Shown: positions 1-64,000 of the stretch, one piece after another | Layout of the letters: each line of letters begins with the position of its first letter | Numbering within the stretch: position 1 is the first letter of the stretch | From: an uncultured Bacteroidota bacterium | GTDB taxonomy: Bacteria > Bacteroidota > Bacteroidia > Bacteroidales > GWA2-32-17 | Length of the DNA: 64,000 nucleotides | Assembly (NCBI GenBank): GCA_903872185.1 | Contig: CAIQJL010000264.1 | Location: forward strand, 64,038 to 128,037 | Direction of reading: 5' to 3' | Made by a program: the position numbers and the translations under genes | Notes under the pieces: model-generated | The model's input: only the letters and a program-made list of their open reading frames with translations | Databases searched by the model: none | Told to the model about the DNA's origin: nothing

Positions 1-1299
1 TTTACCTAGCAAAGCAAACATATTACGTTTGTATTCCTCAACTCCTGGTTGGTCAAAAGGATTAACATCGAGCAAATAACCGCTTATTCCGCATGCCATT
101 TCAAACATATAAATAAGTTGTCCGATGTAATTCTCATTTAATTTTGGAATCTCGATAAGAATATTTGGAACGCCACCATCAACATGTGCTAACAATGTGC
201 CCAACTGAGCCATTTTATTAACATAGCTCAAAGGTTTGTAACTTATAAAATTTAATCCATCAGAGTCATCATTCTCATGAGGAATTGCTAGACTATTTCG
301 AGGTTCTGAAACAGATAAAACTGTTTCAAAAAGATTTCTTTGTCCATCCTGAATATATTGTCCCATTGAATGTAAATCTGTAGTAAAATCGACACTTGCA
401 GGAAATATACCTTTACCTTGCTTGCCTTCACTTTCGCCATAAAGTTGTTTCCACCACTCAGAAAAATTATGCATGCGTGGAGTAAAGTTCACCATAATTT
501 CGATTGATTTCCCTTTATTTGACAAACAAAATCTTGCTGCGGCATATAATGCTGCAGGATTTTCTTCAAAAGGAACTTTTGCATTTGTAAGTTCCATCAT
601 ATGTCGGGCACCCTTCATCATTGCATAGATATCGCCACCTGCAACCGCAATTGGAAATAATCCTACAGGAGTTAAAACTGAATATCTTCCACCAACATCA
701 TCAGGAATAACAAATGTTTTATATCCTTCTTTTTTAGCCAAATCAATTAACGCTCCCTTTTTCTCGTCTGTAATAGCAACAATTCTTTTCTTTGCCTCTT
801 CTTTTCCGATTTTAGTTTCTAAATGATGACGTAACAATCTAAAAGCAATTGCAGGCTCTGTTGTAGTTCCAGATTTTGAGATTATTGTTATTCCGTATTC
901 ATAATTTTCGAGAACCTCAAGAAGTTCAAACAAATAATCTTCACCAATATTTTGTCCAGCATAAAGTATAATTGGATTTTTTCTATCAGGAAGTAATGCA
1001 TTAAAATTATGAGATAAAATATCTATAACTGATTTTGCTCCAAGATATGATCCCCCTATTCCAATAACAACTAATATTTCAATTTTTTCTCGTAATGCAT
1101 TTGCAGCTTCCTGAATTTCTTTTAATAAATGATCCGATGTTCTTACAGGTAAATCAACCCATCCAAGATAATCATTACCCTTTCCGGTTTTCTGATATAG
1201 GGCATTAATATGCTTTTTTACTTCTTCTTTAAGACTAACAATTTCATTTTCAGGAGCGGTTGCAAAAACCTGGTCAACGCTTAGAATAATAGGTTCCAT
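1..1299 (-). CDS. pgi: glucose-6-phosphate isomerase (N-terminal ~433 codons; C-terminus runs off the window edge)
   Basis: Own minus-strand translation from ATG at 1299: MEPIILSVDQVFA..., EILVVIGIGGSYLGAKSVID, IISKSGTTTEPA (SIS-domain PGI motifs). The frame stays open to position 1. It is absent from the ORF track because no stop lies in the window. Confidence 0.9.
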   Translation of the reverse strand, partial: MEPIILSVDQVFATAPENEIVSLKEEVKKHINALYQKTGKGNDYLGWVDLPVRTSDHLLKEIQEAANALREKIEILVVIGIGGSYLGAKSVIDILSHNFNALLPDRKNPIILYAGQNIGEDYLFELLEVLENYEYGITIISKSGTTTEPAIAFRLLRHHLETKIGKEEAKKRIVAITDEKKGALIDLAKKEGYKTFVIPDDVGGRYSVLTPVGLFPIAVAGGDIYAMMKGARHMMELTNAKVPFEENPAALYAAARFCLSNKGKSIEIMVNFTPRMHNFSEWWKQLYGESEGKQGKGIFPASVDFTTDLHSMGQYIQDGQRNLFETVLSVSEPRNSLAIPHENDDSDGLNFISYKPLSYVNKMAQLGTLLAHVDGGVPNILIEIPKLNENYIGQLIYMFEMACGISGYLLDVNPFDQPGVEEYKRNMFALLGK

Positions 1300-2298
1300 T
1301 TATTTGAGTTTATCGGTTAATAGTTTCATTTCTACAGACGGTGAATATTTTTCGTACAATATTCTATATAATGCTTGCACTATAGGCATTTCAATATTAT
1401 TTTCGATACATATTTCATTTATACTGTTTGCGGCATAATAACCTTCGGCAATCATACTCATTTCTAACTGGGCAGATTTAACTGTATAACCTTTTCCTAA
1501 CATTGCACCAAAGGTTCTGTTCCTGCTAAATTGCGAATAACTTGTAACAATAAGATCACCAAGATAAACATAATTCAGAAGATTTCTATTTGATGGAGCA
1601 ACAATAGTTAAAAAATGTTCAATTTCACGAATCGCATTTGAAACCAAAACTGAAATATAATTATCGCCATAACCTAAACCATGGCAAACACCTGTAGCAA
1701 TAGCCATAACATTTTTCAAAACAGTAACGTATTCTGCTCCTATAACATCATCTGAAATAATTGTTTTGATAAAACGACAATTAAGCATATTGGCAATATT
1801 TTGAGCCATCTCAGAATTTGAGGAAAGTACAGTTAAAAATGTTAATCTTTCTAAAGCAACTTCTTCGGCATGAGATGGTCCAGAAATAAATCCTAAGTGA
1901 TCAAATGGAACATCAAAGTTTTCGCTAAAATATGTGCACACTGTTTTATGGCATGATGGAATCATACCTTTTGTTGCAGAAAAGATATACTTATTTTTAA
2001 AATCATCAGCACAAACTCCTTCTAAACTCGACTCTATAAATGCTGCAGGAAGAATCATTAATATTATATCAGATTTAGCAATAACCTCTTTTACTGAAGG
2101 AACTAAAGTAACAATCTCATTATCAATTTCAACATCACTAAGATATAATGGATTGTGCCCAGTTTGTTTAATTTGTACTGCCATTTCTTCTTCGCGAACA
2201 ACCCAAAAGAAACTTTTGAGGTTTTGCTGAAGAATTTTAATAATTGCAGTTGCCCAACTGCCCTCTCCTATTACTCCAATTCTAAGATTATCAGACAT
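1300..2298 (-). CDS. gpsA: NAD(P)H-dependent glycerol-3-phosphate dehydrogenase
   Basis: 332 aa. N-terminal Rossmann motif IGVIGEGSWATAI; GpsA-like core (GFISGPSHAEEVA, NRTFG). The stop directly abuts the pgi start. Confidence 0.92.
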   Translation of the reverse strand: MSDNLRIGVIGEGSWATAIIKILQQNLKSFFWVVREEEMAVQIKQTGHNPLYLSDVEIDNEIVTLVPSVKEVIAKSDIILMILPAAFIESSLEGVCADDFKNKYIFSATKGMIPSCHKTVCTYFSENFDVPFDHLGFISGPSHAEEVALERLTFLTVLSSNSEMAQNIANMLNCRFIKTIISDDVIGAEYVTVLKNVMAIATGVCHGLGYGDNYISVLVSNAIREIEHFLTIVAPSNRNLLNYVYLGDLIVTSYSQFSRNRTFGAMLGKGYTVKSAQLEMSMIAEGYYAANSINEICIENNIEMPIVQALYRILYEKYSPSVEMKLLTDKLK

Positions 2299-2515
2299 AT
2301 TAAAAATATTTAAACAAACGTTAAACCTACATATTTTTAATTTATTGAATAAAATAAGTTTTAAAAAGAAATTAACCTATTAAACTTTATTTTATTTTAA
2401 TACATATAATGCACACTACATGACAATTATGATAATTAATAAAACACTATTTATATTTAGAATTTGTATAAATAAAAAATAATAATTAATTTAGCATTTA
2501 TAAATAACTATTAAA

Positions 2516-2965
2516 ATGACTAATACAAAAAGCATAAAATCTACAGTTGTCCAGCTATTTACAACTTATCTTGAAAAAAAAGGTCATCGTAAAACACCTG
2601 AGCGCTATGCTATTTTAGATGAAATATATTCGCAAACTGGGCATTTTGATATAGAAACACTTTACATTTTTATGAAGAATAAAAATTATCGTGTTAGTCG
2701 TGCTACACTTTATAATACTATTGAGCTTTTATTGGACTCTAACTTAGTAATTAAACATCAATTTGGGAAAAATATAGCTCAGTTTGAAAAATCGTATGCA
2801 TGTCGCCAACACGATCATTTAATTTGCATTAAGTGTTCAAAAGTCACAGAATTCTGCGATCCTAGATTACATGAAATAATTAAATCAGTTCAACAAAACA
2901 CTGACTTTGAACCAATTTTTCATTCCCTATATATATATGGTACCTGTGGTGAGTGTAAAAAATAA
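2516..2965 (+). CDS. Fur-family metalloregulator
   Basis: 149 aa. Winged-helix N-terminus, HDH motif followed by [10 protein letters not shown], and a C-terminal CGEC pair; this is the typical Fur/Zur/PerR layout. Confidence 0.85.
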
Positions 2966-2966
2966 A

Positions 2967-4070
2967 TCAGGATATATTTTTAAAAATATCTTTTAAAACC
3001 TGTTCTTCATTTTCCCAACAAAGTTCGGCAGCAGCTTTTTTTGTATTATCTTTCCATATACCTCTAACTGGTTCATCAAAAAGCATTGATTTAATTATTT
3101 CTGCCATTTTCTTAGGATCTCTTTCTAAAGTACAAATACCAACATTATAGTTTTCAATTATTCTTTTCATTTCGGGGAAATCTGATGCTAAGACCGGTAT
3201 ACCAGCATGTATGTAATCAAATATTTTATTTGGAAGTGCATAATAATAATTTAAACCCATATTTTCTTCTAATGAAATTCCAAGATGAGCAGAAACAGTA
3301 TATTCTGTAAGTTCTTCTAAAGGTATTTTACCTGTAAAAAAGATTTGCTCACTCACATTTTCACTCATAACAAGCTCTTTTAACTGTTCTCGAATATCAC
3401 CGTCACCAATAATAACAAAATTTACATTTTCCAGATATTTTACTGCTTTAATAACAGCCTCTATTCCTCTTCCTATATTTAGTGCACCTTGATAAATAAT
3501 TATTTTTTTATCTATAGGGAACATTTTTTTATTGGTACATATTGTTTTATCATGTTTAAAAGGAACATTTCTTAAAACAGAAAATTTTATATTATATTTT
3601 TTTAAATATTCATCTGATAAAGATTGACAAACAGTATAAGCAACTTTTAATTTTGGAATAATTGTTTTTTCAATTTTAAGCCAAATATTTCTTGTAAAAT
3701 TTCTTTCTATTAGCTCAGGAACTTCTGTAAAATATTCGTGGCTATCATAAACTAAAATCTTACTTCTTATTTTTGAAGCTAGATAATTAGCTAAAAGCGT
3801 ATCAAGATCATTTGCCAAAAAGACATTTGCCTTTGAAAAAAGAAGCAGAAAAAATAATCTGAAATTATATTCTGCATAAAATAACGGGCCTTTATTAAAT
3901 AATAAGGATAGTCTCTTTATTTTATAATCTCGGGTTACAGAATAAGAATTAGAAAATTTTCTACCAACCAGCAATACTTTATATCCCATAGATTCAAGAC
4001 TAATGCATACTTTGTGTACACGATTATCTGAAACCAAATCATTAGTAACCGAAACAATAATCCTTTTCAA
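2967..4070 (-). CDS. GT-B fold glycosyltransferase (family 1/4-like)
   Basis: 367 aa. The C-terminal half carries the GT1/GT4 signature region (GRGIEAVIKAV..., FTGKIP..., EENMGLN..NKIFDYIHAGIPVLAS). Confidence 0.8.
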   Translation of the reverse strand: MKRIIVSVTNDLVSDNRVHKVCISLESMGYKVLLVGRKFSNSYSVTRDYKIKRLSLLFNKGPLFYAEYNFRLFFLLLFSKANVFLANDLDTLLANYLASKIRSKILVYDSHEYFTEVPELIERNFTRNIWLKIEKTIIPKLKVAYTVCQSLSDEYLKKYNIKFSVLRNVPFKHDKTICTNKKMFPIDKKIIIYQGALNIGRGIEAVIKAVKYLENVNFVIIGDGDIREQLKELVMSENVSEQIFFTGKIPLEELTEYTVSAHLGISLEENMGLNYYYALPNKIFDYIHAGIPVLASDFPEMKRIIENYNVGICTLERDPKKMAEIIKSMLFDEPVRGIWKDNTKKAAAELCWENEEQVLKDIFKNIS

Positions 4071-4161
4071 CTGGTAAATTTTTCTGTAAAAATAAATATA
4101 TTATTCGAGCAAGTATTAAACGCTTAATAATAAGAAAAATTTAACTTTGTCCGTAATTTAA

Positions 4162-5175
4162 ATGAATATTTACAATAACATATCGCTTAAGCCATTTAAC
4201 ACATTTGGAATAGAAGCCATTGCAAAAACATTTATTGAAATTTCTGACATAAATGATTTAATAAATTTTCATAACACAGAAATATTAAAATCTGAACCAT
4301 ATTTTATTCTTGGGGGAGGTTCGAATATATTATTCACAAAAGATTTTGCTGGAACCATTATTCACCCAAATTTTAAAGGAATTGAAATAATTGAAAAAAA
4401 TAAAGATTTTAACTATGTAAAAGTATTTGCTGGTGAAATTTGGGACGACTTTGTAAATTTTTGCGTAACAAATAATTTAGGTGGGATTGAGAATCTTTCA
4501 TTAATTCCTGGAAATTGCGGAGCCTCTCCAGTTCAAAATATAGGCGCATTTGGTGTAGAAATAAAAGACTGCTTAGAATCTGTAGAGATTTATAATATTG
4601 AAACAGGAGAAAAAAGAACACTAACAAATAATGAATGTAAATTCGGATACAGAACAAGTATTTTTAAAACAGATTTTAAACACAATTGGTTAATTATTTA
4701 TACTACTTATAAATTAAAATCTTCTGATTATAGTTTTCAAACCAGTTATGGAGCTTTAAGCGAAGAATTAAAAAGACACAATGAAGTAAGCTTAAAATCA
4801 ATAAGAGAGTCAGTAATAAATATTCGAACTTTAAAACTTCCAGACCCAAAAGAAATTGGTAATGCAGGTAGTTTTTTTAAAAATCCAATAGTAAGTATTA
4901 AAAAAGCTGAAGAAATCAACAAAATATTTTCAGATGCACCTGTATACAAATTTTCTAAAACTGAAGTAAAGCTAGCTGCAGGTTGGCTAATTGAGCAATG
5001 TGGATGGAAAGGCAAACAAATAGGTAATGTAGGTGTTCACAAAAAGCAAGCACTTGTTCTTGTTAATTATGGAAATGCTAAAGGAATTGATATCATAAAT
5101 CTATCAGAAAAAATTAAAAATTCTGTTTTTTTTAAATTTGGAATAACATTAGAAACTGAAGTTAACTTTTTGTAA
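4162..5175 (+). CDS. murB: UDP-N-acetylenolpyruvoylglucosamine reductase
   Basis: 337 aa. FAD-binding PCMH region (NTFGIEA, ILGGGSNILF) and MurB C-terminal domain (GNAGSFFKNP, AAGWLIEQCGWKG). Confidence 0.92.
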   Translation: MNIYNNISLKPFNTFGIEAIAKTFIEISDINDLINFHNTEILKSEPYFILGGGSNILFTKDFAGTIIHPNFKGIEIIEKNKDFNYVKVFAGEIWDDFVNFCVTNNLGGIENLSLIPGNCGASPVQNIGAFGVEIKDCLESVEIYNIETGEKRTLTNNECKFGYRTSIFKTDFKHNWLIIYTTYKLKSSDYSFQTSYGALSEELKRHNEVSLKSIRESVINIRTLKLPDPKEIGNAGSFFKNPIVSIKKAEEINKIFSDAPVYKFSKTEVKLAAGWLIEQCGWKGKQIGNVGVHKKQALVLVNYGNAKGIDIINLSEKIKNSVFFKFGITLETEVNFL

Positions 5176-5184
5176 ATATCGAAA

Positions 5185-7614
5185 TTACTTCACCTTGTAA
5201 ACACTTACTTCATAATCATCAATTACAAAGTCTTCATCTCCAAAATTCCCCACATAAGTATTTATTTTACCTTTTCGGTTAGCAGGAATAAATATTTCTA
5301 AAGATAGCTGGCTAAATCCCCAATTATCATTAAACACTTTGCTTACATGAGGTAGCTCAACAGCTGTATACAAATCATTTGTTTTTAAAGAATCGTCGTT
5401 ATATGTAATCACCAGGATGCCTCTAGCCTTCTTAGGTAAATTTGAAAATACTGTAACATTTATCAAAATCTTATTTACAGAATCTTTAGATAAAGCTTTT
5501 GAATTTAAAATAAATGTTGACGAATAACCTTGTTTAATAACTTTGCCTGAGGTTTTACCAGTATATGCCTTATTAGAAATCTCACCAGAAGTCCATAATG
5601 AATCGGGATATTCAAAATCGTTAACATTTACCAATATTGGATTCTGTTTATTTTCTTGTAATCCAAATAATTTTGCCGTTTCAGAAAATGGAATACTTTC
5701 AGATAAATTTTTATTTACAATCTCATTCTTAAATTTTATTTCTTCCCACTCTATATTAATTTCATTTGAAACACCATTTTCATTATCGCATGAAAACCGA
5801 ATTGCTTTTACCTGATTTGCATTTACATTTTTTATGTAATCATTAAAATAAGGAGTTATCCATAATCCATTTATTGCTGTTTCGGGATTAAAAACATAAC
5901 GGTATATTTTATCGTTAAGAAGTTTATATTCTATATAAAATTGCTGTCCCTTATAAAGAAATGATTTAACAGCTTGAAAAATATTATTACTAAAATGTAT
6001 TTTAACCCTCAGAATTCCATCTGTTATTTTGGGTATTGTTATCCATTCGCTCCATTTAACATTCTCTTTCTTTATAACAAATGACTCACTAAACTTAGAC
6101 CTTTCAAGTTTTTTGTACAAAATTGCACCATTCGGAATTTCCCTAACAAATGAATAATTATTAAGAATTGCTAATATGGTGTTTGGCTCATCATTTAACA
6201 TATATCTGTTATCTAATGAACCTAAGGTTCCATTATATCGATTATTAAAGCTATGAAAAATTAAATAATCTGGACCATCTTTAATCGAAAAGTCAGTAGC
6301 AGTTTCGTTATCAATTGACGAAGAATATGCTAAATATAATAATTGCCGTCCCTGTTTCCAGTTTAAATTATTCTCTGATATATAAGCTAGATTCCAAGGA
6401 TAAACATCAACAGTTCTATTAGAAATCTCTTTTAAAATTGAGGAATCTAAAATATTTACAGCCGAATAACTTTTTGATTCTGCTAAAGAAAATTCTTCAA
6501 ATGAAGGTAAATTAAAAAAGCAATCATTAATTCTGCTAATCCTGCTATATTCTATACTTCTTCCACTAAAATAGGGAAAAAAAGACATGTTCAGATAAAA
6601 TAACGAGAAAATAATTAATGGTAATATTATCTGACGAAATCTTATTTTTTCAGCATAAATAATAAAAATACCAAAACCCAAAACTATAAAGGTATAAAGA
6701 GATGAATAATGAGGAAGATCTTCTCTTGAAATTGCATACTTCCAGTTAATAAAAAAAGCTATAAAAAGAATTAAATAAGCCTTTCTTACATTTTTATCTT
6801 TTACTAAAAAAGGAAAAAGAAGAAATAACAATATAGCAGGAATTAAAACAAAGAAGTTGTTTTCGGGAAAAAGTGATTGGGTACCAGAGTATGATAATGT
6901 TAATTTTAATACATTAACAAAATATATAATGGTTGCCGAAATTGAATGAAAAATAACTACTCCGGGAATTAATAATGCAATTAAAATAATTGAAAAGTAA
7001 ATAAAAAATTGTTTGTAATTTTTAAAATATATTAAATTGTATAAAAGTTGGGACGCAATAATAGTATATGAAATAATTCCAATATTAGCCTTAATATAAA
7101 GACCAATACTCGCTGCTATAGCAGCTACAAAAACCCAAACCCATGATTTTTGCTGATTATGTATAAGTAAAGAAACTACAACTATTGTAATTATTGCATG
7201 ATCAAGCTGAAAAAACATTGCCATTATTAATACAACAATAAAAGCAAATGGAAATCTATTTTCAGATACTTTTTTTGCAAGTAATAATGTTAAATATATA
7301 AATGCTACCCAAAAAATACTTAAAGAAATTATTGCAAATAATACATGATTGCCCATAACTACTGGGACTTTCAAAAAGGAAAGTGGCCCCCATGGAAAAA
7401 TTAAATTATTAAACGAAGAAACATCATTTGCAAATAAATAATTTAATCCCCAATATGCAGAACCATCATATGATCCATCATATTCTGGCGAAACTCCTGG
7501 AAAAGAAATTGCTGCAATTATAAAGGTTAAAAAAAATAAGCTATATTGATTTATAAAGCTCTTTAAACTAAACTTTTCCACAAGAACATTAATATTTAAG
7601 AAATATTTTTTCAT
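5185..7614 (-). CDS. polytopic membrane protein with a large C-terminal non-membrane domain; function unknown
   Basis: 809 aa. The first ~360 aa consist of ten or more hydrophobic segments. The last ~450 aa are hydrophilic and beta-rich. Divergent from the adhesin gene at 7720. Confidence 0.6.
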   Translation of the reverse strand: MKKYFLNINVLVEKFSLKSFINQYSLFFLTFIIAAISFPGVSPEYDGSYDGSAYWGLNYLFANDVSSFNNLIFPWGPLSFLKVPVVMGNHVLFAIISLSIFWVAFIYLTLLLAKKVSENRFPFAFIVVLIMAMFFQLDHAIITIVVVSLLIHNQQKSWVWVFVAAIAASIGLYIKANIGIISYTIIASQLLYNLIYFKNYKQFFIYFSIILIALLIPGVVIFHSISATIIYFVNVLKLTLSYSGTQSLFPENNFFVLIPAILLFLLFPFLVKDKNVRKAYLILFIAFFINWKYAISREDLPHYSSLYTFIVLGFGIFIIYAEKIRFRQIILPLIIFSLFYLNMSFFPYFSGRSIEYSRISRINDCFFNLPSFEEFSLAESKSYSAVNILDSSILKEISNRTVDVYPWNLAYISENNLNWKQGRQLLYLAYSSSIDNETATDFSIKDGPDYLIFHSFNNRYNGTLGSLDNRYMLNDEPNTILAILNNYSFVREIPNGAILYKKLERSKFSESFVIKKENVKWSEWITIPKITDGILRVKIHFSNNIFQAVKSFLYKGQQFYIEYKLLNDKIYRYVFNPETAINGLWITPYFNDYIKNVNANQVKAIRFSCDNENGVSNEINIEWEEIKFKNEIVNKNLSESIPFSETAKLFGLQENKQNPILVNVNDFEYPDSLWTSGEISNKAYTGKTSGKVIKQGYSSTFILNSKALSKDSVNKILINVTVFSNLPKKARGILVITYNDDSLKTNDLYTAVELPHVSKVFNDNWGFSQLSLEIFIPANRKGKINTYVGNFGDEDFVIDDYEVSVYKVK

Positions 7615-7719
7615 GCATTAAATATCCAATAAAATTATATCTATTTTTATGGTCGACAAAACAACCTTTTGTATATTTCAAGCGTCAAAACTAAAATTTA
7701 TTTATCAGATTTACTAAAA

Positions 7720-10700
7720 ATGAGAATTAATATTAAACTCCAACTTCGGTATATAAAGATTTTATTTCTAATCCTAATTAGCTCAATTATAACAGCCAAA
7801 GCTAGTAACGAGACAATAAATCCAGACTTTACAAGTTCAAAAAAAGGATATTTTATTGAAAATAAAGGTCAAATAATTAGTATGGAGGATAAAAAACAGA
7901 TTCCTTCAATTTTGTATTATTCAAACTCAGATAACCTTAATCTTTACATTAAAAATAATTCCATTTCTTACCTTTTTATAAATTCAATTTCTGACGAACC
8001 AAGTAATGATCCGCATGTAATAAGTCAGTTAAACGCAAATTATTTCTGGTCAAGAATAGATATGGTACTTGAAGGTGCAAATTCAAATGCAAAAGCATTT
8101 GCCGATGATGAACAATCTTACTATATGAATTTTTACCTTCCACAATGCCCAAATGGATTAACCAATCTTAAAACATTTAAAAAAATAACAATTAAAGATG
8201 TATATCCTAAAATTGACTGGATTATATATTTTAAAGACGATGGTGTTTTTAAATATGACTTTATAGTTAATCCAGGCGGAAATCCTAAAGACATAAAAAT
8301 TAACTACAAATGGAGTGATAAACCTGAAATTAATTCTGATAATGAGATTTTAATAAATGGACCTATGGGTTCGTTAAGCGAAAAAGGATTATATATTTCG
8401 CAAGATAACAAAACAGTAAATGGCAGCTGGGTAAAAGATGAAAAAGGTATGCTATCGTTTAATATTTCAGCTTATAACAAAAATTCTATATTAGTTATTG
8501 ACCCTATTATTTTTTGGTCAACTTATTTTGGTGGAACCGCAAATGATGATGGTTTATCTATTAAAAGCGATGGAAGTTCAGTTTTTGTTACCGGAAGAAT
8601 CCTTTCAGTGAATTTCCCTGCGATGGCTCCTTCAGGCGCTTATAATCAGGGCAATTCCGCTGGCAATGACGATGCTTTTATTGCAAAATTTGATAGTTTA
8701 GGCACATTATTGTGGAGCACACATTATGGAGGATCGGGATACGAAGTTCAAGAAAATATTTCGTTTAATACAAATTCAGTATTTCTAACTTTTCAAACCA
8801 TCTCGATGGATGAACCAACTATGGATTTAGGTGGTGGAGCTTTTTATCAAGCAGCAAATCCTAATATATTAACCAGTGATGCATTTATTATACAATTTAA
8901 CAAATCAGGAGTAAGAGAATGGGCTACATATTTAGGTGGATTTTTATACGATCTTCCATTTGCCACCTGGGCTGACAATAATAATTTATTTTTACTAATG
9001 GGAAGTGAATCTTCTGGGTTACCCTTAACAAATCCAGGTAGTTCTTACCAACAAAATCAAAATGCCGGACCTAATGATTTTTATATTGTAAAATTTAATG
9101 CTCAAAGAAATATTGTTTGGAGTACCTATTTTGGAGGAACGGGTGACGAAAAAGGTAATGCGGATATTAAATCGGATGGCACAAATGTTTTTGTAACAGG
9201 AAGTACAATGTCTACTAATTTTCCATTGGCATATCCAGGTGCACCGGCATACATGGATTCTACAGCAAACGGTAATGAAGATTTAATTTTTGCGAAATTT
9301 GACTTTAATGGGGGTTTACTTTGGTCTACCTATTATGGGGGATCAAACAGAGAAAACACCAGAACTATTGCACTCGCAAATAATAAAGTACTTTTTGGTG
9401 GAAATACATATTCTAGCGATATACCAACATTTAAACTAAACAATTCTGTCTTTTGCCAAACAGCCATAGGTTCAAATATTATTTCTGATGGATTTATCGC
9501 AGGATTTAATTCCAATACCTGTGAAAGAGAATGGGCTACATATCTTGGTGGAGCTTTAAATGATAACATTAAAACCATACAATCCGATGGAAAAAGCCTT
9601 TGGGTTGTTGGACAAACCAGTTCTACAAATTTTCCAACAAGAAACCCATTGATGGGAAATTATTTTAAAGGTAATATAAGCGGAAGTTCAGATGGATTTA
9701 TTGCAAAATTTAAGATAGCTAACGATAGTTTACAATGGTCAACTTATTGGGGAGGATTAGGTGCAGAAGATGCTGTTGGTGTTTATTCCGATGGAGCATA
9801 TGTTTGGGCAACAGGATATACAACTTCAACAGATATGCCTTTAGTAAATGCCGGTGGTTTATCATACAATCAACCTAGTCTTTCTGGTGGAAAAGATGTT
9901 TTTGTATTAAAATTTGATGTTTGTATTAAACCAAATGTAACAATTAGCAACATCACACCATCCATTTGCTACGGCGACACTATGATGCTTGTTGCAGGTG
10001 GTGCACAATCATATATATGGGCACCTATTGGCTATGCAAACGACACACTTTCTTTTACTCCACCAATTACATTTAATTATGTTGTTACAGGGACAGATGA
10101 CATGAATTGTTCTAATATAGCAAATTCAATTGTGGTTGTAAACCCAAAGCCAATACTTCAAATTTCGGCACCAGATTCAACTTGTTTCGGAACCCCATAT
10201 ACACTAAATATTATTAGCAACCTGCCATCAACATACCTTTGGAATCCAGGAAATGGAATAGATTCTAGTTTTATTGTAAACCCAGATACAGCTAGTCATA
10301 CTTTTTATTATTCAGTAATAGTAACTGACACAGTAAATGGATGCAAAGATACTGCGACAACTTCAATTTTCGTAAATGCTCTTCCTCAGCTTTTAATCAC
10401 TTCACCTGATTCTACTTGTTATGGAACACCCTATACTATTCATGTAACAAGTAACTTGCCATCTACTTATCAATGGAGCCCTGGAATTGGAATTGATTCT
10501 ATTTATACTGTAAACCCTGATACTGTTGGAAATACTTTTAGCTATTCTGTTATAGTAACCGACACAATAAATGGTTGTAGAGATACTGCAACAACCACAA
10601 TATTTGTAAATGGAAAACCCGATGTATATATTACAGGAGCTGGTTCGTTCTGCCCCGACACAACAATTAACATTCAAGTACATGACATATACAACTTACC

Positions 10701-12504
10701 ATTAACTTATGACTGGCATCCTACAAATACTCCTGATTCAATTATAACATTTAACTTAAATACTCCTAACATTTCTTATTTTGATACTGTATATGTTGAA
10801 ACACCATTAGGATGTAGAGATACTGCTACATCTGTAATTGTTGTTTGGCCAATACCTACAGTAAATATAACTCCAAATGATACTGCAATTTGTTTTGGTC
10901 AACCTATTGATCTAAATATTACATCAAATATGCCAGCAAATTTATTCTGGACTATTCCTGATACAATAATGAATTCAAACACAACTTTATATCCAGACTC
11001 TGTTGGTTATACATATAGTTATATTGCTCATGCAATCGATAGTATTCATGGCTGTAAAAATCTTGATTCGGTTTTTGTATTTGTTAATGAAAAGCCTGTT
11101 TTAAGCTTAAATTCAATAAATTTAATTTGCCCATACGAAACTATAACTTTAGCAGCATCAAGTTCAATTCCTGTTTCATATTTATGGACACCAAGCAATG
11201 ATACTAATTCATTTATTATATTCCACCCAAATACTGCTGATACTACCTATTCCTATTCGCTTATAGGAAATACAGTTAATAATTGTAAAGATACTGCTAC
11301 AACCTTTATTGTTGTCTACCCCTCGATAAATGTATCAATAACACCTCTAGATTCTGCTCTTTGTTTATTAGACAGTATTACTTTATACGGTCATGGAGGA
11401 AACACTTATGAATGGTATAATAATACTAATTTGCTTGCTACTACACCAGAAATGATTATTTCTCCAACAAATAACACAACATACACACTTATTGGAACAT
11501 CTACAGAACTTTGTAAAGACACTACTACAACTTTTGTTACAATATACTCTCTTCCAAAATTTAATGTATTAGGAAATAATCATATTTGCAAAGGAAATAG
11601 CACCCTATTCCAAGTTGATAGCACTTTTGACAATACAATAACTTATTTGTGGCAACCGGGTAATCTTAATGGAGATTCTGTTATTTTATCTCCTCAAGAC
11701 ACAACAAACTATTCGGTTATTGGCACTGACACAAACACTTGTCACTTCACTGTAAATTTTCAAATTAATGTTGACACATTACCTATTGCTAAAATAACCG
11801 GAATCCATACAATATGTTATGGCGCAACTACTGAACTGCAAGCATCAGGAGGCACTAACTTTTTGTGGTTACCAAGTAATTCAACAACTCCTGTTATATC
11901 TGTTACTCCTGACTCTTCGTCAATATTCACTTATACATTGATTGCAAATTCTACAATATGTTATGACACAACAACCTTTTTGCTTACAGTAAATCCAAAA
12001 CCTGTATTAACATTAACTCATGACACAACCTTAATCATCGGACAATATGTTCAATTAAACACTACAGGCGCTCAATTCTACGATTGGAGCCCAATTAATG
12101 ACCTATCATGTATCGATTGCCCTAACCCTGTTGCAAAACCATACTCAACAATTGAATACTGCGTAATAGGTAAAAATGGTTACGACTGTAGCGACACAGC
12201 TTGTATTAACATAACAGTAGATACAGAATGTGGAGAAGTATTTGTTCCCTCAGGTTTTAGTCCAAATGGTGATGGCCAGAACGACATAATGTATGTATAT
12301 GGGAAATGTGTAAAATCTATGGAATTTAAAATATATAACAGGTGGGGCGAAAAAGTTTTTGAAACTTCCGATCCTGATATTGGTTGGGATGGGGTATATA
12401 AAGGAAAAGCAGCGGACACCGACGTTTTTGTTTACTTCCTTAAAGCAGAATACTTCATTGGCACTAAGGTAGAGACAAAAGGAAATATAACACTAATGCG
12501 ATAA
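7720..12504 (+). CDS. giant secreted adhesin-like protein: SBBP beta-propeller repeats, ~10 Ig-like Cys-containing modules, T9SS type B (gliding-motility CHU_C-type) C-terminal sorting domain
   Basis: The track ORF begins at TTG 7669. ATG at 7720 gives MRINIKLQ... with a signal peptide (SSIITAKA). Repeated WSTYFGG..D.G..I.SDG..V.VTG.T.S.NFP units match SBBP repeats. C-terminus: FVPSGFSPNGDGQNDIMYV...IYNRWGEKVFET...GWDGVYKGK. Confidence 0.85.
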   Translation: MRINIKLQLRYIKILFLILISSIITAKASNETINPDFTSSKKGYFIENKGQIISMEDKKQIPSILYYSNSDNLNLYIKNNSISYLFINSISDEPSNDPHVISQLNANYFWSRIDMVLEGANSNAKAFADDEQSYYMNFYLPQCPNGLTNLKTFKKITIKDVYPKIDWIIYFKDDGVFKYDFIVNPGGNPKDIKINYKWSDKPEINSDNEILINGPMGSLSEKGLYISQDNKTVNGSWVKDEKGMLSFNISAYNKNSILVIDPIIFWSTYFGGTANDDGLSIKSDGSSVFVTGRILSVNFPAMAPSGAYNQGNSAGNDDAFIAKFDSLGTLLWSTHYGGSGYEVQENISFNTNSVFLTFQTISMDEPTMDLGGGAFYQAANPNILTSDAFIIQFNKSGVREWATYLGGFLYDLPFATWADNNNLFLLMGSESSGLPLTNPGSSYQQNQNAGPNDFYIVKFNAQRNIVWSTYFGGTGDEKGNADIKSDGTNVFVTGSTMSTNFPLAYPGAPAYMDSTANGNEDLIFAKFDFNGGLLWSTYYGGSNRENTRTIALANNKVLFGGNTYSSDIPTFKLNNSVFCQTAIGSNIISDGFIAGFNSNTCEREWATYLGGALNDNIKTIQSDGKSLWVVGQTSSTNFPTRNPLMGNYFKGNISGSSDGFIAKFKIANDSLQWSTYWGGLGAEDAVGVYSDGAYVWATGYTTSTDMPLVNAGGLSYNQPSLSGGKDVFVLKFDVCIKPNVTISNITPSICYGDTMMLVAGGAQSYIWAPIGYANDTLSFTPPITFNYVVTGTDDMNCSNIANSIVVVNPKPILQISAPDSTCFGTPYTLNIISNLPSTYLWNPGNGIDSSFIVNPDTASHTFYYSVIVTDTVNGCKDTATTSIFVNALPQLLITSPDSTCYGTPYTIHVTSNLPSTYQWSPGIGIDSIYTVNPDTVGNTFSYSVIVTDTINGCRDTATTTIFVNGKPDVYITGAGSFCPDTTINIQVHDIYNLPLTYDWHPTNTPDSIITFNLNTPNISYFDTVYVETPLGCRDTATSVIVVWPIPTVNITPNDTAICFGQPIDLNITSNMPANLFWTIPDTIMNSNTTLYPDSVGYTYSYIAHAIDSIHGCKNLDSVFVFVNEKPVLSLNSINLICPYETITLAASSSIPVSYLWTPSNDTNSFIIFHPNTADTTYSYSLIGNTVNNCKDTATTFIVVYPSINVSITPLDSALCLLDSITLYGHGGNTYEWYNNTNLLATTPEMIISPTNNTTYTLIGTSTELCKDTTTTFVTIYSLPKFNVLGNNHICKGNSTLFQVDSTFDNTITYLWQPGNLNGDSVILSPQDTTNYSVIGTDTNTCHFTVNFQINVDTLPIAKITGIHTICYGATTELQASGGTNFLWLPSNSTTPVISVTPDSSSIFTYTLIANSTICYDTTTFLLTVNPKPVLTLTHDTTLIIGQYVQLNTTGAQFYDWSPINDLSCIDCPNPVAKPYSTIEYCVIGKNGYDCSDTACINITVDTECGEVFVPSGFSPNGDGQNDIMYVYGKCVKSMEFKIYNRWGEKVFETSDPDIGWDGVYKGKAADTDVFVYFLKAEYFIGTKVETKGNITLMR
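10162..10635 (+). repeat. two adjacent ~237-nt (79-aa) Ig-like modules that are much more alike than the other modules of the same gene
   Basis: Module 2 (...SAPDSTCFGTPYTLNIISNLPSTYLWNPGNGIDS...VIVTDTVNGCKDTATTSIFVNA) versus module 3 (...TSPDSTCYGTPYTIHVTSNLPSTYQWSPGIGIDS...VIVTDTINGCRDTATTTIFVNG). About 54 of 78 residues are identical by hand alignment. Confidence 0.7.
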
Positions 12505-12515
12505 GAGATAACAAT

Positions 12516-13541
12516 ATGAAAAACTTAATAATTATCGCAATATTAGCACTGCTAATTCCAACTTCAATATTTGGACAAGATATTCTATTCTCTCAACCAA
12601 ATGAAGCACCTTTATTGTTAAATCCAGCTAATGCTGGCGCACAATATAATATAAGAGCTACAGCAAATTATCGATTACAATGGAGAAGCGTTACAGATCC
12701 GTTCAGAACAATTGCAGCAGGTGTAGATGGAAGAATTTTTTCAAAAGGTAAAACAGGTTCATCTATTGGTGTCGGATTAAGCCTTTTTAATGATATAGCA
12801 GGAGCTGGCCACTTAAACACAAACCAAGTTGTTGCTGCTGTTGCAGGAAAAGTTACTCTTGCCAGAAATCAGACACTTTCAGCTGGAATATCTGGTGGTA
12901 TTATTCAAAGAAAAATTGGTGTTAGTAATTTAACCTGGGGAAACCAATATAACGGTTTAGTTTACGATGCAAATCTACCTTCTAACGAAACTTTTTCTGG
13001 TGAAAGTTTTTTAAATGGCGATTTTAGTACTGGAATTCAATGGAGCTACGGAAAAGGTCAACGAACTCTTTCTTCTAACGATATGTTTGGTGCTCAAGCA
13101 GGAATTTCAGTTTTTCATGTTAATAGTCCAAGATCTGGTTTTTATCAGGCAATTGATAAAAGAGCATTAAGATACATGTTCCATTTTACTGGATCTTATG
13201 GCTTTAAAAACACAAACATGCAAATTTCACCTTTATTTATTTATGAAATGCAAGGGCCAGCAAGAATGATTTACATTGGATCATTTTTAAAATATAAATT
13301 ACAAGAATCCTCAAAATATACTGATTATGTTTTATCTAGAACTGTTAGTATTGGTGGATTCTTTAGAGGTAAAGATGCCGTTGTTATTGCCGCTCAATGT
13401 GAACTTGGACAAATTGCCTTTGGATTAAGTTATGATATTAACATTTCATCTTTATCTAAAGTAAGCTCGGGTAAAGGCGGTTTCGAAATATCATTAAAAT
13501 ATATCCCAATAAAAACTGGAACTTCAAGCAGACTTTTATAA
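12516..13541 (+). CDS. PorP/SprF-family T9SS outer-membrane protein (cognate partner of the upstream type B cargo)
   Basis: 341 aa. Signal peptide, then QDILFSQPNEAPLLLNPANAG (PorP/SprF N-terminal signature) and beta-strand-rich sequence. It starts 11 nt after the adhesin stop. Confidence 0.85.
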   Translation: MKNLIIIAILALLIPTSIFGQDILFSQPNEAPLLLNPANAGAQYNIRATANYRLQWRSVTDPFRTIAAGVDGRIFSKGKTGSSIGVGLSLFNDIAGAGHLNTNQVVAAVAGKVTLARNQTLSAGISGGIIQRKIGVSNLTWGNQYNGLVYDANLPSNETFSGESFLNGDFSTGIQWSYGKGQRTLSSNDMFGAQAGISVFHVNSPRSGFYQAIDKRALRYMFHFTGSYGFKNTNMQISPLFIYEMQGPARMIYIGSFLKYKLQESSKYTDYVLSRTVSIGGFFRGKDAVVIAAQCELGQIAFGLSYDINISSLSKVSSGKGGFEISLKYIPIKTGTSSRLL

Positions 13542-13635
13542 TTTTTTATTTATCAACATTGCTAATGTGAATAATTCGATTATTTATTTAGCAAATAGAT
13601 AACTATTTTTGTATTCTCCTTTCCATTAAAATAAA

Positions 13636-15954
13636 GTGAAAAATTTTTTAAAAGAGCTTAATCCATCTCAACACGCAGCTGTTGTAAATTATCAAGGACC
13701 AAACCTTATAATTGCAGGAGCAGGTTCGGGCAAAACCCGAGTGTTAACTTATCGTATTGCATATTTACTCAACCAAGGTGTATTTGCCGGTAACATAATG
13801 TCATTAACTTTTACCAATAAAGCGGCAAAAGAAATGAGAGAAAGAATTACTTCTTTGGTTGGGTTTGAAACTGCACGTTACTTATGGATGGGAACTTTTC
13901 ATAGTCTGTTTAATAGAATTTTAAGAATTGAATGCAGTAAATTAGGATTTACTTCCAAATTTACAATTTATGATTCCGACGATTCAAAAAGCCTTATCAA
14001 ATCTATTATTAAAGATCTTCATCTAGACGACAAACAATATAAAGCATCTGATATTTTAAGTCGAATTAGCATGGCTAAAAACAACTTAATAACAGTTTCT
14101 TCTTATGTTAATAGTCCTGTAATTCAAGAGCAAGATAAAAATTCTAGAAAACCCGAAATTGGAAAAATTTTCACTATTTATCAAAATAGACTGAAAACTT
14201 CTGACTCAATGGATTTCGACGATTTATTAATGAATACAAATATCTTATTCAGAGATAACCCGGATGTTACTGAAAAATATCAAAAACATTTTAAATATAT
14301 TCTTGTTGACGAGTATCAAGACACAAATTATGCTCAATATCTAATCATTAAAAGATTATGCACAACAAGCCAAAACATAACTGTTGTTGGAGATGATTCA
14401 CAAAGTATTTATTCTTTCAGAGGAGCAAAAATTGAAAATATTTTAAATTTTAAAAAAGATTATCCTGGTTATCAACTTTTCAAACTCGAGCAAAATTACA
14501 GATCTACTAAAACAATTGTTGAAGCTGCAAATAGCTTAATAAGCAAAAACCGCGACAGAATTCCAAAAACTATTTGGAGTGATAACGAAGAAGGCGAAAA
14601 AATAAAAGTGCAAAAAGCATTAACTGATGCAGAAGAAGGATATCTGGTTGCCAGTATATTAAAAGATTATAAGCTTCAGTATAATTTTAACTATAGCGAC
14701 TTTGTAATTCTTTACAGAATAAATTCCCAATCTCGTATCTTTGAAGAAGCTTTTCGCAGAAGCGGAATCCCATACAAAGTATATGGAGGACTATCCTTTT
14801 ATCAACGTAAAGAAATTAAAGATGTAATAGCATATTTCCGACTTATCATTAACCACAATGACGACGAAGCTTTAAAAAGAATAATAAATTTTCCTGCACG
14901 AGGTATTGGTAAAACTACTTTTGAAAAAATTGAAGTCATAGCAATGACTAGTGAAATTAGTTTATGGAAAACAATCTCAAATAAAGAAACACTTTCACAA
15001 GTTCTTAATCAAAGTACTGTTTCAAAGCTTTTAAATTTTAAAAGTATAATTGAACATTTTACTGAAAAATCACTCGACATTGATGCTTTTGAACTTGCAA
15101 ATTACATCGTTAGTAACACTGGTATTTTAAGGGAACTGGAAGCAGAAAAATCTCAGGAAGGCCTAACTCGCAAACAAAATGTAGAAGAACTTTTAAATGG
15201 AATTAAAGATTTTTGCGATTCTACATTAGCGGAAAATCCCGACACTCCAGTATTTTTAGAAAATTTTATTGAGAATGTCTCATTACTAACCGACCTAGAA
15301 ACAGAAGACGAAAAAGAAAATAAAGACCGGGTTGCATTAATGACTGTGCACTCTGCAAAAGGATTAGAATTTAATTGTGTATTTATTGTTGGAGCAGAAC
15401 ATGAACTTTTTCCACTTCATTTTAATGGAGTATCGCCAGAAAATATAGAAGAAGAACGACGACTTTTTTATGTCGCATTAACTAGAGCAAAAAAAATTGC
15501 AAACATTTCATTTGCAGAACATCGTTATAAATGGGGAAATCTGGTTTCTTGTCAACCAAGTCGTTTTTTAGATGAAATTGATAGCAATTACCTTGACCTT
15601 CCTTTAGAATCTCAAAAACAATTAGAACCTGCAACTTATCAGAATAAATTTAACCCTAAAGCTAAACCTCTGAAAAGTGAAATGTTTAAGCCTGCTATTA
15701 ATTTAAATTTAAAAGAAAAAAAATTAGTACATTTGAACGTTGCCGAAAGAAACATCAACCAATCCGCTAACGACATTGATTTAATGAATGTTGAAGAAGG
15801 GATGACTGTAATTCATGATAGGTTTGGCAAAGGAATAGTTATCAAAATTGAAGGTGATAAACCTAATACAAAAGCACTTATTCATTTTGATATTAATGGC
15901 GATAAACAATTATTGTTAAAATTTGCCAAATTAAAAGTTATACAATCAAATTAA
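13636..15954 (+). CDS. UvrD/PcrA/Rep-family ATP-dependent DNA helicase
   Basis: 772 aa with a GTG start. Walker A AGAGSGKT, motif II VDEYQDTN, QNYRST, VHSAKGLEF, LFYVALTRAK. Confidence 0.9.
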   Translation: MKNFLKELNPSQHAAVVNYQGPNLIIAGAGSGKTRVLTYRIAYLLNQGVFAGNIMSLTFTNKAAKEMRERITSLVGFETARYLWMGTFHSLFNRILRIECSKLGFTSKFTIYDSDDSKSLIKSIIKDLHLDDKQYKASDILSRISMAKNNLITVSSYVNSPVIQEQDKNSRKPEIGKIFTIYQNRLKTSDSMDFDDLLMNTNILFRDNPDVTEKYQKHFKYILVDEYQDTNYAQYLIIKRLCTTSQNITVVGDDSQSIYSFRGAKIENILNFKKDYPGYQLFKLEQNYRSTKTIVEAANSLISKNRDRIPKTIWSDNEEGEKIKVQKALTDAEEGYLVASILKDYKLQYNFNYSDFVILYRINSQSRIFEEAFRRSGIPYKVYGGLSFYQRKEIKDVIAYFRLIINHNDDEALKRIINFPARGIGKTTFEKIEVIAMTSEISLWKTISNKETLSQVLNQSTVSKLLNFKSIIEHFTEKSLDIDAFELANYIVSNTGILRELEAEKSQEGLTRKQNVEELLNGIKDFCDSTLAENPDTPVFLENFIENVSLLTDLETEDEKENKDRVALMTVHSAKGLEFNCVFIVGAEHELFPLHFNGVSPENIEEERRLFYVALTRAKKIANISFAEHRYKWGNLVSCQPSRFLDEIDSNYLDLPLESQKQLEPATYQNKFNPKAKPLKSEMFKPAINLNLKEKKLVHLNVAERNINQSANDIDLMNVEEGMTVIHDRFGKGIVIKIEGDKPNTKALIHFDINGDKQLLLKFAKLKVIQSN

Positions 15955-15970
15955 TTAAATAATTGTATTA

Positions 15971-16594
15971 ATGGATATTAACGAATATTACAACTCTCAA
16001 AGGAAGAAATTGATTTTACCTGAATACGGAAGACATATTCAGGAAATGGTTGACCATATTTTAACTGTAGAATCGCGTGATGAGAGAAACAGAATGGCAA
16101 AAGGATTAATAAATATTATGTCGAATATGACACCCGGAATGCGAGAAAATGCAGAATTCAAAATTAAACTATGGAATCACTTGGCTCAAATGGGAAATTA
16201 TAAACTTGATATTGAATACCCTGTAGAGATAACAAAAGAAGAAGAATTATTAAAAAGACCTAATCGCCTTCCATATCCCACAAATAGCATTAGACATAAA
16301 CATTACGGTGGCATTGCAAAAGCATTTGTTAAGAAATTTATAGAAATGCCAGACTCTGAATCGAAAACAGTTTTAATTGAAATGCTTGCAAACCATATGA
16401 AAAAACTTTATTTGGTTTGGAATAAAGAAGCAGTAAGTGACGACCAAATATTTGCAGATATAAACGAGATGGCTGGTGCTACACCATTAATAAACGGACA
16501 CATTAGACTAAACGAAACCCGCGATATTTTATACAGAAACCAAAAGCCAAAGCCAATAAAACCTTTTAAAAGAACAAATCGCAAACAAAGATAA
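15971..16594 (+). CDS. DUF4290-family protein
   Basis: 207 aa. N-terminus YNSQRKKLILPEYGRHIQEMVDH is typical of DUF4290. It sits upstream of murA, the conserved position in Bacteroidota. Confidence 0.75.
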   Translation: MDINEYYNSQRKKLILPEYGRHIQEMVDHILTVESRDERNRMAKGLINIMSNMTPGMRENAEFKIKLWNHLAQMGNYKLDIEYPVEITKEEELLKRPNRLPYPTNSIRHKHYGGIAKAFVKKFIEMPDSESKTVLIEMLANHMKKLYLVWNKEAVSDDQIFADINEMAGATPLINGHIRLNETRDILYRNQKPKPIKPFKRTNRKQR

Positions 16595-16603
16595 ATTTAT
16601 TCT

Positions 16604-17911
16604 ATGGCAACTTTTGAAGTTACCGGCGGCTATCGCCTTTCAGGAGAAATTCATCCACAAGGTGCAAAAAATGAAGCACTGCAGGTTCTTTGCGCAGTTC
16701 TTTTAACTTCTGACGAAATTTTAATTGAAAATATTCCAGAAATAAGAGACGTTACTAAACTTATTGAACTTCTTTCTGATTTAGGTGTTGAAGTAAAAAG
16801 ATTGGAGATAGGAAAATATACATTCTGTGCAAAAAATGTAGATATTGAATATTTAAAAACAGAAAAATTTGCACAACAAGCAACAACTCTTCGTGGTTCT
16901 ATTATGATAGTTGGACCTTTATTAGGCAGATTTGGAAAAGGTTATATTCCAAAACCTGGTGGAGATAAAATTGGTCGCCGTAAACTTGACACACACTTTA
17001 TTGGTTTTGAAAAATTAGGTGCAAAATTTAATTACGATTCATCAACCAATTTTTTCACAGTTGAAGGAAAAAACCTAAAAGGAAGCTATATGCTTCTTGA
17101 CGAAGCTTCTGTAACTGGAACAGCAAATATTATTATGGCTGCAGTATTAGCAAAAGGAACAACTACAATTTTTAATGCAGCATGCGAACCATATTTGCAA
17201 CAACTTTGTATTATGCTTAATAATATGGGAGCAAAAATATCTGGTGTTGGATCAAATCTGCTTAATATAGAAGGTGTAACTTCATTAAAAGGAACAAAGC
17301 ACAAAGTTCTTCCGGATATGATTGAGATTGGGAGCTTTATTGGAATGGCTGCAATGACTAAAAGCGAAATTACAATTAAAAATGTTTCCTATAATAATCT
17401 TGGGTTAATTCCCGACGCTTTTAAAAGACTTGGCATAAAACTTGAAAAGCGCAACGACGATATTTTTATTCCAGCTCAAGAACATTATGAGATTGACACA
17501 TTTATTGATGGATCTATTTTGACAATTGCTGATGCTATATGGCCAGGACTTACACCCGATTTACTATCGGTTTTTTTGGTTGTGGCAACACAAGCAAAGG
17601 GAAGTGTGTTAATTCATCAAAAAATGTTCGAAAGTCGTTTGTTCTTTGTAGATAAACTTATTGAAATGGGTGCACAAATTATTCTTTGCGACCCACATCG
17701 TGCAACTGTTATAGGCATGGACAGACGATTTCCTTTACACGGAACAACAATGTCGTCACCAGATATTCGCGCAGGAGTTGCACTTCTTATAGCTGCTATG
17801 TCTGCAAAAGGAAAAAGTATAATTCATAACATTGAACAAATCGACAGAGGATATCAAAATATAGATGAACGTCTTAATATGATGGGAGCTCAGATTAAAA
17901 GATTAAATTAA
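16604..17911 (+). CDS. murA: UDP-N-acetylglucosamine 1-carboxyvinyltransferase
   Basis: 435 aa. GAKNEALQ, PGGDKIGRRKLD and the overall EPSP-synthase fold pattern. Confidence 0.95.
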   Translation: MATFEVTGGYRLSGEIHPQGAKNEALQVLCAVLLTSDEILIENIPEIRDVTKLIELLSDLGVEVKRLEIGKYTFCAKNVDIEYLKTEKFAQQATTLRGSIMIVGPLLGRFGKGYIPKPGGDKIGRRKLDTHFIGFEKLGAKFNYDSSTNFFTVEGKNLKGSYMLLDEASVTGTANIIMAAVLAKGTTTIFNAACEPYLQQLCIMLNNMGAKISGVGSNLLNIEGVTSLKGTKHKVLPDMIEIGSFIGMAAMTKSEITIKNVSYNNLGLIPDAFKRLGIKLEKRNDDIFIPAQEHYEIDTFIDGSILTIADAIWPGLTPDLLSVFLVVATQAKGSVLIHQKMFESRLFFVDKLIEMGAQIILCDPHRATVIGMDRRFPLHGTTMSSPDIRAGVALLIAAMSAKGKSIIHNIEQIDRGYQNIDERLNMMGAQIKRLN

Positions 17912-17939
17912 AATTGTAATTTTACCAAAAATAAATAAA

Positions 17940-18515
17940 ATGAAAACAAAAAAAGTAATTGCTTTAATAGCTTTAGTAGGCTTTTTTACTTATGGATTTA
18001 TTACACATAATGATAACAAAGCAGTGAAATACGGCTATGAAAAAATTGGAAACCTAACAGTACAAATAGGTACTGCTATAGGAAATAAAGCACCAGAACT
18101 AAAATTTAAAAACCCTGAGGGAAAAGAAATTGCATTAAGTTCATTAAAAGGACAAATGGTATTAATTGATTTTTGGGCTTCATGGTGCGGTCCTTGTCGT
18201 CGCGAAAACCCTAGTGTTGTTGATGCTTACAACAAATATAAAGACAAAAAATACAAAAATGGAAAAGGCTTTACAATTTACAGTGTTTCTCTTGACAAAA
18301 GTGCAGAAAGTTGGAAAGCAGCTATTTTACAAGATGGTTTAGTTTGGACAACACATGTAAGCGACCTTTTATATTGGAGTTCTGAAGCCGCTAGGATATA
18401 CGGCGTTCAAGGCATTCCAACAAATTGGTTAATTGATGGCGACGGAATTATTGTTGCCTCAAACTTACGCGGAAACGCATTAGAACAAGCTTTAGAATCA
18501 CAGCTTAAAGAATAA
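17940..18515 (+). CDS. TlpA/ResA-like exported thiol:disulfide oxidoreductase
   Basis: 191 aa. N-terminal membrane anchor and FWASWCGPCRRENP thioredoxin-fold active site. Confidence 0.85.
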   Translation: MKTKKVIALIALVGFFTYGFITHNDNKAVKYGYEKIGNLTVQIGTAIGNKAPELKFKNPEGKEIALSSLKGQMVLIDFWASWCGPCRRENPSVVDAYNKYKDKKYKNGKGFTIYSVSLDKSAESWKAAILQDGLVWTTHVSDLLYWSSEAARIYGVQGIPTNWLIDGDGIIVASNLRGNALEQALESQLKE

Positions 18516-18519
18516 CAAC

Positions 18520-18945
18520 ATGTCTTACAAATACGAATATCCACGTGCATCTGTGTGCGTGGATATTATTGTTTTATACAAAAACGAAGATCAAACATTA
18601 ATCTTACTAATTGAAAGAAAACATCCTCCGTATAAAAATTGTTGGGCTCTACCTGGAGGATTTATTGAAATGGAAGAAACTCTTGAGAAATCCGCTATTA
18701 GGGAATTACAAGAGGAAACTGGCATATTATTAACCCATTTACAACAATTTTCAGCTTATGGTAATCCAGGTAGAGATCCAAGGGGAAGAACTATTTCTAT
18801 TGTTTTTTATACTACTATTGACAAACAAATTGCACTTACACCAAGTGATGATGCTTCAAATGCAAAATGGATTAACATTAAAGAATTACCCTCTCTGGCT
18901 TTTGATCATAAAATAATAATAGAAGATTTTATGACCAGACCATAA
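18520..18945 (+). CDS. NUDIX hydrolase
   Basis: 141 aa. Nudix box GGFIEMEETLEKSAIRELQEETG. Confidence 0.88.
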   Translation: MSYKYEYPRASVCVDIIVLYKNEDQTLILLIERKHPPYKNCWALPGGFIEMEETLEKSAIRELQEETGILLTHLQQFSAYGNPGRDPRGRTISIVFYTTIDKQIALTPSDDASNAKWINIKELPSLAFDHKIIIEDFMTRP

Positions 18946-19265
18946 AGATTTGCACAAATTAAAACACCTAATACGATAAAATTTTGTAGCTTGTTTTATT
19001 ATATAAAATTGATTTTTAATAAATTTCAAATCAATTTACAAATTCAAAAATTAACTTTTCTTGAAAATTTAAAAAGAAATAGTCATTAGCCAATATTGCT
19101 AATAATTAATATGATTGAAAAATATTTTAACAAAAACATGTTCTTTAATATTGATAAGAATCATAATTTTGTGTGTTTTACCTAGTTAGTTATATAGTAA
19201 TTTTGTAATAGACTATTTTCAATTGTCAAACAAGCTTTTTTTAATAACTAATTATACAAAATATT

Positions 19266-19808
19266 ATGAATATTAAAGTTTTAGGAGCTGGCTGCCATAA
19301 TTGCAGAGTATTTGAAACTGCAGTTCAAGAAACATTAACAGAAATGAAAATTGATGCAAAAGTAGAAGAAGTTGATAACATTACAGAAATAATGTCATAT
19401 GGAATTCTACGCACACCAGGTTTAGTTATTGATGGAAAAGTTGTTTTAAGTGGCAAAATTCCAACTAATAAAGAAATTAAAGACATTATTAAAAATTCTA
19501 TTAAAAACGAAGAACAAAAAGTAAAGTTCACAAGTAATCAAGAACAAATTGCAAGAATTGGGCTAGCTTTTTCACACCCTGCAAGAATTTTTATTTTAGA
19601 AACTTTAAATACTATGCATACCTGCTGTACAGATTGCCATAGTATTGGAGAAACACTTATAGATCCTGATACATTAGCAGAACATTTAAAGATTTTAAAA
19701 AGTGCAGGATTAATTCAAGGAGAAATTGTACCTCCAAAAATTAATTTCTGTATTAACAGAATAAATTTAGAAATCGCTAAAATTCTAATCACAAACTTTC
19801 TAAAATAG
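19266..19808 (+). CDS. fusion protein: thioredoxin-like 'redox-active disulfide protein 2' module (CHNC) plus ArsR/SmtB-type winged HTH module (CCTDC)
   Basis: 180 aa. Residues 1-77 align with ORF 21485..21724 (MNIKVLGAGCHNC / MEIKVLGTGCANC). Residues ~88-180 align with ORF 21728..22027 (FTSNQEQIARIGLAFSHPARIFI / FTAQQEQIARIAKALGHPARVYI; AGLIQGEIVPPKINFC / AGLIQGNIEPPQIKYC). Confidence 0.75.
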   Translation: MNIKVLGAGCHNCRVFETAVQETLTEMKIDAKVEEVDNITEIMSYGILRTPGLVIDGKVVLSGKIPTNKEIKDIIKNSIKNEEQKVKFTSNQEQIARIGLAFSHPARIFILETLNTMHTCCTDCHSIGETLIDPDTLAEHLKILKSAGLIQGEIVPPKINFCINRINLEIAKILITNFLK

Positions 19809-19830
19809 ATTTAATTAATATTATAAAAGT

Positions 19831-19867
19831 AAGTCTGGTTCCATTAAATTGGGGCCAGACTTTTTTT
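19831..19867 (+). terminator. rho-independent terminator after the Trx-ArsR fusion gene
   Basis: AAGTCTGGTTCC-ATTAAATT-GGGGCCAGACTT hairpin followed by TTTTTTT, 23 nt after the stop. Confidence 0.6.
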
Positions 19868-19960
19868 ATATTAAAAATATTTCGATTAAGTATAAACTAA
19901 TTAGATAAAGTATTGTATTTTTGGTATAAATAAATCTGCACACAACAAAGATAACTCAAT

Positions 19961-20689
19961 ATGGAAAACACAATAACAAGAATTGCTATCTTAGTTGATG
20001 GTGATAACGCACAGGCAAAACTTTTAAAACCAATTTTGGAAGAAGTTTCAAAATATGGAAAAGTAACAATTCGCAGAATATATGGCGACTGGACAAAACC
20101 ACAAATGGGAAGCTGGAAAGAATCATTGAATGACTTATCATTTACTCCTATTCAGAAGTTTTCATATACAACAGGAAAAAACTCTACAGACAGTTCATTA
20201 ATTATTGACGCAATGGATATTCTTCACGACAATATTGTAGAAGGATTTTGCATAGTTTCTAGCGATAGCGATTATACTGGATTAGCAAAAAGAATAAGAG
20301 AAGAAGGTGTATTTGTTATGGGTATTGGCGAAAAGAAAACCCCAAATGCATTCGTTCAATCATGCGAAATTTTTACTTACAGCGAAAATATTGTTCCCGT
20401 TGTTACAGAAGTTATTCTTAAAAAATCCAATCATAAGAAATCACAAAAACCCCAAACTCCACAAGTTGATATTAAACTCGTAAACAAAGCTTACGATATG
20501 TCGGTAAGTGAAGGATCCGAAACTCATATTTCACAGGTTGGACTAAATATAAGAAAAATAAATCCAAGCTTTGATCCCCGTGCCTTTGGATTTAAAACCC
20601 TTACTCAACTATTCGAAAGTCTTACCGATTACGAAGTAATTAGAAACAAAGTTGGAAGCTTAAATCATCCTATGGTTAAAAGGAAATAA
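19961..20689 (+). CDS. NYN (LabA/DUF88-like) domain protein with C-terminal OST-HTH/LOTUS-like domain
   Basis: 242 aa. IAILVDGDNAQ...IRRIYGDW...NSTDSSLIIDAMDIL...FCIVSSDSDYTGLAKRIRE is the NYN/PIN-like nuclease pattern. The C-terminal ~70 aa (ISQVGLNIRKINPSFDPRAFGFKTLTQLFES) look like OST-HTH. Confidence 0.75.
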   Translation: MENTITRIAILVDGDNAQAKLLKPILEEVSKYGKVTIRRIYGDWTKPQMGSWKESLNDLSFTPIQKFSYTTGKNSTDSSLIIDAMDILHDNIVEGFCIVSSDSDYTGLAKRIREEGVFVMGIGEKKTPNAFVQSCEIFTYSENIVPVVTEVILKKSNHKKSQKPQTPQVDIKLVNKAYDMSVSEGSETHISQVGLNIRKINPSFDPRAFGFKTLTQLFESLTDYEVIRNKVGSLNHPMVKRK

Positions 20690-20694
20690 ATTAT

Positions 20695-21372
20695 TTATTT
20701 CCAGTATTCATAATCCATATACTTTGCTGTAGCATCAGCAGCTTCTTTTCCAAAATATTTTGAAACAACAAACAGCGAACCGTCTATACCTGCCGAAACA
20801 CCTGCAGTAGTAACCACTTTTCCATTATCTGTATAACGAACACCTTTCATAACATTTGCAGTTGGAACCATTTTCTTTAAATTTTCTAATGCTCCATGCC
20901 ACGTTGTTACATTAAGGCTATCTAGTAATCCTGCATCAGCTAAAATAAACGCACCTGTACATACCGACATTAAGGTTTTTGATTCATTAGCAGTATTTAT
21001 TAACCAACTTTTAAATTCAGGTTGGTCTTTTAACAATCCTAAATCGCCACCAGGAACAATAAAAATATCTGGTTTAGGGCAACTATTAATATTGTAATCT
21101 GGAATTATTTTTAATCCACTGTGTGCTTTTATTTCTTCTTTTGCTGAAACGGTATATACATTAAATAAATGCTTACCATCTTTTGAATATGAATCATAAA
21201 ATACCTCTAATGGTCCAGTAAAATCTAATACATATACATCATTATAAACAAGAATAGCGACATTTAGAGTTTGCTGCTTTTCATCTTTAGCTTGTGCAAT
21301 ACTAAAGAATGGAATAATTAAGCATAAACTTAAAAACATCAATATTTGTTTTCCATCTTTTATAATTTTCAT
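20695..21372 (-). CDS. DJ-1/PfpI-family protein with N-terminal signal peptide
   Basis: 225 aa. Signal peptide (FFSIAQA), class-I glutamine-amidotransferase-like fold and nucleophile elbow MSVCTGAFILA. Confidence 0.85.
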   Translation of the reverse strand: MKIIKDGKQILMFLSLCLIIPFFSIAQAKDEKQQTLNVAILVYNDVYVLDFTGPLEVFYDSYSKDGKHLFNVYTVSAKEEIKAHSGLKIIPDYNINSCPKPDIFIVPGGDLGLLKDQPEFKSWLINTANESKTLMSVCTGAFILADAGLLDSLNVTTWHGALENLKKMVPTANVMKGVRYTDNGKVVTTAGVSAGIDGSLFVVSKYFGKEAADATAKYMDYEYWK

Positions 21373-21441
21373 GATTAAACTTTTGTAATAAATATTTGAT
21401 TAAAATTAATTTCAAAAATAAATAAAATCTTTTTGGAAATC

Positions 21442-21461
21442 ATTTCGTATATTTGCGAAAT
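21442..21461. promoter_or_regulatory. candidate ArsR-type operator: ATTTCG-N8-CGAAAT inverted repeat whose spacer TATATTTG matches the Bacteroidota -7 promoter element TAnnTTTG
   Basis: Read directly: cATTTCGtatatttgCGAAATat, 24 nt upstream of ATG 21485. It lies in the divergent region shared with the DJ-1 gene. Confidence 0.4.
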
Positions 21462-21484
21462 ATAAAAATGCAAAATTATCCATT

Positions 21485-21724
21485 ATGGAAATAAAAGTTT
21501 TAGGCACAGGTTGTGCAAATTGCAAAACCCTAGAAAAAGCTGTTAATACAGTATTAACAGAAATGAATTTAAATGCAACAGTAGTTAAGGAAGAAGACAT
21601 TCAGAAAATAATGTCATACGGAATAATGAAAACTCCAGGCTTAGTTATTGACGAAAAAGTTGTACTTAGTGGACGAGTACCAAATTCAAAAGAATTAAAA
21701 GAAATTATAGAGAAAAGTATTTGA
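21485..21724 (+). CDS. small thioredoxin-fold protein (redox-active disulfide protein 2 / Thioredoxin_3 type), CANC active site
   Basis: 79 aa. MEIKVLGTGCANCKTLEKAV...KTPGLVIDEKVV is typical of the family. Confidence 0.85.
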   Translation: MEIKVLGTGCANCKTLEKAVNTVLTEMNLNATVVKEEDIQKIMSYGIMKTPGLVIDEKVVLSGRVPNSKELKEIIEKSI

Positions 21725-21727
21725 TTA

Positions 21728-22027
21728 ATGACAACGAAACCAAAATTTACTGCACAACAAGAGCAAATAGCTCGTATTGCAAAAGCATTAGGACACCCGG
21801 CAAGAGTTTATATTATGGAAAAGCTTATTGGTTTAAATTCATGCTGCACAAGCGGCGAAATGATTGGCGATATTCCTATTGCACGGTCAACTCTTTCACA
21901 ACATTTAAAAGAGTTAAAATACGCAGGATTAATACAAGGAAATATAGAACCACCTCAGATTAAATACTGTGTAAATAAAGCTAATTGGGAAATTGCCAAA
22001 ATTCTATTAAAGAATTTTATGAAATAA
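21728..22027 (+). CDS. ArsR/SmtB-family metalloregulatory transcription factor
   Basis: 99 aa. LGHPARVYIMEKL (alpha1-2), a CC pair at the alpha3 position (NSCCTSGEMIG), HTH STLSQHLKELKYAGLI. Confidence 0.88.
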   Translation: MTTKPKFTAQQEQIARIAKALGHPARVYIMEKLIGLNSCCTSGEMIGDIPIARSTLSQHLKELKYAGLIQGNIEPPQIKYCVNKANWEIAKILLKNFMK

Positions 22028-22043
22028 TTTAATTATTTAGATG

Positions 22044-22063
22044 TTTCGTTATTATGCGAAATA
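22044..22063. promoter_or_regulatory. second copy of the candidate operator (GTTTCG-N8-CGAAAT)
   Basis: gatGTTTCGttattatgCGAAATaa, 26 nt upstream of ATG 22089. Same half-sites and same 8-nt spacer as at 21442. Confidence 0.4.
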
Positions 22064-22088
22064 AAAAACATTTTAAAATATATAGAAT

Positions 22089-22640
22089 ATGAAAATCATT
22101 AAAAAAATAAAATTTACTACCTTAGTAATAATTGTTTCCATTTGTATTACTTCTTGCAATTCTACCCCTAACAGTTTAGAAAGCAATTTACAATCTGATT
22201 CGATACCATCAATAATAGATACTTTAACAGCACCTATATCAATTACAGACAATACAAATATAGAAAACACAGAAAATACAACAGCATCAATAAAAAAAGA
22301 GGAAATACCTAAAATCCTTATTTATAACTTTCATGTAACAAATCGCTGTGCTTCTTGTATTGCAATAGAAAACGCAACAAAAAAAACACTCGACACTTAC
22401 TTTAAATCAGAACTTGATAAAGGAATAATAAAGTTCTCGATTTTATCAGTTGATGATGATGCTAATGCTAAAATTGCTGAAAAGTATCAGGCTTTTGGAT
22501 CAGCATTATTTGTAACAAGAGTTTTTAAAGGCAAAGAAACTACCTCTGATTTCACAGGCGATGGCTTTAAATATGCAAAAAATAAAGAAGAAAAGTTTAT
22601 AGAAATACTAAAAAATCAAATTACAGAATATTTAAAATAA
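22089..22640 (+). CDS. exported lipoprotein with thioredoxin-like RCxxC domain (resembles proteins I recall being labelled ArsF-family in Bacteroidota)
   Basis: 183 aa. Lipobox ITSC, a low-complexity linker, then ILIYNFHVTNRCASCIAIE...EKYQAFGSALF. Confidence 0.6.
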   Translation: MKIIKKIKFTTLVIIVSICITSCNSTPNSLESNLQSDSIPSIIDTLTAPISITDNTNIENTENTTASIKKEEIPKILIYNFHVTNRCASCIAIENATKKTLDTYFKSELDKGIIKFSILSVDDDANAKIAEKYQAFGSALFVTRVFKGKETTSDFTGDGFKYAKNKEEKFIEILKNQITEYLK

Positions 22641-22646
22641 CATATT

Positions 22647-23060
22647 ATGAAAAAAATATTATTCATATTGTTTTTAGCATTAACAAATTGTACATTATTT
22701 GCACAAACTCAAAATCTAAATAAGAAAACAAAACTATTAGTCTATTATTTTCACATTACCGATAGATGCAATACATGTAGAAGCATTGAAGCGGTTACGA
22801 CTAAAGTATTGAATGAAAATTACAAAAACGAACTTGATAGCGAAATAATAGTTTTTAAAACTTTCAATGTTGAATACCCAGAAAATAAATATATCTGTGA
22901 AAAATATCAGGCATATGGTGCCACATTAGCTCTTACTAAAATAGAATTTGGTGCAGAAGTAAAAATTGATGATTTAACCAATTTCGCTTTTTCAAAAATT
23001 CACACAGAAGAAATATTTACAAAAGGATTGATGGATAAAATAAATGAGTATTTAAAATAA
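22647..23060 (+). CDS. exported RCxxC thioredoxin-like protein, tandem paralog of 22089..22640
   Basis: 137 aa. Signal peptide, then LLVYYFHITDRCNTCRSIE...EKYQAYGATLAL, collinear with the upstream gene. Confidence 0.6.
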   Translation: MKKILFILFLALTNCTLFAQTQNLNKKTKLLVYYFHITDRCNTCRSIEAVTTKVLNENYKNELDSEIIVFKTFNVEYPENKYICEKYQAYGATLALTKIEFGAEVKIDDLTNFAFSKIHTEEIFTKGLMDKINEYLK

Positions 23061-23066
23061 CTCCTT

Positions 23067-23765
23067 ATGGAATTCATACAAAATCTAATTGACAATACTA
23101 ATATTCCTATTCTATCTGCTTTCCTTCTGGGAATTATGACTGCCATTAGTCCTTGTCCACTTGCAACTAACATTACTGCAATTGGTTTTATAAGCAAAGA
23201 CATTGAAAACAAAAAAAGAATTTTCTTTAATGGAATATGGTACACTTTAGGAAGGGCTTTTAGTTACACCACTATAGGTATAATTCTATATTTTGGGGCA
23301 AGTACTTTTAAGGTTGCAAAATTATTTCAATCAAACGGAGAAAAATTTTTAGGTCCATTACTTATAATTGTTGGAATACTAATGTTTGATTTTATTAAAA
23401 TTAAATTTCCAGGTTTTAGCAAACTTTCAGAGAAAATTGAAAACAAAAATAAAAATAACTGGTGGTCTGCCTTTCTGTTAGGTGTTGTTTTTGCTTTAGC
23501 TTTTTGTCCATATAGTGGGGTTTTATATTTTGGAATGTTAATTCCAATGACTGTTTCAAGTGTATCTGGATTATATTTGCCATTTGTTTTTGCATTAGCA
23601 ACAGGTTTGCCTGTAATAATAGTCGCTTATCTTTTAGCTTTTAGCATTTCAAGCATTGGTGGGTTTTACAGTAAGGTTAAAATTTTCGAAAAATGGTTCC
23701 GAAGAATAGTAGCTATAGCTTTTATTATAGTAGGGTTATATTACACTTACATTTTCTTTTTTTAA
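23067..23765 (+). CDS. CcdA/DsbD-type (DsbD_2) transmembrane thiol-disulfide electron carrier-like protein
   Basis: 232 aa, about six TM segments. The two hallmark membrane-embedded Cys-Pro motifs are present: AISPCPLATN (TM1) and ALAFCPYSG (TM4). Confidence 0.78.
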   Translation: MEFIQNLIDNTNIPILSAFLLGIMTAISPCPLATNITAIGFISKDIENKKRIFFNGIWYTLGRAFSYTTIGIILYFGASTFKVAKLFQSNGEKFLGPLLIIVGILMFDFIKIKFPGFSKLSEKIENKNKNNWWSAFLLGVVFALAFCPYSGVLYFGMLIPMTVSSVSGLYLPFVFALATGLPVIIVAYLLAFSISSIGGFYSKVKIFEKWFRRIVAIAFIIVGLYYTYIFFF

Positions 23766-23774
23766 ATTTAAAAA

Positions 23775-24809
23775 ATGAAAAACAGCTTTGTTCAAAGCGT
23801 AAAAGGTAAAATTATTTTACCCTTGTTATTATTACCTATTTGGTTTATAATTTACCATTTTTTACAACCATTTACAGAATGGTTTGTGTTCTCTGCATTG
23901 GGTATGGTTAAAGGCGAACATCTTGCAGAAAGTATCTGGTTTTTCATTTTTGAATTTCCAAAAGTATTGTTATTACTAACATTGATCATTTTCTTAGTAG
24001 GAATTATAAGAACTTTCTTCACTCCCGAACGCACTCGTAAAGCTCTTGAAGGCAAAAAAACTTTTACTGGCAATATTTTAGCTTCATTACTGGGTATTGT
24101 TACACCATTTTGCTCCTGTTCTGCAATTCCTCTATTTCTTGGCTTTGTTGAAACCGGTGTTCCATTAGGAGTAACATTTTCATTCCTTATTGCTGCCCCA
24201 ATGATTAATGAAGTTGCAGTTGTGCTTTTATATGGCATGTTTGGATGGAAAGTTGCATTAATTTATATTTCTACAGGTTTGTTTATAGCAATTTTTGCAG
24301 GCTGGGTAATAGGTAAACTTAAACTCGAAAAATGGATAGAACCCTGGGTCTTTGAAACAAAAATAGGACAAAATACCCTTGACGAGAAACTAATATTCAG
24401 TGATAGAATTAAATTTGGATACGATGCGATAAAAGAAATTGTTGGAAAAGTCTGGATATATGTTGCTATAGGAATTGCAGTAGGTGCAGGTGCGCATGGA
24501 TATGTGCCAGCCGAATTCATGGCTTCATTAATGGGAAAAGACATTTGGTACGCAGTTCCACTTTCTGTTTTGATTGGAATACCATTATATTCTAATGCTG
24601 CTGGTATAATTCCAATCGTTTCTGTACTTATCGAAAAAGGAGCTTCACTTGGAACTTCACTTGCATTTATGATGTCGGTTATTGCTTTATCATTGCCAGA
24701 AATGATTATCCTTAGAAAAGTACTAAAGCTTCCATTAATTTTTACTTTCATTGGTGTAGTTGGAGTTGGTATAATAATAGTTGGCTATTTGTTTAATTTT
24801 ATTTTTTAA
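23775..24809 (+). CDS. COG0701/UPF0718 (ArsP_1, DUF318) permease
   Basis: 344 aa polytopic protein with the family motif TPFCSCSAIPLF. Confidence 0.8.
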   Translation: MKNSFVQSVKGKIILPLLLLPIWFIIYHFLQPFTEWFVFSALGMVKGEHLAESIWFFIFEFPKVLLLLTLIIFLVGIIRTFFTPERTRKALEGKKTFTGNILASLLGIVTPFCSCSAIPLFLGFVETGVPLGVTFSFLIAAPMINEVAVVLLYGMFGWKVALIYISTGLFIAIFAGWVIGKLKLEKWIEPWVFETKIGQNTLDEKLIFSDRIKFGYDAIKEIVGKVWIYVAIGIAVGAGAHGYVPAEFMASLMGKDIWYAVPLSVLIGIPLYSNAAGIIPIVSVLIEKGASLGTSLAFMMSVIALSLPEMIILRKVLKLPLIFTFIGVVGVGIIIVGYLFNFIF

Positions 24810-24819
24810 ATAAATATTT

Positions 24820-25230
24820 ATGTTTAAAAACAAGGGATTTAAAATCGGTAACATTTTACATTTAACTCCAAAAGAAGCATATGAGCTTTGTAACCAGGAA
24901 TCAATTCTTGTTGATGTACGTGAAGATTTTATGGTTGGATGTAAAATTTTCGATGTAAAACAAACACTCTATTGTCCTGCAAGTAAAATTGAAGAATTAT
25001 ACAATAATTTACCAATAGAATCCTCTCTCGTTATTGCAGATGCAACTGGAATACATAGCAAAGAAGTAATTAATTTTCTGACCCAAAAAGGCTTTACAAA
25101 TATTGCAAATCTTGCAGGTGGCTTAGTTGAATGGGAACGCGACAACTTACCACTTCAAATTGACATCACCGAAATGCTAACAGGTTCTTGCATGTGTCAG
25201 TTAAAACAAAGGCACAAGAAAACAAATTAA
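24820..25230 (+). CDS. single-domain rhodanese-like protein, non-canonical active-site loop (Asp instead of Cys), C-terminal CMC tail
   Basis: 136 aa. ILVDVRE...LVIADATGIHSKEVINFLTQKGFTNIANLAGGLVEW aligns with the GlpE-type loop CYHGNSS, placing D where the catalytic C sits. The tail is TGSCMCQLKQRHKK. Confidence 0.78.
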   Translation: MFKNKGFKIGNILHLTPKEAYELCNQESILVDVREDFMVGCKIFDVKQTLYCPASKIEELYNNLPIESSLVIADATGIHSKEVINFLTQKGFTNIANLAGGLVEWERDNLPLQIDITEMLTGSCMCQLKQRHKKTN

Positions 25231-25241
25231 CAATTTTCATT

Positions 25242-25631
25242 ATGAAAGAGATTATTAACGCAAAAACTTTTAAGCTGGTTTATTTTAGTATTTTAGTTAT
25301 AGTATTTTTTTCATTTACTTTTTATTCCTGCAAAAAGGAAAAAGCAAATATAGAGCCTGATCCATCAGACAATTTAGCAATAGATAGCATTGTGGCAACA
25401 AAAACGAATATTATTACCTGGGAAGAAATATTTATAACAGCATATACAAGAGGAAATAATATTACCCTTAAATGGAGTGCAAATCATGGTAGTATGTTAG
25501 GTACCGATTCTTCCTCAGTTAAATATTGGGCTTGTCCATCTTGCACTGGCACTAACACTATCGAATGCAAAGCAAGTAATGAATATGGAACAATTTCAAA
25601 GACAATAACAATAAACGTAAGCCCTGAATGA
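25242..25631 (+). CDS. small lipoprotein, unknown function
   Basis: The track ORF starts at 25188, inside the rhodanese gene. The internal ATG at 25242 gives MKEIINAKTFKLVYFSILVIVFFSFTFYSC (lipobox). The mature part has two CxxC-spaced Cys (WACPSCTG) plus one more (ECK). Confidence 0.5.
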   Translation: MKEIINAKTFKLVYFSILVIVFFSFTFYSCKKEKANIEPDPSDNLAIDSIVATKTNIITWEEIFITAYTRGNNITLKWSANHGSMLGTDSSSVKYWACPSCTGTNTIECKASNEYGTISKTITINVSPE

Positions 25632-26593
25632 CAAATAAAATAACATTAATTACAATATTTATTTTTCTTTTTCAGGCAAACAGCTATTCTCAATGTTGTG
25701 CTGCAGGAAATCCTTCGGGTAGCGACATTTCACAAGAAGGACTGGGAAAGAACTTTTTTAAAATTAATCTACTTTATAAATACAGTTTATCAAAAGATTA
25801 TTTCCATTTTAATAAAAAATATTCGCTCCCCTACATTGAAAAAAGCAATTTCAATTACAGCAATGTTTCTATTGCTTATGGTTTATCTCAAAGGTTATCA
25901 TTAAATACAGAACTTGGTTATTTCATTAACAAATCACAAGAATTAAAAATAAATAATGAAAATATTTTAATAAATTCAAGTGGAATTGGAGATATATCAT
26001 TTAATGCAAGATATAAATTGATTCAAAAGGTTAAACCATTTTCTCAGCTATATATTTCGGCAGGAACAAAAATTCCGGTTGGAGCTTTTAATGAAGAAAT
26101 TGATGGAGTAACTATACCCATTTCGTTACAACCTTCATCTGGTGCATTAAAATTTAATGGTGGAATTTTTTATTTAAGAAAAAGTCTCGATAAAAAACTT
26201 GGCTGGTATAGCTTTGCTATTTTTGAATTTAGCAATACTATTAACAAAGGTTACCTGACCTATAAATATGGGAATTATTTACAATATACACTTGCAGGAA
26301 TTTATTCTTTTTCTAAAAAACTTTCAGCTATAGGGAATATTAAGGTTGAATATAGAGATCGTGATAAACGAGAAGAAAACTTAAAAATAGAATCAAGTGG
26401 CAGTAGAATATTATATTTTTCTCCACAATTTCAGTATAATTTTAAAAGATCATGGAATATTATTATAAATGCCGATATCCCAATTTATAAATATGTAAAC
26501 GGTTATCAGCTGACTAATAAATTTGCTTTTTCTTTTGGTATTTACAAAGCATTTAATTTGCAGAAAAGCAAAGAAAACTCAACTAATCCATAA
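25628..26593 (+). CDS. putative outer-membrane beta-barrel protein
   Basis: 321 aa. Signal peptide ending ...ANSYSQ, then CCAAGNP. Alternating-hydrophobic beta-strand pattern throughout, and aromatic-rich C-terminal strand FAFSFGIYKAF. The start overlaps the previous stop (ATGA). Confidence 0.55.
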   Translation: MTNKITLITIFIFLFQANSYSQCCAAGNPSGSDISQEGLGKNFFKINLLYKYSLSKDYFHFNKKYSLPYIEKSNFNYSNVSIAYGLSQRLSLNTELGYFINKSQELKINNENILINSSGIGDISFNARYKLIQKVKPFSQLYISAGTKIPVGAFNEEIDGVTIPISLQPSSGALKFNGGIFYLRKSLDKKLGWYSFAIFEFSNTINKGYLTYKYGNYLQYTLAGIYSFSKKLSAIGNIKVEYRDRDKREENLKIESSGSRILYFSPQFQYNFKRSWNIIINADIPIYKYVNGYQLTNKFAFSFGIYKAFNLQKSKENSTNP

Positions 26594-26628
26594 AATATAA
26601 TATTGCTTATTATTAATATATTCCAAAA

Positions 26629-26732
26629 TTCGTCATGGCGGCTCTGAGCCTAATATTGTTGCCTTAAGAGAAAATTATTTTGACATTTTATTCACCTACT
26701 TCTCGATATGCTTCGCTTCCGCCGCGGCGTAC
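26629..26732. repeat. bipartite GC-rich palindromic intergenic repeat, copy 1 (GTCATGGCGGC...~85 nt...CTTCGCTTCCGCCGCGGCG)
   Basis: A 100% GC 11-mer CCGCCGCGGCG and a GTCATGGCGG motif sit in otherwise AT-rich spacer. It mirrors copy 2 at 28938..29062. Confidence 0.45.
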
Positions 26733-26846
26733 AAATTAGCAATTATTTTTTGTAATACTAAATCTACAATGCTAGTTCGAGTTCAATCGAGAACTACTGG
26801 AATTACTCTCGCCATTGTATAAGTTTTATCCAATAATTTTTTATTA

Positions 26847-27011
26847 TTATTCTATAATTATTTTCCCTTTGCCAATTTCTTTACCAGAACTTAACACCTT
26901 ATACAAATAAATTCCACTTTCTAAATCATCACTTGAAAACTTAAATGTATTTGAATTTATATTATCTATATAGTTAATGTTCTTTAACAGAATATTCGTA
27001 TTTTTATTTCT
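26847..27011 (-). pseudogene. remnant of a T9SS type A C-terminal sorting domain (3' end of a decayed secreted-protein gene)
   Basis: Own translation of the minus strand: (R)NKNTNILLKNINYIDNINSNTFKFSSDDLESGIYLYKVLSSGKEIGKGKIIIE*. This is a typical Por_Secre_tail ending. The frame is closed by TGA immediately upstream and has no start codon. Confidence 0.6.
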
Positions 27012-27044
27012 TCATTTCAAAGATAAAAGTTAAATCAAAATTAG

Positions 27045-28121
27045 ATGAAAACCAAAGTATTATTTATATTAACAGTATTTATATTACTAAACTTTGCAGG
27101 GTACTCTCAAATAGTATTATCAGAAATCGACTTACCTGTTGCTGGCGATATTCAAATAAGTTCAAAAATTGATAGTATTGAAGGAATAAATATTTTACCA
27201 GGAGATTCGGGAGCAAACAAAACATGGTTTTTTGATTCGTATAATTTATGGGGAGGTACATTAGAATCATCAGCCGATTCGGTTAGATGGGTAACTGCAG
27301 ATTCATTATTAGTATTTCCATTAGCAAATATTGCATTAAAATCAAATTGTTATTTATGGCACGATATGGTTTCTCACACTTTAAAAGAAAAATGTTTCAG
27401 AGATTATTACATAAAAGATTCAACAGGATTAAACTATTATGCTTCAAGCTATCCCAATGCCAATTACCTTCCAGATTACCGCAATATTTTTCCAGTAATT
27501 CAATATGGACAATCAAAGATTGATCATTCAAGAATTGTAATTCATAAAACTATCGACTCAGTTTATGTAACTAATGTTATAGATTCAACAAAAGCAGATG
27601 CCTGGGGAGAAGTAATAACCTTAATAGGCAATTACAATACAATAAGATTTCATACAAAAGAAACTGTATGGGATAGTTTATATATAAACGGTGTTGGGCA
27701 ACAATTAAACTACATGCCTAATAATTACTATTACAAATGGTATACTAACGATCTCGGTTTTCCTGTAATGCAAATTAATAAAGGTATTTTAGAAAAACAA
27801 TATAATTATCAGATTGTAAAATTTGCAGTAAATAAAAGAAATGAAATTGGAATAAAAGAAATTATAAATTCAGGTACAAACATTAAAATATTACCGAATC
27901 CTTTTAATAACGAAGCAACAATAATTCTCAATAATCAGCTTTTTGAAAATAATTTAACAATGAATATTTATGATATCACAGGCAGAGATATTAAAGAAAT
28001 AAAAAACATCTCGAACGAGAATAATATAATTAATAGAAATAAAATCCCGGCAGGCATGTATACATTTAAAATCACTAACAATAAAGAGTTTATTGGAACC
28101 GGAAAATTTATTGTTCTATAA
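27045..28121 (+). CDS. secreted protein of unknown function with T9SS type A C-terminal sorting domain
   Basis: 358 aa. Signal peptide. C-terminus IKILPNPFNNEATIIL...MNIYDITGRDI...IPAGMYTFKITNN...GKFIVL. Confidence 0.75.
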   Translation: MKTKVLFILTVFILLNFAGYSQIVLSEIDLPVAGDIQISSKIDSIEGINILPGDSGANKTWFFDSYNLWGGTLESSADSVRWVTADSLLVFPLANIALKSNCYLWHDMVSHTLKEKCFRDYYIKDSTGLNYYASSYPNANYLPDYRNIFPVIQYGQSKIDHSRIVIHKTIDSVYVTNVIDSTKADAWGEVITLIGNYNTIRFHTKETVWDSLYINGVGQQLNYMPNNYYYKWYTNDLGFPVMQINKGILEKQYNYQIVKFAVNKRNEIGIKEIINSGTNIKILPNPFNNEATIILNNQLFENNLTMNIYDITGRDIKEIKNISNENNIINRNKIPAGMYTFKITNNKEFIGTGKFIVL

Positions 28122-28183
28122 TTTAATAAAAATCTCGGCAGGATATTTGAAAAAAGTATTAAATTCGTTAAAAATATAATCAT

Positions 28184-28909
28184 ATGAAAAAGTTAGCATT
28201 GATTCTAGTCTCAGCTTTAATTTTAGCAAATACAATTCAAACTAGTGCTCAGATTTTAACGGGAGCACAAAATCTTTTAAACCAAGCTACCGGCGGAAGT
28301 AGTTATACCGAAAAAGAAGCTGCCGATGGAATTAAAGAAGCGCTTACAAACGGAACTACAAATGCAGCAAAAGTAGTTTCAATAAAGGATGGATATTTTA
28401 AAAGTCCAGAAATAAAAATCCCATTTCCTCAGGATGTAAAAGTTATAGAGACTAAGCTAAGAGCAATTGGATTGGGCAAAAAAGTTGATGAAGCAATTTT
28501 ATCAATTAACAGAGCTGCCGAAGATGCTGGCAAAGAAGCAACACCAATTTTTGTTACAGCTGTTAAAGCAATGACTATTACAGATGCTATAAATATTGTA
28601 AAAGGCGAAAACGATGCTGCAACAAAATATCTTAAACAAAGCTCATCAACTGAGTTAAACACAAAATTCAAACCTGTCATAAAAACTTCATTAGATAAAG
28701 TAGGTGCAACAAAATACTGGACAGAAATTATTACTGCATATAATAAAATACCAAAGGTAAAAAAGCTTAACCCCGATTTAGCTCAATATGTAACTGGGAA
28801 AGCTATTGATGGGTTATTTGTTATGGTTGCAAAAGAAGAATTAAAAATAAGAAAAGATCCTGCTGCTCAAGTGTCTGCTTTACTTAAAAAGATATTTGGG
28901 AAGCCGTAG
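28184..28909 (+). CDS. DUF4197-family exported protein
   Basis: 241 aa. Signal peptide; DGIKEAL...KDGYF...IKIPFP...NRAAEDAGKEATPIFV...KYW...YVTGKAIDGLF pattern recalled from DUF4197. Confidence 0.7.
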   Translation: MKKLALILVSALILANTIQTSAQILTGAQNLLNQATGGSSYTEKEAADGIKEALTNGTTNAAKVVSIKDGYFKSPEIKIPFPQDVKVIETKLRAIGLGKKVDEAILSINRAAEDAGKEATPIFVTAVKAMTITDAINIVKGENDAATKYLKQSSSTELNTKFKPVIKTSLDKVGATKYWTEIITAYNKIPKVKKLNPDLAQYVTGKAIDGLFVMVAKEELKIRKDPAAQVSALLKKIFGKP

Positions 28910-28937
28910 AAACATTCTGAATAATACATACATACCA

Positions 28938-29062
28938 GATTCTTCGTCCGCCGCGGCGGATGAAGCATCTATTCTAGAATATTAGATCCATTTTATGCAA
29001 GAATCTGTTTATACAGCCACAATACTTAAAAGGAGATGGCTGGTCATGCCCGCCATGACTAA
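28938..29062. repeat. bipartite GC-rich palindromic intergenic repeat, copy 2 (GATTCTTCGTCCGCCGCGGCGGATGAAGCAT...~80 nt...GTCATGCCCGCCATGAC)
   Basis: 28942..28965 is a 24-nt near-perfect palindrome around CCGCCGCGGCGG. 29043..29059 is a GTCATG/CATGAC hairpin. It lies between convergent genes. Confidence 0.45.
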
Positions 29063-29070
29063 CATAAATG

Positions 29071-29913
29071 CTAATTAAACTTTTTAGTCTTTTTAGAAAC
29101 CGCTGATGCAATAAAAAATCCCATAACATCCTTCTCTTTGTTAGTAACATTAAATATATTCCCTTTTACATTTGAAGGAGGACCAGAGAAAGGATTTCCG
29201 GCACCAAATATCTCGCTAAACAAGGCACTGACAAATGTGTAATACTCTTTACTAATAGATCTCATTTCAAGAGTAACAGAATCACCGGGAACAATATCTT
29301 TCATTGAATAAATTGGAAATCCGGTCATATAATTTCCATTTACCATTTCATCTGATGCAAATGTTATATTTCTAATAGAATCGGTCATTATTTTCCCATT
29401 AACATAATAATTCCACATGTAATATTCACCAATAGTTGCAGGCTCTTGAGCCCATAAATTAACCATTGTACTATTTGGTTTATTAAAATCAGGAGCAAAA
29501 GATATTGAATCAATTGGTGTAACATATTTCAATATTGAGCTTGCTGTATAATCCTCATTTTTATATCTTATGTTTAAGGTATAAGTTTTTCCAATTTCTC
29601 CTTTATAGGTACTATCAGTTTGATAAATTCCTGGACTTGTTTCATTAAGGCTAACGACATATACACCATCGCTAATCGAAACAATTGCACCGGAAACTTT
29701 AGGTTGTGCATCGCTTGAAAAATAATTACTTGTTTCAGATATTTTTACTGTATGCCTTATAGCTTCATCTGTTACACCGCCATCAACAACTAGCCTAACA
29801 TATGTATCTTTTAGTTTTATATCAATTTTTTCTTTGCAAGCACCTATTGAAAACATAATAATTATTACAAAGAGAATAAATGGGGTTTTAATATTATTAT
29901 TTAATCTTTTCAT
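29071..29913 (-). CDS. DUF4249-like lipoprotein (partner of the upstream TonB-dependent receptor)
   Basis: 280 aa. Lipobox SIGAC. Its size and position directly downstream of a CarboxypepD_reg-type receptor are typical. Confidence 0.62.
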   Translation of the reverse strand: MKRLNNNIKTPFILFVIIIMFSIGACKEKIDIKLKDTYVRLVVDGGVTDEAIRHTVKISETSNYFSSDAQPKVSGAIVSISDGVYVVSLNETSPGIYQTDSTYKGEIGKTYTLNIRYKNEDYTASSILKYVTPIDSISFAPDFNKPNSTMVNLWAQEPATIGEYYMWNYYVNGKIMTDSIRNITFASDEMVNGNYMTGFPIYSMKDIVPGDSVTLEMRSISKEYYTFVSALFSEIFGAGNPFSGPPSNVKGNIFNVTNKEKDVMGFFIASAVSKKTKKFN

Positions 29914-29925
29914 ATTTGCTATTTG

Positions 29926-32283
29926 TTAAAAATGAAAATTATAAGTTACTGATGGAAGTATTGGAAACAAATAATATTTATATGCCTGAATTGCATTTGG
30001 ATCGTTTTGTTCTGATTCAAAACTTATCATCCATGGGTTTTTTCTGTTATATGCATTATAAACAGAAATATTTAATTCACTAAAAAACTTTTTATCTGCT
30101 CGGTCTTTTCCAAGTTTAATTGTTGCACCAACATCTAACCTGTGATACGAAGGCATTCTATATGAATTTCTTTCAGAATACACTGGAACTATTACGTTGC
30201 CGTATTCAAATCTACCTGTGGGAAATGTTACAGCAGCACCAGAGGCATAAACCCAATTCATAGAAAGACTTACCTTTTTACTAATATCATAACTTAACAC
30301 AATTGATAAATTATGTGGCTTATCATAGCTTGCTGGATATTCTAGCCCATCATTAATTTCATTTATTTTTCTAAATGCACGTGCCCAAGTATAACTAATC
30401 CATCCTGTAAATTTACCTTCCTGTTTTCTTACCATAAATTCAACTCCATAAGATTTTGCTTTTCCAAATCGCAACTCACCTTCTATTTGCTGGTTTAATA
30501 ACAATTGAGCATGATCTTTAAAATCAATTTCATTATTAACTATTTTGTAATATGTTTCAATAGAAGCCTCAAGTGTATTATGCCTGAAATTTCTAAAATA
30601 ACCAATAGCACCCATATCAGCCATTCTTGGTTTTATATTTTTACCCGAGGGCAACCAAATATCTAACGGCATTCCACCAGTAGAATTTGAAGCAAGATGT
30701 ATATATTGTTTTGTTCTTGAATATGATGATTTAATTGAAGAATACTCATTTAATGAATACTTAATTCCTAATCTTGGTTCTAATCCTGAAAATGTATTAT
30801 AAAAATCCCCTTTACCATAAACAGTAGAGTCAATTGCATCATGATTATTATCAAAATTATACACTGTTGATTTTCCTATACTCTGAAAAACAGAATATCT
30901 TAATCCATAATTTACTGTTATAATTGCATTAATTTTTTGCTCGTTACTTGCAAATATTGCACTTTCCAATGCATTAGAGGTAAACATCTTTAATTCATTA
31001 AAAACACTACCCTCACCTGTCCCCTTGGCATAACCAGGATTAAAGTGATGGTACGTTGTTATAATTCCAAATTTAATTGTATTATTTGGATTTAAATAAT
31101 ATGTAAAATCAGGTTTAATACTATAATCCTGCATTGTTGCTGCCCACTTAAATCCCTGCATTGAAGAATTTGACTCTAATGCATAATCATAATTACTAAA
31201 AAGAAAAGTAACATTTGAAAATAATTTACTGGAATACAAATGATTCCATCTAACAGTTTCTGTATTATTACCCCAGTTTATTCCAAATTCCTTTCTGAGT
31301 TTTAATACATCACGACCAAAATAACTCGAAAAATATAATCGATTTTTGTCATTAATTGTATAGTTAATCTTCATATTTAAATCATAAAAATACAATCTTG
31401 TTTCTCTTAAATTTGTATCTCTTGCGAGTTTCAAAAGCAAATCAGCATAAGAGCGCCTACCCGATATCATAAAAGAACATTTATCTTTGATTATCGGTCC
31501 TTCAAGAGTTAATCTACTAGAGATTGTTCCTATTCCACCTGCTCCTGAGAATTTTTTAATATTCCCATCTTTCATCCTAATATCAAGCAATGAAGATAAC
31601 CTTCCACCATATTCAGCCGGAATATCTCCTTTATATAATTTCACATCTTTTACTGCATCATTATTAAAAATAGAGAAAAACCCCATTAAATGTGAAGCGT
31701 TATAAACTGTAGCTTCATCAAGCAAAATTAAATTTTGATCTGATCCACCTCCCCTAACATTAAACCCTGACATTCCTTCGCCTGAAGCCTGAACACCTGG
31801 TAACATCTGTATAGCTTTAATAACATCAACTTCACCCATCAATGCAGGAATAGATTTAATTGTTTTTGCATCAATTTTAACAACAGACATTTCAGCCTTT
31901 GAAATATTTTCATCTTTCTTTCTATCTGATACAACAACTTCATTTATTAGAATCTGAGTAGTTTCAAGCTCTACATTATTTACAATGTCATTTTTTAAAT
32001 CTACTGCTTTTGATACCGAATTATATCCTATATAAGAATAACCTATTGTATATTTTCCATCAGGAATACTAATAGAATAATAGCCATAAACATTTGTAAT
32101 AGTTCCAGTATTTAATTCCTTAATATAAACAGTAACACCAATAAGCATTTCGCCATTACTTTTATCTTTAATATGCCCGCTTATACTATGTCTAGGTATG
32201 TTATTAATATTTTCACTATAGGTAATATTATTAAACACAAAGAAAAATATAATAATTAAAGTGATTTTAAATTGATTCTTCAT
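29926..32283 (-). CDS. TonB-dependent receptor with N-terminal carboxypeptidase-regulatory-like domain
   Basis: The track ORF extends to 32340. ATG at 32283 gives MKNQFKITLIIIFFFVF... with a signal peptide. ISGHIKDKSNGEMLIGVTVY (CarboxypepD_reg), plug region (IDAKTIKSIPALMGEVDVIKAIQMLPGV) and C-terminal ...SVTYNFHF. Confidence 0.88.
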   Translation of the reverse strand: MKNQFKITLIIIFFFVFNNITYSENINNIPRHSISGHIKDKSNGEMLIGVTVYIKELNTGTITNVYGYYSISIPDGKYTIGYSYIGYNSVSKAVDLKNDIVNNVELETTQILINEVVVSDRKKDENISKAEMSVVKIDAKTIKSIPALMGEVDVIKAIQMLPGVQASGEGMSGFNVRGGGSDQNLILLDEATVYNASHLMGFFSIFNNDAVKDVKLYKGDIPAEYGGRLSSLLDIRMKDGNIKKFSGAGGIGTISSRLTLEGPIIKDKCSFMISGRRSYADLLLKLARDTNLRETRLYFYDLNMKINYTINDKNRLYFSSYFGRDVLKLRKEFGINWGNNTETVRWNHLYSSKLFSNVTFLFSNYDYALESNSSMQGFKWAATMQDYSIKPDFTYYLNPNNTIKFGIITTYHHFNPGYAKGTGEGSVFNELKMFTSNALESAIFASNEQKINAIITVNYGLRYSVFQSIGKSTVYNFDNNHDAIDSTVYGKGDFYNTFSGLEPRLGIKYSLNEYSSIKSSYSRTKQYIHLASNSTGGMPLDIWLPSGKNIKPRMADMGAIGYFRNFRHNTLEASIETYYKIVNNEIDFKDHAQLLLNQQIEGELRFGKAKSYGVEFMVRKQEGKFTGWISYTWARAFRKINEINDGLEYPASYDKPHNLSIVLSYDISKKVSLSMNWVYASGAAVTFPTGRFEYGNVIVPVYSERNSYRMPSYHRLDVGATIKLGKDRADKKFFSELNISVYNAYNRKNPWMISFESEQNDPNAIQAYKYYLFPILPSVTYNFHF

Positions 32284-32437
32284 TAAGCCAAATTTTTTAA
32301 AATTCAAATTAAAGACAAAGTCTTTTATTAATAGTTGCATTTTAGTTACAAATTTAGTTTTATGATTTTATTATAAATATGATAAATCGATAAACCAAAG
32401 AAATTTTACGATAAGTTAACTAAAATAAGATTTAAAA

Positions 32438-34858
32438 TTATTTTATTGATTTATTTTTCAAAGCCTTATTAGCTTGTAAAGATGAAATAAGAGTAACAAA
32501 TCCAACAACAGTAATAGAACTTAGAGGCATTAATATAGCTGCAACTATAGGAGATAACAACCCCATAACTGCATAATATAAACCCACAGAATTATAAGCA
32601 AATGAAAAAGCAAAACTGGCTTGAATTATCTTTCTGGTAGTTTTACTAAACGAAATAAAAATGGCTAAATCATCAAATGATTCTGCTTTTAAAATGGCAT
32701 CACAAGCAGGAGAAAAATGGTAAATATCATCAGCAATTGAAATTCCGATATTACTCTGCATCAATGCTCCCGCATCATTTAACCCATCACCTATCATTAA
32801 AACCTTTTTACCACTTTGTTGTAAAGATTTAATATAGTTCAGCTTATCATCAGGACTTTTATTAAAGTGCAAATTATTATCAAAATATTTTTTAAGTAAA
32901 TCATTGTCCTTAATAGTATCACCTGAAATTAAATGTAATTCGTACCCTTTATTTTTAAGTATTGTTAAAACATTTTCAAGACTATTTCGCAATTTAGTAT
33001 TTAAAATAAATTTACCGTAATAGGCTCCATCAATTGAAACATGAACATTAGTTTCAAATTCATTTACATTAATTTCATTAACCGTTACAAAAACAGCTGA
33101 ACCAATTTTAAATAGCTTTCCATTTACTTTCCCTTCAATTCCCTTACCTGTAATTTCGCTAAACTCACTTGCATCTTCAAAATTTTCAAAGGAATAATTC
33201 TGTGTTAAATATTTAAAAACCGACTGACTTAATGGGTGTGTTGAATGACGAGCCAAAGAAGCTATTTCAAGCATTTCGAGATTAGAAAGCGTAATTTCAG
33301 ATTTAAAAACAATATCGTGCACATCTGATTGTGTAATTGTTCCGGTCTTATCAAAAACAATAGTCTCAATATCATATAATCTTTCTAAAACTTCATTGTT
33401 TTTTAAATATAGTCCTTTGTTTCCAAATACTCTCATTACATTACTGTATGTGAATGGCAATGAAAGAGCAAGTGCACATGGACAAGCTACAATTAAAACT
33501 GAAGTAAAAGCTTTAATAATCATTGAACTATCAACGAAAAACCAAACTACTGCTGTAACAAATCCAATAATTAATACAACAAGAGTAAATCTTTTACTTA
33601 TTACATCAATCAACTTAGTTAATGAACTATTTCCTCTACTTGAGTTTATACCTTGCTCCTGGTTCCATAATTGCGTTAATCTGCTTTGCTGAGTTGAAGT
33701 TTTAACAAGCAGTTCAATTGTACTGCCAATTTGTTTGCCACCAGCATAAACAAATTCACCTTTTACTTTGTTAACAGGAACAGACTCACCTGTCACAAAA
33801 CTATAATCAATATTAGCATAAGGACTAATTAATATTGAATCGGCAGGAATTAGCTCTTGGTTTCTTATTCTAATAATATCACCTTCTGCCAAATCGTGTA
33901 ATTGAACTGAAATCTCTTTCCCTTCATTGAGTTTTGTTACAGCAACTGGAAAATATGAACGATAATTTCTGTTAAAAGATAATGCCTGATATGTTTTAGC
34001 CTGATACCACTTTCCCACTAAAAGAAAAAACACAAGTCCACAAAGTGAATCCATGTATCCTGAGCCAATTTTTGTTAGTATTTCATATGCACTCTCGGCA
34101 AAAATTGCAATTAATCCAATTGCTATGGGAAAATCAATATTTAAAATTCCTTTACGAATATTTTTCCAGGCAGAAATAATATAATCACTCCCACTATAAA
34201 AAAATACAGGAATAGCTAACAATAAATTTAATATTCCAAAAAATGATTTATAAGAAAAATCTATTGTTTCTGAACCTGGAATATACTCAGGAAAACTAAA
34301 CAACATTGTATTTCCAAAAGCAAACCCAGCTATTCCTATTTTATATAGAAGTTGTTTATTTCCCTTTTGATTTTTTCTTTTCTCAACACTTTCAAGTGTA
34401 ATGTTAGGAATATAATGTATTGAAACCAATAATTCAACTACTTGTCTTAAACTAATTTCATCTGAGTTAAATGTTATAGTAACTTCCTTCTTTACAAAAT
34501 GAACTAGTGAATGCGTAATGCCAGCATTAAGTTTCGATAAATTCTCTAACAACCAAATACATGAGCTACAATGTATTCCCGGAATAAATAAAGTTACTTT
34601 CTTTAGATTTTTTTCCGAAAACTCATATAATTTTTCTTGTACCTCCTCTAAATCAAGATAAGAGAATTTATTATGGTAATTATCAGAAGTTAGTTTTATT
34701 CCAGGATGCGATTCAAAATTATAGTAATCGTAAAGCTTATGTTTATTTAAAATTTGATAAACAGTTTTACAACCATCGCAACAAAAATTCTTTTCATTCC
34801 ATATTATAGGATGCTTTCCGCAACTGTCACCACAATGTATGCAACTTACTTTTTCCAT
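32438..34858 (-). CDS. ccoI: heavy-metal (copper) P1B-type ATPase, CcoI/FixI-type
   Basis: 806 aa. N-terminal Cys-rich CIHCGDSC...CCDGC, HMA-like GIHCSSC, CPC motif (VACPCAL), DKTGT, GDGLND. It sits at the distal end of the cco cluster. Confidence 0.85.
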   Translation of the reverse strand: MEKVSCIHCGDSCGKHPIIWNEKNFCCDGCKTVYQILNKHKLYDYYNFESHPGIKLTSDNYHNKFSYLDLEEVQEKLYEFSEKNLKKVTLFIPGIHCSSCIWLLENLSKLNAGITHSLVHFVKKEVTITFNSDEISLRQVVELLVSIHYIPNITLESVEKRKNQKGNKQLLYKIGIAGFAFGNTMLFSFPEYIPGSETIDFSYKSFFGILNLLLAIPVFFYSGSDYIISAWKNIRKGILNIDFPIAIGLIAIFAESAYEILTKIGSGYMDSLCGLVFFLLVGKWYQAKTYQALSFNRNYRSYFPVAVTKLNEGKEISVQLHDLAEGDIIRIRNQELIPADSILISPYANIDYSFVTGESVPVNKVKGEFVYAGGKQIGSTIELLVKTSTQQSRLTQLWNQEQGINSSRGNSSLTKLIDVISKRFTLVVLIIGFVTAVVWFFVDSSMIIKAFTSVLIVACPCALALSLPFTYSNVMRVFGNKGLYLKNNEVLERLYDIETIVFDKTGTITQSDVHDIVFKSEITLSNLEMLEIASLARHSTHPLSQSVFKYLTQNYSFENFEDASEFSEITGKGIEGKVNGKLFKIGSAVFVTVNEINVNEFETNVHVSIDGAYYGKFILNTKLRNSLENVLTILKNKGYELHLISGDTIKDNDLLKKYFDNNLHFNKSPDDKLNYIKSLQQSGKKVLMIGDGLNDAGALMQSNIGISIADDIYHFSPACDAILKAESFDDLAIFISFSKTTRKIIQASFAFSFAYNSVGLYYAVMGLLSPIVAAILMPLSSITVVGFVTLISSLQANKALKNKSIK

Positions 34859-34868
34859 CTAACATCAG

Positions 34869-35588
34869 TTAGTGACAGCATGAATGTTTTGCATTACATG
34901 TTTCAGTGTAAGGTGTTAATACCTTATCAACAGGACTAATATATTTTATTCCTAAATTTAGCCCTCTTAGAATAAAAAGTAATCCTATTAAAATAACAAC
35001 AAACGGAATTAATTTTGTAAACACTCTTCTTATTGCAATTCCCAATGAATTTCCAATAATAGAAATTGCAATTAACATTGGACTAGTTGCTAGTCCAAAA
35101 GCAATCATTGCTATCATTCCTGTAATGCTATCATTTGAAGTTATTGCAAGTGCTACTGCCGTATAAACTAAACCACAAGGCAAAAGCCCATTTAATAAGC
35201 CTATTGAGAACAAAGACAGATATGAACTTATTGCAAACTTTTTACTCAAACTATTCTGAATTTTTGAAATAATCGAGAAACTTTTAGCCTTAAATCTATT
35301 TCTAAAAAATAATGGAAAAAGAACAGTTAATATCATTATAACACCAGTAACAACAGACACTATCTGCTGAAATCCAGCCATCTGAAAACCTTTACCAATT
35401 AATCCAAAAAGCAACCCTAACAATGCATAAGTAATTGTTCTTCCAAAATTATAAAAAAGAGTACTTAATACACTTGATAACCAATTACTGTTTTTTAATG
35501 GCAGTGCTAAGGCAATTGGACCACACATTCCTGCACAATGAAAACTGCCAAGAAAACCAAGTGTTAAAGCAGAAATAATTATTACCAT
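34869..35588 (-). CDS. membrane protein with HCxxMCGP motif (DsbD_2/TauE-like), cco-cluster associated
   Basis: 239 aa, about six TM segments. GSFHCAGMCGPIA at the N-terminus and a Cys-rich C-terminus CNAKHSCCH. Confidence 0.6.
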   Translation of the reverse strand: MVIIISALTLGFLGSFHCAGMCGPIALALPLKNSNWLSSVLSTLFYNFGRTITYALLGLLFGLIGKGFQMAGFQQIVSVVTGVIMILTVLFPLFFRNRFKAKSFSIISKIQNSLSKKFAISSYLSLFSIGLLNGLLPCGLVYTAVALAITSNDSITGMIAMIAFGLATSPMLIAISIIGNSLGIAIRRVFTKLIPFVVILIGLLFILRGLNLGIKYISPVDKVLTPYTETCNAKHSCCH

Positions 35589-36037
35589 TATAAATTAATA
35601 TTAAATTCCTGATAATAACTAATAGTATCAGATGTCCAATCTATTTTAATCTGATATCGCTTTTCAGAAAAATTTGAAATACTGAATTTTTGAATATTGT
35701 TAGTATCAGGTTCAATTTTAAATAATAAATCTTTATTTGTTTTTGAAGGACAATAAAATTGCACATTTCCTTTTATAGTATGAGATTTAAATGCTTTAGG
35801 AAATGTAATTATTACGAAATCTTTAGATTGAAATAAAGTTATTTTTTCAAGTAGTTGATTTGTGTTTTTTTGTTTTTGAATTTCCTTTTCGTAATTAAGT
35901 TCTTTATGATAATAATCTTTTGTGATTACGTCATCTTCAATGCCTAAACTTAAGATTATTCTTAAAATTATAGTTCCAAAAAATAGCATTAAAACTATAA
36001 AAATTCCCCACCCCCAATTAAATTTAGTTTTAACCAT
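35588..36037 (-). CDS. FixH-like protein
   Basis: 149 aa, a single N-terminal TM segment plus a soluble domain. It sits between ccoG and the TauE-like gene, and its stop overlaps the next start by 1 nt. Confidence 0.6.
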   Translation of the reverse strand: MVKTKFNWGWGIFIVLMLFFGTIILRIILSLGIEDDVITKDYYHKELNYEKEIQKQKNTNQLLEKITLFQSKDFVIITFPKAFKSHTIKGNVQFYCPSKTNKDLLFKIEPDTNNIQKFSISNFSEKRYQIKIDWTSDTISYYQEFNINL

Positions 36038-36048
36038 TTAACAAGTTG

Positions 36049-37425
36049 TTAATTTGAAGAAATAAAAACAAGTTTTTTATTTTCTATTAACTCATTATTC
36101 GAATACACAGATAAAATTAAATTTATCTGCTTTGTATGAATTTTAGATTTATCAAGAACTATAAAGAAAACACTCTCAAGAGAACCCTGATCTTTTACAA
36201 TCAATTTCTGGTTTCCAGCCATTTGAACTTCACCTTCAGGGGAATCTAATCTAATCTCAATTTCCTGACTTTTATGAGTCTTATTAAGAATATTAATATT
36301 ATACAAATTACTTATCTTACCATTTGGTTGGTCCTGGAAAAGAGTTCCTGATGTTCTTAAAATAGTAGTCTGAATATCCGTTCTAACAGTTAATAAATAT
36401 GACAAGAAAATTAACAACAATACTAATACTGAAGTATAACCTATTATTCTTGCATTAAACTTTACCCGCTCTCCTTTTTCAATATTATTTAATGATGCAT
36501 ACCTTATTAAACCTTTTGGTTTATCAATACGATTCATAACTGAATTACAAGCATCAATGCATGCAGTACAATTTGTACACTCTAACTGAACACCATTTCT
36601 TATATCAATTCCAGAAGGGCAAACGTGCAAACAATTTGCACAATCGATACAGTCACCATTATCAGAATCTGATTGTTTTCCGCGAGGCTCACCACGCTTG
36701 TAATCATAAGAAACAGCAATTGAATTTTTATCTAAAAGTACACCTTGTAACCTTCCATAAGGACAAATAATTGTACAAACTAACTCTCTTATCTGAGAAA
36801 AAACAAAATAAATTACTGTGGAGAAAATTATTATTCCAACAAATTTACCGCTATGTTCACCATTAAGAATGGCAAATACACTCTCATATCCATTCAAATA
36901 AGACAATAATGTAACTCCAAAACAAAAAGAAACTAACCAGAATAATATATGTTTAATTGTTTTTTTAGTAATCTTTTCAGCAGTAAGAATCTGTTGATTT
37001 AATTCTTTTTGCTTTGCTGGTCCACCTTCTATTAGCCACTCAATATTTCTAAAAACCAACTCCATAAAAACCGATTGCGGACAAGCCCAACCACAAAATA
37101 TTCTGCCATATATAACAGTAAACAAAATAATAAATATTATTATGGAAATCATAATAAGAAAGAACATATAAAAATCTTGCGGCCAAAAAACTTTTGTAAA
37201 AAGAATAAACTTTCTTTCTAAAATATCAATCAGAAATATTGGCCGTCCGTTTACTTTAAAATATGGGCCCAGAATAAAAATCAGAATTAAAAAATAACCA
37301 AACAATAACCTTAAATTATATAATTTACCCTTTGGCTTTTTTGCATAAATCCAGATTCTTTTACCTTCTTCGCTAACAATACTTAACCTATCACGAAATG
37401 TTCGTTCTTTTTGCTCTTTGCTCAT
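36049..37425 (-). CDS. ccoG: cytochrome c oxidase accessory protein CcoG (4Fe-4S ferredoxin-type membrane protein)
   Basis: 458 aa. TM segments with CGWACPQ, CPYGRLQ, CIDCANCLHVCP and CTNCTACIDAC. Confidence 0.88.
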   Translation of the reverse strand: MSKEQKERTFRDRLSIVSEEGKRIWIYAKKPKGKLYNLRLLFGYFLILIFILGPYFKVNGRPIFLIDILERKFILFTKVFWPQDFYMFFLIMISIIIFIILFTVIYGRIFCGWACPQSVFMELVFRNIEWLIEGGPAKQKELNQQILTAEKITKKTIKHILFWLVSFCFGVTLLSYLNGYESVFAILNGEHSGKFVGIIIFSTVIYFVFSQIRELVCTIICPYGRLQGVLLDKNSIAVSYDYKRGEPRGKQSDSDNGDCIDCANCLHVCPSGIDIRNGVQLECTNCTACIDACNSVMNRIDKPKGLIRYASLNNIEKGERVKFNARIIGYTSVLVLLLIFLSYLLTVRTDIQTTILRTSGTLFQDQPNGKISNLYNINILNKTHKSQEIEIRLDSPEGEVQMAGNQKLIVKDQGSLESVFFIVLDKSKIHTKQINLILSVYSNNELIENKKLVFISSN

Positions 37426-37456
37426 TATAATAATTTAATAAAGGCTTTAGAACAAT

Positions 37457-38029
37457 TTAATTTATAACTGTTCCCTGCGGAGCTTTTGCATTTGCCGGAT
37501 TTGAACCTTTAAACTTAATAAGGATATAACTAGCAAGTTCTAAAATCTGCTGATCAGACAATTGATCTTTATAAGGCAACATGCCTTTTGTTATAAATCC
37601 ATATTTAATTGTTTTAAAAACTTCGTTTGGTTTATTTCCATGTATCCATGCATTGTCAGTTAAATTAGGACCAATATTATTTCCTTCTCCGTTATTACCA
37701 TGGCAAGTAAAACAAATTTTCGATTTAAATAATTCTGCACCGGCAACTAAATCCTTTTCATCTTTTAAAAGCACAATATTATTTTCATCTAAGCCTTTTG
37801 TTAAAGAATCAGTTTTTGAAGAATCTACTATTGCCATTTCCTTAGAATATTCGGTAGCTTGATTTGGTCCACCAAAAAAAACATAGTATCCAAAATATCC
37901 AGCCGACCATAACACAGTTAAATAAAACACCCACATAAGCCATGGTGGTGGCTTATTATCAAGTTCTTTTATTCCATCATAATCATGATCCTCAATTAAA
38001 ACTTTACGTTCATTATCTTTTATCTCCAT
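37457..38029 (-). CDS. ccoP: cbb3 oxidase subunit III (CcoP/FixP-type), only one CxxCH heme site visible
   Basis: 190 aa. FixP N-terminal motif HDYDGIKELDNKPPPWLMW, a TM segment and a single heme motif CFTCHG. Confidence 0.8.
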   Translation of the reverse strand: MEIKDNERKVLIEDHDYDGIKELDNKPPPWLMWVFYLTVLWSAGYFGYYVFFGGPNQATEYSKEMAIVDSSKTDSLTKGLDENNIVLLKDEKDLVAGAELFKSKICFTCHGNNGEGNNIGPNLTDNAWIHGNKPNEVFKTIKYGFITKGMLPYKDQLSDQQILELASYILIKFKGSNPANAKAPQGTVIN

Positions 38030-38046
38030 AAAACTAATATTTAGAT

Positions 38047-38223
38047 TTATTCAATATTTTCTTTATCTAATGGCAAATTACTCATCTCATTTGTGTAACT
38101 TTTGTTTAACATAAAAACCCATGCAACAATTCCAATAAAAGTTATAACTGACATCACTGTTGCTATAATTGGAAGCAAATATGAAGATGGATCTAAATCA
38201 AGAAACTGATATATTATTTTCAT
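38047..38223 (-). CDS. CcoQ/FixQ-like small membrane protein (58 aa; below the ORF-track cutoff)
   Basis: Own translation: MKIIYQFLDLDPSSYLLPIIATVMSVITFIGIVAWVFMLNKSYTNEMSNLPLDKENIE*. One TM helix. The ATG overlaps the ccoNO stop (ATGA). It sits between ccoNO and ccoP. Confidence 0.55.
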   Translation of the reverse strand: MKIIYQFLDLDPSSYLLPIIATVMSVITFIGIVAWVFMLNKSYTNEMSNLPLDKENIE

Positions 38224-40385
38224 TTCTTTACTGGATTTGAAGTGGTATCAATAACATTTTGAATTGAAATATCTTTACCAAGCTTATGCAAATAAGCAAT
38301 TAATGCAATTAGTTCTTTATTTGGTGCAACATTAATCTGTACTGCTTTTAACTCATCAGAAATTAATTGAGCCTGAGCTAATAAATCTGCTTTTGCTTTT
38401 AACTCATACCCTTCAGGATAAGGAACACCAACAGTTCTCATTGCATTTATTTTTGCAGCGGTACCGTCTAAATCAATATCTTTTTCGGCTAACCATGGAT
38501 ATGCTGGCATATTTGAACCCTGACTTGTTGTTTGTGGATTCATCATATGATTATAATGCCACATTGCAGGCTTATACATTTTACCTCCAACTACACCAGT
38601 TCTTGCTAAATCTGGTCCTGTACGTTTAGAACCAAACTGGAACGGATGATCATAAACGAACTCTCCAACTTTTGAATATTCACCATATCGTTCAGTCTCA
38701 GATCTGAATGGACGTACCATTTGAGAATGGCAATTATAACAACCTTCCTTAATATAAATATCTCTACCTTCTAACTCTAAAGGAGTATAAGGTTTTACAG
38801 AAGCTATAGTTGGAATATTTGATTTTACAACTATTAAAGGAATTACTTCAATAGCACCTCCAATTGCAACAGCAATAAAAATGTAAATTGCAAAACGTAC
38901 AGGTTTACGCTCTAACCAACGATGTGCTGTTTCACTTAATGCAGAACGTTTTTCAGATTTTTCTAATGCAGGAGCAGTTGCTTCCTCTTCACTAACAAAT
39001 TTACCTGCCTTTATTGTTTTAATTAAATTGTATACCATTACAAGAAATCCAACAAGGTACAATGAACCTCCAATTACTCTTGTATAGTAAAAAGGATTTA
39101 TTTGTGTTACAGTTTGCAAAAAGTTAGGATATGCTAATGTACCTTCAGCATTAAATTCTTTCCACATTAGAATTTGAATAAATGAAGCCCAATACATAGG
39201 AACTGCCCACAACAATATTCCTAATGTTCCGATCCAGAAATGGAAATTCGCAAGCTTTTTCGAGAATAATTCGATATTAAATAGTCTTGGAATTAACCAA
39301 TATAACATTGCAAATGTTAAAAATCCGTTCCAAGCAAGTGCTCCAACATGTGCATGAGCAATTGTCCAATCGGTAAAATGACTAATTGCATTTATTGATT
39401 TTATTGATAATAATGGACCTTCAAAAGTGCTCATTCCATAAGCAGTAATTGCTACAACCATAAATTTCAGAATAGGACTTTCTCTTACCTTATCCCATGC
39501 ACCACGCAAAGTAAGTAATCCATTTATCATACCGCCCCATGATGGAGCAATTAACATTACAGAAAACACAACACCCAAAGACTGTATCCAATCCGGCATT
39601 GCCTGATAAAGCAGGTGATGTGGCCCTGACCAAATGTAGATAAATATTAACGACCAGAAATGAATTATGGATAACCGATAAGAATAAACTGGGCGATTGG
39701 CCATTTTAGGTAAGAAATAATACATTAATCCTAAATATGGAGTTGTAAGGAAAAATGCGACTGCATTATGACCATACCACCATTGAACTAATGCATCCTG
39801 AACACCTGCATAAAAAGGATAACTTTTCAAAAAACTTGCTGGCATCTCAATTGAATTAACAATATGAAGCATTGCTACCGCTAAAATTGAAGCCACATAA
39901 AACCAGATAGAAACATATAAATGCTTTACTCTTCTTTTTATTATTGTTCCAATAACATTTGCACCAAAAACAACCCAAACAAGGGCAATCATAATATCAA
40001 CCGGCCATTCTAATTCAGCATATTCCTTACCGGTTGTATAGCCTGCAGCAAGAGTTAAAGCTGCGCAAACAATAATAAGTTGCCATCCCCAGAAATGTAT
40101 TTTACTGAATAAATCGCTAAACATTCTTGCTTTCAGCAATCTTTGTGTAGAATAATAAACCCCCGTAAAAATTCCATTTCCAACAAATGCGAAAATTATT
40201 GCATTTGTATGAATTGGCCTTATTCTACCAAAAGAAGTAAATTCTATCCCAAAATTAAGAATTGGAAAAGCCATTTGCAAAGCAGCCAGAATTCCTACTA
40301 AAAGAGCAACTGCAGCCCAAAGTATTGTTGCATATGCAAACAATTTAACAATTTTGTTGTCGTAATAAAAAGTTTGTTGTTCCAT
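38220..40385 (-). CDS. ccoNO: cbb3-type cytochrome c oxidase, fused subunits I and II (CcoN-CcoO)
   Basis: 721 aa. Heme-copper oxidase core (multiple TM segments, HxxxxxxH..., WYGHNAV, HHLL, WTIAHAHVGAL). The C-terminal CcoO part carries CYNCHSQMVRP. Confidence 0.93.
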   Translation of the reverse strand: MEQQTFYYDNKIVKLFAYATILWAAVALLVGILAALQMAFPILNFGIEFTSFGRIRPIHTNAIIFAFVGNGIFTGVYYSTQRLLKARMFSDLFSKIHFWGWQLIIVCAALTLAAGYTTGKEYAELEWPVDIMIALVWVVFGANVIGTIIKRRVKHLYVSIWFYVASILAVAMLHIVNSIEMPASFLKSYPFYAGVQDALVQWWYGHNAVAFFLTTPYLGLMYYFLPKMANRPVYSYRLSIIHFWSLIFIYIWSGPHHLLYQAMPDWIQSLGVVFSVMLIAPSWGGMINGLLTLRGAWDKVRESPILKFMVVAITAYGMSTFEGPLLSIKSINAISHFTDWTIAHAHVGALAWNGFLTFAMLYWLIPRLFNIELFSKKLANFHFWIGTLGILLWAVPMYWASFIQILMWKEFNAEGTLAYPNFLQTVTQINPFYYTRVIGGSLYLVGFLVMVYNLIKTIKAGKFVSEEEATAPALEKSEKRSALSETAHRWLERKPVRFAIYIFIAVAIGGAIEVIPLIVVKSNIPTIASVKPYTPLELEGRDIYIKEGCYNCHSQMVRPFRSETERYGEYSKVGEFVYDHPFQFGSKRTGPDLARTGVVGGKMYKPAMWHYNHMMNPQTTSQGSNMPAYPWLAEKDIDLDGTAAKINAMRTVGVPYPEGYELKAKADLLAQAQLISDELKAVQINVAPNKELIALIAYLHKLGKDISIQNVIDTTSNPVKK

Positions 40386-40388
40386 CTA

Positions 40389-40568
40389 TTATTTATTTTC
40401 TACTTTTTTATCTTCGTTTATTATGTCACTTTTATCGTCAAATAAAATTCTAACAGAAGGCGTGTAATCATCATCAAATTGGCCGGATTTAACTGCCCAC
40501 ACAAACGCCCCAAGGAATCCAACCGCTGCAACTAAGCATATTACAATTAAAATAAAAATTACTTCCAT
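40389..40568 (-). CDS. ccoS: cbb3 oxidase maturation protein CcoS (59 aa; below the ORF-track cutoff)
   Basis: Own translation: MEVIFILIVICLVAAVGFLGAFVWAVKSGQFDDDYTPSVRILFDDKSDIINEDKKVENK*. One TM helix plus the SGQFDD motif. It ends 3 nt before the ccoNO ATG. Confidence 0.75.
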   Translation of the reverse strand: MEVIFILIVICLVAAVGFLGAFVWAVKSGQFDDDYTPSVRILFDDKSDIINEDKKVENK

Positions 40569-40786
40569 CTTATATTTAATGGTACAAAAATAAAAATTTT
40601 ATTAAATATTTATTTAAGTACATCATTATTTAAATAATCTTTTTCAAATTTCAACATTAATTTACTGATATTCACTAATAATTTATTAATTTTATTAATC
40701 TTTTTGATCTAATTTACAGACATTAAAATTTTCGTGAATCTTCTCAGAAAAATTACGAAATTCGGCAATTATTATATTTGATATAA

Positions 40787-42262
40787 ATGCCAAATCAATT
40801 TAAAAGATATTTAACTTATTATATTCTTATTATCTTCACTTTACTGTGTAATAATATTCTAATTGCACAACAGAATCAAAATAATATTTCGAATAAAACT
40901 ACACAGGCAAGTATTGACTCAAGCATTATGAACATGCAATCAATACTAAAACAAGATAAAGCAGTACAGTATTATTTACCAGCCGATTCGGTACCTGTTT
41001 TTTCTGATTTAATTTTTGAAAGCCGTATTACCAAATTAAGCTTAACAACTCCTATTGCACTAGACTACAACGCTGTAGTAAAAAAATACATTGATTATTA
41101 TGCAATAAAAAAACGCGGATTGGTTTCAAAAATGCTTGGAATTAGTCAGTATTATTTTCCATTGTTTGAATCTACTTTAGATAAATATCATCTTCCACTG
41201 GAGTTAAAATATTTAGCAGTGGTAGAATCAGCGCTTAACCCAACAGCTAGAAGTAAATCGGGCGCAGTAGGTTTATGGCAGTTTTTATTACCAACCGGAC
41301 AAATGTTAGACTTAAAAATAAGTTCATTTGTTGATGAACGTCAGGATCCTGTAAAATCGACCGAAGCTGCATGCCGTTATTTAGAATATCTTTATAATAC
41401 TTTTAATAATTGGCAACTTGCTTTAGCTGCATATAACGGTGGACCAGGCACAGTAAGAAATGCAATTATCCGCTCGGGTGGAAAAACTGATTTTTGGGAC
41501 TTAAGGCCATATTTGCCCGTAGAGACACAAGGTTATGTCCCTGCTTTTATTGCAACCACATACATTATGAATTATGCAGTTGAGCATAACATAAAACCAG
41601 ATGTTCCAAAATTATTTTATTATCAGGTCGACACGGTTATGATAAACCAACCTGTGTATTTTGCTTCTATTGCAAATAATTTGAAAATACCTGTTGAAAC
41701 AGTTAGATTTTTAAATCCTGCTTATAAAACTAATTATATTCCTAAATATAGCGAATCGGTTCCTTTGGTTTTGCCTGCCAATAAAATCTCCGCATTTGTA
41801 CAAAACCAGAATAAGATTTTTAGTTTTGCTTTTCCATCCGATTCAATTTCTAAAGCAAAAGTTAATCCCGAAGACGAATCAAAAACACTTATTACGCACG
41901 TTGTTGAAAAAGGCGAATATTTAAATAAAATTGCACTTAGTTACAGATGCTCAGTAAACGAAATTATGGAATGGAATAACCTTAATTCTATCAGTTTAAG
42001 CTCTGGAATGGTTTTGAAAATATGGGCTCCTGATCATATTATTGCATCTTTAACCGACATTAATAACAACGACACAAAAAACCATAACATTTTAACACAA
42101 AAATCTATTATTTACACCATTCAAAAAGGTGACACATTATTTAGTATTTCTCAAAAATTTGTTGGTACTTCTGTAGCTGAAATAATGCAATCTAACCAAT
42201 TAACAAAGGAAAGTAATCTTGTTCCAGGTACTCAAATTAAGATAAGTACTTTTTCGAATTAG
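40787..42262 (+). CDS. lytic murein transglycosylase (MltD-like) with two C-terminal LysM domains
   Basis: 491 aa. SLT domain motif AVVESALNPTARSKSGAVGLWQF...AAYNGGPG. LysM repeats HVVEKGEYLNKIA... and YTIQKGDTLFSIS.... Confidence 0.88.
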   Translation: MPNQFKRYLTYYILIIFTLLCNNILIAQQNQNNISNKTTQASIDSSIMNMQSILKQDKAVQYYLPADSVPVFSDLIFESRITKLSLTTPIALDYNAVVKKYIDYYAIKKRGLVSKMLGISQYYFPLFESTLDKYHLPLELKYLAVVESALNPTARSKSGAVGLWQFLLPTGQMLDLKISSFVDERQDPVKSTEAACRYLEYLYNTFNNWQLALAAYNGGPGTVRNAIIRSGGKTDFWDLRPYLPVETQGYVPAFIATTYIMNYAVEHNIKPDVPKLFYYQVDTVMINQPVYFASIANNLKIPVETVRFLNPAYKTNYIPKYSESVPLVLPANKISAFVQNQNKIFSFAFPSDSISKAKVNPEDESKTLITHVVEKGEYLNKIALSYRCSVNEIMEWNNLNSISLSSGMVLKIWAPDHIIASLTDINNNDTKNHNILTQKSIIYTIQKGDTLFSISQKFVGTSVAEIMQSNQLTKESNLVPGTQIKISTFSN

Positions 42263-42280
42263 CTAACAAATTGTCTAATA

Positions 42281-42316
42281 TACTAGAATAGATTCTTCGT
42301 TTCACTCAGAATGACA
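42281..42316. repeat. compact member of the same intergenic repeat family (TAGAATAGATTCTTCGTTTCACTCAGAATGAC)
   Basis: It shares the 10-mer GATTCTTCGT with copy 2 (28938). It shares GTCAT..TCTGAG (reverse strand) with copy 1, and ATCTATTCTA (reverse) with 28967..28976. It lies between convergent genes. Confidence 0.4.
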
Positions 42317-42333
42317 AAAAGGGAAAATAATAC

Positions 42334-43158
42334 TTACTCTGGAAACCGATACAAATCCTCTTTTCTAAAAGTCCACTCCGGTGTTTGTAACACATCACCA
42401 AAATCAATATCATACCATGGACTTATTTGGTTATCGTCAGGATTTTTTAGTACATGAATTTCCTGAGCAGGCATATAGCTTTGCGCAATCATAAAAACTA
42501 TTTTTCCTGCTTTGCTTTTTGCAACATCAACAACTGTAACAGCGTGCCCGTATGGATTGCCCGAAACAATAAAAACATCGCCTGCTTTAATGTTTTTTAA
42601 TTCAACTTTTTTTAATTCCTTTTTTAGTGAAGCTGTATTTGCAAACGAAAAAATATAATTCATGTAAGATCTGAATTTTTTAAATGAATGGTCGCCATTG
42701 CAATAATCCTTATAATATCTGGGTTTGCCATCGCTTAAAAAATTAAAATGTATTTCGTTAAATTTTTTCTGGTTAAATAAATATTCCCCCCGTAATCTCA
42801 TTACAGCATCAGCACATTGTTGTAAATCCTGACTTCCTACATCCATTTTAATAATTGCAAACTGAGCCGACTGGTTGTATTTTGGAGTTTTATTATATAA
42901 ATATACAGTATTGTTATCAGTTTTTAACGGAAGATGCTGCAAATAATATCCAAAAGAACTAGTATCGTTCTTTTCTCTAACATAATTCAATGGAACTGGA
43001 ATTTCTGAAATGTTTTTGAACCATGCTTTTTCTTGCACTTGTATTTGAGCAAATGCTTGGTTGTTTTGATTGCCAATACATGAAAATAGAATAACAGAAA
43101 AACATGTAAATGTAACCAGATTTAACATTCGCTTTGTTAATTGTCTTAATTTCTTCAT
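42334..43158 (-). CDS. exported protein, DUF4846-like
   Basis: 274 aa with a signal/lipoprotein-like N-terminus (LFSC). The family assignment is from memory of similar Bacteroidota proteins and is tentative. Confidence 0.5.
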   Translation of the reverse strand: MKKLRQLTKRMLNLVTFTCFSVILFSCIGNQNNQAFAQIQVQEKAWFKNISEIPVPLNYVREKNDTSSFGYYLQHLPLKTDNNTVYLYNKTPKYNQSAQFAIIKMDVGSQDLQQCADAVMRLRGEYLFNQKKFNEIHFNFLSDGKPRYYKDYCNGDHSFKKFRSYMNYIFSFANTASLKKELKKVELKNIKAGDVFIVSGNPYGHAVTVVDVAKSKAGKIVFMIAQSYMPAQEIHVLKNPDDNQISPWYDIDFGDVLQTPEWTFRKEDLYRFPE

Positions 43159-43245
43159 GTTAAAGGGTAATAAATTGGTAAAAACTTTTAAATGTATTTA
43201 TTACTAACTATAAATTTCGTTAATTATTTTTGAAACAAAAAATTC

Positions 43246-44106
43246 ATGAACGAAAAAGTTAAGGTAGCCAGTTTATCAATTGCCTCAAATACAACGCTTA
43301 TAATAATAAAATTATTTGTTGGAATTTTTACTGGTTCTGTAAGTATAATATCCGAGGCAATCCACTCCACTATGGATTTAGCTGCTGCTATCATTGCTTT
43401 TTTCTCAGTAAAAGTTTCCGATACACCTCCAGACAAAAGACATCAATATGGCCATGGTAAAATTGAAAATATTTCGGGTGTAATTGAAGCCATTTTAATA
43501 TTTATTGCATCAATTTGGATAATTTACGAAGCTGTATCTAAAATAAAATCTGAAGAGAAAATCGAATCTATTGGACTTGGATCATTAGTCATGTTAATTT
43601 CTGCAGGAGTAAATATAATAGTATCACGTAAATTATATAAGGTTGCAAAAAAAACAAATTCTATTGCATTAGAAGCTGATGCACTTCATCTTAAAGCAGA
43701 CGTTTACACTTCACTTGGAGTTGCATTAGGACTGGGTCTTATTTGGTTAACAGGTTACCAGATTCTCGATCCAATTGTTGCTATTTTAGTTGCAATATTT
43801 ATTTTATATGAATCTTTTCAATTACTAAAAAAAGCTTTTAGTCCGCTTTTAGATTCTGCTATGGATGAAACTGATTTAAATACAATTCATGATTATTTCG
43901 AAAAGAAAAACATAAAAGTGCACGATTTACGAACCAGATTATCGGGAAAATACAAATTTGCAGAGATACACATGGTAATGTCAGGTAAAAAGACTTTAGA
44001 AGAAGTGCATGAAGTCTGTGATGAAGTAGAAAAAGAATTGCAGCATAAAATACATGATTTTCAGCTTACAATTCATCCTGAACCAGAAACAAAGGAAGAA
44101 AATTAG
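43246..44106 (+). CDS. cation diffusion facilitator (CDF) family metal efflux transporter
   Basis: 286 aa. Six TM segments with SIISEAIHSTMD and HLKADVYTS metal-site motifs, plus a C-terminal cytoplasmic domain. Confidence 0.9.
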   Translation: MNEKVKVASLSIASNTTLIIIKLFVGIFTGSVSIISEAIHSTMDLAAAIIAFFSVKVSDTPPDKRHQYGHGKIENISGVIEAILIFIASIWIIYEAVSKIKSEEKIESIGLGSLVMLISAGVNIIVSRKLYKVAKKTNSIALEADALHLKADVYTSLGVALGLGLIWLTGYQILDPIVAILVAIFILYESFQLLKKAFSPLLDSAMDETDLNTIHDYFEKKNIKVHDLRTRLSGKYKFAEIHMVMSGKKTLEEVHEVCDEVEKELQHKIHDFQLTIHPEPETKEEN

Positions 44107-44185
44107 TAGGAATAATTATTGTTTAAGCGTTACTGAATTTTGCAGTTTTAATTTTTTTTTCTAATTTTCCAAAAATACTTTGATT

Positions 44186-45349
44186 ATGATACGTCTTATA
44201 GCTTTCATTTTTGTGGCTTTAATTTTAACAAGCTGCGGTTCTTCAAAAAAATTATACCAGCATGGTAATTATGATCAGGCAATTCACAAATCTGTAAAAA
44301 AATTACGTGGAAATCCGGAAAACACAAAAGAGATGAATGTACTTGAAAAATCGTACAATGCTGCAAATGATATTAACAACAGCAGAATAAAATTTCTTAA
44401 AACTGACGGTAAACCAGAAACATGGAATGAGGTTTTTAATAATTATTCAATGTTAAAAGACAGACAACAGTTAGTAAAAACAGTTTTACCATTAAAAGAT
44501 GGCAATAGAATAATAGATTTTCCACAAATTGATTATGATCGCGAAATTGTTGATGCAAAGAAAAATGCAGCAGAATATTTTTATGTGCATGCAAAAAAAC
44601 TTCTTTCGTATAATGATAGATTTAAAGCCCGTGATGCATATTTTGAGTTTAAAAAAGTAAAAGAATATTACGAAACTTATCAAGATGTAGACAAATATAT
44701 TGAAGAAGCCAGAAAAGCTGGGATATCAACTGTATTAATTCAATTTGACAATAACACAATTATTAAATTACCACAGGAATTTGGTTTGCAGTTATTAGAT
44801 TTTAACACAGCGCAGTTAAACAGCGAATGGGTTAATTATTCAAATAAAAACATGAACTACAATTATAATAATTTGGTTAAAATTAATCTTAAAATGATTG
44901 ATATTTCTCCAGAAAAATTAAAAGAAAAAGAAAGTGTTCAAACAAAATTAATACAAGATGGAACCGAAGTAAAACTTGATCAGAATAATAATGTTGTAAA
45001 GGATTCTTTAGGCAATCCTATTCGTGTTCCCAGAATGGTAACAGTTAGCTGTAAAGTTTTTGAAGTTCTACAACAAAAAGCAGCGCATCTTGACGGAACA
45101 ATAGAATATTACGACTTACCTGCAAATAATCAAATTACATTGAAACCTTTGGCTTCTGATTTCTTTTTTGAAAACCGCGCAATTACAGCAAATGGCGATT
45201 TACGGGCTCTAGAGACAGAAACAGCAAAGTTGGTAGGAAAAACACCTGTTCCTTTTCCAAACGATATTCAAATGATAATGGGAGCGACAGATATATTTAA
45301 AAAAGTTATGATAGACCTTTTACGAGAAAATAAGTACGTTATTAAATAA
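44186..45349 (+). CDS. lipoprotein of unknown function
   Basis: The track start 44180 is TTG. ATG at 44186 gives MIRLIAFIFVALILTSCGSS (lipobox). The TAA stop overlaps the hflX ATG. Confidence 0.5.
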   Translation: MIRLIAFIFVALILTSCGSSKKLYQHGNYDQAIHKSVKKLRGNPENTKEMNVLEKSYNAANDINNSRIKFLKTDGKPETWNEVFNNYSMLKDRQQLVKTVLPLKDGNRIIDFPQIDYDREIVDAKKNAAEYFYVHAKKLLSYNDRFKARDAYFEFKKVKEYYETYQDVDKYIEEARKAGISTVLIQFDNNTIIKLPQEFGLQLLDFNTAQLNSEWVNYSNKNMNYNYNNLVKINLKMIDISPEKLKEKESVQTKLIQDGTEVKLDQNNNVVKDSLGNPIRVPRMVTVSCKVFEVLQQKAAHLDGTIEYYDLPANNQITLKPLASDFFFENRAITANGDLRALETETAKLVGKTPVPFPNDIQMIMGATDIFKKVMIDLLRENKYVIK

Positions 45350-46539
45350 TGTTAGAAATCAATAAAAATGTTTCTGCAAAATTGGAACAAACTGTACTTA
45401 TTAGTGCAATACATCAAAATCAGGACGAAAATCAGGTAAATGAATATTTAGACGAACTGGCATTTTTAGCTTTAACAGCGGGTGCTAACACTATAAAAAG
45501 ATTTACTCAAAAAATTTCAGAACCAGATTCACGAACATATATTGGCAAAGGCAAACTTGACATTATTGCCGCATACATAAAAGAACATAATGTACCATTG
45601 GCAATTTTTGATGATGAGTTAAGTGGATCGCAATTAAGAAATATTGAAAAAATTTTAGAATGTAAAGTACTTGATAGAACAAATTTGATTTTAGATATTT
45701 TTGCCGCAAGGGCACAAACTTCTGCTGCAAAAGTTCAGGTTGAGCTTGCGCAATATCAATATATTTTACCTCGCTTAACCAATATGTGGACCCACCTTGA
45801 ACGACAAAAAGGAGGTATTGGTATGCGTGGCCCCGGTGAAACAGAGCTTGAAACTGACCGAAGAGTTATAAAAGCAAAAATATCTTTGCTAAAAGAACAA
45901 TTAAAAAAAATTGACAGGCAAATGACAACACAGCGTCAAAGAAGAAATGAGCTGGTAAGAATTGCTTTGGTTGGCTATAGCAATGTTGGAAAATCAACTA
46001 TAATGAATTTACTTAGTAAATCAAATATATTTGCTGAAAATAAATTATTTGCAACCTTAGATACTACTGTTAGAAAAGTTGTTATTGGCAATTTACCTTT
46101 TTTAATTTCTGACACTGTAGGTTTTATTAGAAAATTACCACATAGTTTAATAGAAGCATTTAACTCTACCCTCAGTGAAATCCGCGAAGCAGATATTCTT
46201 CTTCACGTTGTTGATATCAGTCACCAGAATTTTGAAGAACAAATTAATATTGTTAATCAGACTTTGCACAGTATTAAAGCATCTGATAAACAAACAATTT
46301 TAGTATTTAACAAAATAGACAATTATTTACCTCCAGATGCGGATGACCTACTTTTTCAAGGACCTCGTAATCTTTTAGAATTAAAAAACAGCTGGATGGC
46401 TAAAAATAATTTCCCATGTATTTTTATTTCGGCAACTAAGAAAGAGAATATCGAAGAATTTAGAAATATAATTTTTCAAAAAATAAAAGACTTACACGTA
46501 ACACGTTACCCTAACGAAAATTTTAATTTTTTTAATTAA
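45349..46539 (+). CDS. hflX: GTPase HflX
   Basis: 396 aa. HflX N-domain (ELAFLALTAGA..., LILDIFAARAQTSAAKVQVELAQ), G1 GYSNVGKST, G3 DTVGF, G4 NKID. Confidence 0.92.
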   Translation: MLEINKNVSAKLEQTVLISAIHQNQDENQVNEYLDELAFLALTAGANTIKRFTQKISEPDSRTYIGKGKLDIIAAYIKEHNVPLAIFDDELSGSQLRNIEKILECKVLDRTNLILDIFAARAQTSAAKVQVELAQYQYILPRLTNMWTHLERQKGGIGMRGPGETELETDRRVIKAKISLLKEQLKKIDRQMTTQRQRRNELVRIALVGYSNVGKSTIMNLLSKSNIFAENKLFATLDTTVRKVVIGNLPFLISDTVGFIRKLPHSLIEAFNSTLSEIREADILLHVVDISHQNFEEQINIVNQTLHSIKASDKQTILVFNKIDNYLPPDADDLLFQGPRNLLELKNSWMAKNNFPCIFISATKKENIEEFRNIIFQKIKDLHVTRYPNENFNFFN

Positions 46540-46549
46540 TAGGTTACAA

Positions 46550-47293
46550 TCATAAAAATAGACTAACTTTTTTTAAATCATCAGGAGTATCAATTGACAA
46601 GGTCTCAATATCTGTGATTTTAGCACTAATGTTATAACCATTTTCAATCCACCTCAATTGCTCTAAAGATTCTGCAATTTCCAGTTTTGATAAAGGAAGT
46701 TTTATTATTTCGTGCAATATATTTGTTCTATATGCGTACAATCCAATGTGTTTATAATAGTTGTTTTTATTAGCCCAATCAATTTGATTAATATTTCTTA
46801 AAAATGGAATTGGTGATCTGCTAAAATATATTGCGAAATTATTTTTATCCAAAACAACTTTGGGTTTATTCGAATCAAAAATATCATTATTATTTGTTAT
46901 TACTTTAACTAAAGTTGAAATTTGTGCATTTTCATCATCAAAACACGAAACAAGTAACTCCAATTGTAAAGGATTTACAAATGGTTCATCGCCCTGTATA
47001 TTTACAACTACATCAAATTCGCTATTTAATTCCTTTGATATTAAATCTAACGCTTCTGCACAACGATCGGTACCACTTGCATGCGAAGCAGATGTCATAA
47101 TAGCCTTACCACCATAACTATTTACATGATCAAAAATTCTTTTGTCATCTGTTGCAACGTACACAAATTCGAATGCTTTTGCAGATTGTTCGTAAACCCG
47201 CATAATCATTGTTTTGCCATTAATATCTACAAGTGGTTTACCAGGAAACCTTGTTGATGCATATCTTGCGGGAATAAGTCCAAGAATTTTCAT
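46550..47293 (-). CDS. kdsB: 3-deoxy-manno-octulosonate cytidylyltransferase
   Basis: 247 aa. GLIPARYASTRFPGKPL, VNIQGDEP, EQLRWIENG. Confidence 0.93.
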   Translation of the reverse strand: MKILGLIPARYASTRFPGKPLVDINGKTMIMRVYEQSAKAFEFVYVATDDKRIFDHVNSYGGKAIMTSASHASGTDRCAEALDLISKELNSEFDVVVNIQGDEPFVNPLQLELLVSCFDDENAQISTLVKVITNNNDIFDSNKPKVVLDKNNFAIYFSRSPIPFLRNINQIDWANKNNYYKHIGLYAYRTNILHEIIKLPLSKLEIAESLEQLRWIENGYNISAKITDIETLSIDTPDDLKKVSLFL

Positions 47294-47314
47294 TATGTTA
47301 AATATTTGAAAAAA

Positions 47315-48547
47315 TTAATGAAAAAATAAATATGCGACAAAAATCGCAGCCAGAATACCGGCTAAATCGGCAATGAGAGCACAAGCCACAGCATGACGAG
47401 TATTCTTTACACCAATAGAGCCAAAATAAACCGCTAAAATGTAAAATGTAGTATCACATGCACCTTGAAAAATACATGATAATCGTCCTTGAAATGAATC
47501 AGCACCAAAAGTTGTCATAGTATCAACCATTAAGCCACGCGCACCGCTCCCACTCATTGGCTTCATAAATGCGGTTGGTAAAGCAGGAACAAAATCGGTA
47601 TTTAAGCCAAGCATAGCAAAAAAATGTCCCAAGCCATTTATCACATAATCCATTGCTCCCGAAGCACGAAATACAGCTACACCAACAAGTATACCTACCA
47701 GATAAGGAATAATTCTAACAGCAATATTAAATCCTTCCTTTGCTCCATCAATAAATGATTCGTAAACATTTACTTTTTTAATAAAAGCGAGAAAAATAAA
47801 TCCTACAATAATTGAAAATATTAACAAATTAGCAACAACTGATGAAACCTGACTTAATTTTTCGGGCGACATAGTTGAAAAATACCAAATTAATCCGGAA
47901 ACTAATAAAGTAAAAGTTCCCAGATAAGCCAACACCACTTTATTAAATAGATTTATTTTCTGAACTATACTAACAGCAATAATTCCTGTTAATGCAGCAC
48001 AAAAAGTAGATAAAAGTATAGGAATAAAAATATCTGCAGGATTTACAGCATGAAGCTGGGTGCGATATACAATAATACTCATAGGAATTATGGTAAGTCC
48101 TGATGCATTTATTACCATAAACATAATCTGAGAATTGGAAGCTGTATCTTTATTTGGATTCAGTTCATGAAGTTCTTTCATTGCCTTTAATCCAAGGGGT
48201 GTAGCGGCATTATCTAAACCAAGCATATTGGCAGCAATATTCATAACAATAGACCCTTGTGCAGGGTGACCTTTTGGAATTTCAGGAAAAAGTTTTGAAA
48301 ACAAAGGACCAACTAGTCTTGATAAAATTTTAATCATTCCTCCGGTTTCTGCAACTTTCATCAAACCCATCCATAATGTCATAACACCGGTCAAACCAAT
48401 TGACAATTCAAAAGCTGTTTTTGAACTATCAAAAGCACCATTCATAATGCTACTAAAAACAGTAAGATCACCGAAGAAAATTAATTTTATGATTGCTACA
48501 ACAAATGCTATTAAAAAGAAAGCAATCCAAATATAGTTTAGTACCAT
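47315..48547 (-). CDS. nucleoside-recognition (Gate) domain membrane protein, SpmA/SpmB-like fusion
   Basis: 410 aa polytopic protein. Two Gate-like halves with NIAANMLGLDNAATPLGLKAM and GSGARGLM motifs. Confidence 0.72.
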   Translation of the reverse strand: MVLNYIWIAFFLIAFVVAIIKLIFFGDLTVFSSIMNGAFDSSKTAFELSIGLTGVMTLWMGLMKVAETGGMIKILSRLVGPLFSKLFPEIPKGHPAQGSIVMNIAANMLGLDNAATPLGLKAMKELHELNPNKDTASNSQIMFMVINASGLTIIPMSIIVYRTQLHAVNPADIFIPILLSTFCAALTGIIAVSIVQKINLFNKVVLAYLGTFTLLVSGLIWYFSTMSPEKLSQVSSVVANLLIFSIIVGFIFLAFIKKVNVYESFIDGAKEGFNIAVRIIPYLVGILVGVAVFRASGAMDYVINGLGHFFAMLGLNTDFVPALPTAFMKPMSGSGARGLMVDTMTTFGADSFQGRLSCIFQGACDTTFYILAVYFGSIGVKNTRHAVACALIADLAGILAAIFVAYLFFH

Positions 48548-48640
48548 AACCTATTTTTAACTCAACATTTAAATTAAGTTTAAAAATAAAACATAAATAT
48601 TATTATAAAATCGATTCAGATTTATAATTTCAAAAAAGTT

Positions 48641-50581
48641 CTAAACATTTTCATTTAAAGTATGCGACCACTTTAACCTATTATGTTTATTGTATGAAAT
48701 CTTACCATGATCTAACAACCATTGAATTACTTTAACTGTCTTTTCTTTTGTACAGTCAACTTTTTCAACAAGTTCATTTAATTCAATAGATTCAACTGAT
48801 AACTCATGTTTAATTTTCTCTAAAATACTATCGAATTCAAAATTACTAAGTCCTAATTCATTTCTCTGTCTACATACATCACAAACCCCACATCGATAAG
48901 GATTTTTTTCACCAAAATACATTAACAACAATTGATTTCTACATTTATTATTTGTAAAAGCATAATTTAGCACATGTTCAATTCTCTTTACCAAACGACT
49001 TTTACGATCTCTATAATTTGCGGGAGAAAATATAACTGATTTATCATCTAATCGATTAACTGTATACATTAAAAACGGACTTTTTTTCCTTGGCAAATAT
49101 TCAATAACATCATACTTGCCCAAATCATGCAAAATTTTAACAAGCTCTTCTTTTGAAATTCCAGCCCGTTTTGACAAAGAATCTTCATCAATTCTTACAT
49201 AATCATTAAAAAGACCAGAATAAGAACGAAGCAAAAATTTTATTACAGCATCATAATTCTCATATTTCAACTGAAAATTATATAGTTGATCCCTATTTGG
49301 TAAAAAATGAAGTCTTGAAGGAGTTTCAATTTCATCAGTTAAAGTCAAATATCCTTCTTGTTCTAAAAGCTTTAAACTATTATATGCAGTTAGAATTTCT
49401 AATTTGTATTGACTTACAAAACCAGCCAGGCTAAATTCAAATTCTCTTTCTCTTCCCGATCCTATTGGAACTTGCAAATAATTACCCAGTGCATTGTAAA
49501 TCTGTCTGATTTTATCAATTGGAGGAAATGAGATTTCAACCTGTTCGGCAAGCTTAATTCTATCAACTTCATTAATAAGCAAAACCGCAAATGAGCGTTT
49601 TTCATCTCTCCCTCCACGACCAGCTTCCTGAAAATATGCTTCAATAGAATCTGGCAAATCCATGTGAACAACAAAACGAACATCGGGTTTATCTATTCCC
49701 ATTCCAAATGCATTTGTAGAAACCATTATTCTACACTTTCCAGATTTCCATTCTTCTTGCTTTTTATTTCTGGTTTGCATATCTAACCCAGCATGATAAA
49801 AATCGGCTGCTATTTTTTGCTTTCTTAGAAAATTTGAAATCTCTACAGTTTTTTTTCTATTTCGAACATAAACGATTCCAGTTCCGGGATTATGAGTTGA
49901 AATTTTAAGTAAATCGGCAAATTTATCTTCGGTATGTTTTACAAAATATGTAAGATTTTTTCTTTCGAAACTTTTTTGAATAGCATTTTTGGTTTTAAAA
50001 AGCAACTTATTCTGAATATCTTCAACAACTTCCGGAGTTGCAGTTGCAGTAAGTGCAAGTACAGGTGTCTTAGGAATTAATTCACGTATTTCTGCAATTT
50101 TTAAATATGCCGGTCTAAAATCATAACCCCACTGAGAAATACAATGTGCTTCATCAATAACTAGAAAATTAACCTTCATTCCTTTAATTTTCTGACGAAA
50201 AACCTCTGTTCCTAACCTTTCTGGTGATAAATACAAAAATTTAAGTTCAGGATCAAAACATGCATTTTCTAAAGCTAAATCAATTTCACGTGGCGACATA
50301 CCAGAGAAAATCATATTTGCTTTAATATTTTTCTTTCGTAAATTCTCTACCTGATCTTTCATTAAAGCAATCAGAGGAGTTACAACCAAACAAATTCCAG
50401 GCTTTACCAAAGCAGGAACTTGAAATGTAATTGACTTACCACCACCTGTTGGCAGTAATCCAAGTGTATCATTACCTTCAAATACAGAAGTTATTATTTC
50501 TTCCTGCAACTCGCGGAATTTTGAATAACCCCAGTATTTTGCTAATATCTCCCTAAAGTCATTTAACTGATTCACTTTCAA
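48641..50581 (-). CDS. RecQ-family ATP-dependent DNA helicase
   Basis: 646 aa. LPTGGGKS, DEAHCISQWGYDFRPAY, LTATAT, FGMGIDKPDVRFV, Zn-binding Cys cluster (CRNQ...CGVCDVC). No obvious HRDC domain. Confidence 0.9.
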   Translation of the reverse strand: MKVNQLNDFREILAKYWGYSKFRELQEEIITSVFEGNDTLGLLPTGGGKSITFQVPALVKPGICLVVTPLIALMKDQVENLRKKNIKANMIFSGMSPREIDLALENACFDPELKFLYLSPERLGTEVFRQKIKGMKVNFLVIDEAHCISQWGYDFRPAYLKIAEIRELIPKTPVLALTATATPEVVEDIQNKLLFKTKNAIQKSFERKNLTYFVKHTEDKFADLLKISTHNPGTGIVYVRNRKKTVEISNFLRKQKIAADFYHAGLDMQTRNKKQEEWKSGKCRIMVSTNAFGMGIDKPDVRFVVHMDLPDSIEAYFQEAGRGGRDEKRSFAVLLINEVDRIKLAEQVEISFPPIDKIRQIYNALGNYLQVPIGSGREREFEFSLAGFVSQYKLEILTAYNSLKLLEQEGYLTLTDEIETPSRLHFLPNRDQLYNFQLKYENYDAVIKFLLRSYSGLFNDYVRIDEDSLSKRAGISKEELVKILHDLGKYDVIEYLPRKKSPFLMYTVNRLDDKSVIFSPANYRDRKSRLVKRIEHVLNYAFTNNKCRNQLLLMYFGEKNPYRCGVCDVCRQRNELGLSNFEFDSILEKIKHELSVESIELNELVEKVDCTKEKTVKVIQWLLDHGKISYNKHNRLKWSHTLNENV

Positions 50582-50690
50582 TTACGATTTTTTAAAATCT
50601 TGTTAAAAAATACAAAAAAATAGAACAGGGAACATCATGTCAGTATTTTTTTTGTAATTTCACGCAATTTTAATATAAATCAGCTTACAA

Positions 50691-52163
50691 ATGTCATTTT
50701 TAGCAGATAAAATTTTAGACGAAGGCTTAACTTTCGATGACGTATTGCTAATACCATCATATAGTGAGGTAATGCCAAGACAAGTTTCATTAAGTTCGCA
50801 ATTTACTAGAAATATCAGCATTAATATTCCTATTGTTTCTGCTGCAATGGATACAGTTACCGACTCAAACCTAGCAATTGCAATGGCTCGTGAAGGAGGA
50901 ATTGGAGTTATTCATAAAAACATGACTATCGAACAGCAAGCTAAAGAAGTTATGAGAGTGAAGCGTGCTGAAAATGGAATGATACTCGATCCAATTACAA
51001 TTAGCAAAGACGGAACAGTTGGAGATGCACTTAATTTAATGAAAGAATATAAAATTGGTGGAATTCCAGTAGTTGACAAAAACAAAATTTTAGTAGGTAT
51101 TGTTACAAATCGTGACTTACGTTTTCAGCAAAATGCAAAACGCCCTATTCAGGAAGTAATGACCTCAAAAAACATTATTACAACATCTCAATCTACAGAT
51201 CTTCATAAAGCGTCTGAAATTTTACAACATCATAAAATCGAGAAATTACCAGTAGTTGATAGCAAAAATAAATTAATTGGGCTACTTACATACAAAGACA
51301 TTACAAAGGCTAAAGATCGTCCAAATTCATGCAAAGATGAAAAAGGTCGTTTAAGAGTTGCTGCAGCTGTTGGTGTAACAGCCGACACAATTGAAAGAAT
51401 TGATGAATTAATAAAAGCTCAGGTTGACGCAATAACTATTGATACTGCTCACGGTCACTCAAAAGGTGTTATTGAAATGCTAAAAAAAGCAAAGAAGAAA
51501 TACCCTTCAATGGAATTTATTGTTGGAAATATTGCAACTAGTGAAGCAGCAAAAATTTTAGTAAAAGCTGGTGCAGATGCAGTAAAAGTAGGCATAGGAC
51601 CAGGTTCTATCTGTACAACAAGAATTATTGCAGGAGTAGGCGTTCCTCAACTTTCAGCAATTTACGAAGTTGCAAAAAGCTTAAAAGGTAGTGGAGTTCC
51701 TGTTATTGCAGATGGTGGAATTCGATACTCTGGCGATATAGTTAAAGCTCTTGCTGCAGGTGCAAGCTCAATTATGGCAGGAAGTCTTTTTGCCGGTGTT
51801 GAAGAGTCGCCAGGCGAAACAATAATTTTTCAAGGAAGAAAATTCAAATCATATAGAGGAATGGGTTCTATTGAAGCAATGCAGAAAGGTTCAAAAGATC
51901 GCTATTTTCAAGATATGGAAGATGACATTAAAAAACTTGTTCCTGAAGGAATTTCTGCCAGAGTTCCATACAAAGGCACTTTATATGAAGTATTATACCA
52001 AATGGTTGGTGGTTTAAGGGCTGGAATGGGTTATTGTGGCTCACAGAATATTGCTGCATTACAAAATGCAAAATTCGTACGGTTAACAAGTGCTGGTGTT
52101 ACAGAAAGTCACCCACATGGTGTAACAATAACCAGTGAAGCACCAAATTATAGTAGAGAATAA
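50691..52163 (+). CDS. guaB: IMP dehydrogenase
   Basis: 490 aa. [10 protein letters not shown], a CBS pair, the catalytic loop [11 protein letters not shown], and GGIRYSGD. Confidence 0.96.
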
Positions 52164-52176
52164 TTAAAACTTAACA

Positions 52177-54183
52177 ATGAATAATAAAATTATGAAACGT
52201 TTCATTAATTTAACAGGTATGATTTTGCTACTTTCTGTAGCAACAGCTTTTGGGCAGACAAACGATGACGATGCAACATTACTCACAATCGATAATGCTA
52301 AGATTACAAAAGGTGAATTTGTCCGTATTTATAAAAAGAATAATACTAAGGACACACAAATTGATAACAAATCACTAAATGATTATTTAGAATTATTTAT
52401 AAACTTTAAATTAAAAGTTTTAGAAGCTGAAAAACTTGGATTAGATACAGCCGAAAGTTTTAAGAAAGAATTAGCTGGTTATAGAAAACAGCTTGCAATT
52501 CCTTATCTTGTGGATAAAGATGTTGACGAAAAATTATTAAGAGAAGCATATGAAAGAAAGAAAACTGCTTTACGTGCTAGTCATATTTTAATAAAACTTA
52601 ATGATAATGCCACTCCTGAAGACACATTAGCAGCATACAATAAAGCCTTAGGACTTTATAATAAAGCTAAGTCAGGTGAAGACTTTGGAAAATTGGCGAA
52701 AGAAAATTCTGAAGATGAAACTACAAAAAACACATTAGGTGATATTAGTTATTTTTCAGTTTTATCAACAGTATATCCATTTGAAACCGCTGCCTACAAC
52801 CTTAAAATAAATGAAATATCAATACCAGTTAGAACCGCTTTTGGATATCACATAATTAAGCTGACCGAAAGAATAACTAATCCTGGCGAGGTAAAAGTTG
52901 CACACATAATGGTTTTAGTACCTAAAGATGCTAAAACAGAAGATGTAAAAAAAGCAGAAGAAAAAATTAATGAAGTATACACAAAACTACAAGCTGGCGG
53001 CGATTTTGGAAAATTGGCAATAGAATATTCAGATGATAAATCATCAGCAAAAAAAGGTGGCGAACTTCCTTGGTTTGGTACAGGCCGTATGGTTCCTGAA
53101 TTTGAATCAGCAGCTTTTGGGTTAAAGAATCAAGGCGATTATTCAAAACCAGTACGCACTGCATTTGGATGGCATATTCTTAAAAAAATAGATAGCAAAC
53201 CAGTAGGAACCTATGAAGAAGTTAAATCTGATTTACAAACAAAACTCACAAAAGACAGTCGCGCACAACAAAGTCGTATTTCATTAATTGGAAGATTAAA
53301 AAAAGAATACAATTATAAATTAAATGAAAAACAATTAGCCGAATTTTATAAAGTTGCAGACACTTCATTATTTTCTGGAAACTGGAAAGCTCAAAAAGCA
53401 GCCTTACTTACAAAACCATTATACACCCTTGGCGACTCAACCTATAGTCAAAAACAATTTGCAAATTATTTAGAAAACACTAGAAAGAAAACGAAAGTTG
53501 AAAATGCAAATCAAGCTGTATTAACAATGTACATCAACGATCATTTCAACAAATTTTCTGAAGAAAAAATAATTGCATATGAAGAAGCCAGATTAGATAA
53601 CAAATATCCACAATTCAGATATTTAATGAATGAATATCACGATGGTATTTTACTATTTGACTTAACGGACAAAATGGTATGGTCAAAAGCAGTTAAAGAC
53701 ACATTAGGGTTGAAAGAATTCTATGAAAAAAACAAAAACAACTACATGTGGGAAAAACGTGCAGACGTAACAACATTTCAATACTCTAACGACAAAACAA
53801 AAGATGAAACCTTAAAACTTATTGAGAAAAAAGTTTCAAAAGGATACTCAAATGATGATATTTTAAAAATGGAAACTAAAAAGGATTCATCTGCTTTATT
53901 AATTATTGAGAATAAACTTTATCAAAAAGGTGACAATACCAATATTGATAAAATTACTTTTAATCCAGAAAGCACTCAAAATAAGACTTACGATATTAAT
54001 GCAGAGAAACATCAAATTTTATATATCAATAAAATTATTGAACCACAGGTAAAATCACTGTCGGAAGCAAAGGGATTAGCAACTGCAGATTATCAAACAT
54101 TTCTTGAGAAAAACTGGATTTCAGAATTACGCTCAAAGCACACCATAACAGTTATCAAAGAAGTTTTATCAACTATAAAATAA
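52177..54183 (+). CDS. periplasmic peptidyl-prolyl isomerase/chaperone with two parvulin domains (PpiD/SurA-like)
   Basis: 668 aa. Signal peptide and two parvulin cores (RASHILIK...AFGYHIIKL and KVAHIMV...AFGWHILKK). Confidence 0.85.
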   Translation: MNNKIMKRFINLTGMILLLSVATAFGQTNDDDATLLTIDNAKITKGEFVRIYKKNNTKDTQIDNKSLNDYLELFINFKLKVLEAEKLGLDTAESFKKELAGYRKQLAIPYLVDKDVDEKLLREAYERKKTALRASHILIKLNDNATPEDTLAAYNKALGLYNKAKSGEDFGKLAKENSEDETTKNTLGDISYFSVLSTVYPFETAAYNLKINEISIPVRTAFGYHIIKLTERITNPGEVKVAHIMVLVPKDAKTEDVKKAEEKINEVYTKLQAGGDFGKLAIEYSDDKSSAKKGGELPWFGTGRMVPEFESAAFGLKNQGDYSKPVRTAFGWHILKKIDSKPVGTYEEVKSDLQTKLTKDSRAQQSRISLIGRLKKEYNYKLNEKQLAEFYKVADTSLFSGNWKAQKAALLTKPLYTLGDSTYSQKQFANYLENTRKKTKVENANQAVLTMYINDHFNKFSEEKIIAYEEARLDNKYPQFRYLMNEYHDGILLFDLTDKMVWSKAVKDTLGLKEFYEKNKNNYMWEKRADVTTFQYSNDKTKDETLKLIEKKVSKGYSNDDILKMETKKDSSALLIIENKLYQKGDNTNIDKITFNPESTQNKTYDINAEKHQILYINKIIEPQVKSLSEAKGLATADYQTFLEKNWISELRSKHTITVIKEVLSTIK

Positions 54184-54222
54184 ATGATTACGGGAAGATT
54201 TTTCTTCCCGTTTTTCTATAAA

Positions 54223-55065
54223 ATGAAAAGTATATACCTGATATTTTTTTTATTTGCTTTTATTTTAGCTTGTTCATCAGAAAAAGTTTCTGAAGAAAAG
54301 CCTATAGCCAGAGTATTTAACGAATACTTATACCCATCGGATTTAAAAGATATATTTAGTGGAATAACATCAAAGCAGGATAGCATTGATCTTGTAAAAA
54401 GTTTTACCGAAAAATGGGCAAAAAAACAAATATTACTTCATCTTGCCGAAGTAAATTTAAATGATGAGCAAATGGATGTCAGCCGCGAGTTAGATAACTA
54501 TAAAACCTCTCTATTAATTTACAAATATCAACAAAGTTTTATTTCACAAAAACTAGATACTATTATTTCTGATCAAGAAATTACAGAGTATTTTAATGCA
54601 CATCCAAACGAATTTTATTTAGAAGAAAATATTGTAAAAGCAGTATTTATAGAATTACCTAAGTCGGCACCAAACCCAGAAAAAATAAAAGCATTATATA
54701 CAAGCACAAAAGAAAAAGATTTAAAAAAGCTAGATGATTATTGTAACAAATACGCTTTTAAGTTTGACAACTTTAAAGACAACTGGATTTCATTTAATTC
54801 AATTTTAAAAATGATCCCTTTTGAGATTTCAGACCAGGAAACGTTTTTAAAGACAAATAAACAAATTGAAGTAAATGATACCAACTACTTTTACTTTGTT
54901 AGCATTAGAGAATTTCAACTTGCAGGTAACTCTGCTCCCATCGAATTTGCCAAAAATATAATTACTCCAATAATACTTACAAAACGCAAGATTGATCTTT
55001 TAAATAAATTAGAAAATAATGCGTTAAAAGACGAATCAAATAAAAAGAACTTCGAAACATATTAA
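54223..55065 (+). CDS. lipoprotein, SurA-N-like chaperone-type helical protein without a recognisable parvulin core
   Basis: The track ORF starts at 54184. ATG at 54223 gives MKSIYLIFFLFAFILACSS (lipobox). No F-G-x-H-I-I motif is seen. Confidence 0.45.
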   Translation: MKSIYLIFFLFAFILACSSEKVSEEKPIARVFNEYLYPSDLKDIFSGITSKQDSIDLVKSFTEKWAKKQILLHLAEVNLNDEQMDVSRELDNYKTSLLIYKYQQSFISQKLDTIISDQEITEYFNAHPNEFYLEENIVKAVFIELPKSAPNPEKIKALYTSTKEKDLKKLDDYCNKYAFKFDNFKDNWISFNSILKMIPFEISDQETFLKTNKQIEVNDTNYFYFVSIREFQLAGNSAPIEFAKNIITPIILTKRKIDLLNKLENNALKDESNKKNFETY

Positions 55066-55068
55066 CTC

Positions 55069-56415
55069 ATGAATAAAAAAACATTTTTCATATTTTCCTT
55101 AATAGCGCTATTTGGTTTCTCGAGCCAAGTCTTTTCACAAGATAAAGTAATAGATCAAATTATAGCAATAGTAGGCAATAATTACATTTTAAAAAGCGAC
55201 ATAGAAGGTCAATTTGTTCAAATGGAAAAGACATATAACAGTGAAGCTGATTTAAAATGCGTTATTCTTGAAGGGCTGCTTTACCAAAGCATATTGCTTC
55301 ATAGAGCAGAATTAGACAGTGTTGTGGTTTCCGACAAGGAAATTGACTCGCAAATAGACAGAAAAATAAAAATGTTTATTTCTCAGGCAGGTTCTGAAAA
55401 AAGGCTTGAAGAATCAATTGGTAAAAGCATTTCGGAAATAAAAATTCTTTTACGCGAATCGTTAAAAAAACAAATGGTAGCAGAAAAGATGATGGATAAG
55501 CTAACTGGTAGCATAAAAGTAACTCCTTCAGAAGTACGTCAGTTTTTTAAAGATATGCCGGCAGATTCTATCCCCTTAGTTAACGAAGAAATAGAATATG
55601 AACAAATAGTTCTGTACCCAACAATTACTGAAAAAGAAAAACTTGCAGTAAAAGCAAAATTAAATGAATTACGAGAAAGAGTATTAAAAGGCGACAAATT
55701 TAGTACTCTGGCTGTTTTATATAGCGAAGACATGCAAAGCGCAACAAAAGGCGGTGAACTTGGATTCCTCGGTCGTGGCGATCTTGTTCCCGAATTTTCA
55801 GCAGTTGCTTTTAAGTTAAAGGATGGAGAAGTTTCAAAAATTATTGAAACTGAATTTGGTTTTCATATTATCCAACTCATAGAAAGACGTGGAGAACAGA
55901 TTAACGTAAGACATATTTTAATTGCTCCAAAAGTTGATCCTGTTTCAGCAGTTTATTGCAGAAACAAATTAGACAGCATATCAAAAATTATTAAAGCAGA
56001 TTCTATTAAATTTAACAAAGCAGCCGAAAAATATAGTAAGGATAACGAAACTCGCTTTAATGGTGGATTAGCCGTTAATCCATACACTAACAATAGTCGC
56101 TTTGATTTAGAACAATTAGATGCTACAACATCATATTGGATAAAAAAATTAAGAGATGGAGAAACAAGTAATCCATTTGAGTTTACTGATGAAAAAGTAA
56201 AAAAATGTTACAAAATCATTAAATTAAAAGCAAGATACCCATCTCACAAAGCTAACTTAGCAGATGATTATCAAAAAATTCAGGAAATAGCAATTGCAAA
56301 AAAGAAACAAGAAATAATGAAAACCTGGATTGAAAAAGAGCAAAAAACAACATACGTTCATATTGACAATTCTTATAAAAACTGCAACTTTACATATAAA
56401 GGTTGGATTAAGTAA
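55069..56415 (+). CDS. SurA-like periplasmic chaperone / peptidyl-prolyl isomerase (one parvulin domain)
   Basis: 448 aa. Signal peptide, SurA N-domain (DQIIAIVGNNYILKSDI) and a parvulin core (EFGFHIIQL, NVRHILI). Confidence 0.85.
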   Translation: MNKKTFFIFSLIALFGFSSQVFSQDKVIDQIIAIVGNNYILKSDIEGQFVQMEKTYNSEADLKCVILEGLLYQSILLHRAELDSVVVSDKEIDSQIDRKIKMFISQAGSEKRLEESIGKSISEIKILLRESLKKQMVAEKMMDKLTGSIKVTPSEVRQFFKDMPADSIPLVNEEIEYEQIVLYPTITEKEKLAVKAKLNELRERVLKGDKFSTLAVLYSEDMQSATKGGELGFLGRGDLVPEFSAVAFKLKDGEVSKIIETEFGFHIIQLIERRGEQINVRHILIAPKVDPVSAVYCRNKLDSISKIIKADSIKFNKAAEKYSKDNETRFNGGLAVNPYTNNSRFDLEQLDATTSYWIKKLRDGETSNPFEFTDEKVKKCYKIIKLKARYPSHKANLADDYQKIQEIAIAKKKQEIMKTWIEKEQKTTYVHIDNSYKNCNFTYKGWIK

Positions 56416-56438
56416 CTTACTTTTTAACAATTAATACG

Positions 56439-57416
56439 ATGAATTTTTCTAACGACGTTGAAGCAGTTAAAAATCTCAGACAGGCTCACGAAAGACTTTC
56501 AAATGAAATAAAAAAAGTAATTATCGGGCAAGATGATGTTGTAAAAGAAGTTTTAATAACAATATTCAGTCGTGGCCATTGTTTACTTATTGGAGTTCCT
56601 GGTTTAGCAAAAACTCTTTTAGTAACCACTATTGCAAATTCACTAGGACTGAAATATAAAAGAATTCAGTTTACTCCAGATTTAATGCCATCAGATATTA
56701 TTGGCACAGAAGTTTTAGATGAAAACAGACAGTTTAAGTTTGTAAAAGGGCCAATATTTGCAAATTTCATACTTGCCGACGAGATTAACCGCACACCACC
56801 AAAAACACAGGCAGCTTTACTTGAAGCTATGCAGGAAAGATCGGTTACTGCAGCTGGTCAACATTTTAATTTAGATAATCCATTTTTTGTATTAGCTACA
56901 CAAAACCCAATTGAGCAGGAAGGAACATATCCTTTACCCGAAGCGCAACTCGACAGATTTATGTTTAACACTATGCTCGATTATCCGAAATTTGAAGATG
57001 AAATAAATATTGTTCGTGCTACAACTTCTGAAATAAATGTAAATGTTGAAAAAGTTTTAACAGCTGAGGATATTATTTTTTATCAGGATCTTATTCGCAA
57101 AGTTCCGGTAAACGATAATGTATTAAAATATGCTGTAAACCTAACTTCATCAACTCGACCAGGAAAACAAAACGCAAATGACCTTGCATCAAAATATATA
57201 AACTGGGGAGCTGGTCCAAGAGCATCGCAATTTTTAATAATCGGTGCAAAAACACTTTCTGTATTAAACGGTAAATTTTCTCCAGATATAGAAGATATTA
57301 AAGCAATTGCTCACCCTATTTTAAGGCACAGGTTAATTAAAAATTATAAAGCTGAAGCTGAAGGAATAACAATAGATAACATTATAACTGAATTATTAAA
57401 ATCGAATAAAGTATAA
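56439..57416 (+). CDS. MoxR-family AAA+ ATPase
   Basis: 325 aa. GVPGLAKT Walker A, LADEINRTPPKTQAALLEAMQE, ATQNPIEQEGTYPLPEAQLDRF. Confidence 0.92.
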   Translation: MNFSNDVEAVKNLRQAHERLSNEIKKVIIGQDDVVKEVLITIFSRGHCLLIGVPGLAKTLLVTTIANSLGLKYKRIQFTPDLMPSDIIGTEVLDENRQFKFVKGPIFANFILADEINRTPPKTQAALLEAMQERSVTAAGQHFNLDNPFFVLATQNPIEQEGTYPLPEAQLDRFMFNTMLDYPKFEDEINIVRATTSEINVNVEKVLTAEDIIFYQDLIRKVPVNDNVLKYAVNLTSSTRPGKQNANDLASKYINWGAGPRASQFLIIGAKTLSVLNGKFSPDIEDIKAIAHPILRHRLIKNYKAEAEGITIDNIITELLKSNKV

Positions 57417-57460
57417 TCTTTATTTTAGTATTTTTTGTAAGCTTAAATCAATTTTATTAA

Positions 57461-58969
57461 ATGATAAGACCATTAATAGTATTTCTGCTTATTGTAATAA
57501 CATTTTTTACTTCAAATGCACAGGAAGTAAAAAGAATAGAGCTTATTAATGCCGATGAAATTGATTACGATGAGATTCTGCTTGGAAAAGAAATAAAAAG
57601 ACTTAAAGGCAGTGTAGCATTTAAACATGATAGCGCTTTGTTATTTTGCGACAGCGCTTATTTTAACTCTATTAGGAATAATGTTGTTATGTATGGTCAT
57701 GTACACATTAACATTGGTGATACTATACATTTATGGGGCGATTCTATCAGATATTATGGGAATACTAAAATAGCTCAGGTAAGAAATAATGTAAAACTTA
57801 CTAATAAAACAGCTATGTTAACAACAGACTCGATGAATTACGATCGTAATTTAAATATGGGTTATTATTTTAACTGGGGAAAAATAAAAGATGGCGAAAA
57901 TTCATTAGTAAGTCAATGGGGTTATTATTTCTCTTTGTTAAAAGATTTTGTAGCAGTTAAAAATGTTATTCTTACAAATCCAAAATACCATATGTATTCT
58001 GATTCGTTAAGATATAATACAGAAACAGAGATTGCTTCATTTTACGGTCCCTCAAAAATTGTTGGAGACTCAAATTTAATTTATTGCGAAAACGGTTGGT
58101 ATAATACCAAAACAGAAATAAGCCAGTTTAATAAAAACGCATATTTAAAAAGTAAAGCTCAAACAATAAAAGGTGATAGCTTATACTATGATAGGAATAG
58201 AAAATTTGGTAAAGCATATAAAAATGTTCAAATTATTGATACCACATCCAACATTTTACTTTTAGGCAACTACGGATATTATTATGAGTCGCCAGAGCAG
58301 GCAATGCTAACTGATAGTGCCGTTTTTATCAATTATGGAAAAACAGATACTTTATTTTTACATGCAGATACTTTACGGTCAAATACTTTAACAGATAGCA
58401 TAGGGATTTATAAATTAATAAGAGCCTACAATAATGCAAAACTATTTAAACCAGACATACAGGGAAGTTGCGATTCATTAACATATTCTTTAAGAGACTC
58501 TATAATCAGACTTTTTGAAGTACCCATTCTATGGTCACAAGTTCATCAGCTTACAGCTGAAATAATTGAGATACACACAAAAAATAATCAAGCTGATTAT
58601 ATTGTTTTACAAACTGCTGCTTTTGTTATTTCTCAAGAAGATACTATTAGGTTCAACCAAGTTAAAGGAAAAAACATGATTGGATACATCAAAAATAATG
58701 AACTAGACAGAATTGAAGTTGATGGAAATGGTCAATCAATATATTTTCCGAAAGACAAAAACGAACTTATTGGAGCTAATACTTCTGAAAGTAGCAAGAT
58801 GACTATTTACATGGATAAAGGTCAAGTAGCCAGAATATTATTTCTCACAAAACCTACTGCAGTTTTACATCCAATTGATGAATTACCAGCAAATGAATTA
58901 ATATTACCAAATTTTAAATGGTATAAAAATTTAAGGCCAATAAAAAAGGAGGATATTTTTAATAATTAG
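57461..58969 (+). CDS. exported OstA-like (LptA/LptD N-terminal beta-jellyroll repeat) protein
   Basis: 502 aa. Signal peptide and repeated ~40-aa D-S-x-x-Y / beta-strand units (ADEIDYD..., CDSAYFN..., GDSIRYY..., TDSMNYD..., SDSLRYN..., GDSLYYD..., CDSLTYS...). Confidence 0.55.
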   Translation: MIRPLIVFLLIVITFFTSNAQEVKRIELINADEIDYDEILLGKEIKRLKGSVAFKHDSALLFCDSAYFNSIRNNVVMYGHVHINIGDTIHLWGDSIRYYGNTKIAQVRNNVKLTNKTAMLTTDSMNYDRNLNMGYYFNWGKIKDGENSLVSQWGYYFSLLKDFVAVKNVILTNPKYHMYSDSLRYNTETEIASFYGPSKIVGDSNLIYCENGWYNTKTEISQFNKNAYLKSKAQTIKGDSLYYDRNRKFGKAYKNVQIIDTTSNILLLGNYGYYYESPEQAMLTDSAVFINYGKTDTLFLHADTLRSNTLTDSIGIYKLIRAYNNAKLFKPDIQGSCDSLTYSLRDSIIRLFEVPILWSQVHQLTAEIIEIHTKNNQADYIVLQTAAFVISQEDTIRFNQVKGKNMIGYIKNNELDRIEVDGNGQSIYFPKDKNELIGANTSESSKMTIYMDKGQVARILFLTKPTAVLHPIDELPANELILPNFKWYKNLRPIKKEDIFNN

Positions 58970-59006
58970 AAATTCTCAATCTCAAATATTTGAAATTGAA
59001 AATTAA

Positions 59007-59228
59007 CTAGTACTCATCTTCGTTAAATAAAAAATCTTCTTTTGTTGGATAGTCAGGCCAAATATCTTCGATATTATCATATACCTCACCTTCGTCTTCA
59101 AGTTCTTGTAAGTTTTCAATTACCTCCATCGGTGCACCAGAACGAATTGCAAAATCAATAAGCTCATCTTTAGTCGCAGGCCAAGGGGCGTCCTCTAATT
59201 TCGAGGCTAATTCAAGAGTCCAATACAT
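59007..59228 (-). CDS. DUF2795-family small acidic protein
   Basis: 73 aa. WPATKDELIDFAIRSGAPMEVIENLQEL matches the remembered DUF2795 pattern. Confidence 0.6.
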   Translation of the reverse strand: MYWTLELASKLEDAPWPATKDELIDFAIRSGAPMEVIENLQELEDEGEVYDNIEDIWPDYPTKEDFLFNEDEY

Positions 59229-59744
59229 ATAATTATTCCTTTTTGATAGCTATTCTAAGTTTTCAAATATTTCGCGAAATTATACTTTTTTTTTACAGTA
59301 GCAACTTTTTTCTTTTATTTATCTAAAATACTTCACCTCCAACTTTATTTATTCTGATTTTATTGAAGTTATCTTTAATAAAAAAACAAGTGATTAAAAA
59401 AATAGCTCAGTTTACAGTAAATCCCTTTTTTCGCTGGTTAAAAAAATAAAATACTTTAAAAATAAATTTTACCTGAAGTAATTTACCTGCAACATAAAGT
59501 AAAACACTTGTATAAAAATCATTTATTAGTTAATTTTTCCTTTAAATATTTTTTTAATTTTGTTTTATTAAATTCTTAAAAAAATTACTTTAATAAAAAA
59601 AAACATATTCCATTAATTATGTTTTTAATTCATTTTTAATGTTTTAATATTTGGTTTTCTTGAAAAATATTTTAATTTTGCCTTACTATTACATTTAGAT
59701 CTAAATAACCATATTCTTTTTTTAATTTATCTTAATTAAAAATT

Positions 59745-62700
59745 ATGAGAACTATTAAATTCATTACATGTTTAAGCTTAATTTTTTTCGGTTTAATAAA
59801 GAGTAGTAATGCTCAAATAACTATTTCAACAATGAATAACCCTGCAAGTTTTTTTGTTGATCAACTAGTTGGCACAGGTGTAACTTATTCTAATGCAACT
59901 TTCAGTAATACCGGAGCTGCATATGCGAGCACTTCATCATCAAACTATGGGCTTTTTAATAATGCCTCCTCTGTTATTGGAATTAACAGTGGTATAATTT
60001 TATCAACAGGTAATGTTTTAGGTGCACCTGGTCCAAACTCATCACCAAACATGTCGACTGTGAATTCAAGAGGTGGAGATGGTACTTTAAATACTATTGT
60101 AACCCCAACATATGATGCAATGGGTTTAGAATTTAATTTTGTTCCGGAATCAAATGTTATCACTTTTCGTTATGTTTTTGCATCTGAAGAATATAATGAA
60201 TTTGTCAATTCATCTTTCAATGATGTTTTTGGATTTTTTATCACAAATAATACTGGAGGGTTGGAAGGATATTCAAATAAAAATATTGCAATTGTTCCAG
60301 GTACTACCAATACTGCAGTTTCAATTAATAATGTAAATAACGGATATGGTGCAGCAGGTGCTTTAGGAAATAACACATGCAATAATTGTGCATATTACAG
60401 AGACAACGGAGCTGGCTCATATAATATACAATACGATGGTTTTACAACCATTTTAACTGCAACATGCAATGTTACACCATGTGCCTCCTATCACATGAAA
60501 ATTATTATTGCTGATGTATCCGATTATGCTTATGATTCTGGTGTTTTTCTCGAATCCGGTAGCTTTACTAGCCCTTCAATTAATCAAATTGATATTACAT
60601 ACTCAAATCCTTCAGCTGGAGGAAATGCTGCCATGGTTGAAGGATGTAGTAACGGACAAATGACATTTGGTTTAACCAGCCCTACTCCTTTTAATCGAAA
60701 TATTCCATTCTCAATTTCAGGAACCGCAACTTATGGAACTGATTTTTATACAATACCTGATATTTCAGGAACTTGGACAGCACCAAACAATTATTTCGTA
60801 ACTATTCCTGCCGGCCAAACCGCTACAACCCTTACTATAGTCCCGATAAACGAGGGCACTGTAGAGGGCACTGAAAATGTTGTATTTGCAATACAAACAA
60901 ATTTATGCGGAGCTCCTGTTATTCACACCGGTTCATTAAATATTTTAGATAACTCAACTCCTTTTTCAAGTTCAATTACTCCACCTCAAAATATTTGCCT
61001 CGGAAACAATGCATCATTAGCTTTAAGTATCGCTGGTGGACAAACACCAATTTCATACAGTTGGAATCCTACGGGCTATACCACTAACTCCATTACAGTA
61101 AATCCTCCAACAAATCAATCATATACTGTTATAGCTACAGACGCCTGCGGTTCCACAACAACTGGCACAACATCGGTTAATGTAAATGACATTCCTACTG
61201 TTGTTCCTTTTCCAACTTCACAAACATTATGCAGTGGAGAAACAACAGCTATTGCACTTTCATCTGGAGTAACAGGAGCATCGTTTAACTGGACTATCAG
61301 TGCAGGTACAAATATTACAGGAGCTGCATCAGGTTCAGATGTTACCATTTCTCAAACTCTTGTTAATTCAGGTACAAGTCAAGAAACCGTAACTTATACA
61401 ATAACTCCATCGGCTAACGGCTGTGATGGACCACCTACTGATATTATTGTATCTGTAAACCCAGCTCTTAATGCGTCTGCCACTTCAACTCCTGTTACAA
61501 CTTGCACGGGAACTCCTGATGGAAGCATAACAATAATCGCTACAGGAGGAACCGCACCACTTAATTATGCAATTGATGGAGGAACCTTAGATATTAACAA
61601 TGTGTTTTCAAATATTGGTGTTGGTAGCCATTCAGTTATTATATCTGATGCTGTTGGTTGTCAGTTCACAATAAACAATATTGATGTAATTGGCAATACA
61701 GGCATTTCAATTACAAGTATTATTCCTGTTGATGTGAATTGTTATGGGGAATCGACTGGAAGTTTAACTATAACCGCTCCAGGTGCAACACAATTTAGTA
61801 TCAACAATGGAACAGATTGGTTTCCATCAAACACTTTTAATAATCTAACATCTGGCACTTATAATGTTTTAGTAAGCGATGCAGGAAATTGTCAGGACGC
61901 ACAAAGCATTTCAATCTCATCGCCCACTGCAATTGCAGTTGACTCAATTGTTACAGATATGCTTTGCACAGTATTAGGAAATGCAACTTTATCTATCAAT
62001 GGAGGTACAAGCCCATACACTGTTCAATGGTTTGACAATACAACTTTGCCATCTCATGATAATTTAACAAATGGAAATTATACTGTAACTGTTACTGATT
62101 CACATTCATGTACCTTTGCATCATCTGTGGATATAGGATTTAGTTCAGGAAACATGAGCCTTCAAACAAATATTTCAAATGTTTCTTGTCATGGCGATTC
62201 CTCTGGTAATATTTCTCTGATTGTTCAAAATGGAGAATTACCATTTATTGCTAACTGGGATGGATTTACTGAAACAGGACTTTCATTAACCGGACTTTTA
62301 GCGGGAACATACAATGTAACTGTTACCGATTTAAATGGATGCACAACAAACTCAAATATGAATATTATTGAACCTAGTCAAATAACTCTAGACTCAGTAA
62401 TAACAAATCACAGTTGTGGAACTTTAGGAAGTGCTTCAATAATTCCGACTGGCGGAACTCCTGGATACTTATATTATTGGAGCGTTCCAGGATCAACTGC
62501 AACAATTAGCAACATTCCTGCTGGAAGTTATACCGTGACTGTTACAGATTCTTATAATTGTTCATCTACTTTAACAACAATTGTTGACCTTGTTCCTTCA
62601 ACCGGAATTGAGCAAATTTCACAATCAAATATTTTATGTAATGGGGATTCGAACGCTAGCGCAACTGTAATAATAACTAATGGATCACCACCTTTTAATT

Positions 62701-63575
62701 GTATATGGCAACATGATTTAACAAATAACACAAATATCGCATCAAATTTATCAGCAGGAAATTATAATGTAACAATTACTGACACATATGGTGCTTGTGT
62801 TGTACCATTAATAGTAACTATTTTACAACCTTCTGCTTTAATTATAAATCCTATTGTAACCAATATTACCTGCAATAATTTAAATAATGGAATAATTGTA
62901 GCAAACGGAACTGGAGGCACAATACCATATCAATTCCAATGGTCAAACAATTCTACAAACTCTAGTATTAGTAACCTTTCAGAAGGCACATACGAATTAA
63001 CAATTACAGATGGAAATAATTGTATCGATTCGGTTTTAAATATTACAATTACAAATCCAACCACACTTACTACCTCAACCTCATTCATTAATCCAACCTT
63101 TTTCAACTCAACAGATGGAGCAGCTACAGTATATGCAAATGGAGGAACAATTCCATACACATACATTTGGTCATCTGGTCAAACTACTCAAATTATCACA
63201 AATATTGGAAATGGGCTATACATTGTTACGGTTTCTGACTATAATAGCTGTAATGAAATTGACACTATTTTAATAGATGTGCCGGAATTACCTGTTGAAA
63301 TTCCAACCGTAATAACACCTAATGGCGATGGTGCAAATGATGATTTTGAAATCACAAACATTCTTGGTTATACAGATATTACTGTTGAGATTTATAATAG
63401 ATGGGGTGATAAAATATTTATTTTCACCGGCTCGGGAGTAGAATATACTACGAGTTCTAATAGATGGAATGGAACCAGAAAAGGAAAAGACCTTCCAATG
63501 GGCGGGTATATTTTTATTGTTAAATTAAATAACAACAAAGAACCTGTAACTGGTGTAGTATCTATTATACGTTAA
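59745..63575 (+). CDS. giant secreted adhesin-like protein: choice-of-anchor L domain, Calx-beta-like domain, Ig-like modules, ~8 SprB-type repeats, T9SS type B C-terminal sorting domain
   Basis: 1276 aa. Signal peptide. LEFNFVPESNVITFRYVFASEEYNEF...YDGFTTILTA...IIIADVSDYAYDSGVFLESGSF (choice-of-anchor L). ISGTATYGTDF...TLTIVPINEGTVEGTENV (Calx-beta-like). Repeated C.G...G...GG..PY...W......L.AG.Y.VTVTD..GC units. C-terminus VITPNGDGANDDFEI...IYNRWGDKIF...WNGT.KGKDLP.GGY. Confidence 0.85.
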   Translation: MRTIKFITCLSLIFFGLIKSSNAQITISTMNNPASFFVDQLVGTGVTYSNATFSNTGAAYASTSSSNYGLFNNASSVIGINSGIILSTGNVLGAPGPNSSPNMSTVNSRGGDGTLNTIVTPTYDAMGLEFNFVPESNVITFRYVFASEEYNEFVNSSFNDVFGFFITNNTGGLEGYSNKNIAIVPGTTNTAVSINNVNNGYGAAGALGNNTCNNCAYYRDNGAGSYNIQYDGFTTILTATCNVTPCASYHMKIIIADVSDYAYDSGVFLESGSFTSPSINQIDITYSNPSAGGNAAMVEGCSNGQMTFGLTSPTPFNRNIPFSISGTATYGTDFYTIPDISGTWTAPNNYFVTIPAGQTATTLTIVPINEGTVEGTENVVFAIQTNLCGAPVIHTGSLNILDNSTPFSSSITPPQNICLGNNASLALSIAGGQTPISYSWNPTGYTTNSITVNPPTNQSYTVIATDACGSTTTGTTSVNVNDIPTVVPFPTSQTLCSGETTAIALSSGVTGASFNWTISAGTNITGAASGSDVTISQTLVNSGTSQETVTYTITPSANGCDGPPTDIIVSVNPALNASATSTPVTTCTGTPDGSITIIATGGTAPLNYAIDGGTLDINNVFSNIGVGSHSVIISDAVGCQFTINNIDVIGNTGISITSIIPVDVNCYGESTGSLTITAPGATQFSINNGTDWFPSNTFNNLTSGTYNVLVSDAGNCQDAQSISISSPTAIAVDSIVTDMLCTVLGNATLSINGGTSPYTVQWFDNTTLPSHDNLTNGNYTVTVTDSHSCTFASSVDIGFSSGNMSLQTNISNVSCHGDSSGNISLIVQNGELPFIANWDGFTETGLSLTGLLAGTYNVTVTDLNGCTTNSNMNIIEPSQITLDSVITNHSCGTLGSASIIPTGGTPGYLYYWSVPGSTATISNIPAGSYTVTVTDSYNCSSTLTTIVDLVPSTGIEQISQSNILCNGDSNASATVIITNGSPPFNCIWQHDLTNNTNIASNLSAGNYNVTITDTYGACVVPLIVTILQPSALIINPIVTNITCNNLNNGIIVANGTGGTIPYQFQWSNNSTNSSISNLSEGTYELTITDGNNCIDSVLNITITNPTTLTTSTSFINPTFFNSTDGAATVYANGGTIPYTYIWSSGQTTQIITNIGNGLYIVTVSDYNSCNEIDTILIDVPELPVEIPTVITPNGDGANDDFEITNILGYTDITVEIYNRWGDKIFIFTGSGVEYTTSSNRWNGTRKGKDLPMGGYIFIVKLNNNKEPVTGVVSIIR

Positions 63576-63587
63576 AATATTTTCATT

Positions 63588-63627
63588 AAAAAAAAGACTG
63601 TTAATTTAAATTAGCAGTCTTTTTTTA
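63588..63627 (+). terminator. rho-independent terminator after the adhesin gene
   Basis: AAAAAAAAGACTG-ttaatttaaattag-CAGTCTTTTTTT: a 7-bp GC-containing core stem extendable through A/T pairs, followed by a U-tract, 13 nt after the stop. Confidence 0.7.
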
Positions 63628-63672
63628 TTCAACAAATAATAAATTTAATAGCTTTGCTATAGATTTAAAATT

Positions 63673-64000
63673 ATGCTAAACAATTCTCCTGGTGCAATTG
63701 GTGTTTTTGATTCTGGTTACGGCGGACTAACAATTTTAAAGGAATTTGAAAAACAATTACCTCAGTACGACTATATTTATTTAGGCGATAATGCACGTGC
63801 ACCATACGGAGGAAGATCTTTTTATGTAGTTTATCAATATACGCTTCAGGCAGTAAATCATTTATTTTCTCAAGGTTGCCATTTAGTAGTTTTAGCCTGC
63901 AATACTGCATCGGCAAAAGCATTAAGAACAATTCAACAAAATGATTTACCAAAAATAGATTCTAAAAGAAGAGTACTTGGAGTAATAAGGCCAAGCGCTG
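63673..64000 (+). CDS. murI: glutamate racemase (N-terminal part; continues beyond the window)
   Basis: Own translation from ATG 63673: MLNNSPGAIGVFDSGYGGLTILKE...YIYLGDNARAPYG...VVLACNTASAKAL... The frame is open to the window end. The track only lists a spurious antisense ORF here. Confidence 0.9.
   Translation, partial: MLNNSPGAIGVFDSGYGGLTILKEFEKQLPQYDYIYLGDNARAPYGGRSFYVVYQYTLQAVNHLFSQGCHLVVLACNTASAKALRTIQQNDLPKIDSKRRVLGVIRPSA

Follow-up and report, generated by a model that had tools for sequence, protein, structure and literature searches.

A stretch of 64,000 nucleotides from an uncultured Bacteroidota bacterium (here, the window) raises the question of how a thioredoxin-like module and an ArsR-type regulator come to be encoded both as neighboring genes separated by a single in-frame TGA and, farther upstream, as one continuous gene. 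A sequence-only reading of the window had proposed that loss or gain of a stop codon relates the two loci, or that the TGA is read through at a low level, and had taken either case as Rosetta-stone evidence that the thioredoxin acts directly on the regulator. The features in question are as follows.

21485..21724, + strand: arsE-like gene, 79 aa, a thioredoxin-like protein of the MTH895/ArsE family with a CANC motif, ending in TGA
21722..21727, + strand: arsE-arsR junction, TGA at 21722-21724 and then a 3-nt TTA at 21725-21727, in frame with arsR
21728..22027, + strand: arsR-like gene starting with ATG, a stand-alone 99-aa ArsR/SmtB protein, cysteines C39-C40 (alpha3) and C81 (wing)
19266..19808, + strand: fused Trx_3-ArsR gene, 180 aa
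19266-19502, + strand: Trx module of the fusion (codons 1-79), CHNC at C10/C13
19503-19529, + strand: linker of the fusion (codons 80-88), K80 opposite the split-pair stop and E82 opposite the split-pair ATG
19530-19805, + strand: ArsR module of the fusion (codons 89-180) with C120, C121, C124, and C162
19102..19205, + strand: conserved non-coding block 5' of the fused gene, near-invariant in 4 orthologous loci
19831..19872, + strand: hairpin (13 pairs) plus T-run, intrinsic-terminator-like, just 3' of the fused gene

Rereading the letters returned the junction as first described (AGT ATT TGA TTA ATG ACA), and the ORFs at 21485..21724 and 21728..22027 share a frame because both start coordinates are 2 mod 3. 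The Trx_3 domain of the arsE product matches Pfam Thioredoxin_3 (PF13192; 99.5 bits, cut-off 24.8) and TIGR00412, 'MTH895/ArsE family' (110.2 bits, cut-off 62), and its CxxC motif is CANC at residues 10-13. The ArsR product scores 30 bits on Pfam HTH_5 (cut-off 22) and 43.2 bits on NF033788, below that model's cut-off of 55; a profile of its family matches YgaV, CmtR, and BigR. In the fusion, the Trx module reaches 90.5 bits on Thioredoxin_3 (cut-off 24.8) and 95.3 bits on TIGR00412 (cut-off 62), and the ArsR module has no HTH_5 match at E <= 0.01 and scores 25.5 bits on NF033788 (cut-off 55). The cysteines were all where they had been reported, both in the split pair (C10/C13 of CANC; C39, C40, and C81) and in the fusion (C10/C13 of CHNC; C120, C121, C124, and C162). 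Among solved structures, MTH895 (PDB 1ILO; phmmer E = 2.7e-13), a 'small redox-active disulfide protein 2' with the same CxNC motif, comes nearest to both Trx modules; MTH895 is a free archaeal protein, whereas the Trx modules here are paired with or fused to ArsR. Weak NCBIfam matches of the Trx module include several families with selenoprotein variants.

Aligned with the split pair at the nucleotide level, the fused gene runs without a gap over 540 nt (79 + 1 + 1 + 99 = 180 codons), in agreement with the earlier description of a 180-aa paralogue carrying both modules collinearly; this collinearity reflects common ancestry. The TGA falls opposite AAA (K80) and the arsR ATG opposite GAA (E82), with 56% amino-acid identity between fusion and split pair (tblastn). 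Intact 180-aa orthologues occur at three loci; none of the orthologues is disrupted, and they all keep CHNC and CCTxC. Orthologue dN/dS values, about 0.06-0.08 overall (Trx module, 0.05-0.12; ArsR module, 0.03-0.06), indicate that both modules are under strong purifying selection; between the paralogues, fusion versus split, the ratio is 0.29. An AF2 model of the fusion (pLDDT 84) combines a Trx fold (beta-alpha-beta-alpha-beta-beta-alpha) with a winged HTH (H90-102, H105-117, H134-146, E150-155, E158-163, H165-179), in an interdomain orientation that is unreliable (pTM 0.52). Foldseek aligned the fusion with 1ILO (TM 0.80, target-normalised; rmsd 2.0) and with SrnR, CzrA, SmtB, BigR, and RexT (probability 1.00; TM 0.55-0.69), and none of its matches was a solved structure covering both a Trx and an ArsR domain.

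The terminator-like hairpin at 19831..19872 suggests that the fused gene is monocistronic. Its upstream block is kept across the orthologous loci at a coding dS of ~1, the ATG-proximal sequence having diverged. The block contains an imperfect palindrome, GTTCTT-N10-AAGAAT (19140-19161; unique in the window), and a TAATTTTG (-7-like) element near 19199-19206. Compared with stand-alone ArsRs, the recognition-helix residues K/R53, S/A54, S57, and Q58 are replaced in the fusion by P/H, D, A/H, and E, and the net charge is -1 versus +7 in the split ArsR. With its recognition helix changed in this way, the fused paralogue may bind a different operator, or possibly none.

The split pair is accompanied by the following sites and genes.

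21443..21460, + strand: candidate ArsR operator 1, (A)TTTCG-TATATTTG-CGAAA(T), ending 24 nt 5' of the arsE ATG
22044..22061, + strand: candidate ArsR operator 2, TTTCG-TTATTATG-CGAAA, in the arsR-arsF intergenic region
22089..22640 and 22647..23060, + strand: two tandem ArsF-family genes (NF040494, 99.6 and 92.1 bits, cut-off 60)
23067..23765, + strand: ArsG-family / DsbD_2 membrane protein (NF040495, 318 bits, cut-off 200)
23775..24809, + strand: ArsP_1-family permease, a distal gene of the same co-directional cluster
24820..25230, + strand: rhodanese-domain protein, also distal in that cluster

This gene order is repeated at five loci. The pair opens an operon conserved in Bacteroidota, with the order arsE-arsR-arsF-arsF-arsG-ArsP_1 permease-rhodanese. 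In the operon's part of the window there is no classical arsC, arsB/acr3, or arsM. The candidate operator palindrome has only two exact matches in the 64 kb; operator 1 stays unchanged in 11 upstream regions that have diverged around it, and 49 sites in 95 loci lie at fixed distances from arsR, including, in related loci, ten sites of the operator-2 type at +300..+350 from the arsR start. Within the operator 1 palindrome is TAnnTTTG, the Bacteroidota -7 promoter motif. The full palindrome, ATTTCG-TAnnTTTG-CGAAAT, lies over the arsE promoter and is a candidate operator of the split ArsR; the block 5' of the fused gene (19102..19205) contains no copy of ATTTCG...CGAAAT.

A useful point of comparison is RexT, an ArsR-family repressor with a vicinal-disulfide switch that is reset by a thioredoxin under its control; in its family Cys41, unlike Cys40, is universally conserved, and a thioredoxin gene next door is the criterion applied for 'true' RexT homologues (PMC8960804). 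As in the RexT-TrxA2 system of Nostoc sp. PCC 7120 (PDB 7TXM), an ArsR/SmtB-fold repressor here adjoins a thioredoxin-type gene, and in both families adjacent cysteines stand at the start of alpha3, the second universal and the first mostly present. Cys39-Cys40 of the split ArsR aligns exactly with Cys40-Cys41 of a RexT homologue (hhalign probability 94%); among 81 sequences Cys40 (81/81) and Cys81 are invariant and Cys39 is found in 63, and the fusion keeps both cysteines aligned with Cys39-Cys40. The DNA-contacting Arg26 and Lys50 of RexT correspond to R26 and K/R53 in the split ArsR family. Differences are also clear: the phylum is another one, the partner is a 79-aa MTH895/ArsE-type Trx_3 protein and not TrxA, Cys81 is an additional invariant cysteine, and the peroxide-activating Arg61 and Thr68 of RexT are not conserved, the same alignment of 81 sequences having invariant Lys64 and Gly71 there. 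The region of Asn77, RexT's third peroxide-activating residue, lies beyond the alignment, and ungapped extension brings it to Y80/C81. The operon here runs on into ArsF, ArsG, ArsP_1, and rhodanese genes, and no RexT fusion has been described. The three-cysteine CxCxxC site on alpha3 of classical As(III)-responsive, R773-type ArsRs is absent from the split ArsR, in which C40 alone matches a site cysteine (Cys32), with Ser at position 34 and Glu at 37 (hhalign probability 41%). The CCTxC of the fusion (C120, C121, C124) has a spacing different from that of Cys32-Cys34-Cys37 in R773.

Checking homologues for recurrent fusion yielded Trx-ArsR fusions in both domain orders, from six lineages or more, three reverse-order fusions carrying classical CxC arsenite-type sites. 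The earlier remark that no redox-module-fused ArsR has been characterized holds for the Trx_3-ArsR type, for which a literature search found no paper, but other fused ArsRs have been studied: ArsRC, an ArsR-arsenate reductase fusion, for example in Paracoccus sp. (mentioned in PMC11672702), and ArsRM, an ArsR-methyltransferase fusion of Brevundimonas sp. M20 (PMC10190100). These, too, are natural single chains of ArsR and an enzyme of the associated pathway, and they show that such fusions can be bifunctional; in ArsRC the partner is, as here, a thiol-based redox protein, in that case an enzyme. The ArsRM partner is a large methyltransferase, whereas here a minimal CxxC thioredoxin fold lies N-terminal of the regulator, and the regulator module has an altered recognition helix.

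Whether these observations point to a direct action of the thioredoxin on ArsR depends on how they weigh against a reading that we regard as possible but doubtful, namely that the fusion is an indifferent accident of adjacency, with the thioredoxin serving ArsF/ArsG or general redox chemistry, ArsR acting alone, and the loci offering no evidence of direct interaction. Loss of a stop between in-frame neighbors is mechanistically easy, and ArsE, ArsF, and ArsG form one organoarsenical system by their NCBIfam names. An ArsEFG organoarsenical system was reportedly described by Chen, Zhang and Rosen in 2019 (Environ Sci Technol 53:6182; cited in PMC10190100). The split ArsE, two ArsFs, and ArsG resemble it in passing the NCBIfam cut-offs, two arsF and one arsG follow the split pair, next to which ArsE may act with ArsF in reducing nitro-aromatic arsenicals, and in a third ars operon of P. 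mercurii a Trx_3 protein is named ArsE (bioRxiv 10.1101/2022.10.17.512643). ArsE may thus serve ArsF instead of ArsR. Redox-active disulfide protein 2 and CcdA encoded in ars operons have moreover been proposed to feed arsenate reduction (PMC2963123), and a distant fused homologue that has lost CxxC and CC nevertheless persists, as an orphan gene in 15 contigs. That adjacency alone could yield a fusion also counts against the Rosetta-stone reading. Against an accident stand the recurrence of fusions across lineages and in both gene orders, the conservation in the window-type fusion of both modules and of all sensor and CxxC cysteines, and the RexT/TrxA2 precedent with cysteines at aligned positions. 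Unlike in ArsEFG, arsE here is tightly paired with arsR and fused to it in one copy, and this copy has no arsF or arsG nearby; because the fused gene lies apart from arsF/arsG and has a promoter region and a terminator to itself, its Trx module is not simply co-expressed with ArsF.

The origin of the fusion is clearer. With 1.84 billion representatives grouped at 50% identity, window-type fusions fall into a single cluster, and they are limited to close relatives of the window, each such genome keeping the split pair in synteny; the 180-aa fusion is therefore supported as a real, conserved, and rare duplicate made by loss of a stop codon. Its Trx and ArsR halves alike come closest in sequence to the clade in which arsE precedes arsR. 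The reverse course, in which the fused form is ancestral and gave rise to the split pair by a nonsense mutation (gene fission), would fit the exact collinearity of the two loci, with no indel, and a neighbor-joining tree in which the fusion sits on a long branch beside the arsE-upstream clade, not clearly nested inside it. We nonetheless consider fission very unlikely. The stand-alone ArsR has 2875 homologues, almost all of 99 aa and mostly with arsE downstream, and the same N-terminal Met begins these proteins across Bacteroidota (81 distinct sequences, many families), in arsR-first and arsE-first loci alike, so fission would have had to recreate this start exactly. In about 52 loci the order is arsR-arsE, from which a fusion in the window's order is impossible, and the fusion's loss of otherwise invariant recognition-helix residues marks it as derived. 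Of the two origins first put forward, fusion by stop loss is thus the supported one and splitting by a nonsense mutation is not, the stand-alone form being widespread and the fusion narrow.

Could the TGA still be read through? Programmed or selected low-level readthrough at 21722-21724 would yield a Trx-ArsR protein alongside the free proteins, with the fused gene as its hard-wired version. Only TGA TTA separates the two same-frame ORFs, TGA is used less often than either other stop in the window (4/48), and the intact orthologues of the fusion show that the joined architecture is evidently viable. UGA is also generally the leakiest bacterial stop codon. The base after this TGA is T, however, and in E. 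coli UGAU was reportedly the best-terminating UGA context (Poole et al. 1995). Neither stop nor frame is kept, not even where the ArsRs are 96-98% identical: five such loci have TAA and two an out-of-frame TAATG, a 1-nt deletion in one lineage that breaks the arsE-arsR frame; before the arsR ATG, close relatives read TAA GTA, TAA ATA, or TAATG. Across 15 distinct arsE-arsR junctions, spacers measure -8, -1, 2, 3, or 4 nt, the codon in the spacer is unconstrained (TTA, GTA, ATA, ATT, AAT), and arsE ends in TAA in 12. Five are in frame, the chance rate of 1 in 3, and four of those five have TAA; an in-frame TGA occurs in the window only. RNA 3' of the TGA folds no better than shuffles (z = -0.36), and an Rfam search of the junction, SECIS included, gave no match.

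Selected readthrough was therefore not borne out, and we hold it to be exceedingly unlikely; incidental low-level UGA readthrough in the window strain alone is possible but would be an unselected by-product. The comparison indicates instead that the window's junction is an ordinary tight operon junction with a 3-nt spacer for which several others can stand in, that the shared frame is incidental, at no more than the rate expected by chance, and that TGA has taken the place of TAA in this strain specifically; TGA serves as an ordinary stop in the window, given that it terminates three other well-formed genes. An error of sequencing or assembly at the TGA, or its recoding as selenocysteine or another amino acid, would leave the locus to encode one protein, a reading to which we give a negligible probability despite the selenoprotein variants among the weakly matched families, given that 21722-21730 is identical in contigs from three runs of two independent lake-water metagenome studies, that orthologous codons are TAA, that neither a hairpin nor a SECIS match follows the TGA, that the three other TGA-terminated genes are well formed, and that a selenocysteine in the MTH895/ArsE family would sit at a CxxC cysteine and not at a linker residue.

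We thus consider it probable that a stop-loss duplicate, an incidental in-frame junction, and a thiol-switch ArsR reset by ArsE together explain the two loci. The fused gene arose from a copy of an in-frame arsE-arsR pair in which the stop was lost, a step that takes one base change if TAA becomes AAA. It then gained an upstream region and a terminator separate from those of the pair, and it diverged fast before coming under its present purifying selection. The stand-alone ArsR would act as a thiol-switch repressor in which an oxidant or a thiol-reactive (organo)arsenical modifies the invariant Cys40 along with Cys39 and Cys81; given the arsenical-named genes of the operon and the CxC sites of the three reverse-order fusions, the signal could be arsenical and not an oxidant. 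The co-expressed CxxC protein ArsE would then return ArsR to its reduced state, much as RexT is reset by TrxA2. Within the fusion this exchange would be intramolecular, between the CxxC module and, across the 9-residue linker, a Cys-enriched sensor made up of CCTxC and C162. The Rosetta-stone reading draws on the recurrent fusions in both orders, the adjacency of the two genes (about 59 of 80 species loci), the purifying selection on the fusion, and the RexT-like cysteine pair. The direct thioredoxin-ArsR link that we infer from them is plausible and somewhat strengthened.

The genes compared here are a split pair, encoding a small thioredoxin and an adjacent regulator, and a paralogue in which both modules are fused:

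19266-19808, forward strand: fused gene, a single ORF of 180 aa, Trx_3 module followed by ArsR module
21485-21724, forward strand: arsE, 79 aa, terminated by TGA at 21722-21724
21728-22027, forward strand: arsR, 99 aa, ATG start, in the same frame as arsE

That arsE and arsR share a frame with one TGA between them, beside a fused paralogue, had been noticed from the sequence alone and is exact to the base, with three bases (TTA) separating the TGA from the arsR ATG. The TGA is identical in contigs from three sequencing runs and two independent lake-water metagenome studies and, since these contigs show zero differences over the junction, it is real. The window has a G+C content of 30.7%, and its 48 genes end in TAA (37), TAG (7) or TGA (4), so that TGA is a rare yet ordinary stop. 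Homologous junctions were sampled by a one-genome-per-species scan (80 loci) and by contig look-ups for the closest ArsR homologues. In most species arsE lies directly 3' of arsR (~52 junctions); the window order, arsE 5' of arsR, is that of a minority of species which takes in all closest relatives. Among 15 distinct junctions of this latter kind, spacers measure -8 nt (4 junctions), -1 nt (2), 2 nt (2), 3 nt (5) or 4 nt (2). Just as chance would predict, five of these junctions are in frame; arsE ends in TAA at 12, TGA at two and TAG at one, and an in-frame TGA occurs in the window only. Strains with 97-98% identical ArsR read ATT TAA GTA ATG or ATT TAA ATA ATG, those at 96% have lost one base (ATT AAA TAATG) and are out of frame, and the spacer codon varies across junctions (TTA, GTA, ATA, ATT, AAT). 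RNA 3' of the TGA is no more stably folded than shuffled controls (z = -0.36), and an Rfam search at the junction gave zero family matches.

The variable spacers and stops, the chance rate of in-frame junctions and the lack of RNA structure or Rfam match together mark an ordinary tight operon junction, probably translationally coupled, in which the window TGA is a recent change from TAA. UGA typically has a low basal readthrough rate, and incidental readthrough at such a rate may occur here, with no sign of selection for it. The proposal that TGA readthrough yields a fused Trx-ArsR protein is therefore unsupported: conserved readthrough is ruled out by the variation of frame and stop among relatives, and selenocysteine, other recoding or an assembly error by the relatives' TAA, the independent contigs, the absence of RNA structure or Rfam matches and the use of TGA to end other genes. 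An in-frame TGA between functionally linked genes is here an ordinary junction, which is worth knowing, as arrangements of this kind tempt one to propose readthrough.

The split pair is followed on the same strand by genes for two ArsF-family proteins, an ArsG-family DsbD_2 membrane protein, an ArsP_1 permease and a rhodanese, an order repeated in related contigs. The ArsF-family genes (22089-22640 and 22647-23060) are tandem paralogues with hydrophobic N-termini and CxxC motifs (CASC, CNTC), present in one to three copies in relatives. No classical arsenic genes adjoin the operon in the window. In the related contigs L088 (1-3457) and L090 (7177-8300) it adjoins a second ArsR of 111-112 aa, an LMWPc-type arsenate reductase and a SAM methyltransferase, and in L088 also a DsbD-CdhD-like-ferredoxin cluster. 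The exact palindrome TTTCG-N8-CGAAA has just two copies in the 64 kb window:

21443-21460: copy 1, ending 24 nt before the arsE start
22044-22061: copy 2, between arsR and arsF

Copy 1, ATTTCGTAnnTTTGCGAAAT, is an invariant island within otherwise diverged intergenic DNA at 11 related loci. The palindrome centre, TAnnTTTG (full form ATTTCG-TAnnTTTG-CGAAAT), corresponds to the -7 promoter motif of Bacteroidota. The 95 fetched loci contain 49 sites, grouped at three set distances from arsR; the palindrome is invariant 5' of arsE, or 5' of arsR in loci that begin with arsR, and recurs just 3' of arsR. This distribution makes it a good, well-defined candidate operator of the stand-alone ArsR, for the whole regulator family.

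The fused and split loci align without gaps over 540 coding bases: 79 codons, the stop, one spacer codon and 99 codons of the split locus correspond to the fused gene's 180 codons, with the TGA opposite AAA (Lys80) and the arsR ATG opposite GAA (Glu82). Both N-terminal modules are MTH895/ArsE-type thioredoxin-like domains matching Pfam Thioredoxin_3 and TIGR00412 (95-110 bits vs a cut-off of 62), and both C-terminal parts are ArsR/SmtB regulators. An AlphaFold2 model of the fusion (pLDDT 84, pTM 0.52) has a thioredoxin fold at residues 1-80 and a winged helix-turn-helix at 90-179, joined by a 9-residue linker of low confidence; in Foldseek the Trx half matched MTH895 (TM 0.80) and the ArsR half matched ArsR/SmtB regulators (TM 0.55-0.69), and no solved chain spanned both domains. 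The fused gene is preceded by its own conserved non-coding block of ~100 nt (19102-19205), almost invariant in four lineages with synonymous divergence of ~1 and without an Rfam match. Upstream of the gene there is no operator shared with arsE, the TTTCG-N8-CGAAA palindrome being absent, and directly 3' stands a 13-pair hairpin with a T-run; on these three grounds the fused gene is a separate unit. A GTTCTT-N10-AAGAAT palindrome 5' of the gene is unique in the window and statistically unremarkable. Among fused orthologues, dN/dS is 0.05-0.12 for the Trx module and 0.03-0.06 for the ArsR module, at dS ~1, and CHNC, CCTxC and Cys162 are kept.

Between the window and three relatives (L083, L084, L086), dS is about twofold higher for the fused gene (0.9-1.4) than for the split pair in the same genome pairs (0.5-0.6); recombination, differing codon constraints or differing histories may be responsible. 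All relatives examined have, between fused gene and split operon, a protein with NYN and OST-HTH/LOTUS domains (19961-20689 in the window), predicted to be an RNase with an RNA-binding domain. In contig L081 (1871-5139), tatC, tatA and two Por_Secre_tail genes replace the single DJ-1/PfpI gene found in the window (20695-21372) and other relatives, a local gene replacement within otherwise conserved synteny.

Stand-alone ArsR proteins are abundant (2875 matches, nearly all of the best 120 being 99 aa long), and their N-terminal Met-x-x-Lys-Pro-Lys-Phe-Thr is common to both gene orders. A word-indexed protein search with the fusion returned 10 matches, including three fusion clusters at 83-91% identity; other fusion lineages emerged only when 1.84 billion representatives were searched exhaustively with HMMER, among which the window-type fusion forms a single 50% cluster. 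Every fusion-carrying contig has the split pair ~2-6 kb 3' of the fusion, which a NUDIX gene and the NYN/OST-HTH gene flank in conserved synteny, and each fused orthologue retains its full 180 aa. L083 (GCA_016218155.1, JACREQ010000011.1) was considered as a re-split fusion, its gene table listing 102 aa at 3149-3457, but translation shows an intact 180-aa ORF (2915-3457); the short call is a gene-calling artefact, and Trx_3-ArsR fusions may be under-counted in censuses built on gene calls. Both fusion halves show their highest similarity to the clade in which arsE precedes arsR (ArsR half, 54-61% identity vs at most 50% to other loci). In a neighbour-joining tree built from ArsR modules, the fusion has a long branch and attaches next to this clade, not clearly within it; midpoint rooting of this tree is misleading, and we argue the origin from distribution, the conserved start codon and pairwise similarity. 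Paralogue dN/dS is 0.29 vs 0.04-0.08 among orthologues of either copy. These data support, as the most economical history, one in which an in-frame arsE-arsR pair was duplicated, the duplicate would have lost its stop (TAA to AAA, one substitution), and the fused copy would then have diverged rapidly. Stop loss was one of two origins first envisaged. The other, an ancestral fusion later split, is not supported, as fission would need the ancestral start codon to be re-created at exactly the right residue.

In the stand-alone ArsR family (81 distinct sequences), Cys40 is present in 81/81, Cys81 is invariant and Cys39 occurs in 63/81. Aligned with a RexT homologue (probability 94%, E = 1.6e-7), the family profile places Cys39-Cys40 exactly on RexT Cys40-Cys41, giving a vicinal pair at the RexT switch position along with an invariant wing cysteine, C81. 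An ArsR-SmtB protein itself, RexT represses trxA2, the thioredoxin gene next to it; under H2O2 its Cys40 and Cys41 form a vicinal disulfide, which frees the DNA, and TrxA2 reverses this by reduction (PMC8960804). Cys41 but not Cys40 is universal among RexT homologues, and the dual-cysteine switch with reset by its own thioredoxin was described as unique to Nostocales cyanobacteria (PMC8960804). However, the peroxide-activating Arg61 and Thr68 of RexT are replaced by invariant Lys64 and Gly71, the rest of the window operon bears arsenical-resistance family names, and Cys40 shows a second, weaker alignment (probability 41%) to Cys32, an As(III) ligand of R773 ArsR. These differences, together with the CxC motifs of reverse-order fusions, speak against simply equating the family with RexT; an oxidant, a persulfide and a trivalent (organo)arsenical are accordingly all possible signals.

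The fused ArsR module differs in its presumed DNA contacts. Positions 53, 54, 57, 58 and 59 of the stand-alone family are almost invariably K/R, S/A, S, Q and H (81 distinct sequences) and become P/H, D, A/H, E and H in the fusion, so that four near-invariant residues are gone; net charge is -1 (pI 6.4) vs +7 (pI 9.55) in free ArsR. The altered recognition helix and lost positive charge make it probable that the operator of the fused protein is a different one, and possible that it has none. Conservation between the paralogues is highest in the presumed dimerisation helices (QEQIARI; EIAKIL..NF.K), with alpha1 and alpha5 62-67% identical by hand count. Conceivably, the many Bacteroidota 99-aa ArsRs with Cys39-Cys40/Cys81 and a Trx_3 gene would form a second, independent lineage of RexT-like thiol-switch repressors, each reset by its partner thioredoxin, and the fusion might be no repressor and serve as a Trx-tethered heterodimer partner modulating or reducing free ArsR, a combination we regard as improbable.

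The exhaustive search recovered further fusions in the same order (P0181, P0131) and in the reverse order, ArsR then Trx_3 (P0004, P0172, P0194), the latter with classical CxC arsenite-type motifs. The halves of P0131 are slightly nearer to the split proteins than to the window fusion, which suggests an independent fusion event. P0131 (184 aa, 35% identity to the fusion; contigs L096-L098, 2559-3113 in L096) has lost both CxxC and CC, lies as an orphan on 15 contigs, flanked by pcrB-like and glycosyltransferase genes, and may now have a role unrelated to thiol chemistry.

The sequence-only reading held that the thioredoxin acts directly on, or with, the regulator. This inference is plausible, with a testable precedent in RexT: fusions recur, arsE and arsR are immediate neighbours in ~59/80 species, and the fused gene has a separate context, apart from arsF and arsG. 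Our best reading, offered tentatively, is that the thioredoxin CxxC and the ArsR sensor cysteines would exchange directly, by thiol-disulfide or thiol-metalloid chemistry, and that fusion would make this exchange intramolecular. That the modules merely share a pathway is, in our view, only somewhat less likely. Recurrence, adjacency, separate context and precedent favour a functional link; on the other side, the RexT activating residues are not kept, and the persistence of P0131 without either motif indicates that not every fusion depends on thiol chemistry.

In 2010, ars operons were reported to include redox-active disulfide protein 2 and CcdA (PMC2963123), and the Trx_3 protein is now named ArsE, in NCBIfam and for a third ars operon of P. 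mercurii (bioRxiv 10.1101/2022.10.17.512643). An ArsR-arsenate reductase fusion, ArsRC (PMC11672702), has been characterised, as has an ArsR-methyltransferase fusion, ArsRM (PMC10190100). The earlier impression that redox-module-fused ArsR proteins are uncharacterised thus needs narrowing: our literature search, of incomplete coverage, found no description of a Trx_3-ArsR fusion, nor of the Bacteroidota CC-ArsR family as a redox switch. The window case is a variation on known ArsR fusions and ArsR-thioredoxin regulatory pairs. What it adds is real if modest: a rare, conserved, minimal CxxC thioredoxin-ArsR fusion, of a kind recurring independently in both gene orders, and a widespread Bacteroidota regulator family with cysteines at the RexT switch site and a clear candidate operator. 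Our data suggest that ArsR proteins with vicinal-cysteine switches also occur outside cyanobacteria, and the fusion and regulator family give a directly testable model in which small 'ArsE' thioredoxins, named so far just by association with ars operons, would act on the neighbouring regulator.

Follow-up and report, generated by a model that had tools for sequence, protein, structure and literature searches.

A putative ArsR-controlled arsenical detoxification operon with three conserved accessory genes in an uncultured Bacteroidota bacterium

The window analysed here, a 64-kb stretch of DNA from an uncultured Bacteroidota bacterium, carries a cluster of nine genes at positions 21485-26593. 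Recomputation of the ORFs across the window placed all nine on the + strand, with intergenic gaps of 3, 61, 6, 6, 9, 10 and 11 nt followed by a 4-nt ATGA overlap, which confirmed what the initial annotation had observed, its gene spacing and cysteine motifs included. The 61-nt gap between arsR and arsF1 was the sole long gap, no + strand terminator-like site was detected inside the cluster, and the spacing of 6-11 nt points to one shared transcript. By homology, the first six genes are arsE, arsR, two copies of arsF, arsG and an ArsP_1 permease gene, the ArsEFG/ArsP organoarsenical set, in agreement with the earlier guess of an organoarsenical, with ArsE, both ArsF proteins and ArsG being assigned above NCBIfam cut-offs and ArsR and the ArsP_1 permease above Pfam cut-offs. 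The other three, encoding a rhodanese-like protein, a lipoprotein and an outer-membrane barrel, are conserved, unstudied and the only uncharacterised members of the cluster; the earlier description of an uncharacterised system therefore holds for these three and not for the first six, which are named ars genes annotated in RefSeq.

The gene arsE (21485..21724, + strand) encodes a 79-aa cytoplasmic thioredoxin-like protein of the MTH895/ArsE family, in which neither a signal peptide nor a TM segment was found and the only two cysteines are those of the CANC motif (GCANC). It matched Thioredoxin_3 (1e-28), TIGR00412 (110 bits, cut-off 62) and PDB entry 1ILO (MTH895, E 2e-13), and its CxxC was kept in 77/77 homologues. 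The adjoining arsR (21728..22027, + strand) encodes a 99-aa ArsR/SmtB repressor with an NSCCTS motif, which scored 30 bits against HTH_5 (cut-off 22) and 43 bits against NF033788, under the cut-off of 55. Cys39-Cys40 lies within the helix-turn-helix region and a further cysteine is Cys81; among 99 ArsR-type matches, which take in a second ArsR type, C40 was conserved in 90, C81 in 95 and C39 in 69. The palindrome TTTCG-N8-CGAAA occurs exactly twice in the window (0.06 copies expected), both times in a promoter-side gap: TTTCGtatatttgCGAAA at 21443..21460 (+ strand) ends 24 nt upstream of the arsE ATG, and TTTCGttattatgCGAAA at 22044..22061 (+ strand) ends 27 nt upstream of the arsF1 ATG. Since 90 related loci contained 62 matches to this pattern, 32 of them no more than 150 nt upstream of ArsE/ArsR genes, we infer that both copies are candidate ArsR operators. 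A single-gene ArsE-ArsR fusion paralogue at 19266..19808 (+ strand, 180 aa, CHNC in the ArsE part and TCCTDC in the ArsR part) combines Thioredoxin_3 (residues 1-76) with an ArsR-type HTH (residues 96-153), shares 59% identity with the separate arsE product and 56% with that of arsR, and has a strong terminator-like hairpin on its 3' side (19831-19862). A close relative (L090) has this fusion as well, and the fusion gene is probably a member of the same regulon as the nine-gene cluster.

Beyond the long gap, arsF1 (22089..22640, + strand) encodes a 183-aa exported lipoprotein (lipobox ITSC), in which a low-complexity tether of ~55 residues precedes a C-terminal ArsF domain with an RCASC motif (NF040494, 99.6 bits, cut-off 60, residues 77-180). 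Its paralogue arsF2 (22647..23060, + strand) encodes a 137-aa exported protein with a signal peptide and an RCNTC motif, which scored 92.1 bits against the same profile (cut-off 60) and shares 38% identity with ArsF1. The CxxC was kept in 49/49 homologues of ArsF1 and in 61-62/62 of ArsF2. Similarity of the ArsF profile to thioredoxins and PDI was marginal (E ~1e-3), with the CxxC in register with WCxxC, and hhalign gave a probability of only 41% over 20 columns against thioredoxin. ArsG (23067..23765, + strand) is a 232-aa CcdA/DsbD-type protein with six TM segments and exactly two cysteines, C30 (SPCP) and C147 (FCPY), each within a hydrophobic segment by hydropathy. It scored 318 bits against the ArsG equivalog NF040495 (cut-off 200), 88 bits against DsbD_2 and 52 bits against DsbD_TM, with 1e-10 against the DsbD TM-domain model. 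Both cysteines were kept in 87/87 homologues, which strengthens the early identification of a CcdA/DsbD-type protein with both motifs, and the gene is flanked by those for a cytoplasmic MTH895-type thioredoxin and exported CxxC proteins.

The ArsP_1 (COG0701) permease (23775..24809, + strand, 344 aa) contains exactly two cysteines, C113 and C115, in the FCSCS motif of a hydrophobic segment, and this CxC was kept in 49/49 homologues. It scored 247 bits against Pfam ArsP_1 and fell under the cut-offs of characterised subfamilies (SaoE, 129 vs 325; SO_0444, 99 vs 300), so that its sequence supports assignment at the family level only, other ArsP_1 members being annotated as Cu/Zn or other efflux transporters. 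For ArsP itself, permease-mediated efflux of methylarsenite and of trivalent roxarsone is documented (PMC6205960). The gene lay immediately 3' of ArsG in 39 of the 61 informative ArsG-anchored loci, defined as those with at least 4 kb of downstream sequence. Next comes a 136-aa cytoplasmic rhodanese-homology protein (24820..25230, + strand) ending in GSCMCQLK, which scored 30 bits against Rhodanese (cut-off 22). In the PDB alignment, its Asp74 aligns with the catalytic Cys of 6MXV; D74 was present in 120/121 homologues, as were C124 and C126 of the C-terminal CxC. A sulfurtransferase role was thereby ruled out, and the reactive-sulfur handling entertained in the initial annotation was weakened with it; the parts list given there otherwise stands, with this protein without its catalytic Cys being the exception.

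The last two genes encode envelope proteins. The lipoprotein (25242..25631, + strand, 129 aa from ATG, lipobox FYSC with Cys30) had no Pfam or NCBIfam family match, and none of the 51 clusters of its homologues is named. Its AF2 model (pLDDT 88.6) is an Ig-like beta-sandwich, Foldseek matches were solely Ig-like domains, and C98-x2-C101 and C109 were invariant in 41 sequences. The gene always lies directly 5' of that for the barrel (25628..26593, + strand, 321 aa), a 12-stranded outer-membrane protein of the COG4313 / Phenol_MetA_deg type (PF13557, 26.4 bits, cut-off 22). The AF2 model of the barrel (pLDDT 85.6, pTM 0.81; N-terminal segment of low confidence) best matched 4RL8, a COG4313 channel (E 9e-14, TM 0.84), and next FapF; the N-terminal segment of 4RL8 occludes the lumen, and the COG4313 family is implicated in the passage of hydrophobic/aromatic molecules (PMC4493636). 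The mature N-terminus, SQ|CCAAGNP (Gln22-Cys23-Cys24-A-A-G-N-P), holds the only cysteines of the protein, with Q22 and C23 being invariant among homologues and C24 at least 90% conserved. At E<=1e-30, 352 representatives matched the barrel; among the 144 inspected, 125 carried CC and 13 a C-terminal HMA-like CxxC domain. A Trx-fold gene lies directly 5' of the lipoprotein gene in seven loci (L008, L022, L083, L086, L089, L095 and L097), in several of them as an ArsE-TM-Trx fusion. The barrel gene is apparently split in the closest relative, and the barrel-lipoprotein pair is tied to only ~13% of ArsG loci.

A lack of gene-order conservation in other genomes had been set beforehand as a refuting outcome; the order instead recurred in about 80 ArsG-anchored loci of Bacteroidia, and both the order and the linkage to ArsP and ars genes were kept across ArsG identities of 62-84%. 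Judged from sequence, the arrangement is not due to chance, given this repeated order and the (near-)invariance of the conserved cysteine pairs among homologues. ArsC, Acr3, ArsM or ArsD lay no more than 10 kb away in 33 of the 61 informative loci, LMW-PTP ArsC and/or Acr3 adjoined the lipoprotein-barrel pair in 8/11 independently sampled barrel-anchored contexts, and arsC, acr3 or arsM genes joined to ArsG or barrel loci often formed one co-directional array with them. The block adjoins arsC, arsM and acr3 in other Bacteroidia, which does not fit the earlier proposal of an unrecognised system without canonical ars core genes. In Prevotella nigrescens, the same five-gene core annotated by PGAP (RefSeq) is followed by ArsC and ACR3, whereas on Fulvitalea axinellae pFA1 the PGAP-annotated core has no ars genes as neighbours. 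The homologues came mostly from lake and sediment Bacteroidia. Within the 64-kb window, Pfam scans of the ORFs beyond the cluster that reach 110 aa or more, all but a 1611-aa ORF at 7669-12504, revealed no canonical ars core gene (arsB/acr3, arsC, arsA, arsD or arsM), and tblastn of the window with ArsC, Acr3, ArsM and ArsD from related loci gave no match, in line with the absence reported initially; the arsenic link is therefore drawn from homology and other genomes.

We favour, at a probability of about 0.65, the reading that the cluster is an ArsR-controlled operon for detoxification of arsenicals, most likely organoarsenicals, and belongs to the ArsE-ArsF-ArsG plus ArsP type found widely in the arsenic islands of Bacteroidia; the version in the window differs in being compact, with no arsC or acr3 nearby and with three conserved accessory genes. 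From the homology of the parts we infer the following biochemical steps. ArsR would bind both palindromes, before arsE-arsR and before the arsF1-to-barrel genes, and be released once a trivalent arsenical ligates Cys39, Cys40 and Cys81. Reducing equivalents would pass from the cytoplasmic ArsE CxxC to the two membrane-embedded cysteines of the CcdA-like ArsG, which would reduce the exported Trx-like ArsF1 and ArsF2, making this relay a dedicated periplasmic source of reductant. Such a relay fits the DsbD-type matches and invariant cysteines of ArsG, the likeness of ArsE to MTH895, the CxxC register of the ArsF profile with thioredoxins and the Trx-fold genes 5' of the lipoprotein gene in the seven loci. 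The ArsP_1 permease would export the trivalent, thiol-reactive arsenical over the inner membrane via its intramembrane CxC, and the rhodanese-homology protein, with its C-terminal CxC, may serve for hand-over or docking in the cytoplasm. The tri-Cys Ig-like lipoprotein and the COG4313-type barrel would form an outer-membrane passage or binding station, in which the lumen-occluding N-terminal segment would begin pGlu-Cys-Cys and line the channel with thiols, and the ArsF proteins would hold these thiols in the reduced state. For this module speak the match to 4RL8, the Q-C-C motif, the C-terminal HMA-like CxxC domains of the 13 barrel relatives and the three invariant cysteines of the lipoprotein. 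The favoured reading is weakened by the absence of canonical arsenic genes from the window, the family-level assignment of the permease, the barrel-lipoprotein pairs in non-arsenic contexts (L088, L089, L091), the small share of ArsG loci tied to the pair, the apparently split barrel gene of the closest relative, the low confidence of the N-terminal segment in the barrel model and the marginal ArsF-thioredoxin similarity. The cytoplasm-to-outer-membrane layout first proposed is matched by the cytoplasmic ArsE, CcdA/DsbD-like ArsG, exported ArsF and outer-membrane barrel; overall, that interpretation was partly supported.

Such a reductant relay differs from the published ArsEFG label, and this difference counts against it. 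As represented in PMC9144182 and in NCBIfam names, the study of Chen, Zhang and Rosen (2019, Environ Sci Technol 53:6182) attributed the reduction of nitro-aromatic arsenicals to an ArsE/F nitroreductase and gave ArsG the role of efflux permease instead of electron conduit; PMC9144182, citing that study, counts ArsG as an efflux transporter and ArsE/F as determinants of organoarsenical resistance. Applied unchanged, this mechanism would have ArsE and ArsF reduce the nitro group of trivalent roxarsone or nitarsone to the amine, ArsG export the aromatic amino-arsenical and ArsP export other trivalent organoarsenicals, leaving the last three genes peripheral. The proteins pass the NCBIfam cut-offs for 'nitrophenyl compound nitroreductase subunit ArsF', 'aromatic aminobenzylarsenical efflux permease ArsG' and ArsE. 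The DsbD family, moreover, belongs to the LysE transporter superfamily, which also has true solute carriers. We nevertheless regard this mechanism as rather unlikely here, because ArsF, with its signal peptide or lipobox, is exported whereas ArsE has neither, which would make a two-subunit cytoplasmic enzyme hard to assemble, and because Pfam/NCBIfam profiles revealed no flavin or metal-cofactor domain in ArsE, ArsF or ArsG. The two invariant intramembrane cysteines of ArsG and the Trx/CcdA/Trx triad bear the signature of electron transfer and not of solute transport, and it is unlikely that Bacteroidia of lakes and sediments are selected by synthetic nitro-aromatic arsenicals.

It is improbable that the window copy does not serve arsenic at all and is a general envelope thiol-protection, soft-metal (Cu, Hg, Cd, Zn, Sb, Te) or reactive-sulfur system under an ArsR/SmtB regulator of other specificity, recruited into arsenic islands elsewhere. 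The missing arsC, acr3 and arsM would fit such a system, as would the core on Fulvitalea pFA1, the HMA-like domains of the 13 barrel relatives, and the barrel-lipoprotein pairs adjoining a NikR/TonB/ABC cluster (L088) or housekeeping genes (L089, L091); ArsR/SmtB and ArsP_1 also include Cu/Zn-, sulfite- and persulfide-related members, with weak NCBIfam matches to CmtR, BigR, SaoE and SO_0444. However, ArsG exceeds its equivalog cut-off by a large margin, arsC, acr3 or arsM is physically joined to more than half of the informative ArsG loci and to most barrel contexts, no Cu, Hg or Cd determinant recurred in such a manner at ArsG/barrel loci, and the rhodanese homologue is without the Cys required for persulfide chemistry. 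We give very little credence to the idea that the genes form a housekeeping CcdA/ResA-like pathway which matures cytochrome c or reduces periplasmic protein disulfides, and that an unrelated permease and the outer-membrane genes adjoin it by coincidence. Although ArsG matches the DsbD_TM family and the organism makes c-type cytochromes (cbb3 oxidase cluster at 36049-40385), a separate DsbD_2 gene (34869-35588) already lies within the cbb3 maturation cluster, and the nine-gene cluster has its own ArsR and conserved operator-like palindrome, short gaps favouring one transcript, and an order and ArsP/ars linkage kept over the same range of ArsG identities.

With an ArsR-controlled arsenical detoxification operon being the preferred reading, the rhodanese homologue, the lipoprotein and the Cys-Cys channel may constitute the first outer-membrane component dedicated to an arsenic system.

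Nine plus-strand ORFs were borne out at 21485-26593 by ORF listing, with the lengths and motifs given in the initial annotation, as were the intergenic gaps of 3, 61, 6, 6, 9, 10 and 11 nt and the 4-nt ATGA overlap, the lipoprotein gene starting at ATG 25242. In profile searches, the arsE product matched Thioredoxin_3 / TIGR00412 ('MTH895/ArsE family', 110 bits against a cut-off of 62), the arsR product an ArsR-type HTH_5 domain (30 bits, cut-off 22; NF033788 reached 43 bits, under its cut-off of 55), and the two exported paralogues ArsF1 and ArsF2 the NF040494 'ArsF family' (99.6 and 92.1 bits, cut-off 60). ArsG matched the NF040495 'ArsG family' equivalog over profile positions 2-224 of 225 (318 bits, cut-off 200), and also DsbD_2 (88 bits) and DsbD_TM (52 bits); the permease matched ArsP_1 (PF03773, 247 bits). 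The three genes that follow encode a rhodanese homologue (Rhodanese PF00581, 30 bits, cut-off 22), a lipoprotein that returned no family match in the profile search, and a barrel (Phenol_MetA_deg PF13557, 26.4 bits, cut-off 22). By these profile matches arsE, arsR, two copies of arsF and arsG, all named ars genes, make up the first six together with an ArsP_1 permease gene, and we hold the identity of the cluster's parts with great confidence. The claim that the operon lacks any canonical ars core gene is literally correct for arsB and arsC, but the cluster is nevertheless a recognised ars module. No ArsB, Acr3, ArsC, ArsA, ArsD or ArsM was found in the window by Pfam scans, which covered all other ORFs of at least 110 aa except a 1611-aa ORF at 7669-12504, and tblastn of the window with ArsC, Acr3, ArsM and ArsD from related loci gave no match.

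The flanks consist of housekeeping or unrelated genes, with UvrD, DUF4290, an EPSP_synthase-family protein, an AhpC/TSA-like protein, NUDIX, NYN and DJ-1 upstream and a T9SS cargo protein, DUF4197 and a TonB receptor downstream. Horizontal acquisition of the cluster was rejected, its GC content (0.27-0.32) matching the remainder of the window, and no Rfam match was found in 18900-27200. The upstream AhpC/TSA/Redoxin-like protein is exported and encoded at 17940-18515 (plus strand), 3 kb from the cluster; in L089, a related locus from another genome, a gene of the AhpC/TSA/Redoxin type lies directly upstream of the lipoprotein-barrel pair. The DJ-1/PfpI protein has a signal peptide and is encoded divergently, directly upstream of arsE (20695-21372, minus strand), and the distant locus L083 likewise has a DJ-1/PfpI gene (4049-4705), about 3.5 kb upstream of that for ArsR, which could be coincidence or a loose association. 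The non-coding stretch of 450 nt 3′ of the barrel gene contains a start-less minus-strand frame (about 26853-26990, ending in SDDLESGIYLYKVLSSGKEIGKGKIIIE at the stop) that resembles a decayed T9SS C-terminal sorting domain, as well as unusually GC-rich patches (26636-26650 and 26700-26735), and had no Rfam match. At 32438-40385 (minus strand), a cbb3-type cytochrome oxidase cluster encodes a fused COX1/FixO protein, FixP, a FixG-like ferredoxin, FixH, a P-type ATPase and, at 34869-35588, a second DsbD_2 protein, which indicates that the organism is not a strict anaerobe and has a separate CcdA-like protein for housekeeping.

The gene order proved not to be private to this genome, which leaves the operon proposal standing in that respect. 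An ArsG-anchored scan with one genome per species yielded 80 loci (62-84% identity), nearly all from Bacteroidia MAGs or isolates and including cultured relatives such as Carboxylicivirga, Marinilabilia and Roseimarinus; in essentially all of them ArsE or ArsR preceded one to three ArsF, which were followed by ArsG. Among the 61 loci with at least 4 kb of downstream DNA, ArsP was present in 39, the rhodanese homologue in 19, the lipoprotein in 8 and the barrel in 7, and at least one canonical ars gene lay within 10 kb in 33 (ArsC 29, Acr3 26, ArsM 16). L090, the closest relative found, shares all nine genes, the flanks and an upstream ArsE-ArsR fusion, with the lipoprotein 81% identical; its barrel gene (L090 10381-11342) is split by the gene call into ORFs of 105 and 189 aa, which could reflect a frameshift, a pseudogene or an assembly error and may mean that the outer-membrane component is dispensable or decaying in that lineage. 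RefSeq annotation places ArsR, thioredoxin, ArsF, ArsG and permease genes on pFA1 of Fulvitalea axinellae, with other ars genes absent nearby, and wHTH, ArsF, ArsG, thioredoxin, permease, ArsC and ACR3 genes on a Prevotella nigrescens mobile element. In the fullest islands, arsE-arsR-arsF(n)-arsG-arsP is followed by a DUF169, DGC or rhodanese homologue gene, a Trx fusion, the lipoprotein and the barrel, and then by a further arsR, a gene for an exported Cys-rich protein, FtsX/MacB-type ABC genes and arsC-arsM-acr3; only the front half of this arrangement is present in the window.

Two further sets of island genes recur elsewhere and are not in the window. Between ArsP and the lipoprotein-barrel pair, larger islands carry MauE/DoxX-like membrane proteins, DUF169 and the Cys-rich, zinc-ribbon-like DGC protein (L081 8567-9643; L097 20119-20957; L082 8105-9181). 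A second module, which often adjoins the pair, combines another ArsR whose C-terminus carries CNC, a Cys-rich Trx-like protein that is exported and ends GC..GxCGS..C, a MacB_PCD/FtsX permease and an ABC ATPase (L021 12228-15283; L022 7843-10900; L086 12190-16487; L095 3196-6242; L096 9945-14144; L097 11039-15065), and this module and the barrel may jointly make up a MacB-type envelope pump.

Just two copies of the palindrome TTTCG-N8-CGAAA are present in the 64 kb, against 0.06 expected: one at 21443-21460, ending 24 nt before the arsE ATG, and one at 22044-22061, within the sole long intergenic gap, ending 27 nt short of the arsF1 ATG. Across 90 related loci (L001-L090, 1.37 Mb) 62 copies were counted, 32 of them no more than 150 nt upstream of ArsE/ArsR genes. 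The regulator has a winged-helix HTH_5 domain and conserved C39, C40 and C81 as candidate sensory cysteines; the palindrome is a candidate ArsR operator on these sequence grounds, and we infer two ArsR-controlled promoters. Gaps of 6-11 nt and the absence of any plus-strand terminator-like site found inside the cluster argue for co-transcription of the genes from arsF1 to the barrel gene; 3′ of the barrel gene the search turned up no intrinsic terminator, and a sigma-70 promoter scan was uninformative (45 sites against 47.6 expected), Bacteroidota promoters being outside its scope. Two kb upstream of the separate arsE and arsR, a 180-aa ORF at 19266-19808 (plus strand) joins a thioredoxin domain resembling ArsE (CHNC) to an HTH domain resembling ArsR (TCCTDC), the two parts being 59% and 56% identical to their separate counterparts, and is followed by a strong terminator-like hairpin at 19831-19862. 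This fusion, kept at the same relative position in L090, suggests that ArsE acts directly on ArsR thiols, besides or in place of ArsG.

All proteins of the chain have an invariant pair or triad of cysteines, and ArsE, ArsG, ArsP and the barrel have no others. ArsE matched PDB 1ILO (E 2e-13), resembles MTH895, has no export signal and retains its CxxC in 77/77 homologues, and ArsG retains C30 and C147 in 87/87, one in each of two hydrophobic segments. Export is via a lipobox for ArsF1 and a signal peptide for ArsF2. The ArsF profile matched thioredoxins marginally (E ~1e-3) with its CxxC aligned on WCxxC, and hhalign of ArsF against ArsE gave only 20 columns around the CxxC at 41% probability, so we call ArsF Trx-like at the active site only and not a Thioredoxin_3 relative; PDB sequence searches found no relatives of ArsF2, ArsG or ArsP. 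In CcdA/DsbD systems, a cytoplasmic thioredoxin donor, a two-Cys membrane protein and an exported Trx-like acceptor are the signature of a transmembrane reductant relay (PMC3322552). Since ArsE, a clear donor candidate, ArsG and ArsF resemble this triad, we favour a relay, to which we would give even odds, and in which ArsE would pass reductant to ArsG and ArsG would then reduce ArsF. The likeness to CcdA/DsbD transporters with acceptors of the ResA, CcmG or ScsB-substrate type (PMC3322552) extends to the DsbD_TM and DsbD_2 matches of ArsG, to its two invariant cysteines on separate TM segments with Pro neighbours, and to the genes for a cytoplasmic Trx-like protein and exported CxxC proteins that adjoin arsG. 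Unlike those transporters, the present system is probably ArsR-controlled and is embedded in arsenic islands, its candidate donor is a dedicated 79-aa MTH895-type protein instead of a general thioredoxin, and its candidate acceptor ArsF is a family of its own with marginal similarity to thioredoxins. In some other loci, the gene directly 5′ of the lipoprotein-barrel pair encodes a single polypeptide of about 250-270 aa that starts with an ArsE-like Thioredoxin_3 domain, continues with a TM segment and ends in a CxxC domain of thioredoxin/AhpC type (L008 6515-7267; L022 4526-5284; L095 938-1759; L097 8757-9521), and such proteins look like a one-protein, membrane-spanning form of the redox link.

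The main competitor of the relay is the published scheme. In 2019, Chen, Zhang and Rosen (Environ Sci Technol 53:6182) reportedly described ArsEFG from Shewanella putrefaciens 200. A later paper (PMC9144182, citing Chen et al. 2019) counts ArsG among efflux transporters and ArsE/F among the determinants of organoarsenical resistance. If the published labels apply, ArsE and ArsF would be nitroreductase subunits that reduce the nitro group of Rox(III) and Nit(III), and ArsG would be an efflux permease for aromatic amino-arsenicals; these labels reportedly rest on experiments, but the present proteins suit them badly, since the membrane separates ArsE from ArsF and no cofactor domain is present. 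The block resembles the Shewanella one, all three families being matched above curated cut-offs (TIGR00412, NF040494 and NF040495) and the genes being adjacent, co-oriented and probably under an ArsR-family regulator in a block that RefSeq annotates in Bacteroidota. It differs in having two ArsF paralogues, one of them a tethered lipoprotein, and arsR between arsE and arsF, in the downstream genes for ArsP_1, a rhodanese homologue without the catalytic Cys, a lipoprotein and an outer-membrane barrel, in having no arsC/acr3 nearby, and in sequence features that point to a Trx-CcdA-Trx electron relay and not to the published nitroreductase-plus-permease scheme.

Beyond the relay, ArsP would export a trivalent arsenical across the inner membrane. 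The permease has C113 and C115 in 49/49 homologues, and it fell below the NCBIfam cut-offs of the characterised ArsP_1 subfamilies (SaoE, 129 against 325; SO_0444, 99 against 300), with no ArsP-specific model among its NCBIfam matches. ArsP of Campylobacter jejuni is an efflux permease for methylarsenite and trivalent roxarsone, and arsP genes form two distinct clades that possibly differ in function (PMC6205960). The window permease shares with it the Pfam family ArsP_1, a likeness at family level, and has a conserved intramembrane Cys pair and ars linkage, the two being likened by family and description. In the rhodanese homologue, Asp74 aligned on the catalytic Cys of 6MXV, and both the Asp and a C-terminal G-S-C-x-C-Q-L-[KR] were present in 120/121 homologues. 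A sulfurtransferase or persulfide role was rejected because the catalytic Cys is replaced by Asp; the protein is cytoplasmic, with no signal peptide, and its invariant CxC tail is the sole obvious reactive feature. Inactive rhodanese homology domains, in which the active-site Cys is replaced, commonly by Asp, were reportedly described by Bordo and Bork in 2002, and the window protein resembles them in its rhodanese fold and the Asp at the catalytic position, but differs in being a stand-alone protein of 136 aa with an invariant C-terminal motif, encoded directly after ArsP_1.

The lipoprotein has 51 homologue clusters, all unnamed and none in Pfam, and its lipobox Cys30 and C98, C101 and C109 were invariant in 41 sequences; in a divergent subgroup C-C replaces C-x-x-C, with three Cys retained. 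A thioredoxin-type oxidoreductase role was rejected, the AF2 model (pLDDT 88.6) being an Ig-like sandwich and not a thioredoxin fold. The barrel was modelled by AF2 as 12-stranded (pLDDT 85.6, pTM 0.81), with the COG4313 channel Pput2725 (4RL8; E 9e-14, TM 0.84) and FapF as best Foldseek matches. About 20 residues precede strand 1, with pLDDT below 50 at residues 13-24 and 10-residue blocks over 21-40 averaging 53 and 68; this segment starts with an invariant Gln22-Cys23, followed by a nearly invariant Cys24-x-Ala-Gly-Asn-Pro, and Cys23 and Cys24 are the sole cysteines of the protein. COG4313 proteins are 12-stranded barrels with a lumen occluded by an N-terminal segment and are implicated in the passage of hydrophobic or aromatic molecules (PMC4493636). 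The predicted strand number and pre-strand-1 segment liken the window barrel to Pput2725 (PDB 4RL8), TcpY and SphA (PMC4493636) and to FapF, whereas its own subfamily, from Bacteroidia, is set apart by a Gln-Cys-Cys start of the mature protein that is invariant or nearly so, by constant pairing with a tri-Cys lipoprotein of Ig-like fold, by occasional fusion to an HMA-like domain, and by a setting in arsenic islands instead of aromatic-catabolic operons.

A barrel profile search of 1.84 billion representatives gave 352 relatives at E<=1e-30; among 144 new representatives inspected, the N-terminal CC was present in 125 and a C-terminal HMA-like domain in 13, the latter pointing to the handling of a thiophilic metal or metalloid. 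The C-terminal HMA-like extension of some Cys-Cys members spans about 90 aa, with a GxCxMCKxRIE motif and a terminal CC[KH]YR (barrel homologues P0096, P0097, P0281, P0286, P0291, P0293, P0294, P0298, P0300, P0301, P0311, P0313-P0315 and P0334), and P0096 lies in a non-arsenic context (L091) beside a 216-aa Ig-like protein. A metagenome contig search with the barrel protein returned two contigs of about 1.5 kb each, with no gene context.

In the inspected loci the lipoprotein gene was always directly 5′ of the barrel gene. Across eleven barrel-anchored contexts (37-56% identity), the pair shared one co-directional array with LMW-PTP ArsC and/or Acr3, often with ArsM, in eight (L081, L082, L083, L086, L087, L095, L096 and L097); the other three were L088, beside NikR/TonB/ABC genes and a DsbD_2 gene, L089 and L091. 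An exported thioredoxin-fold gene lay directly upstream of the lipoprotein gene in L008, L022, L083, L086, L089, L095 and L097, its product being ArsF, an AhpC/TSA-like protein or an ArsE-TM-Trx fusion. We tentatively suggest that the pair is an outer-membrane arsenical gate, barrel and lipoprotein forming a passage or binding station whose thiols ArsF would keep reduced; we think this assignment somewhat less likely than its converse.

A more far-reaching reading, to which we give a probability of roughly 0.25, is that lipoprotein and barrel form a dedicated gate in the outer membrane, lined with thiols and serving arsenicals or other thiophilic metalloids, and that ArsE/ArsG/ArsF is a trans-envelope reductant conduit and not a nitroreductase plus pump. 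The conduit would keep the arsenic-binding cysteines of the periplasm and outer membrane reduced (the tri-Cys lipoprotein and the Cys-Cys barrel plug), and with ArsP and the CxC 'rhodanese' as chaperone it would constitute a cytoplasm-to-exterior Cys-pair relay for trivalent arsenicals. It is possible that the window copy instead serves a non-arsenic system, for a soft metal or sulfur, as the lack of arsC/acr3 nearby and the HMA fusions among barrel relatives would allow, but the strong and repeated physical linkage to arsC, arsM and acr3 in other genomes speaks against this, and we regard the arsenic link of the cluster as probable. Compared with canonical ars operons (arsRBC / arsRDABC / arsR-arsC-acr3), the window cluster has no ArsB/Acr3 pump or ArsC, while pump and ArsC genes adjoin the homologous block in many other Bacteroidia.

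The core of the cluster is already known and annotated, and the accessory trio of rhodanese homologue, lipoprotein and barrel, above all the outer-membrane pair, is without a family name or any name. The trio was not found in the literature searched, which likewise held nothing relevant on a connection between arsenic and COG4313 or Phenol_MetA_deg. For Gram-negative bacteria, accounts of arsenic resistance deal almost wholly with the inner membrane and cytoplasm; we know of no dedicated outer-membrane component, and the literature searched describes none. Being conserved, with invariant Cys motifs, lying inside Bacteroidia arsenic islands and often directly preceded by a periplasmic thioredoxin-fold gene, the pair is a concrete candidate for such a component. 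With ArsF exported, ArsE cytoplasmic and the CcdA-like ArsG holding two invariant cysteines within the membrane, the anatomy also casts doubt on the propagated labels 'nitroreductase subunit' and 'efflux permease'. If the gate and conduit reading is true, arsenic resistance would gain its first outer-membrane component, and ArsEFG would be re-interpreted. Bacteroidia, which are major organisms of gut and sediment, are exposed to methylated and aromatic arsenicals, and this would make the pathway relevant to arsenic speciation in these habitats.
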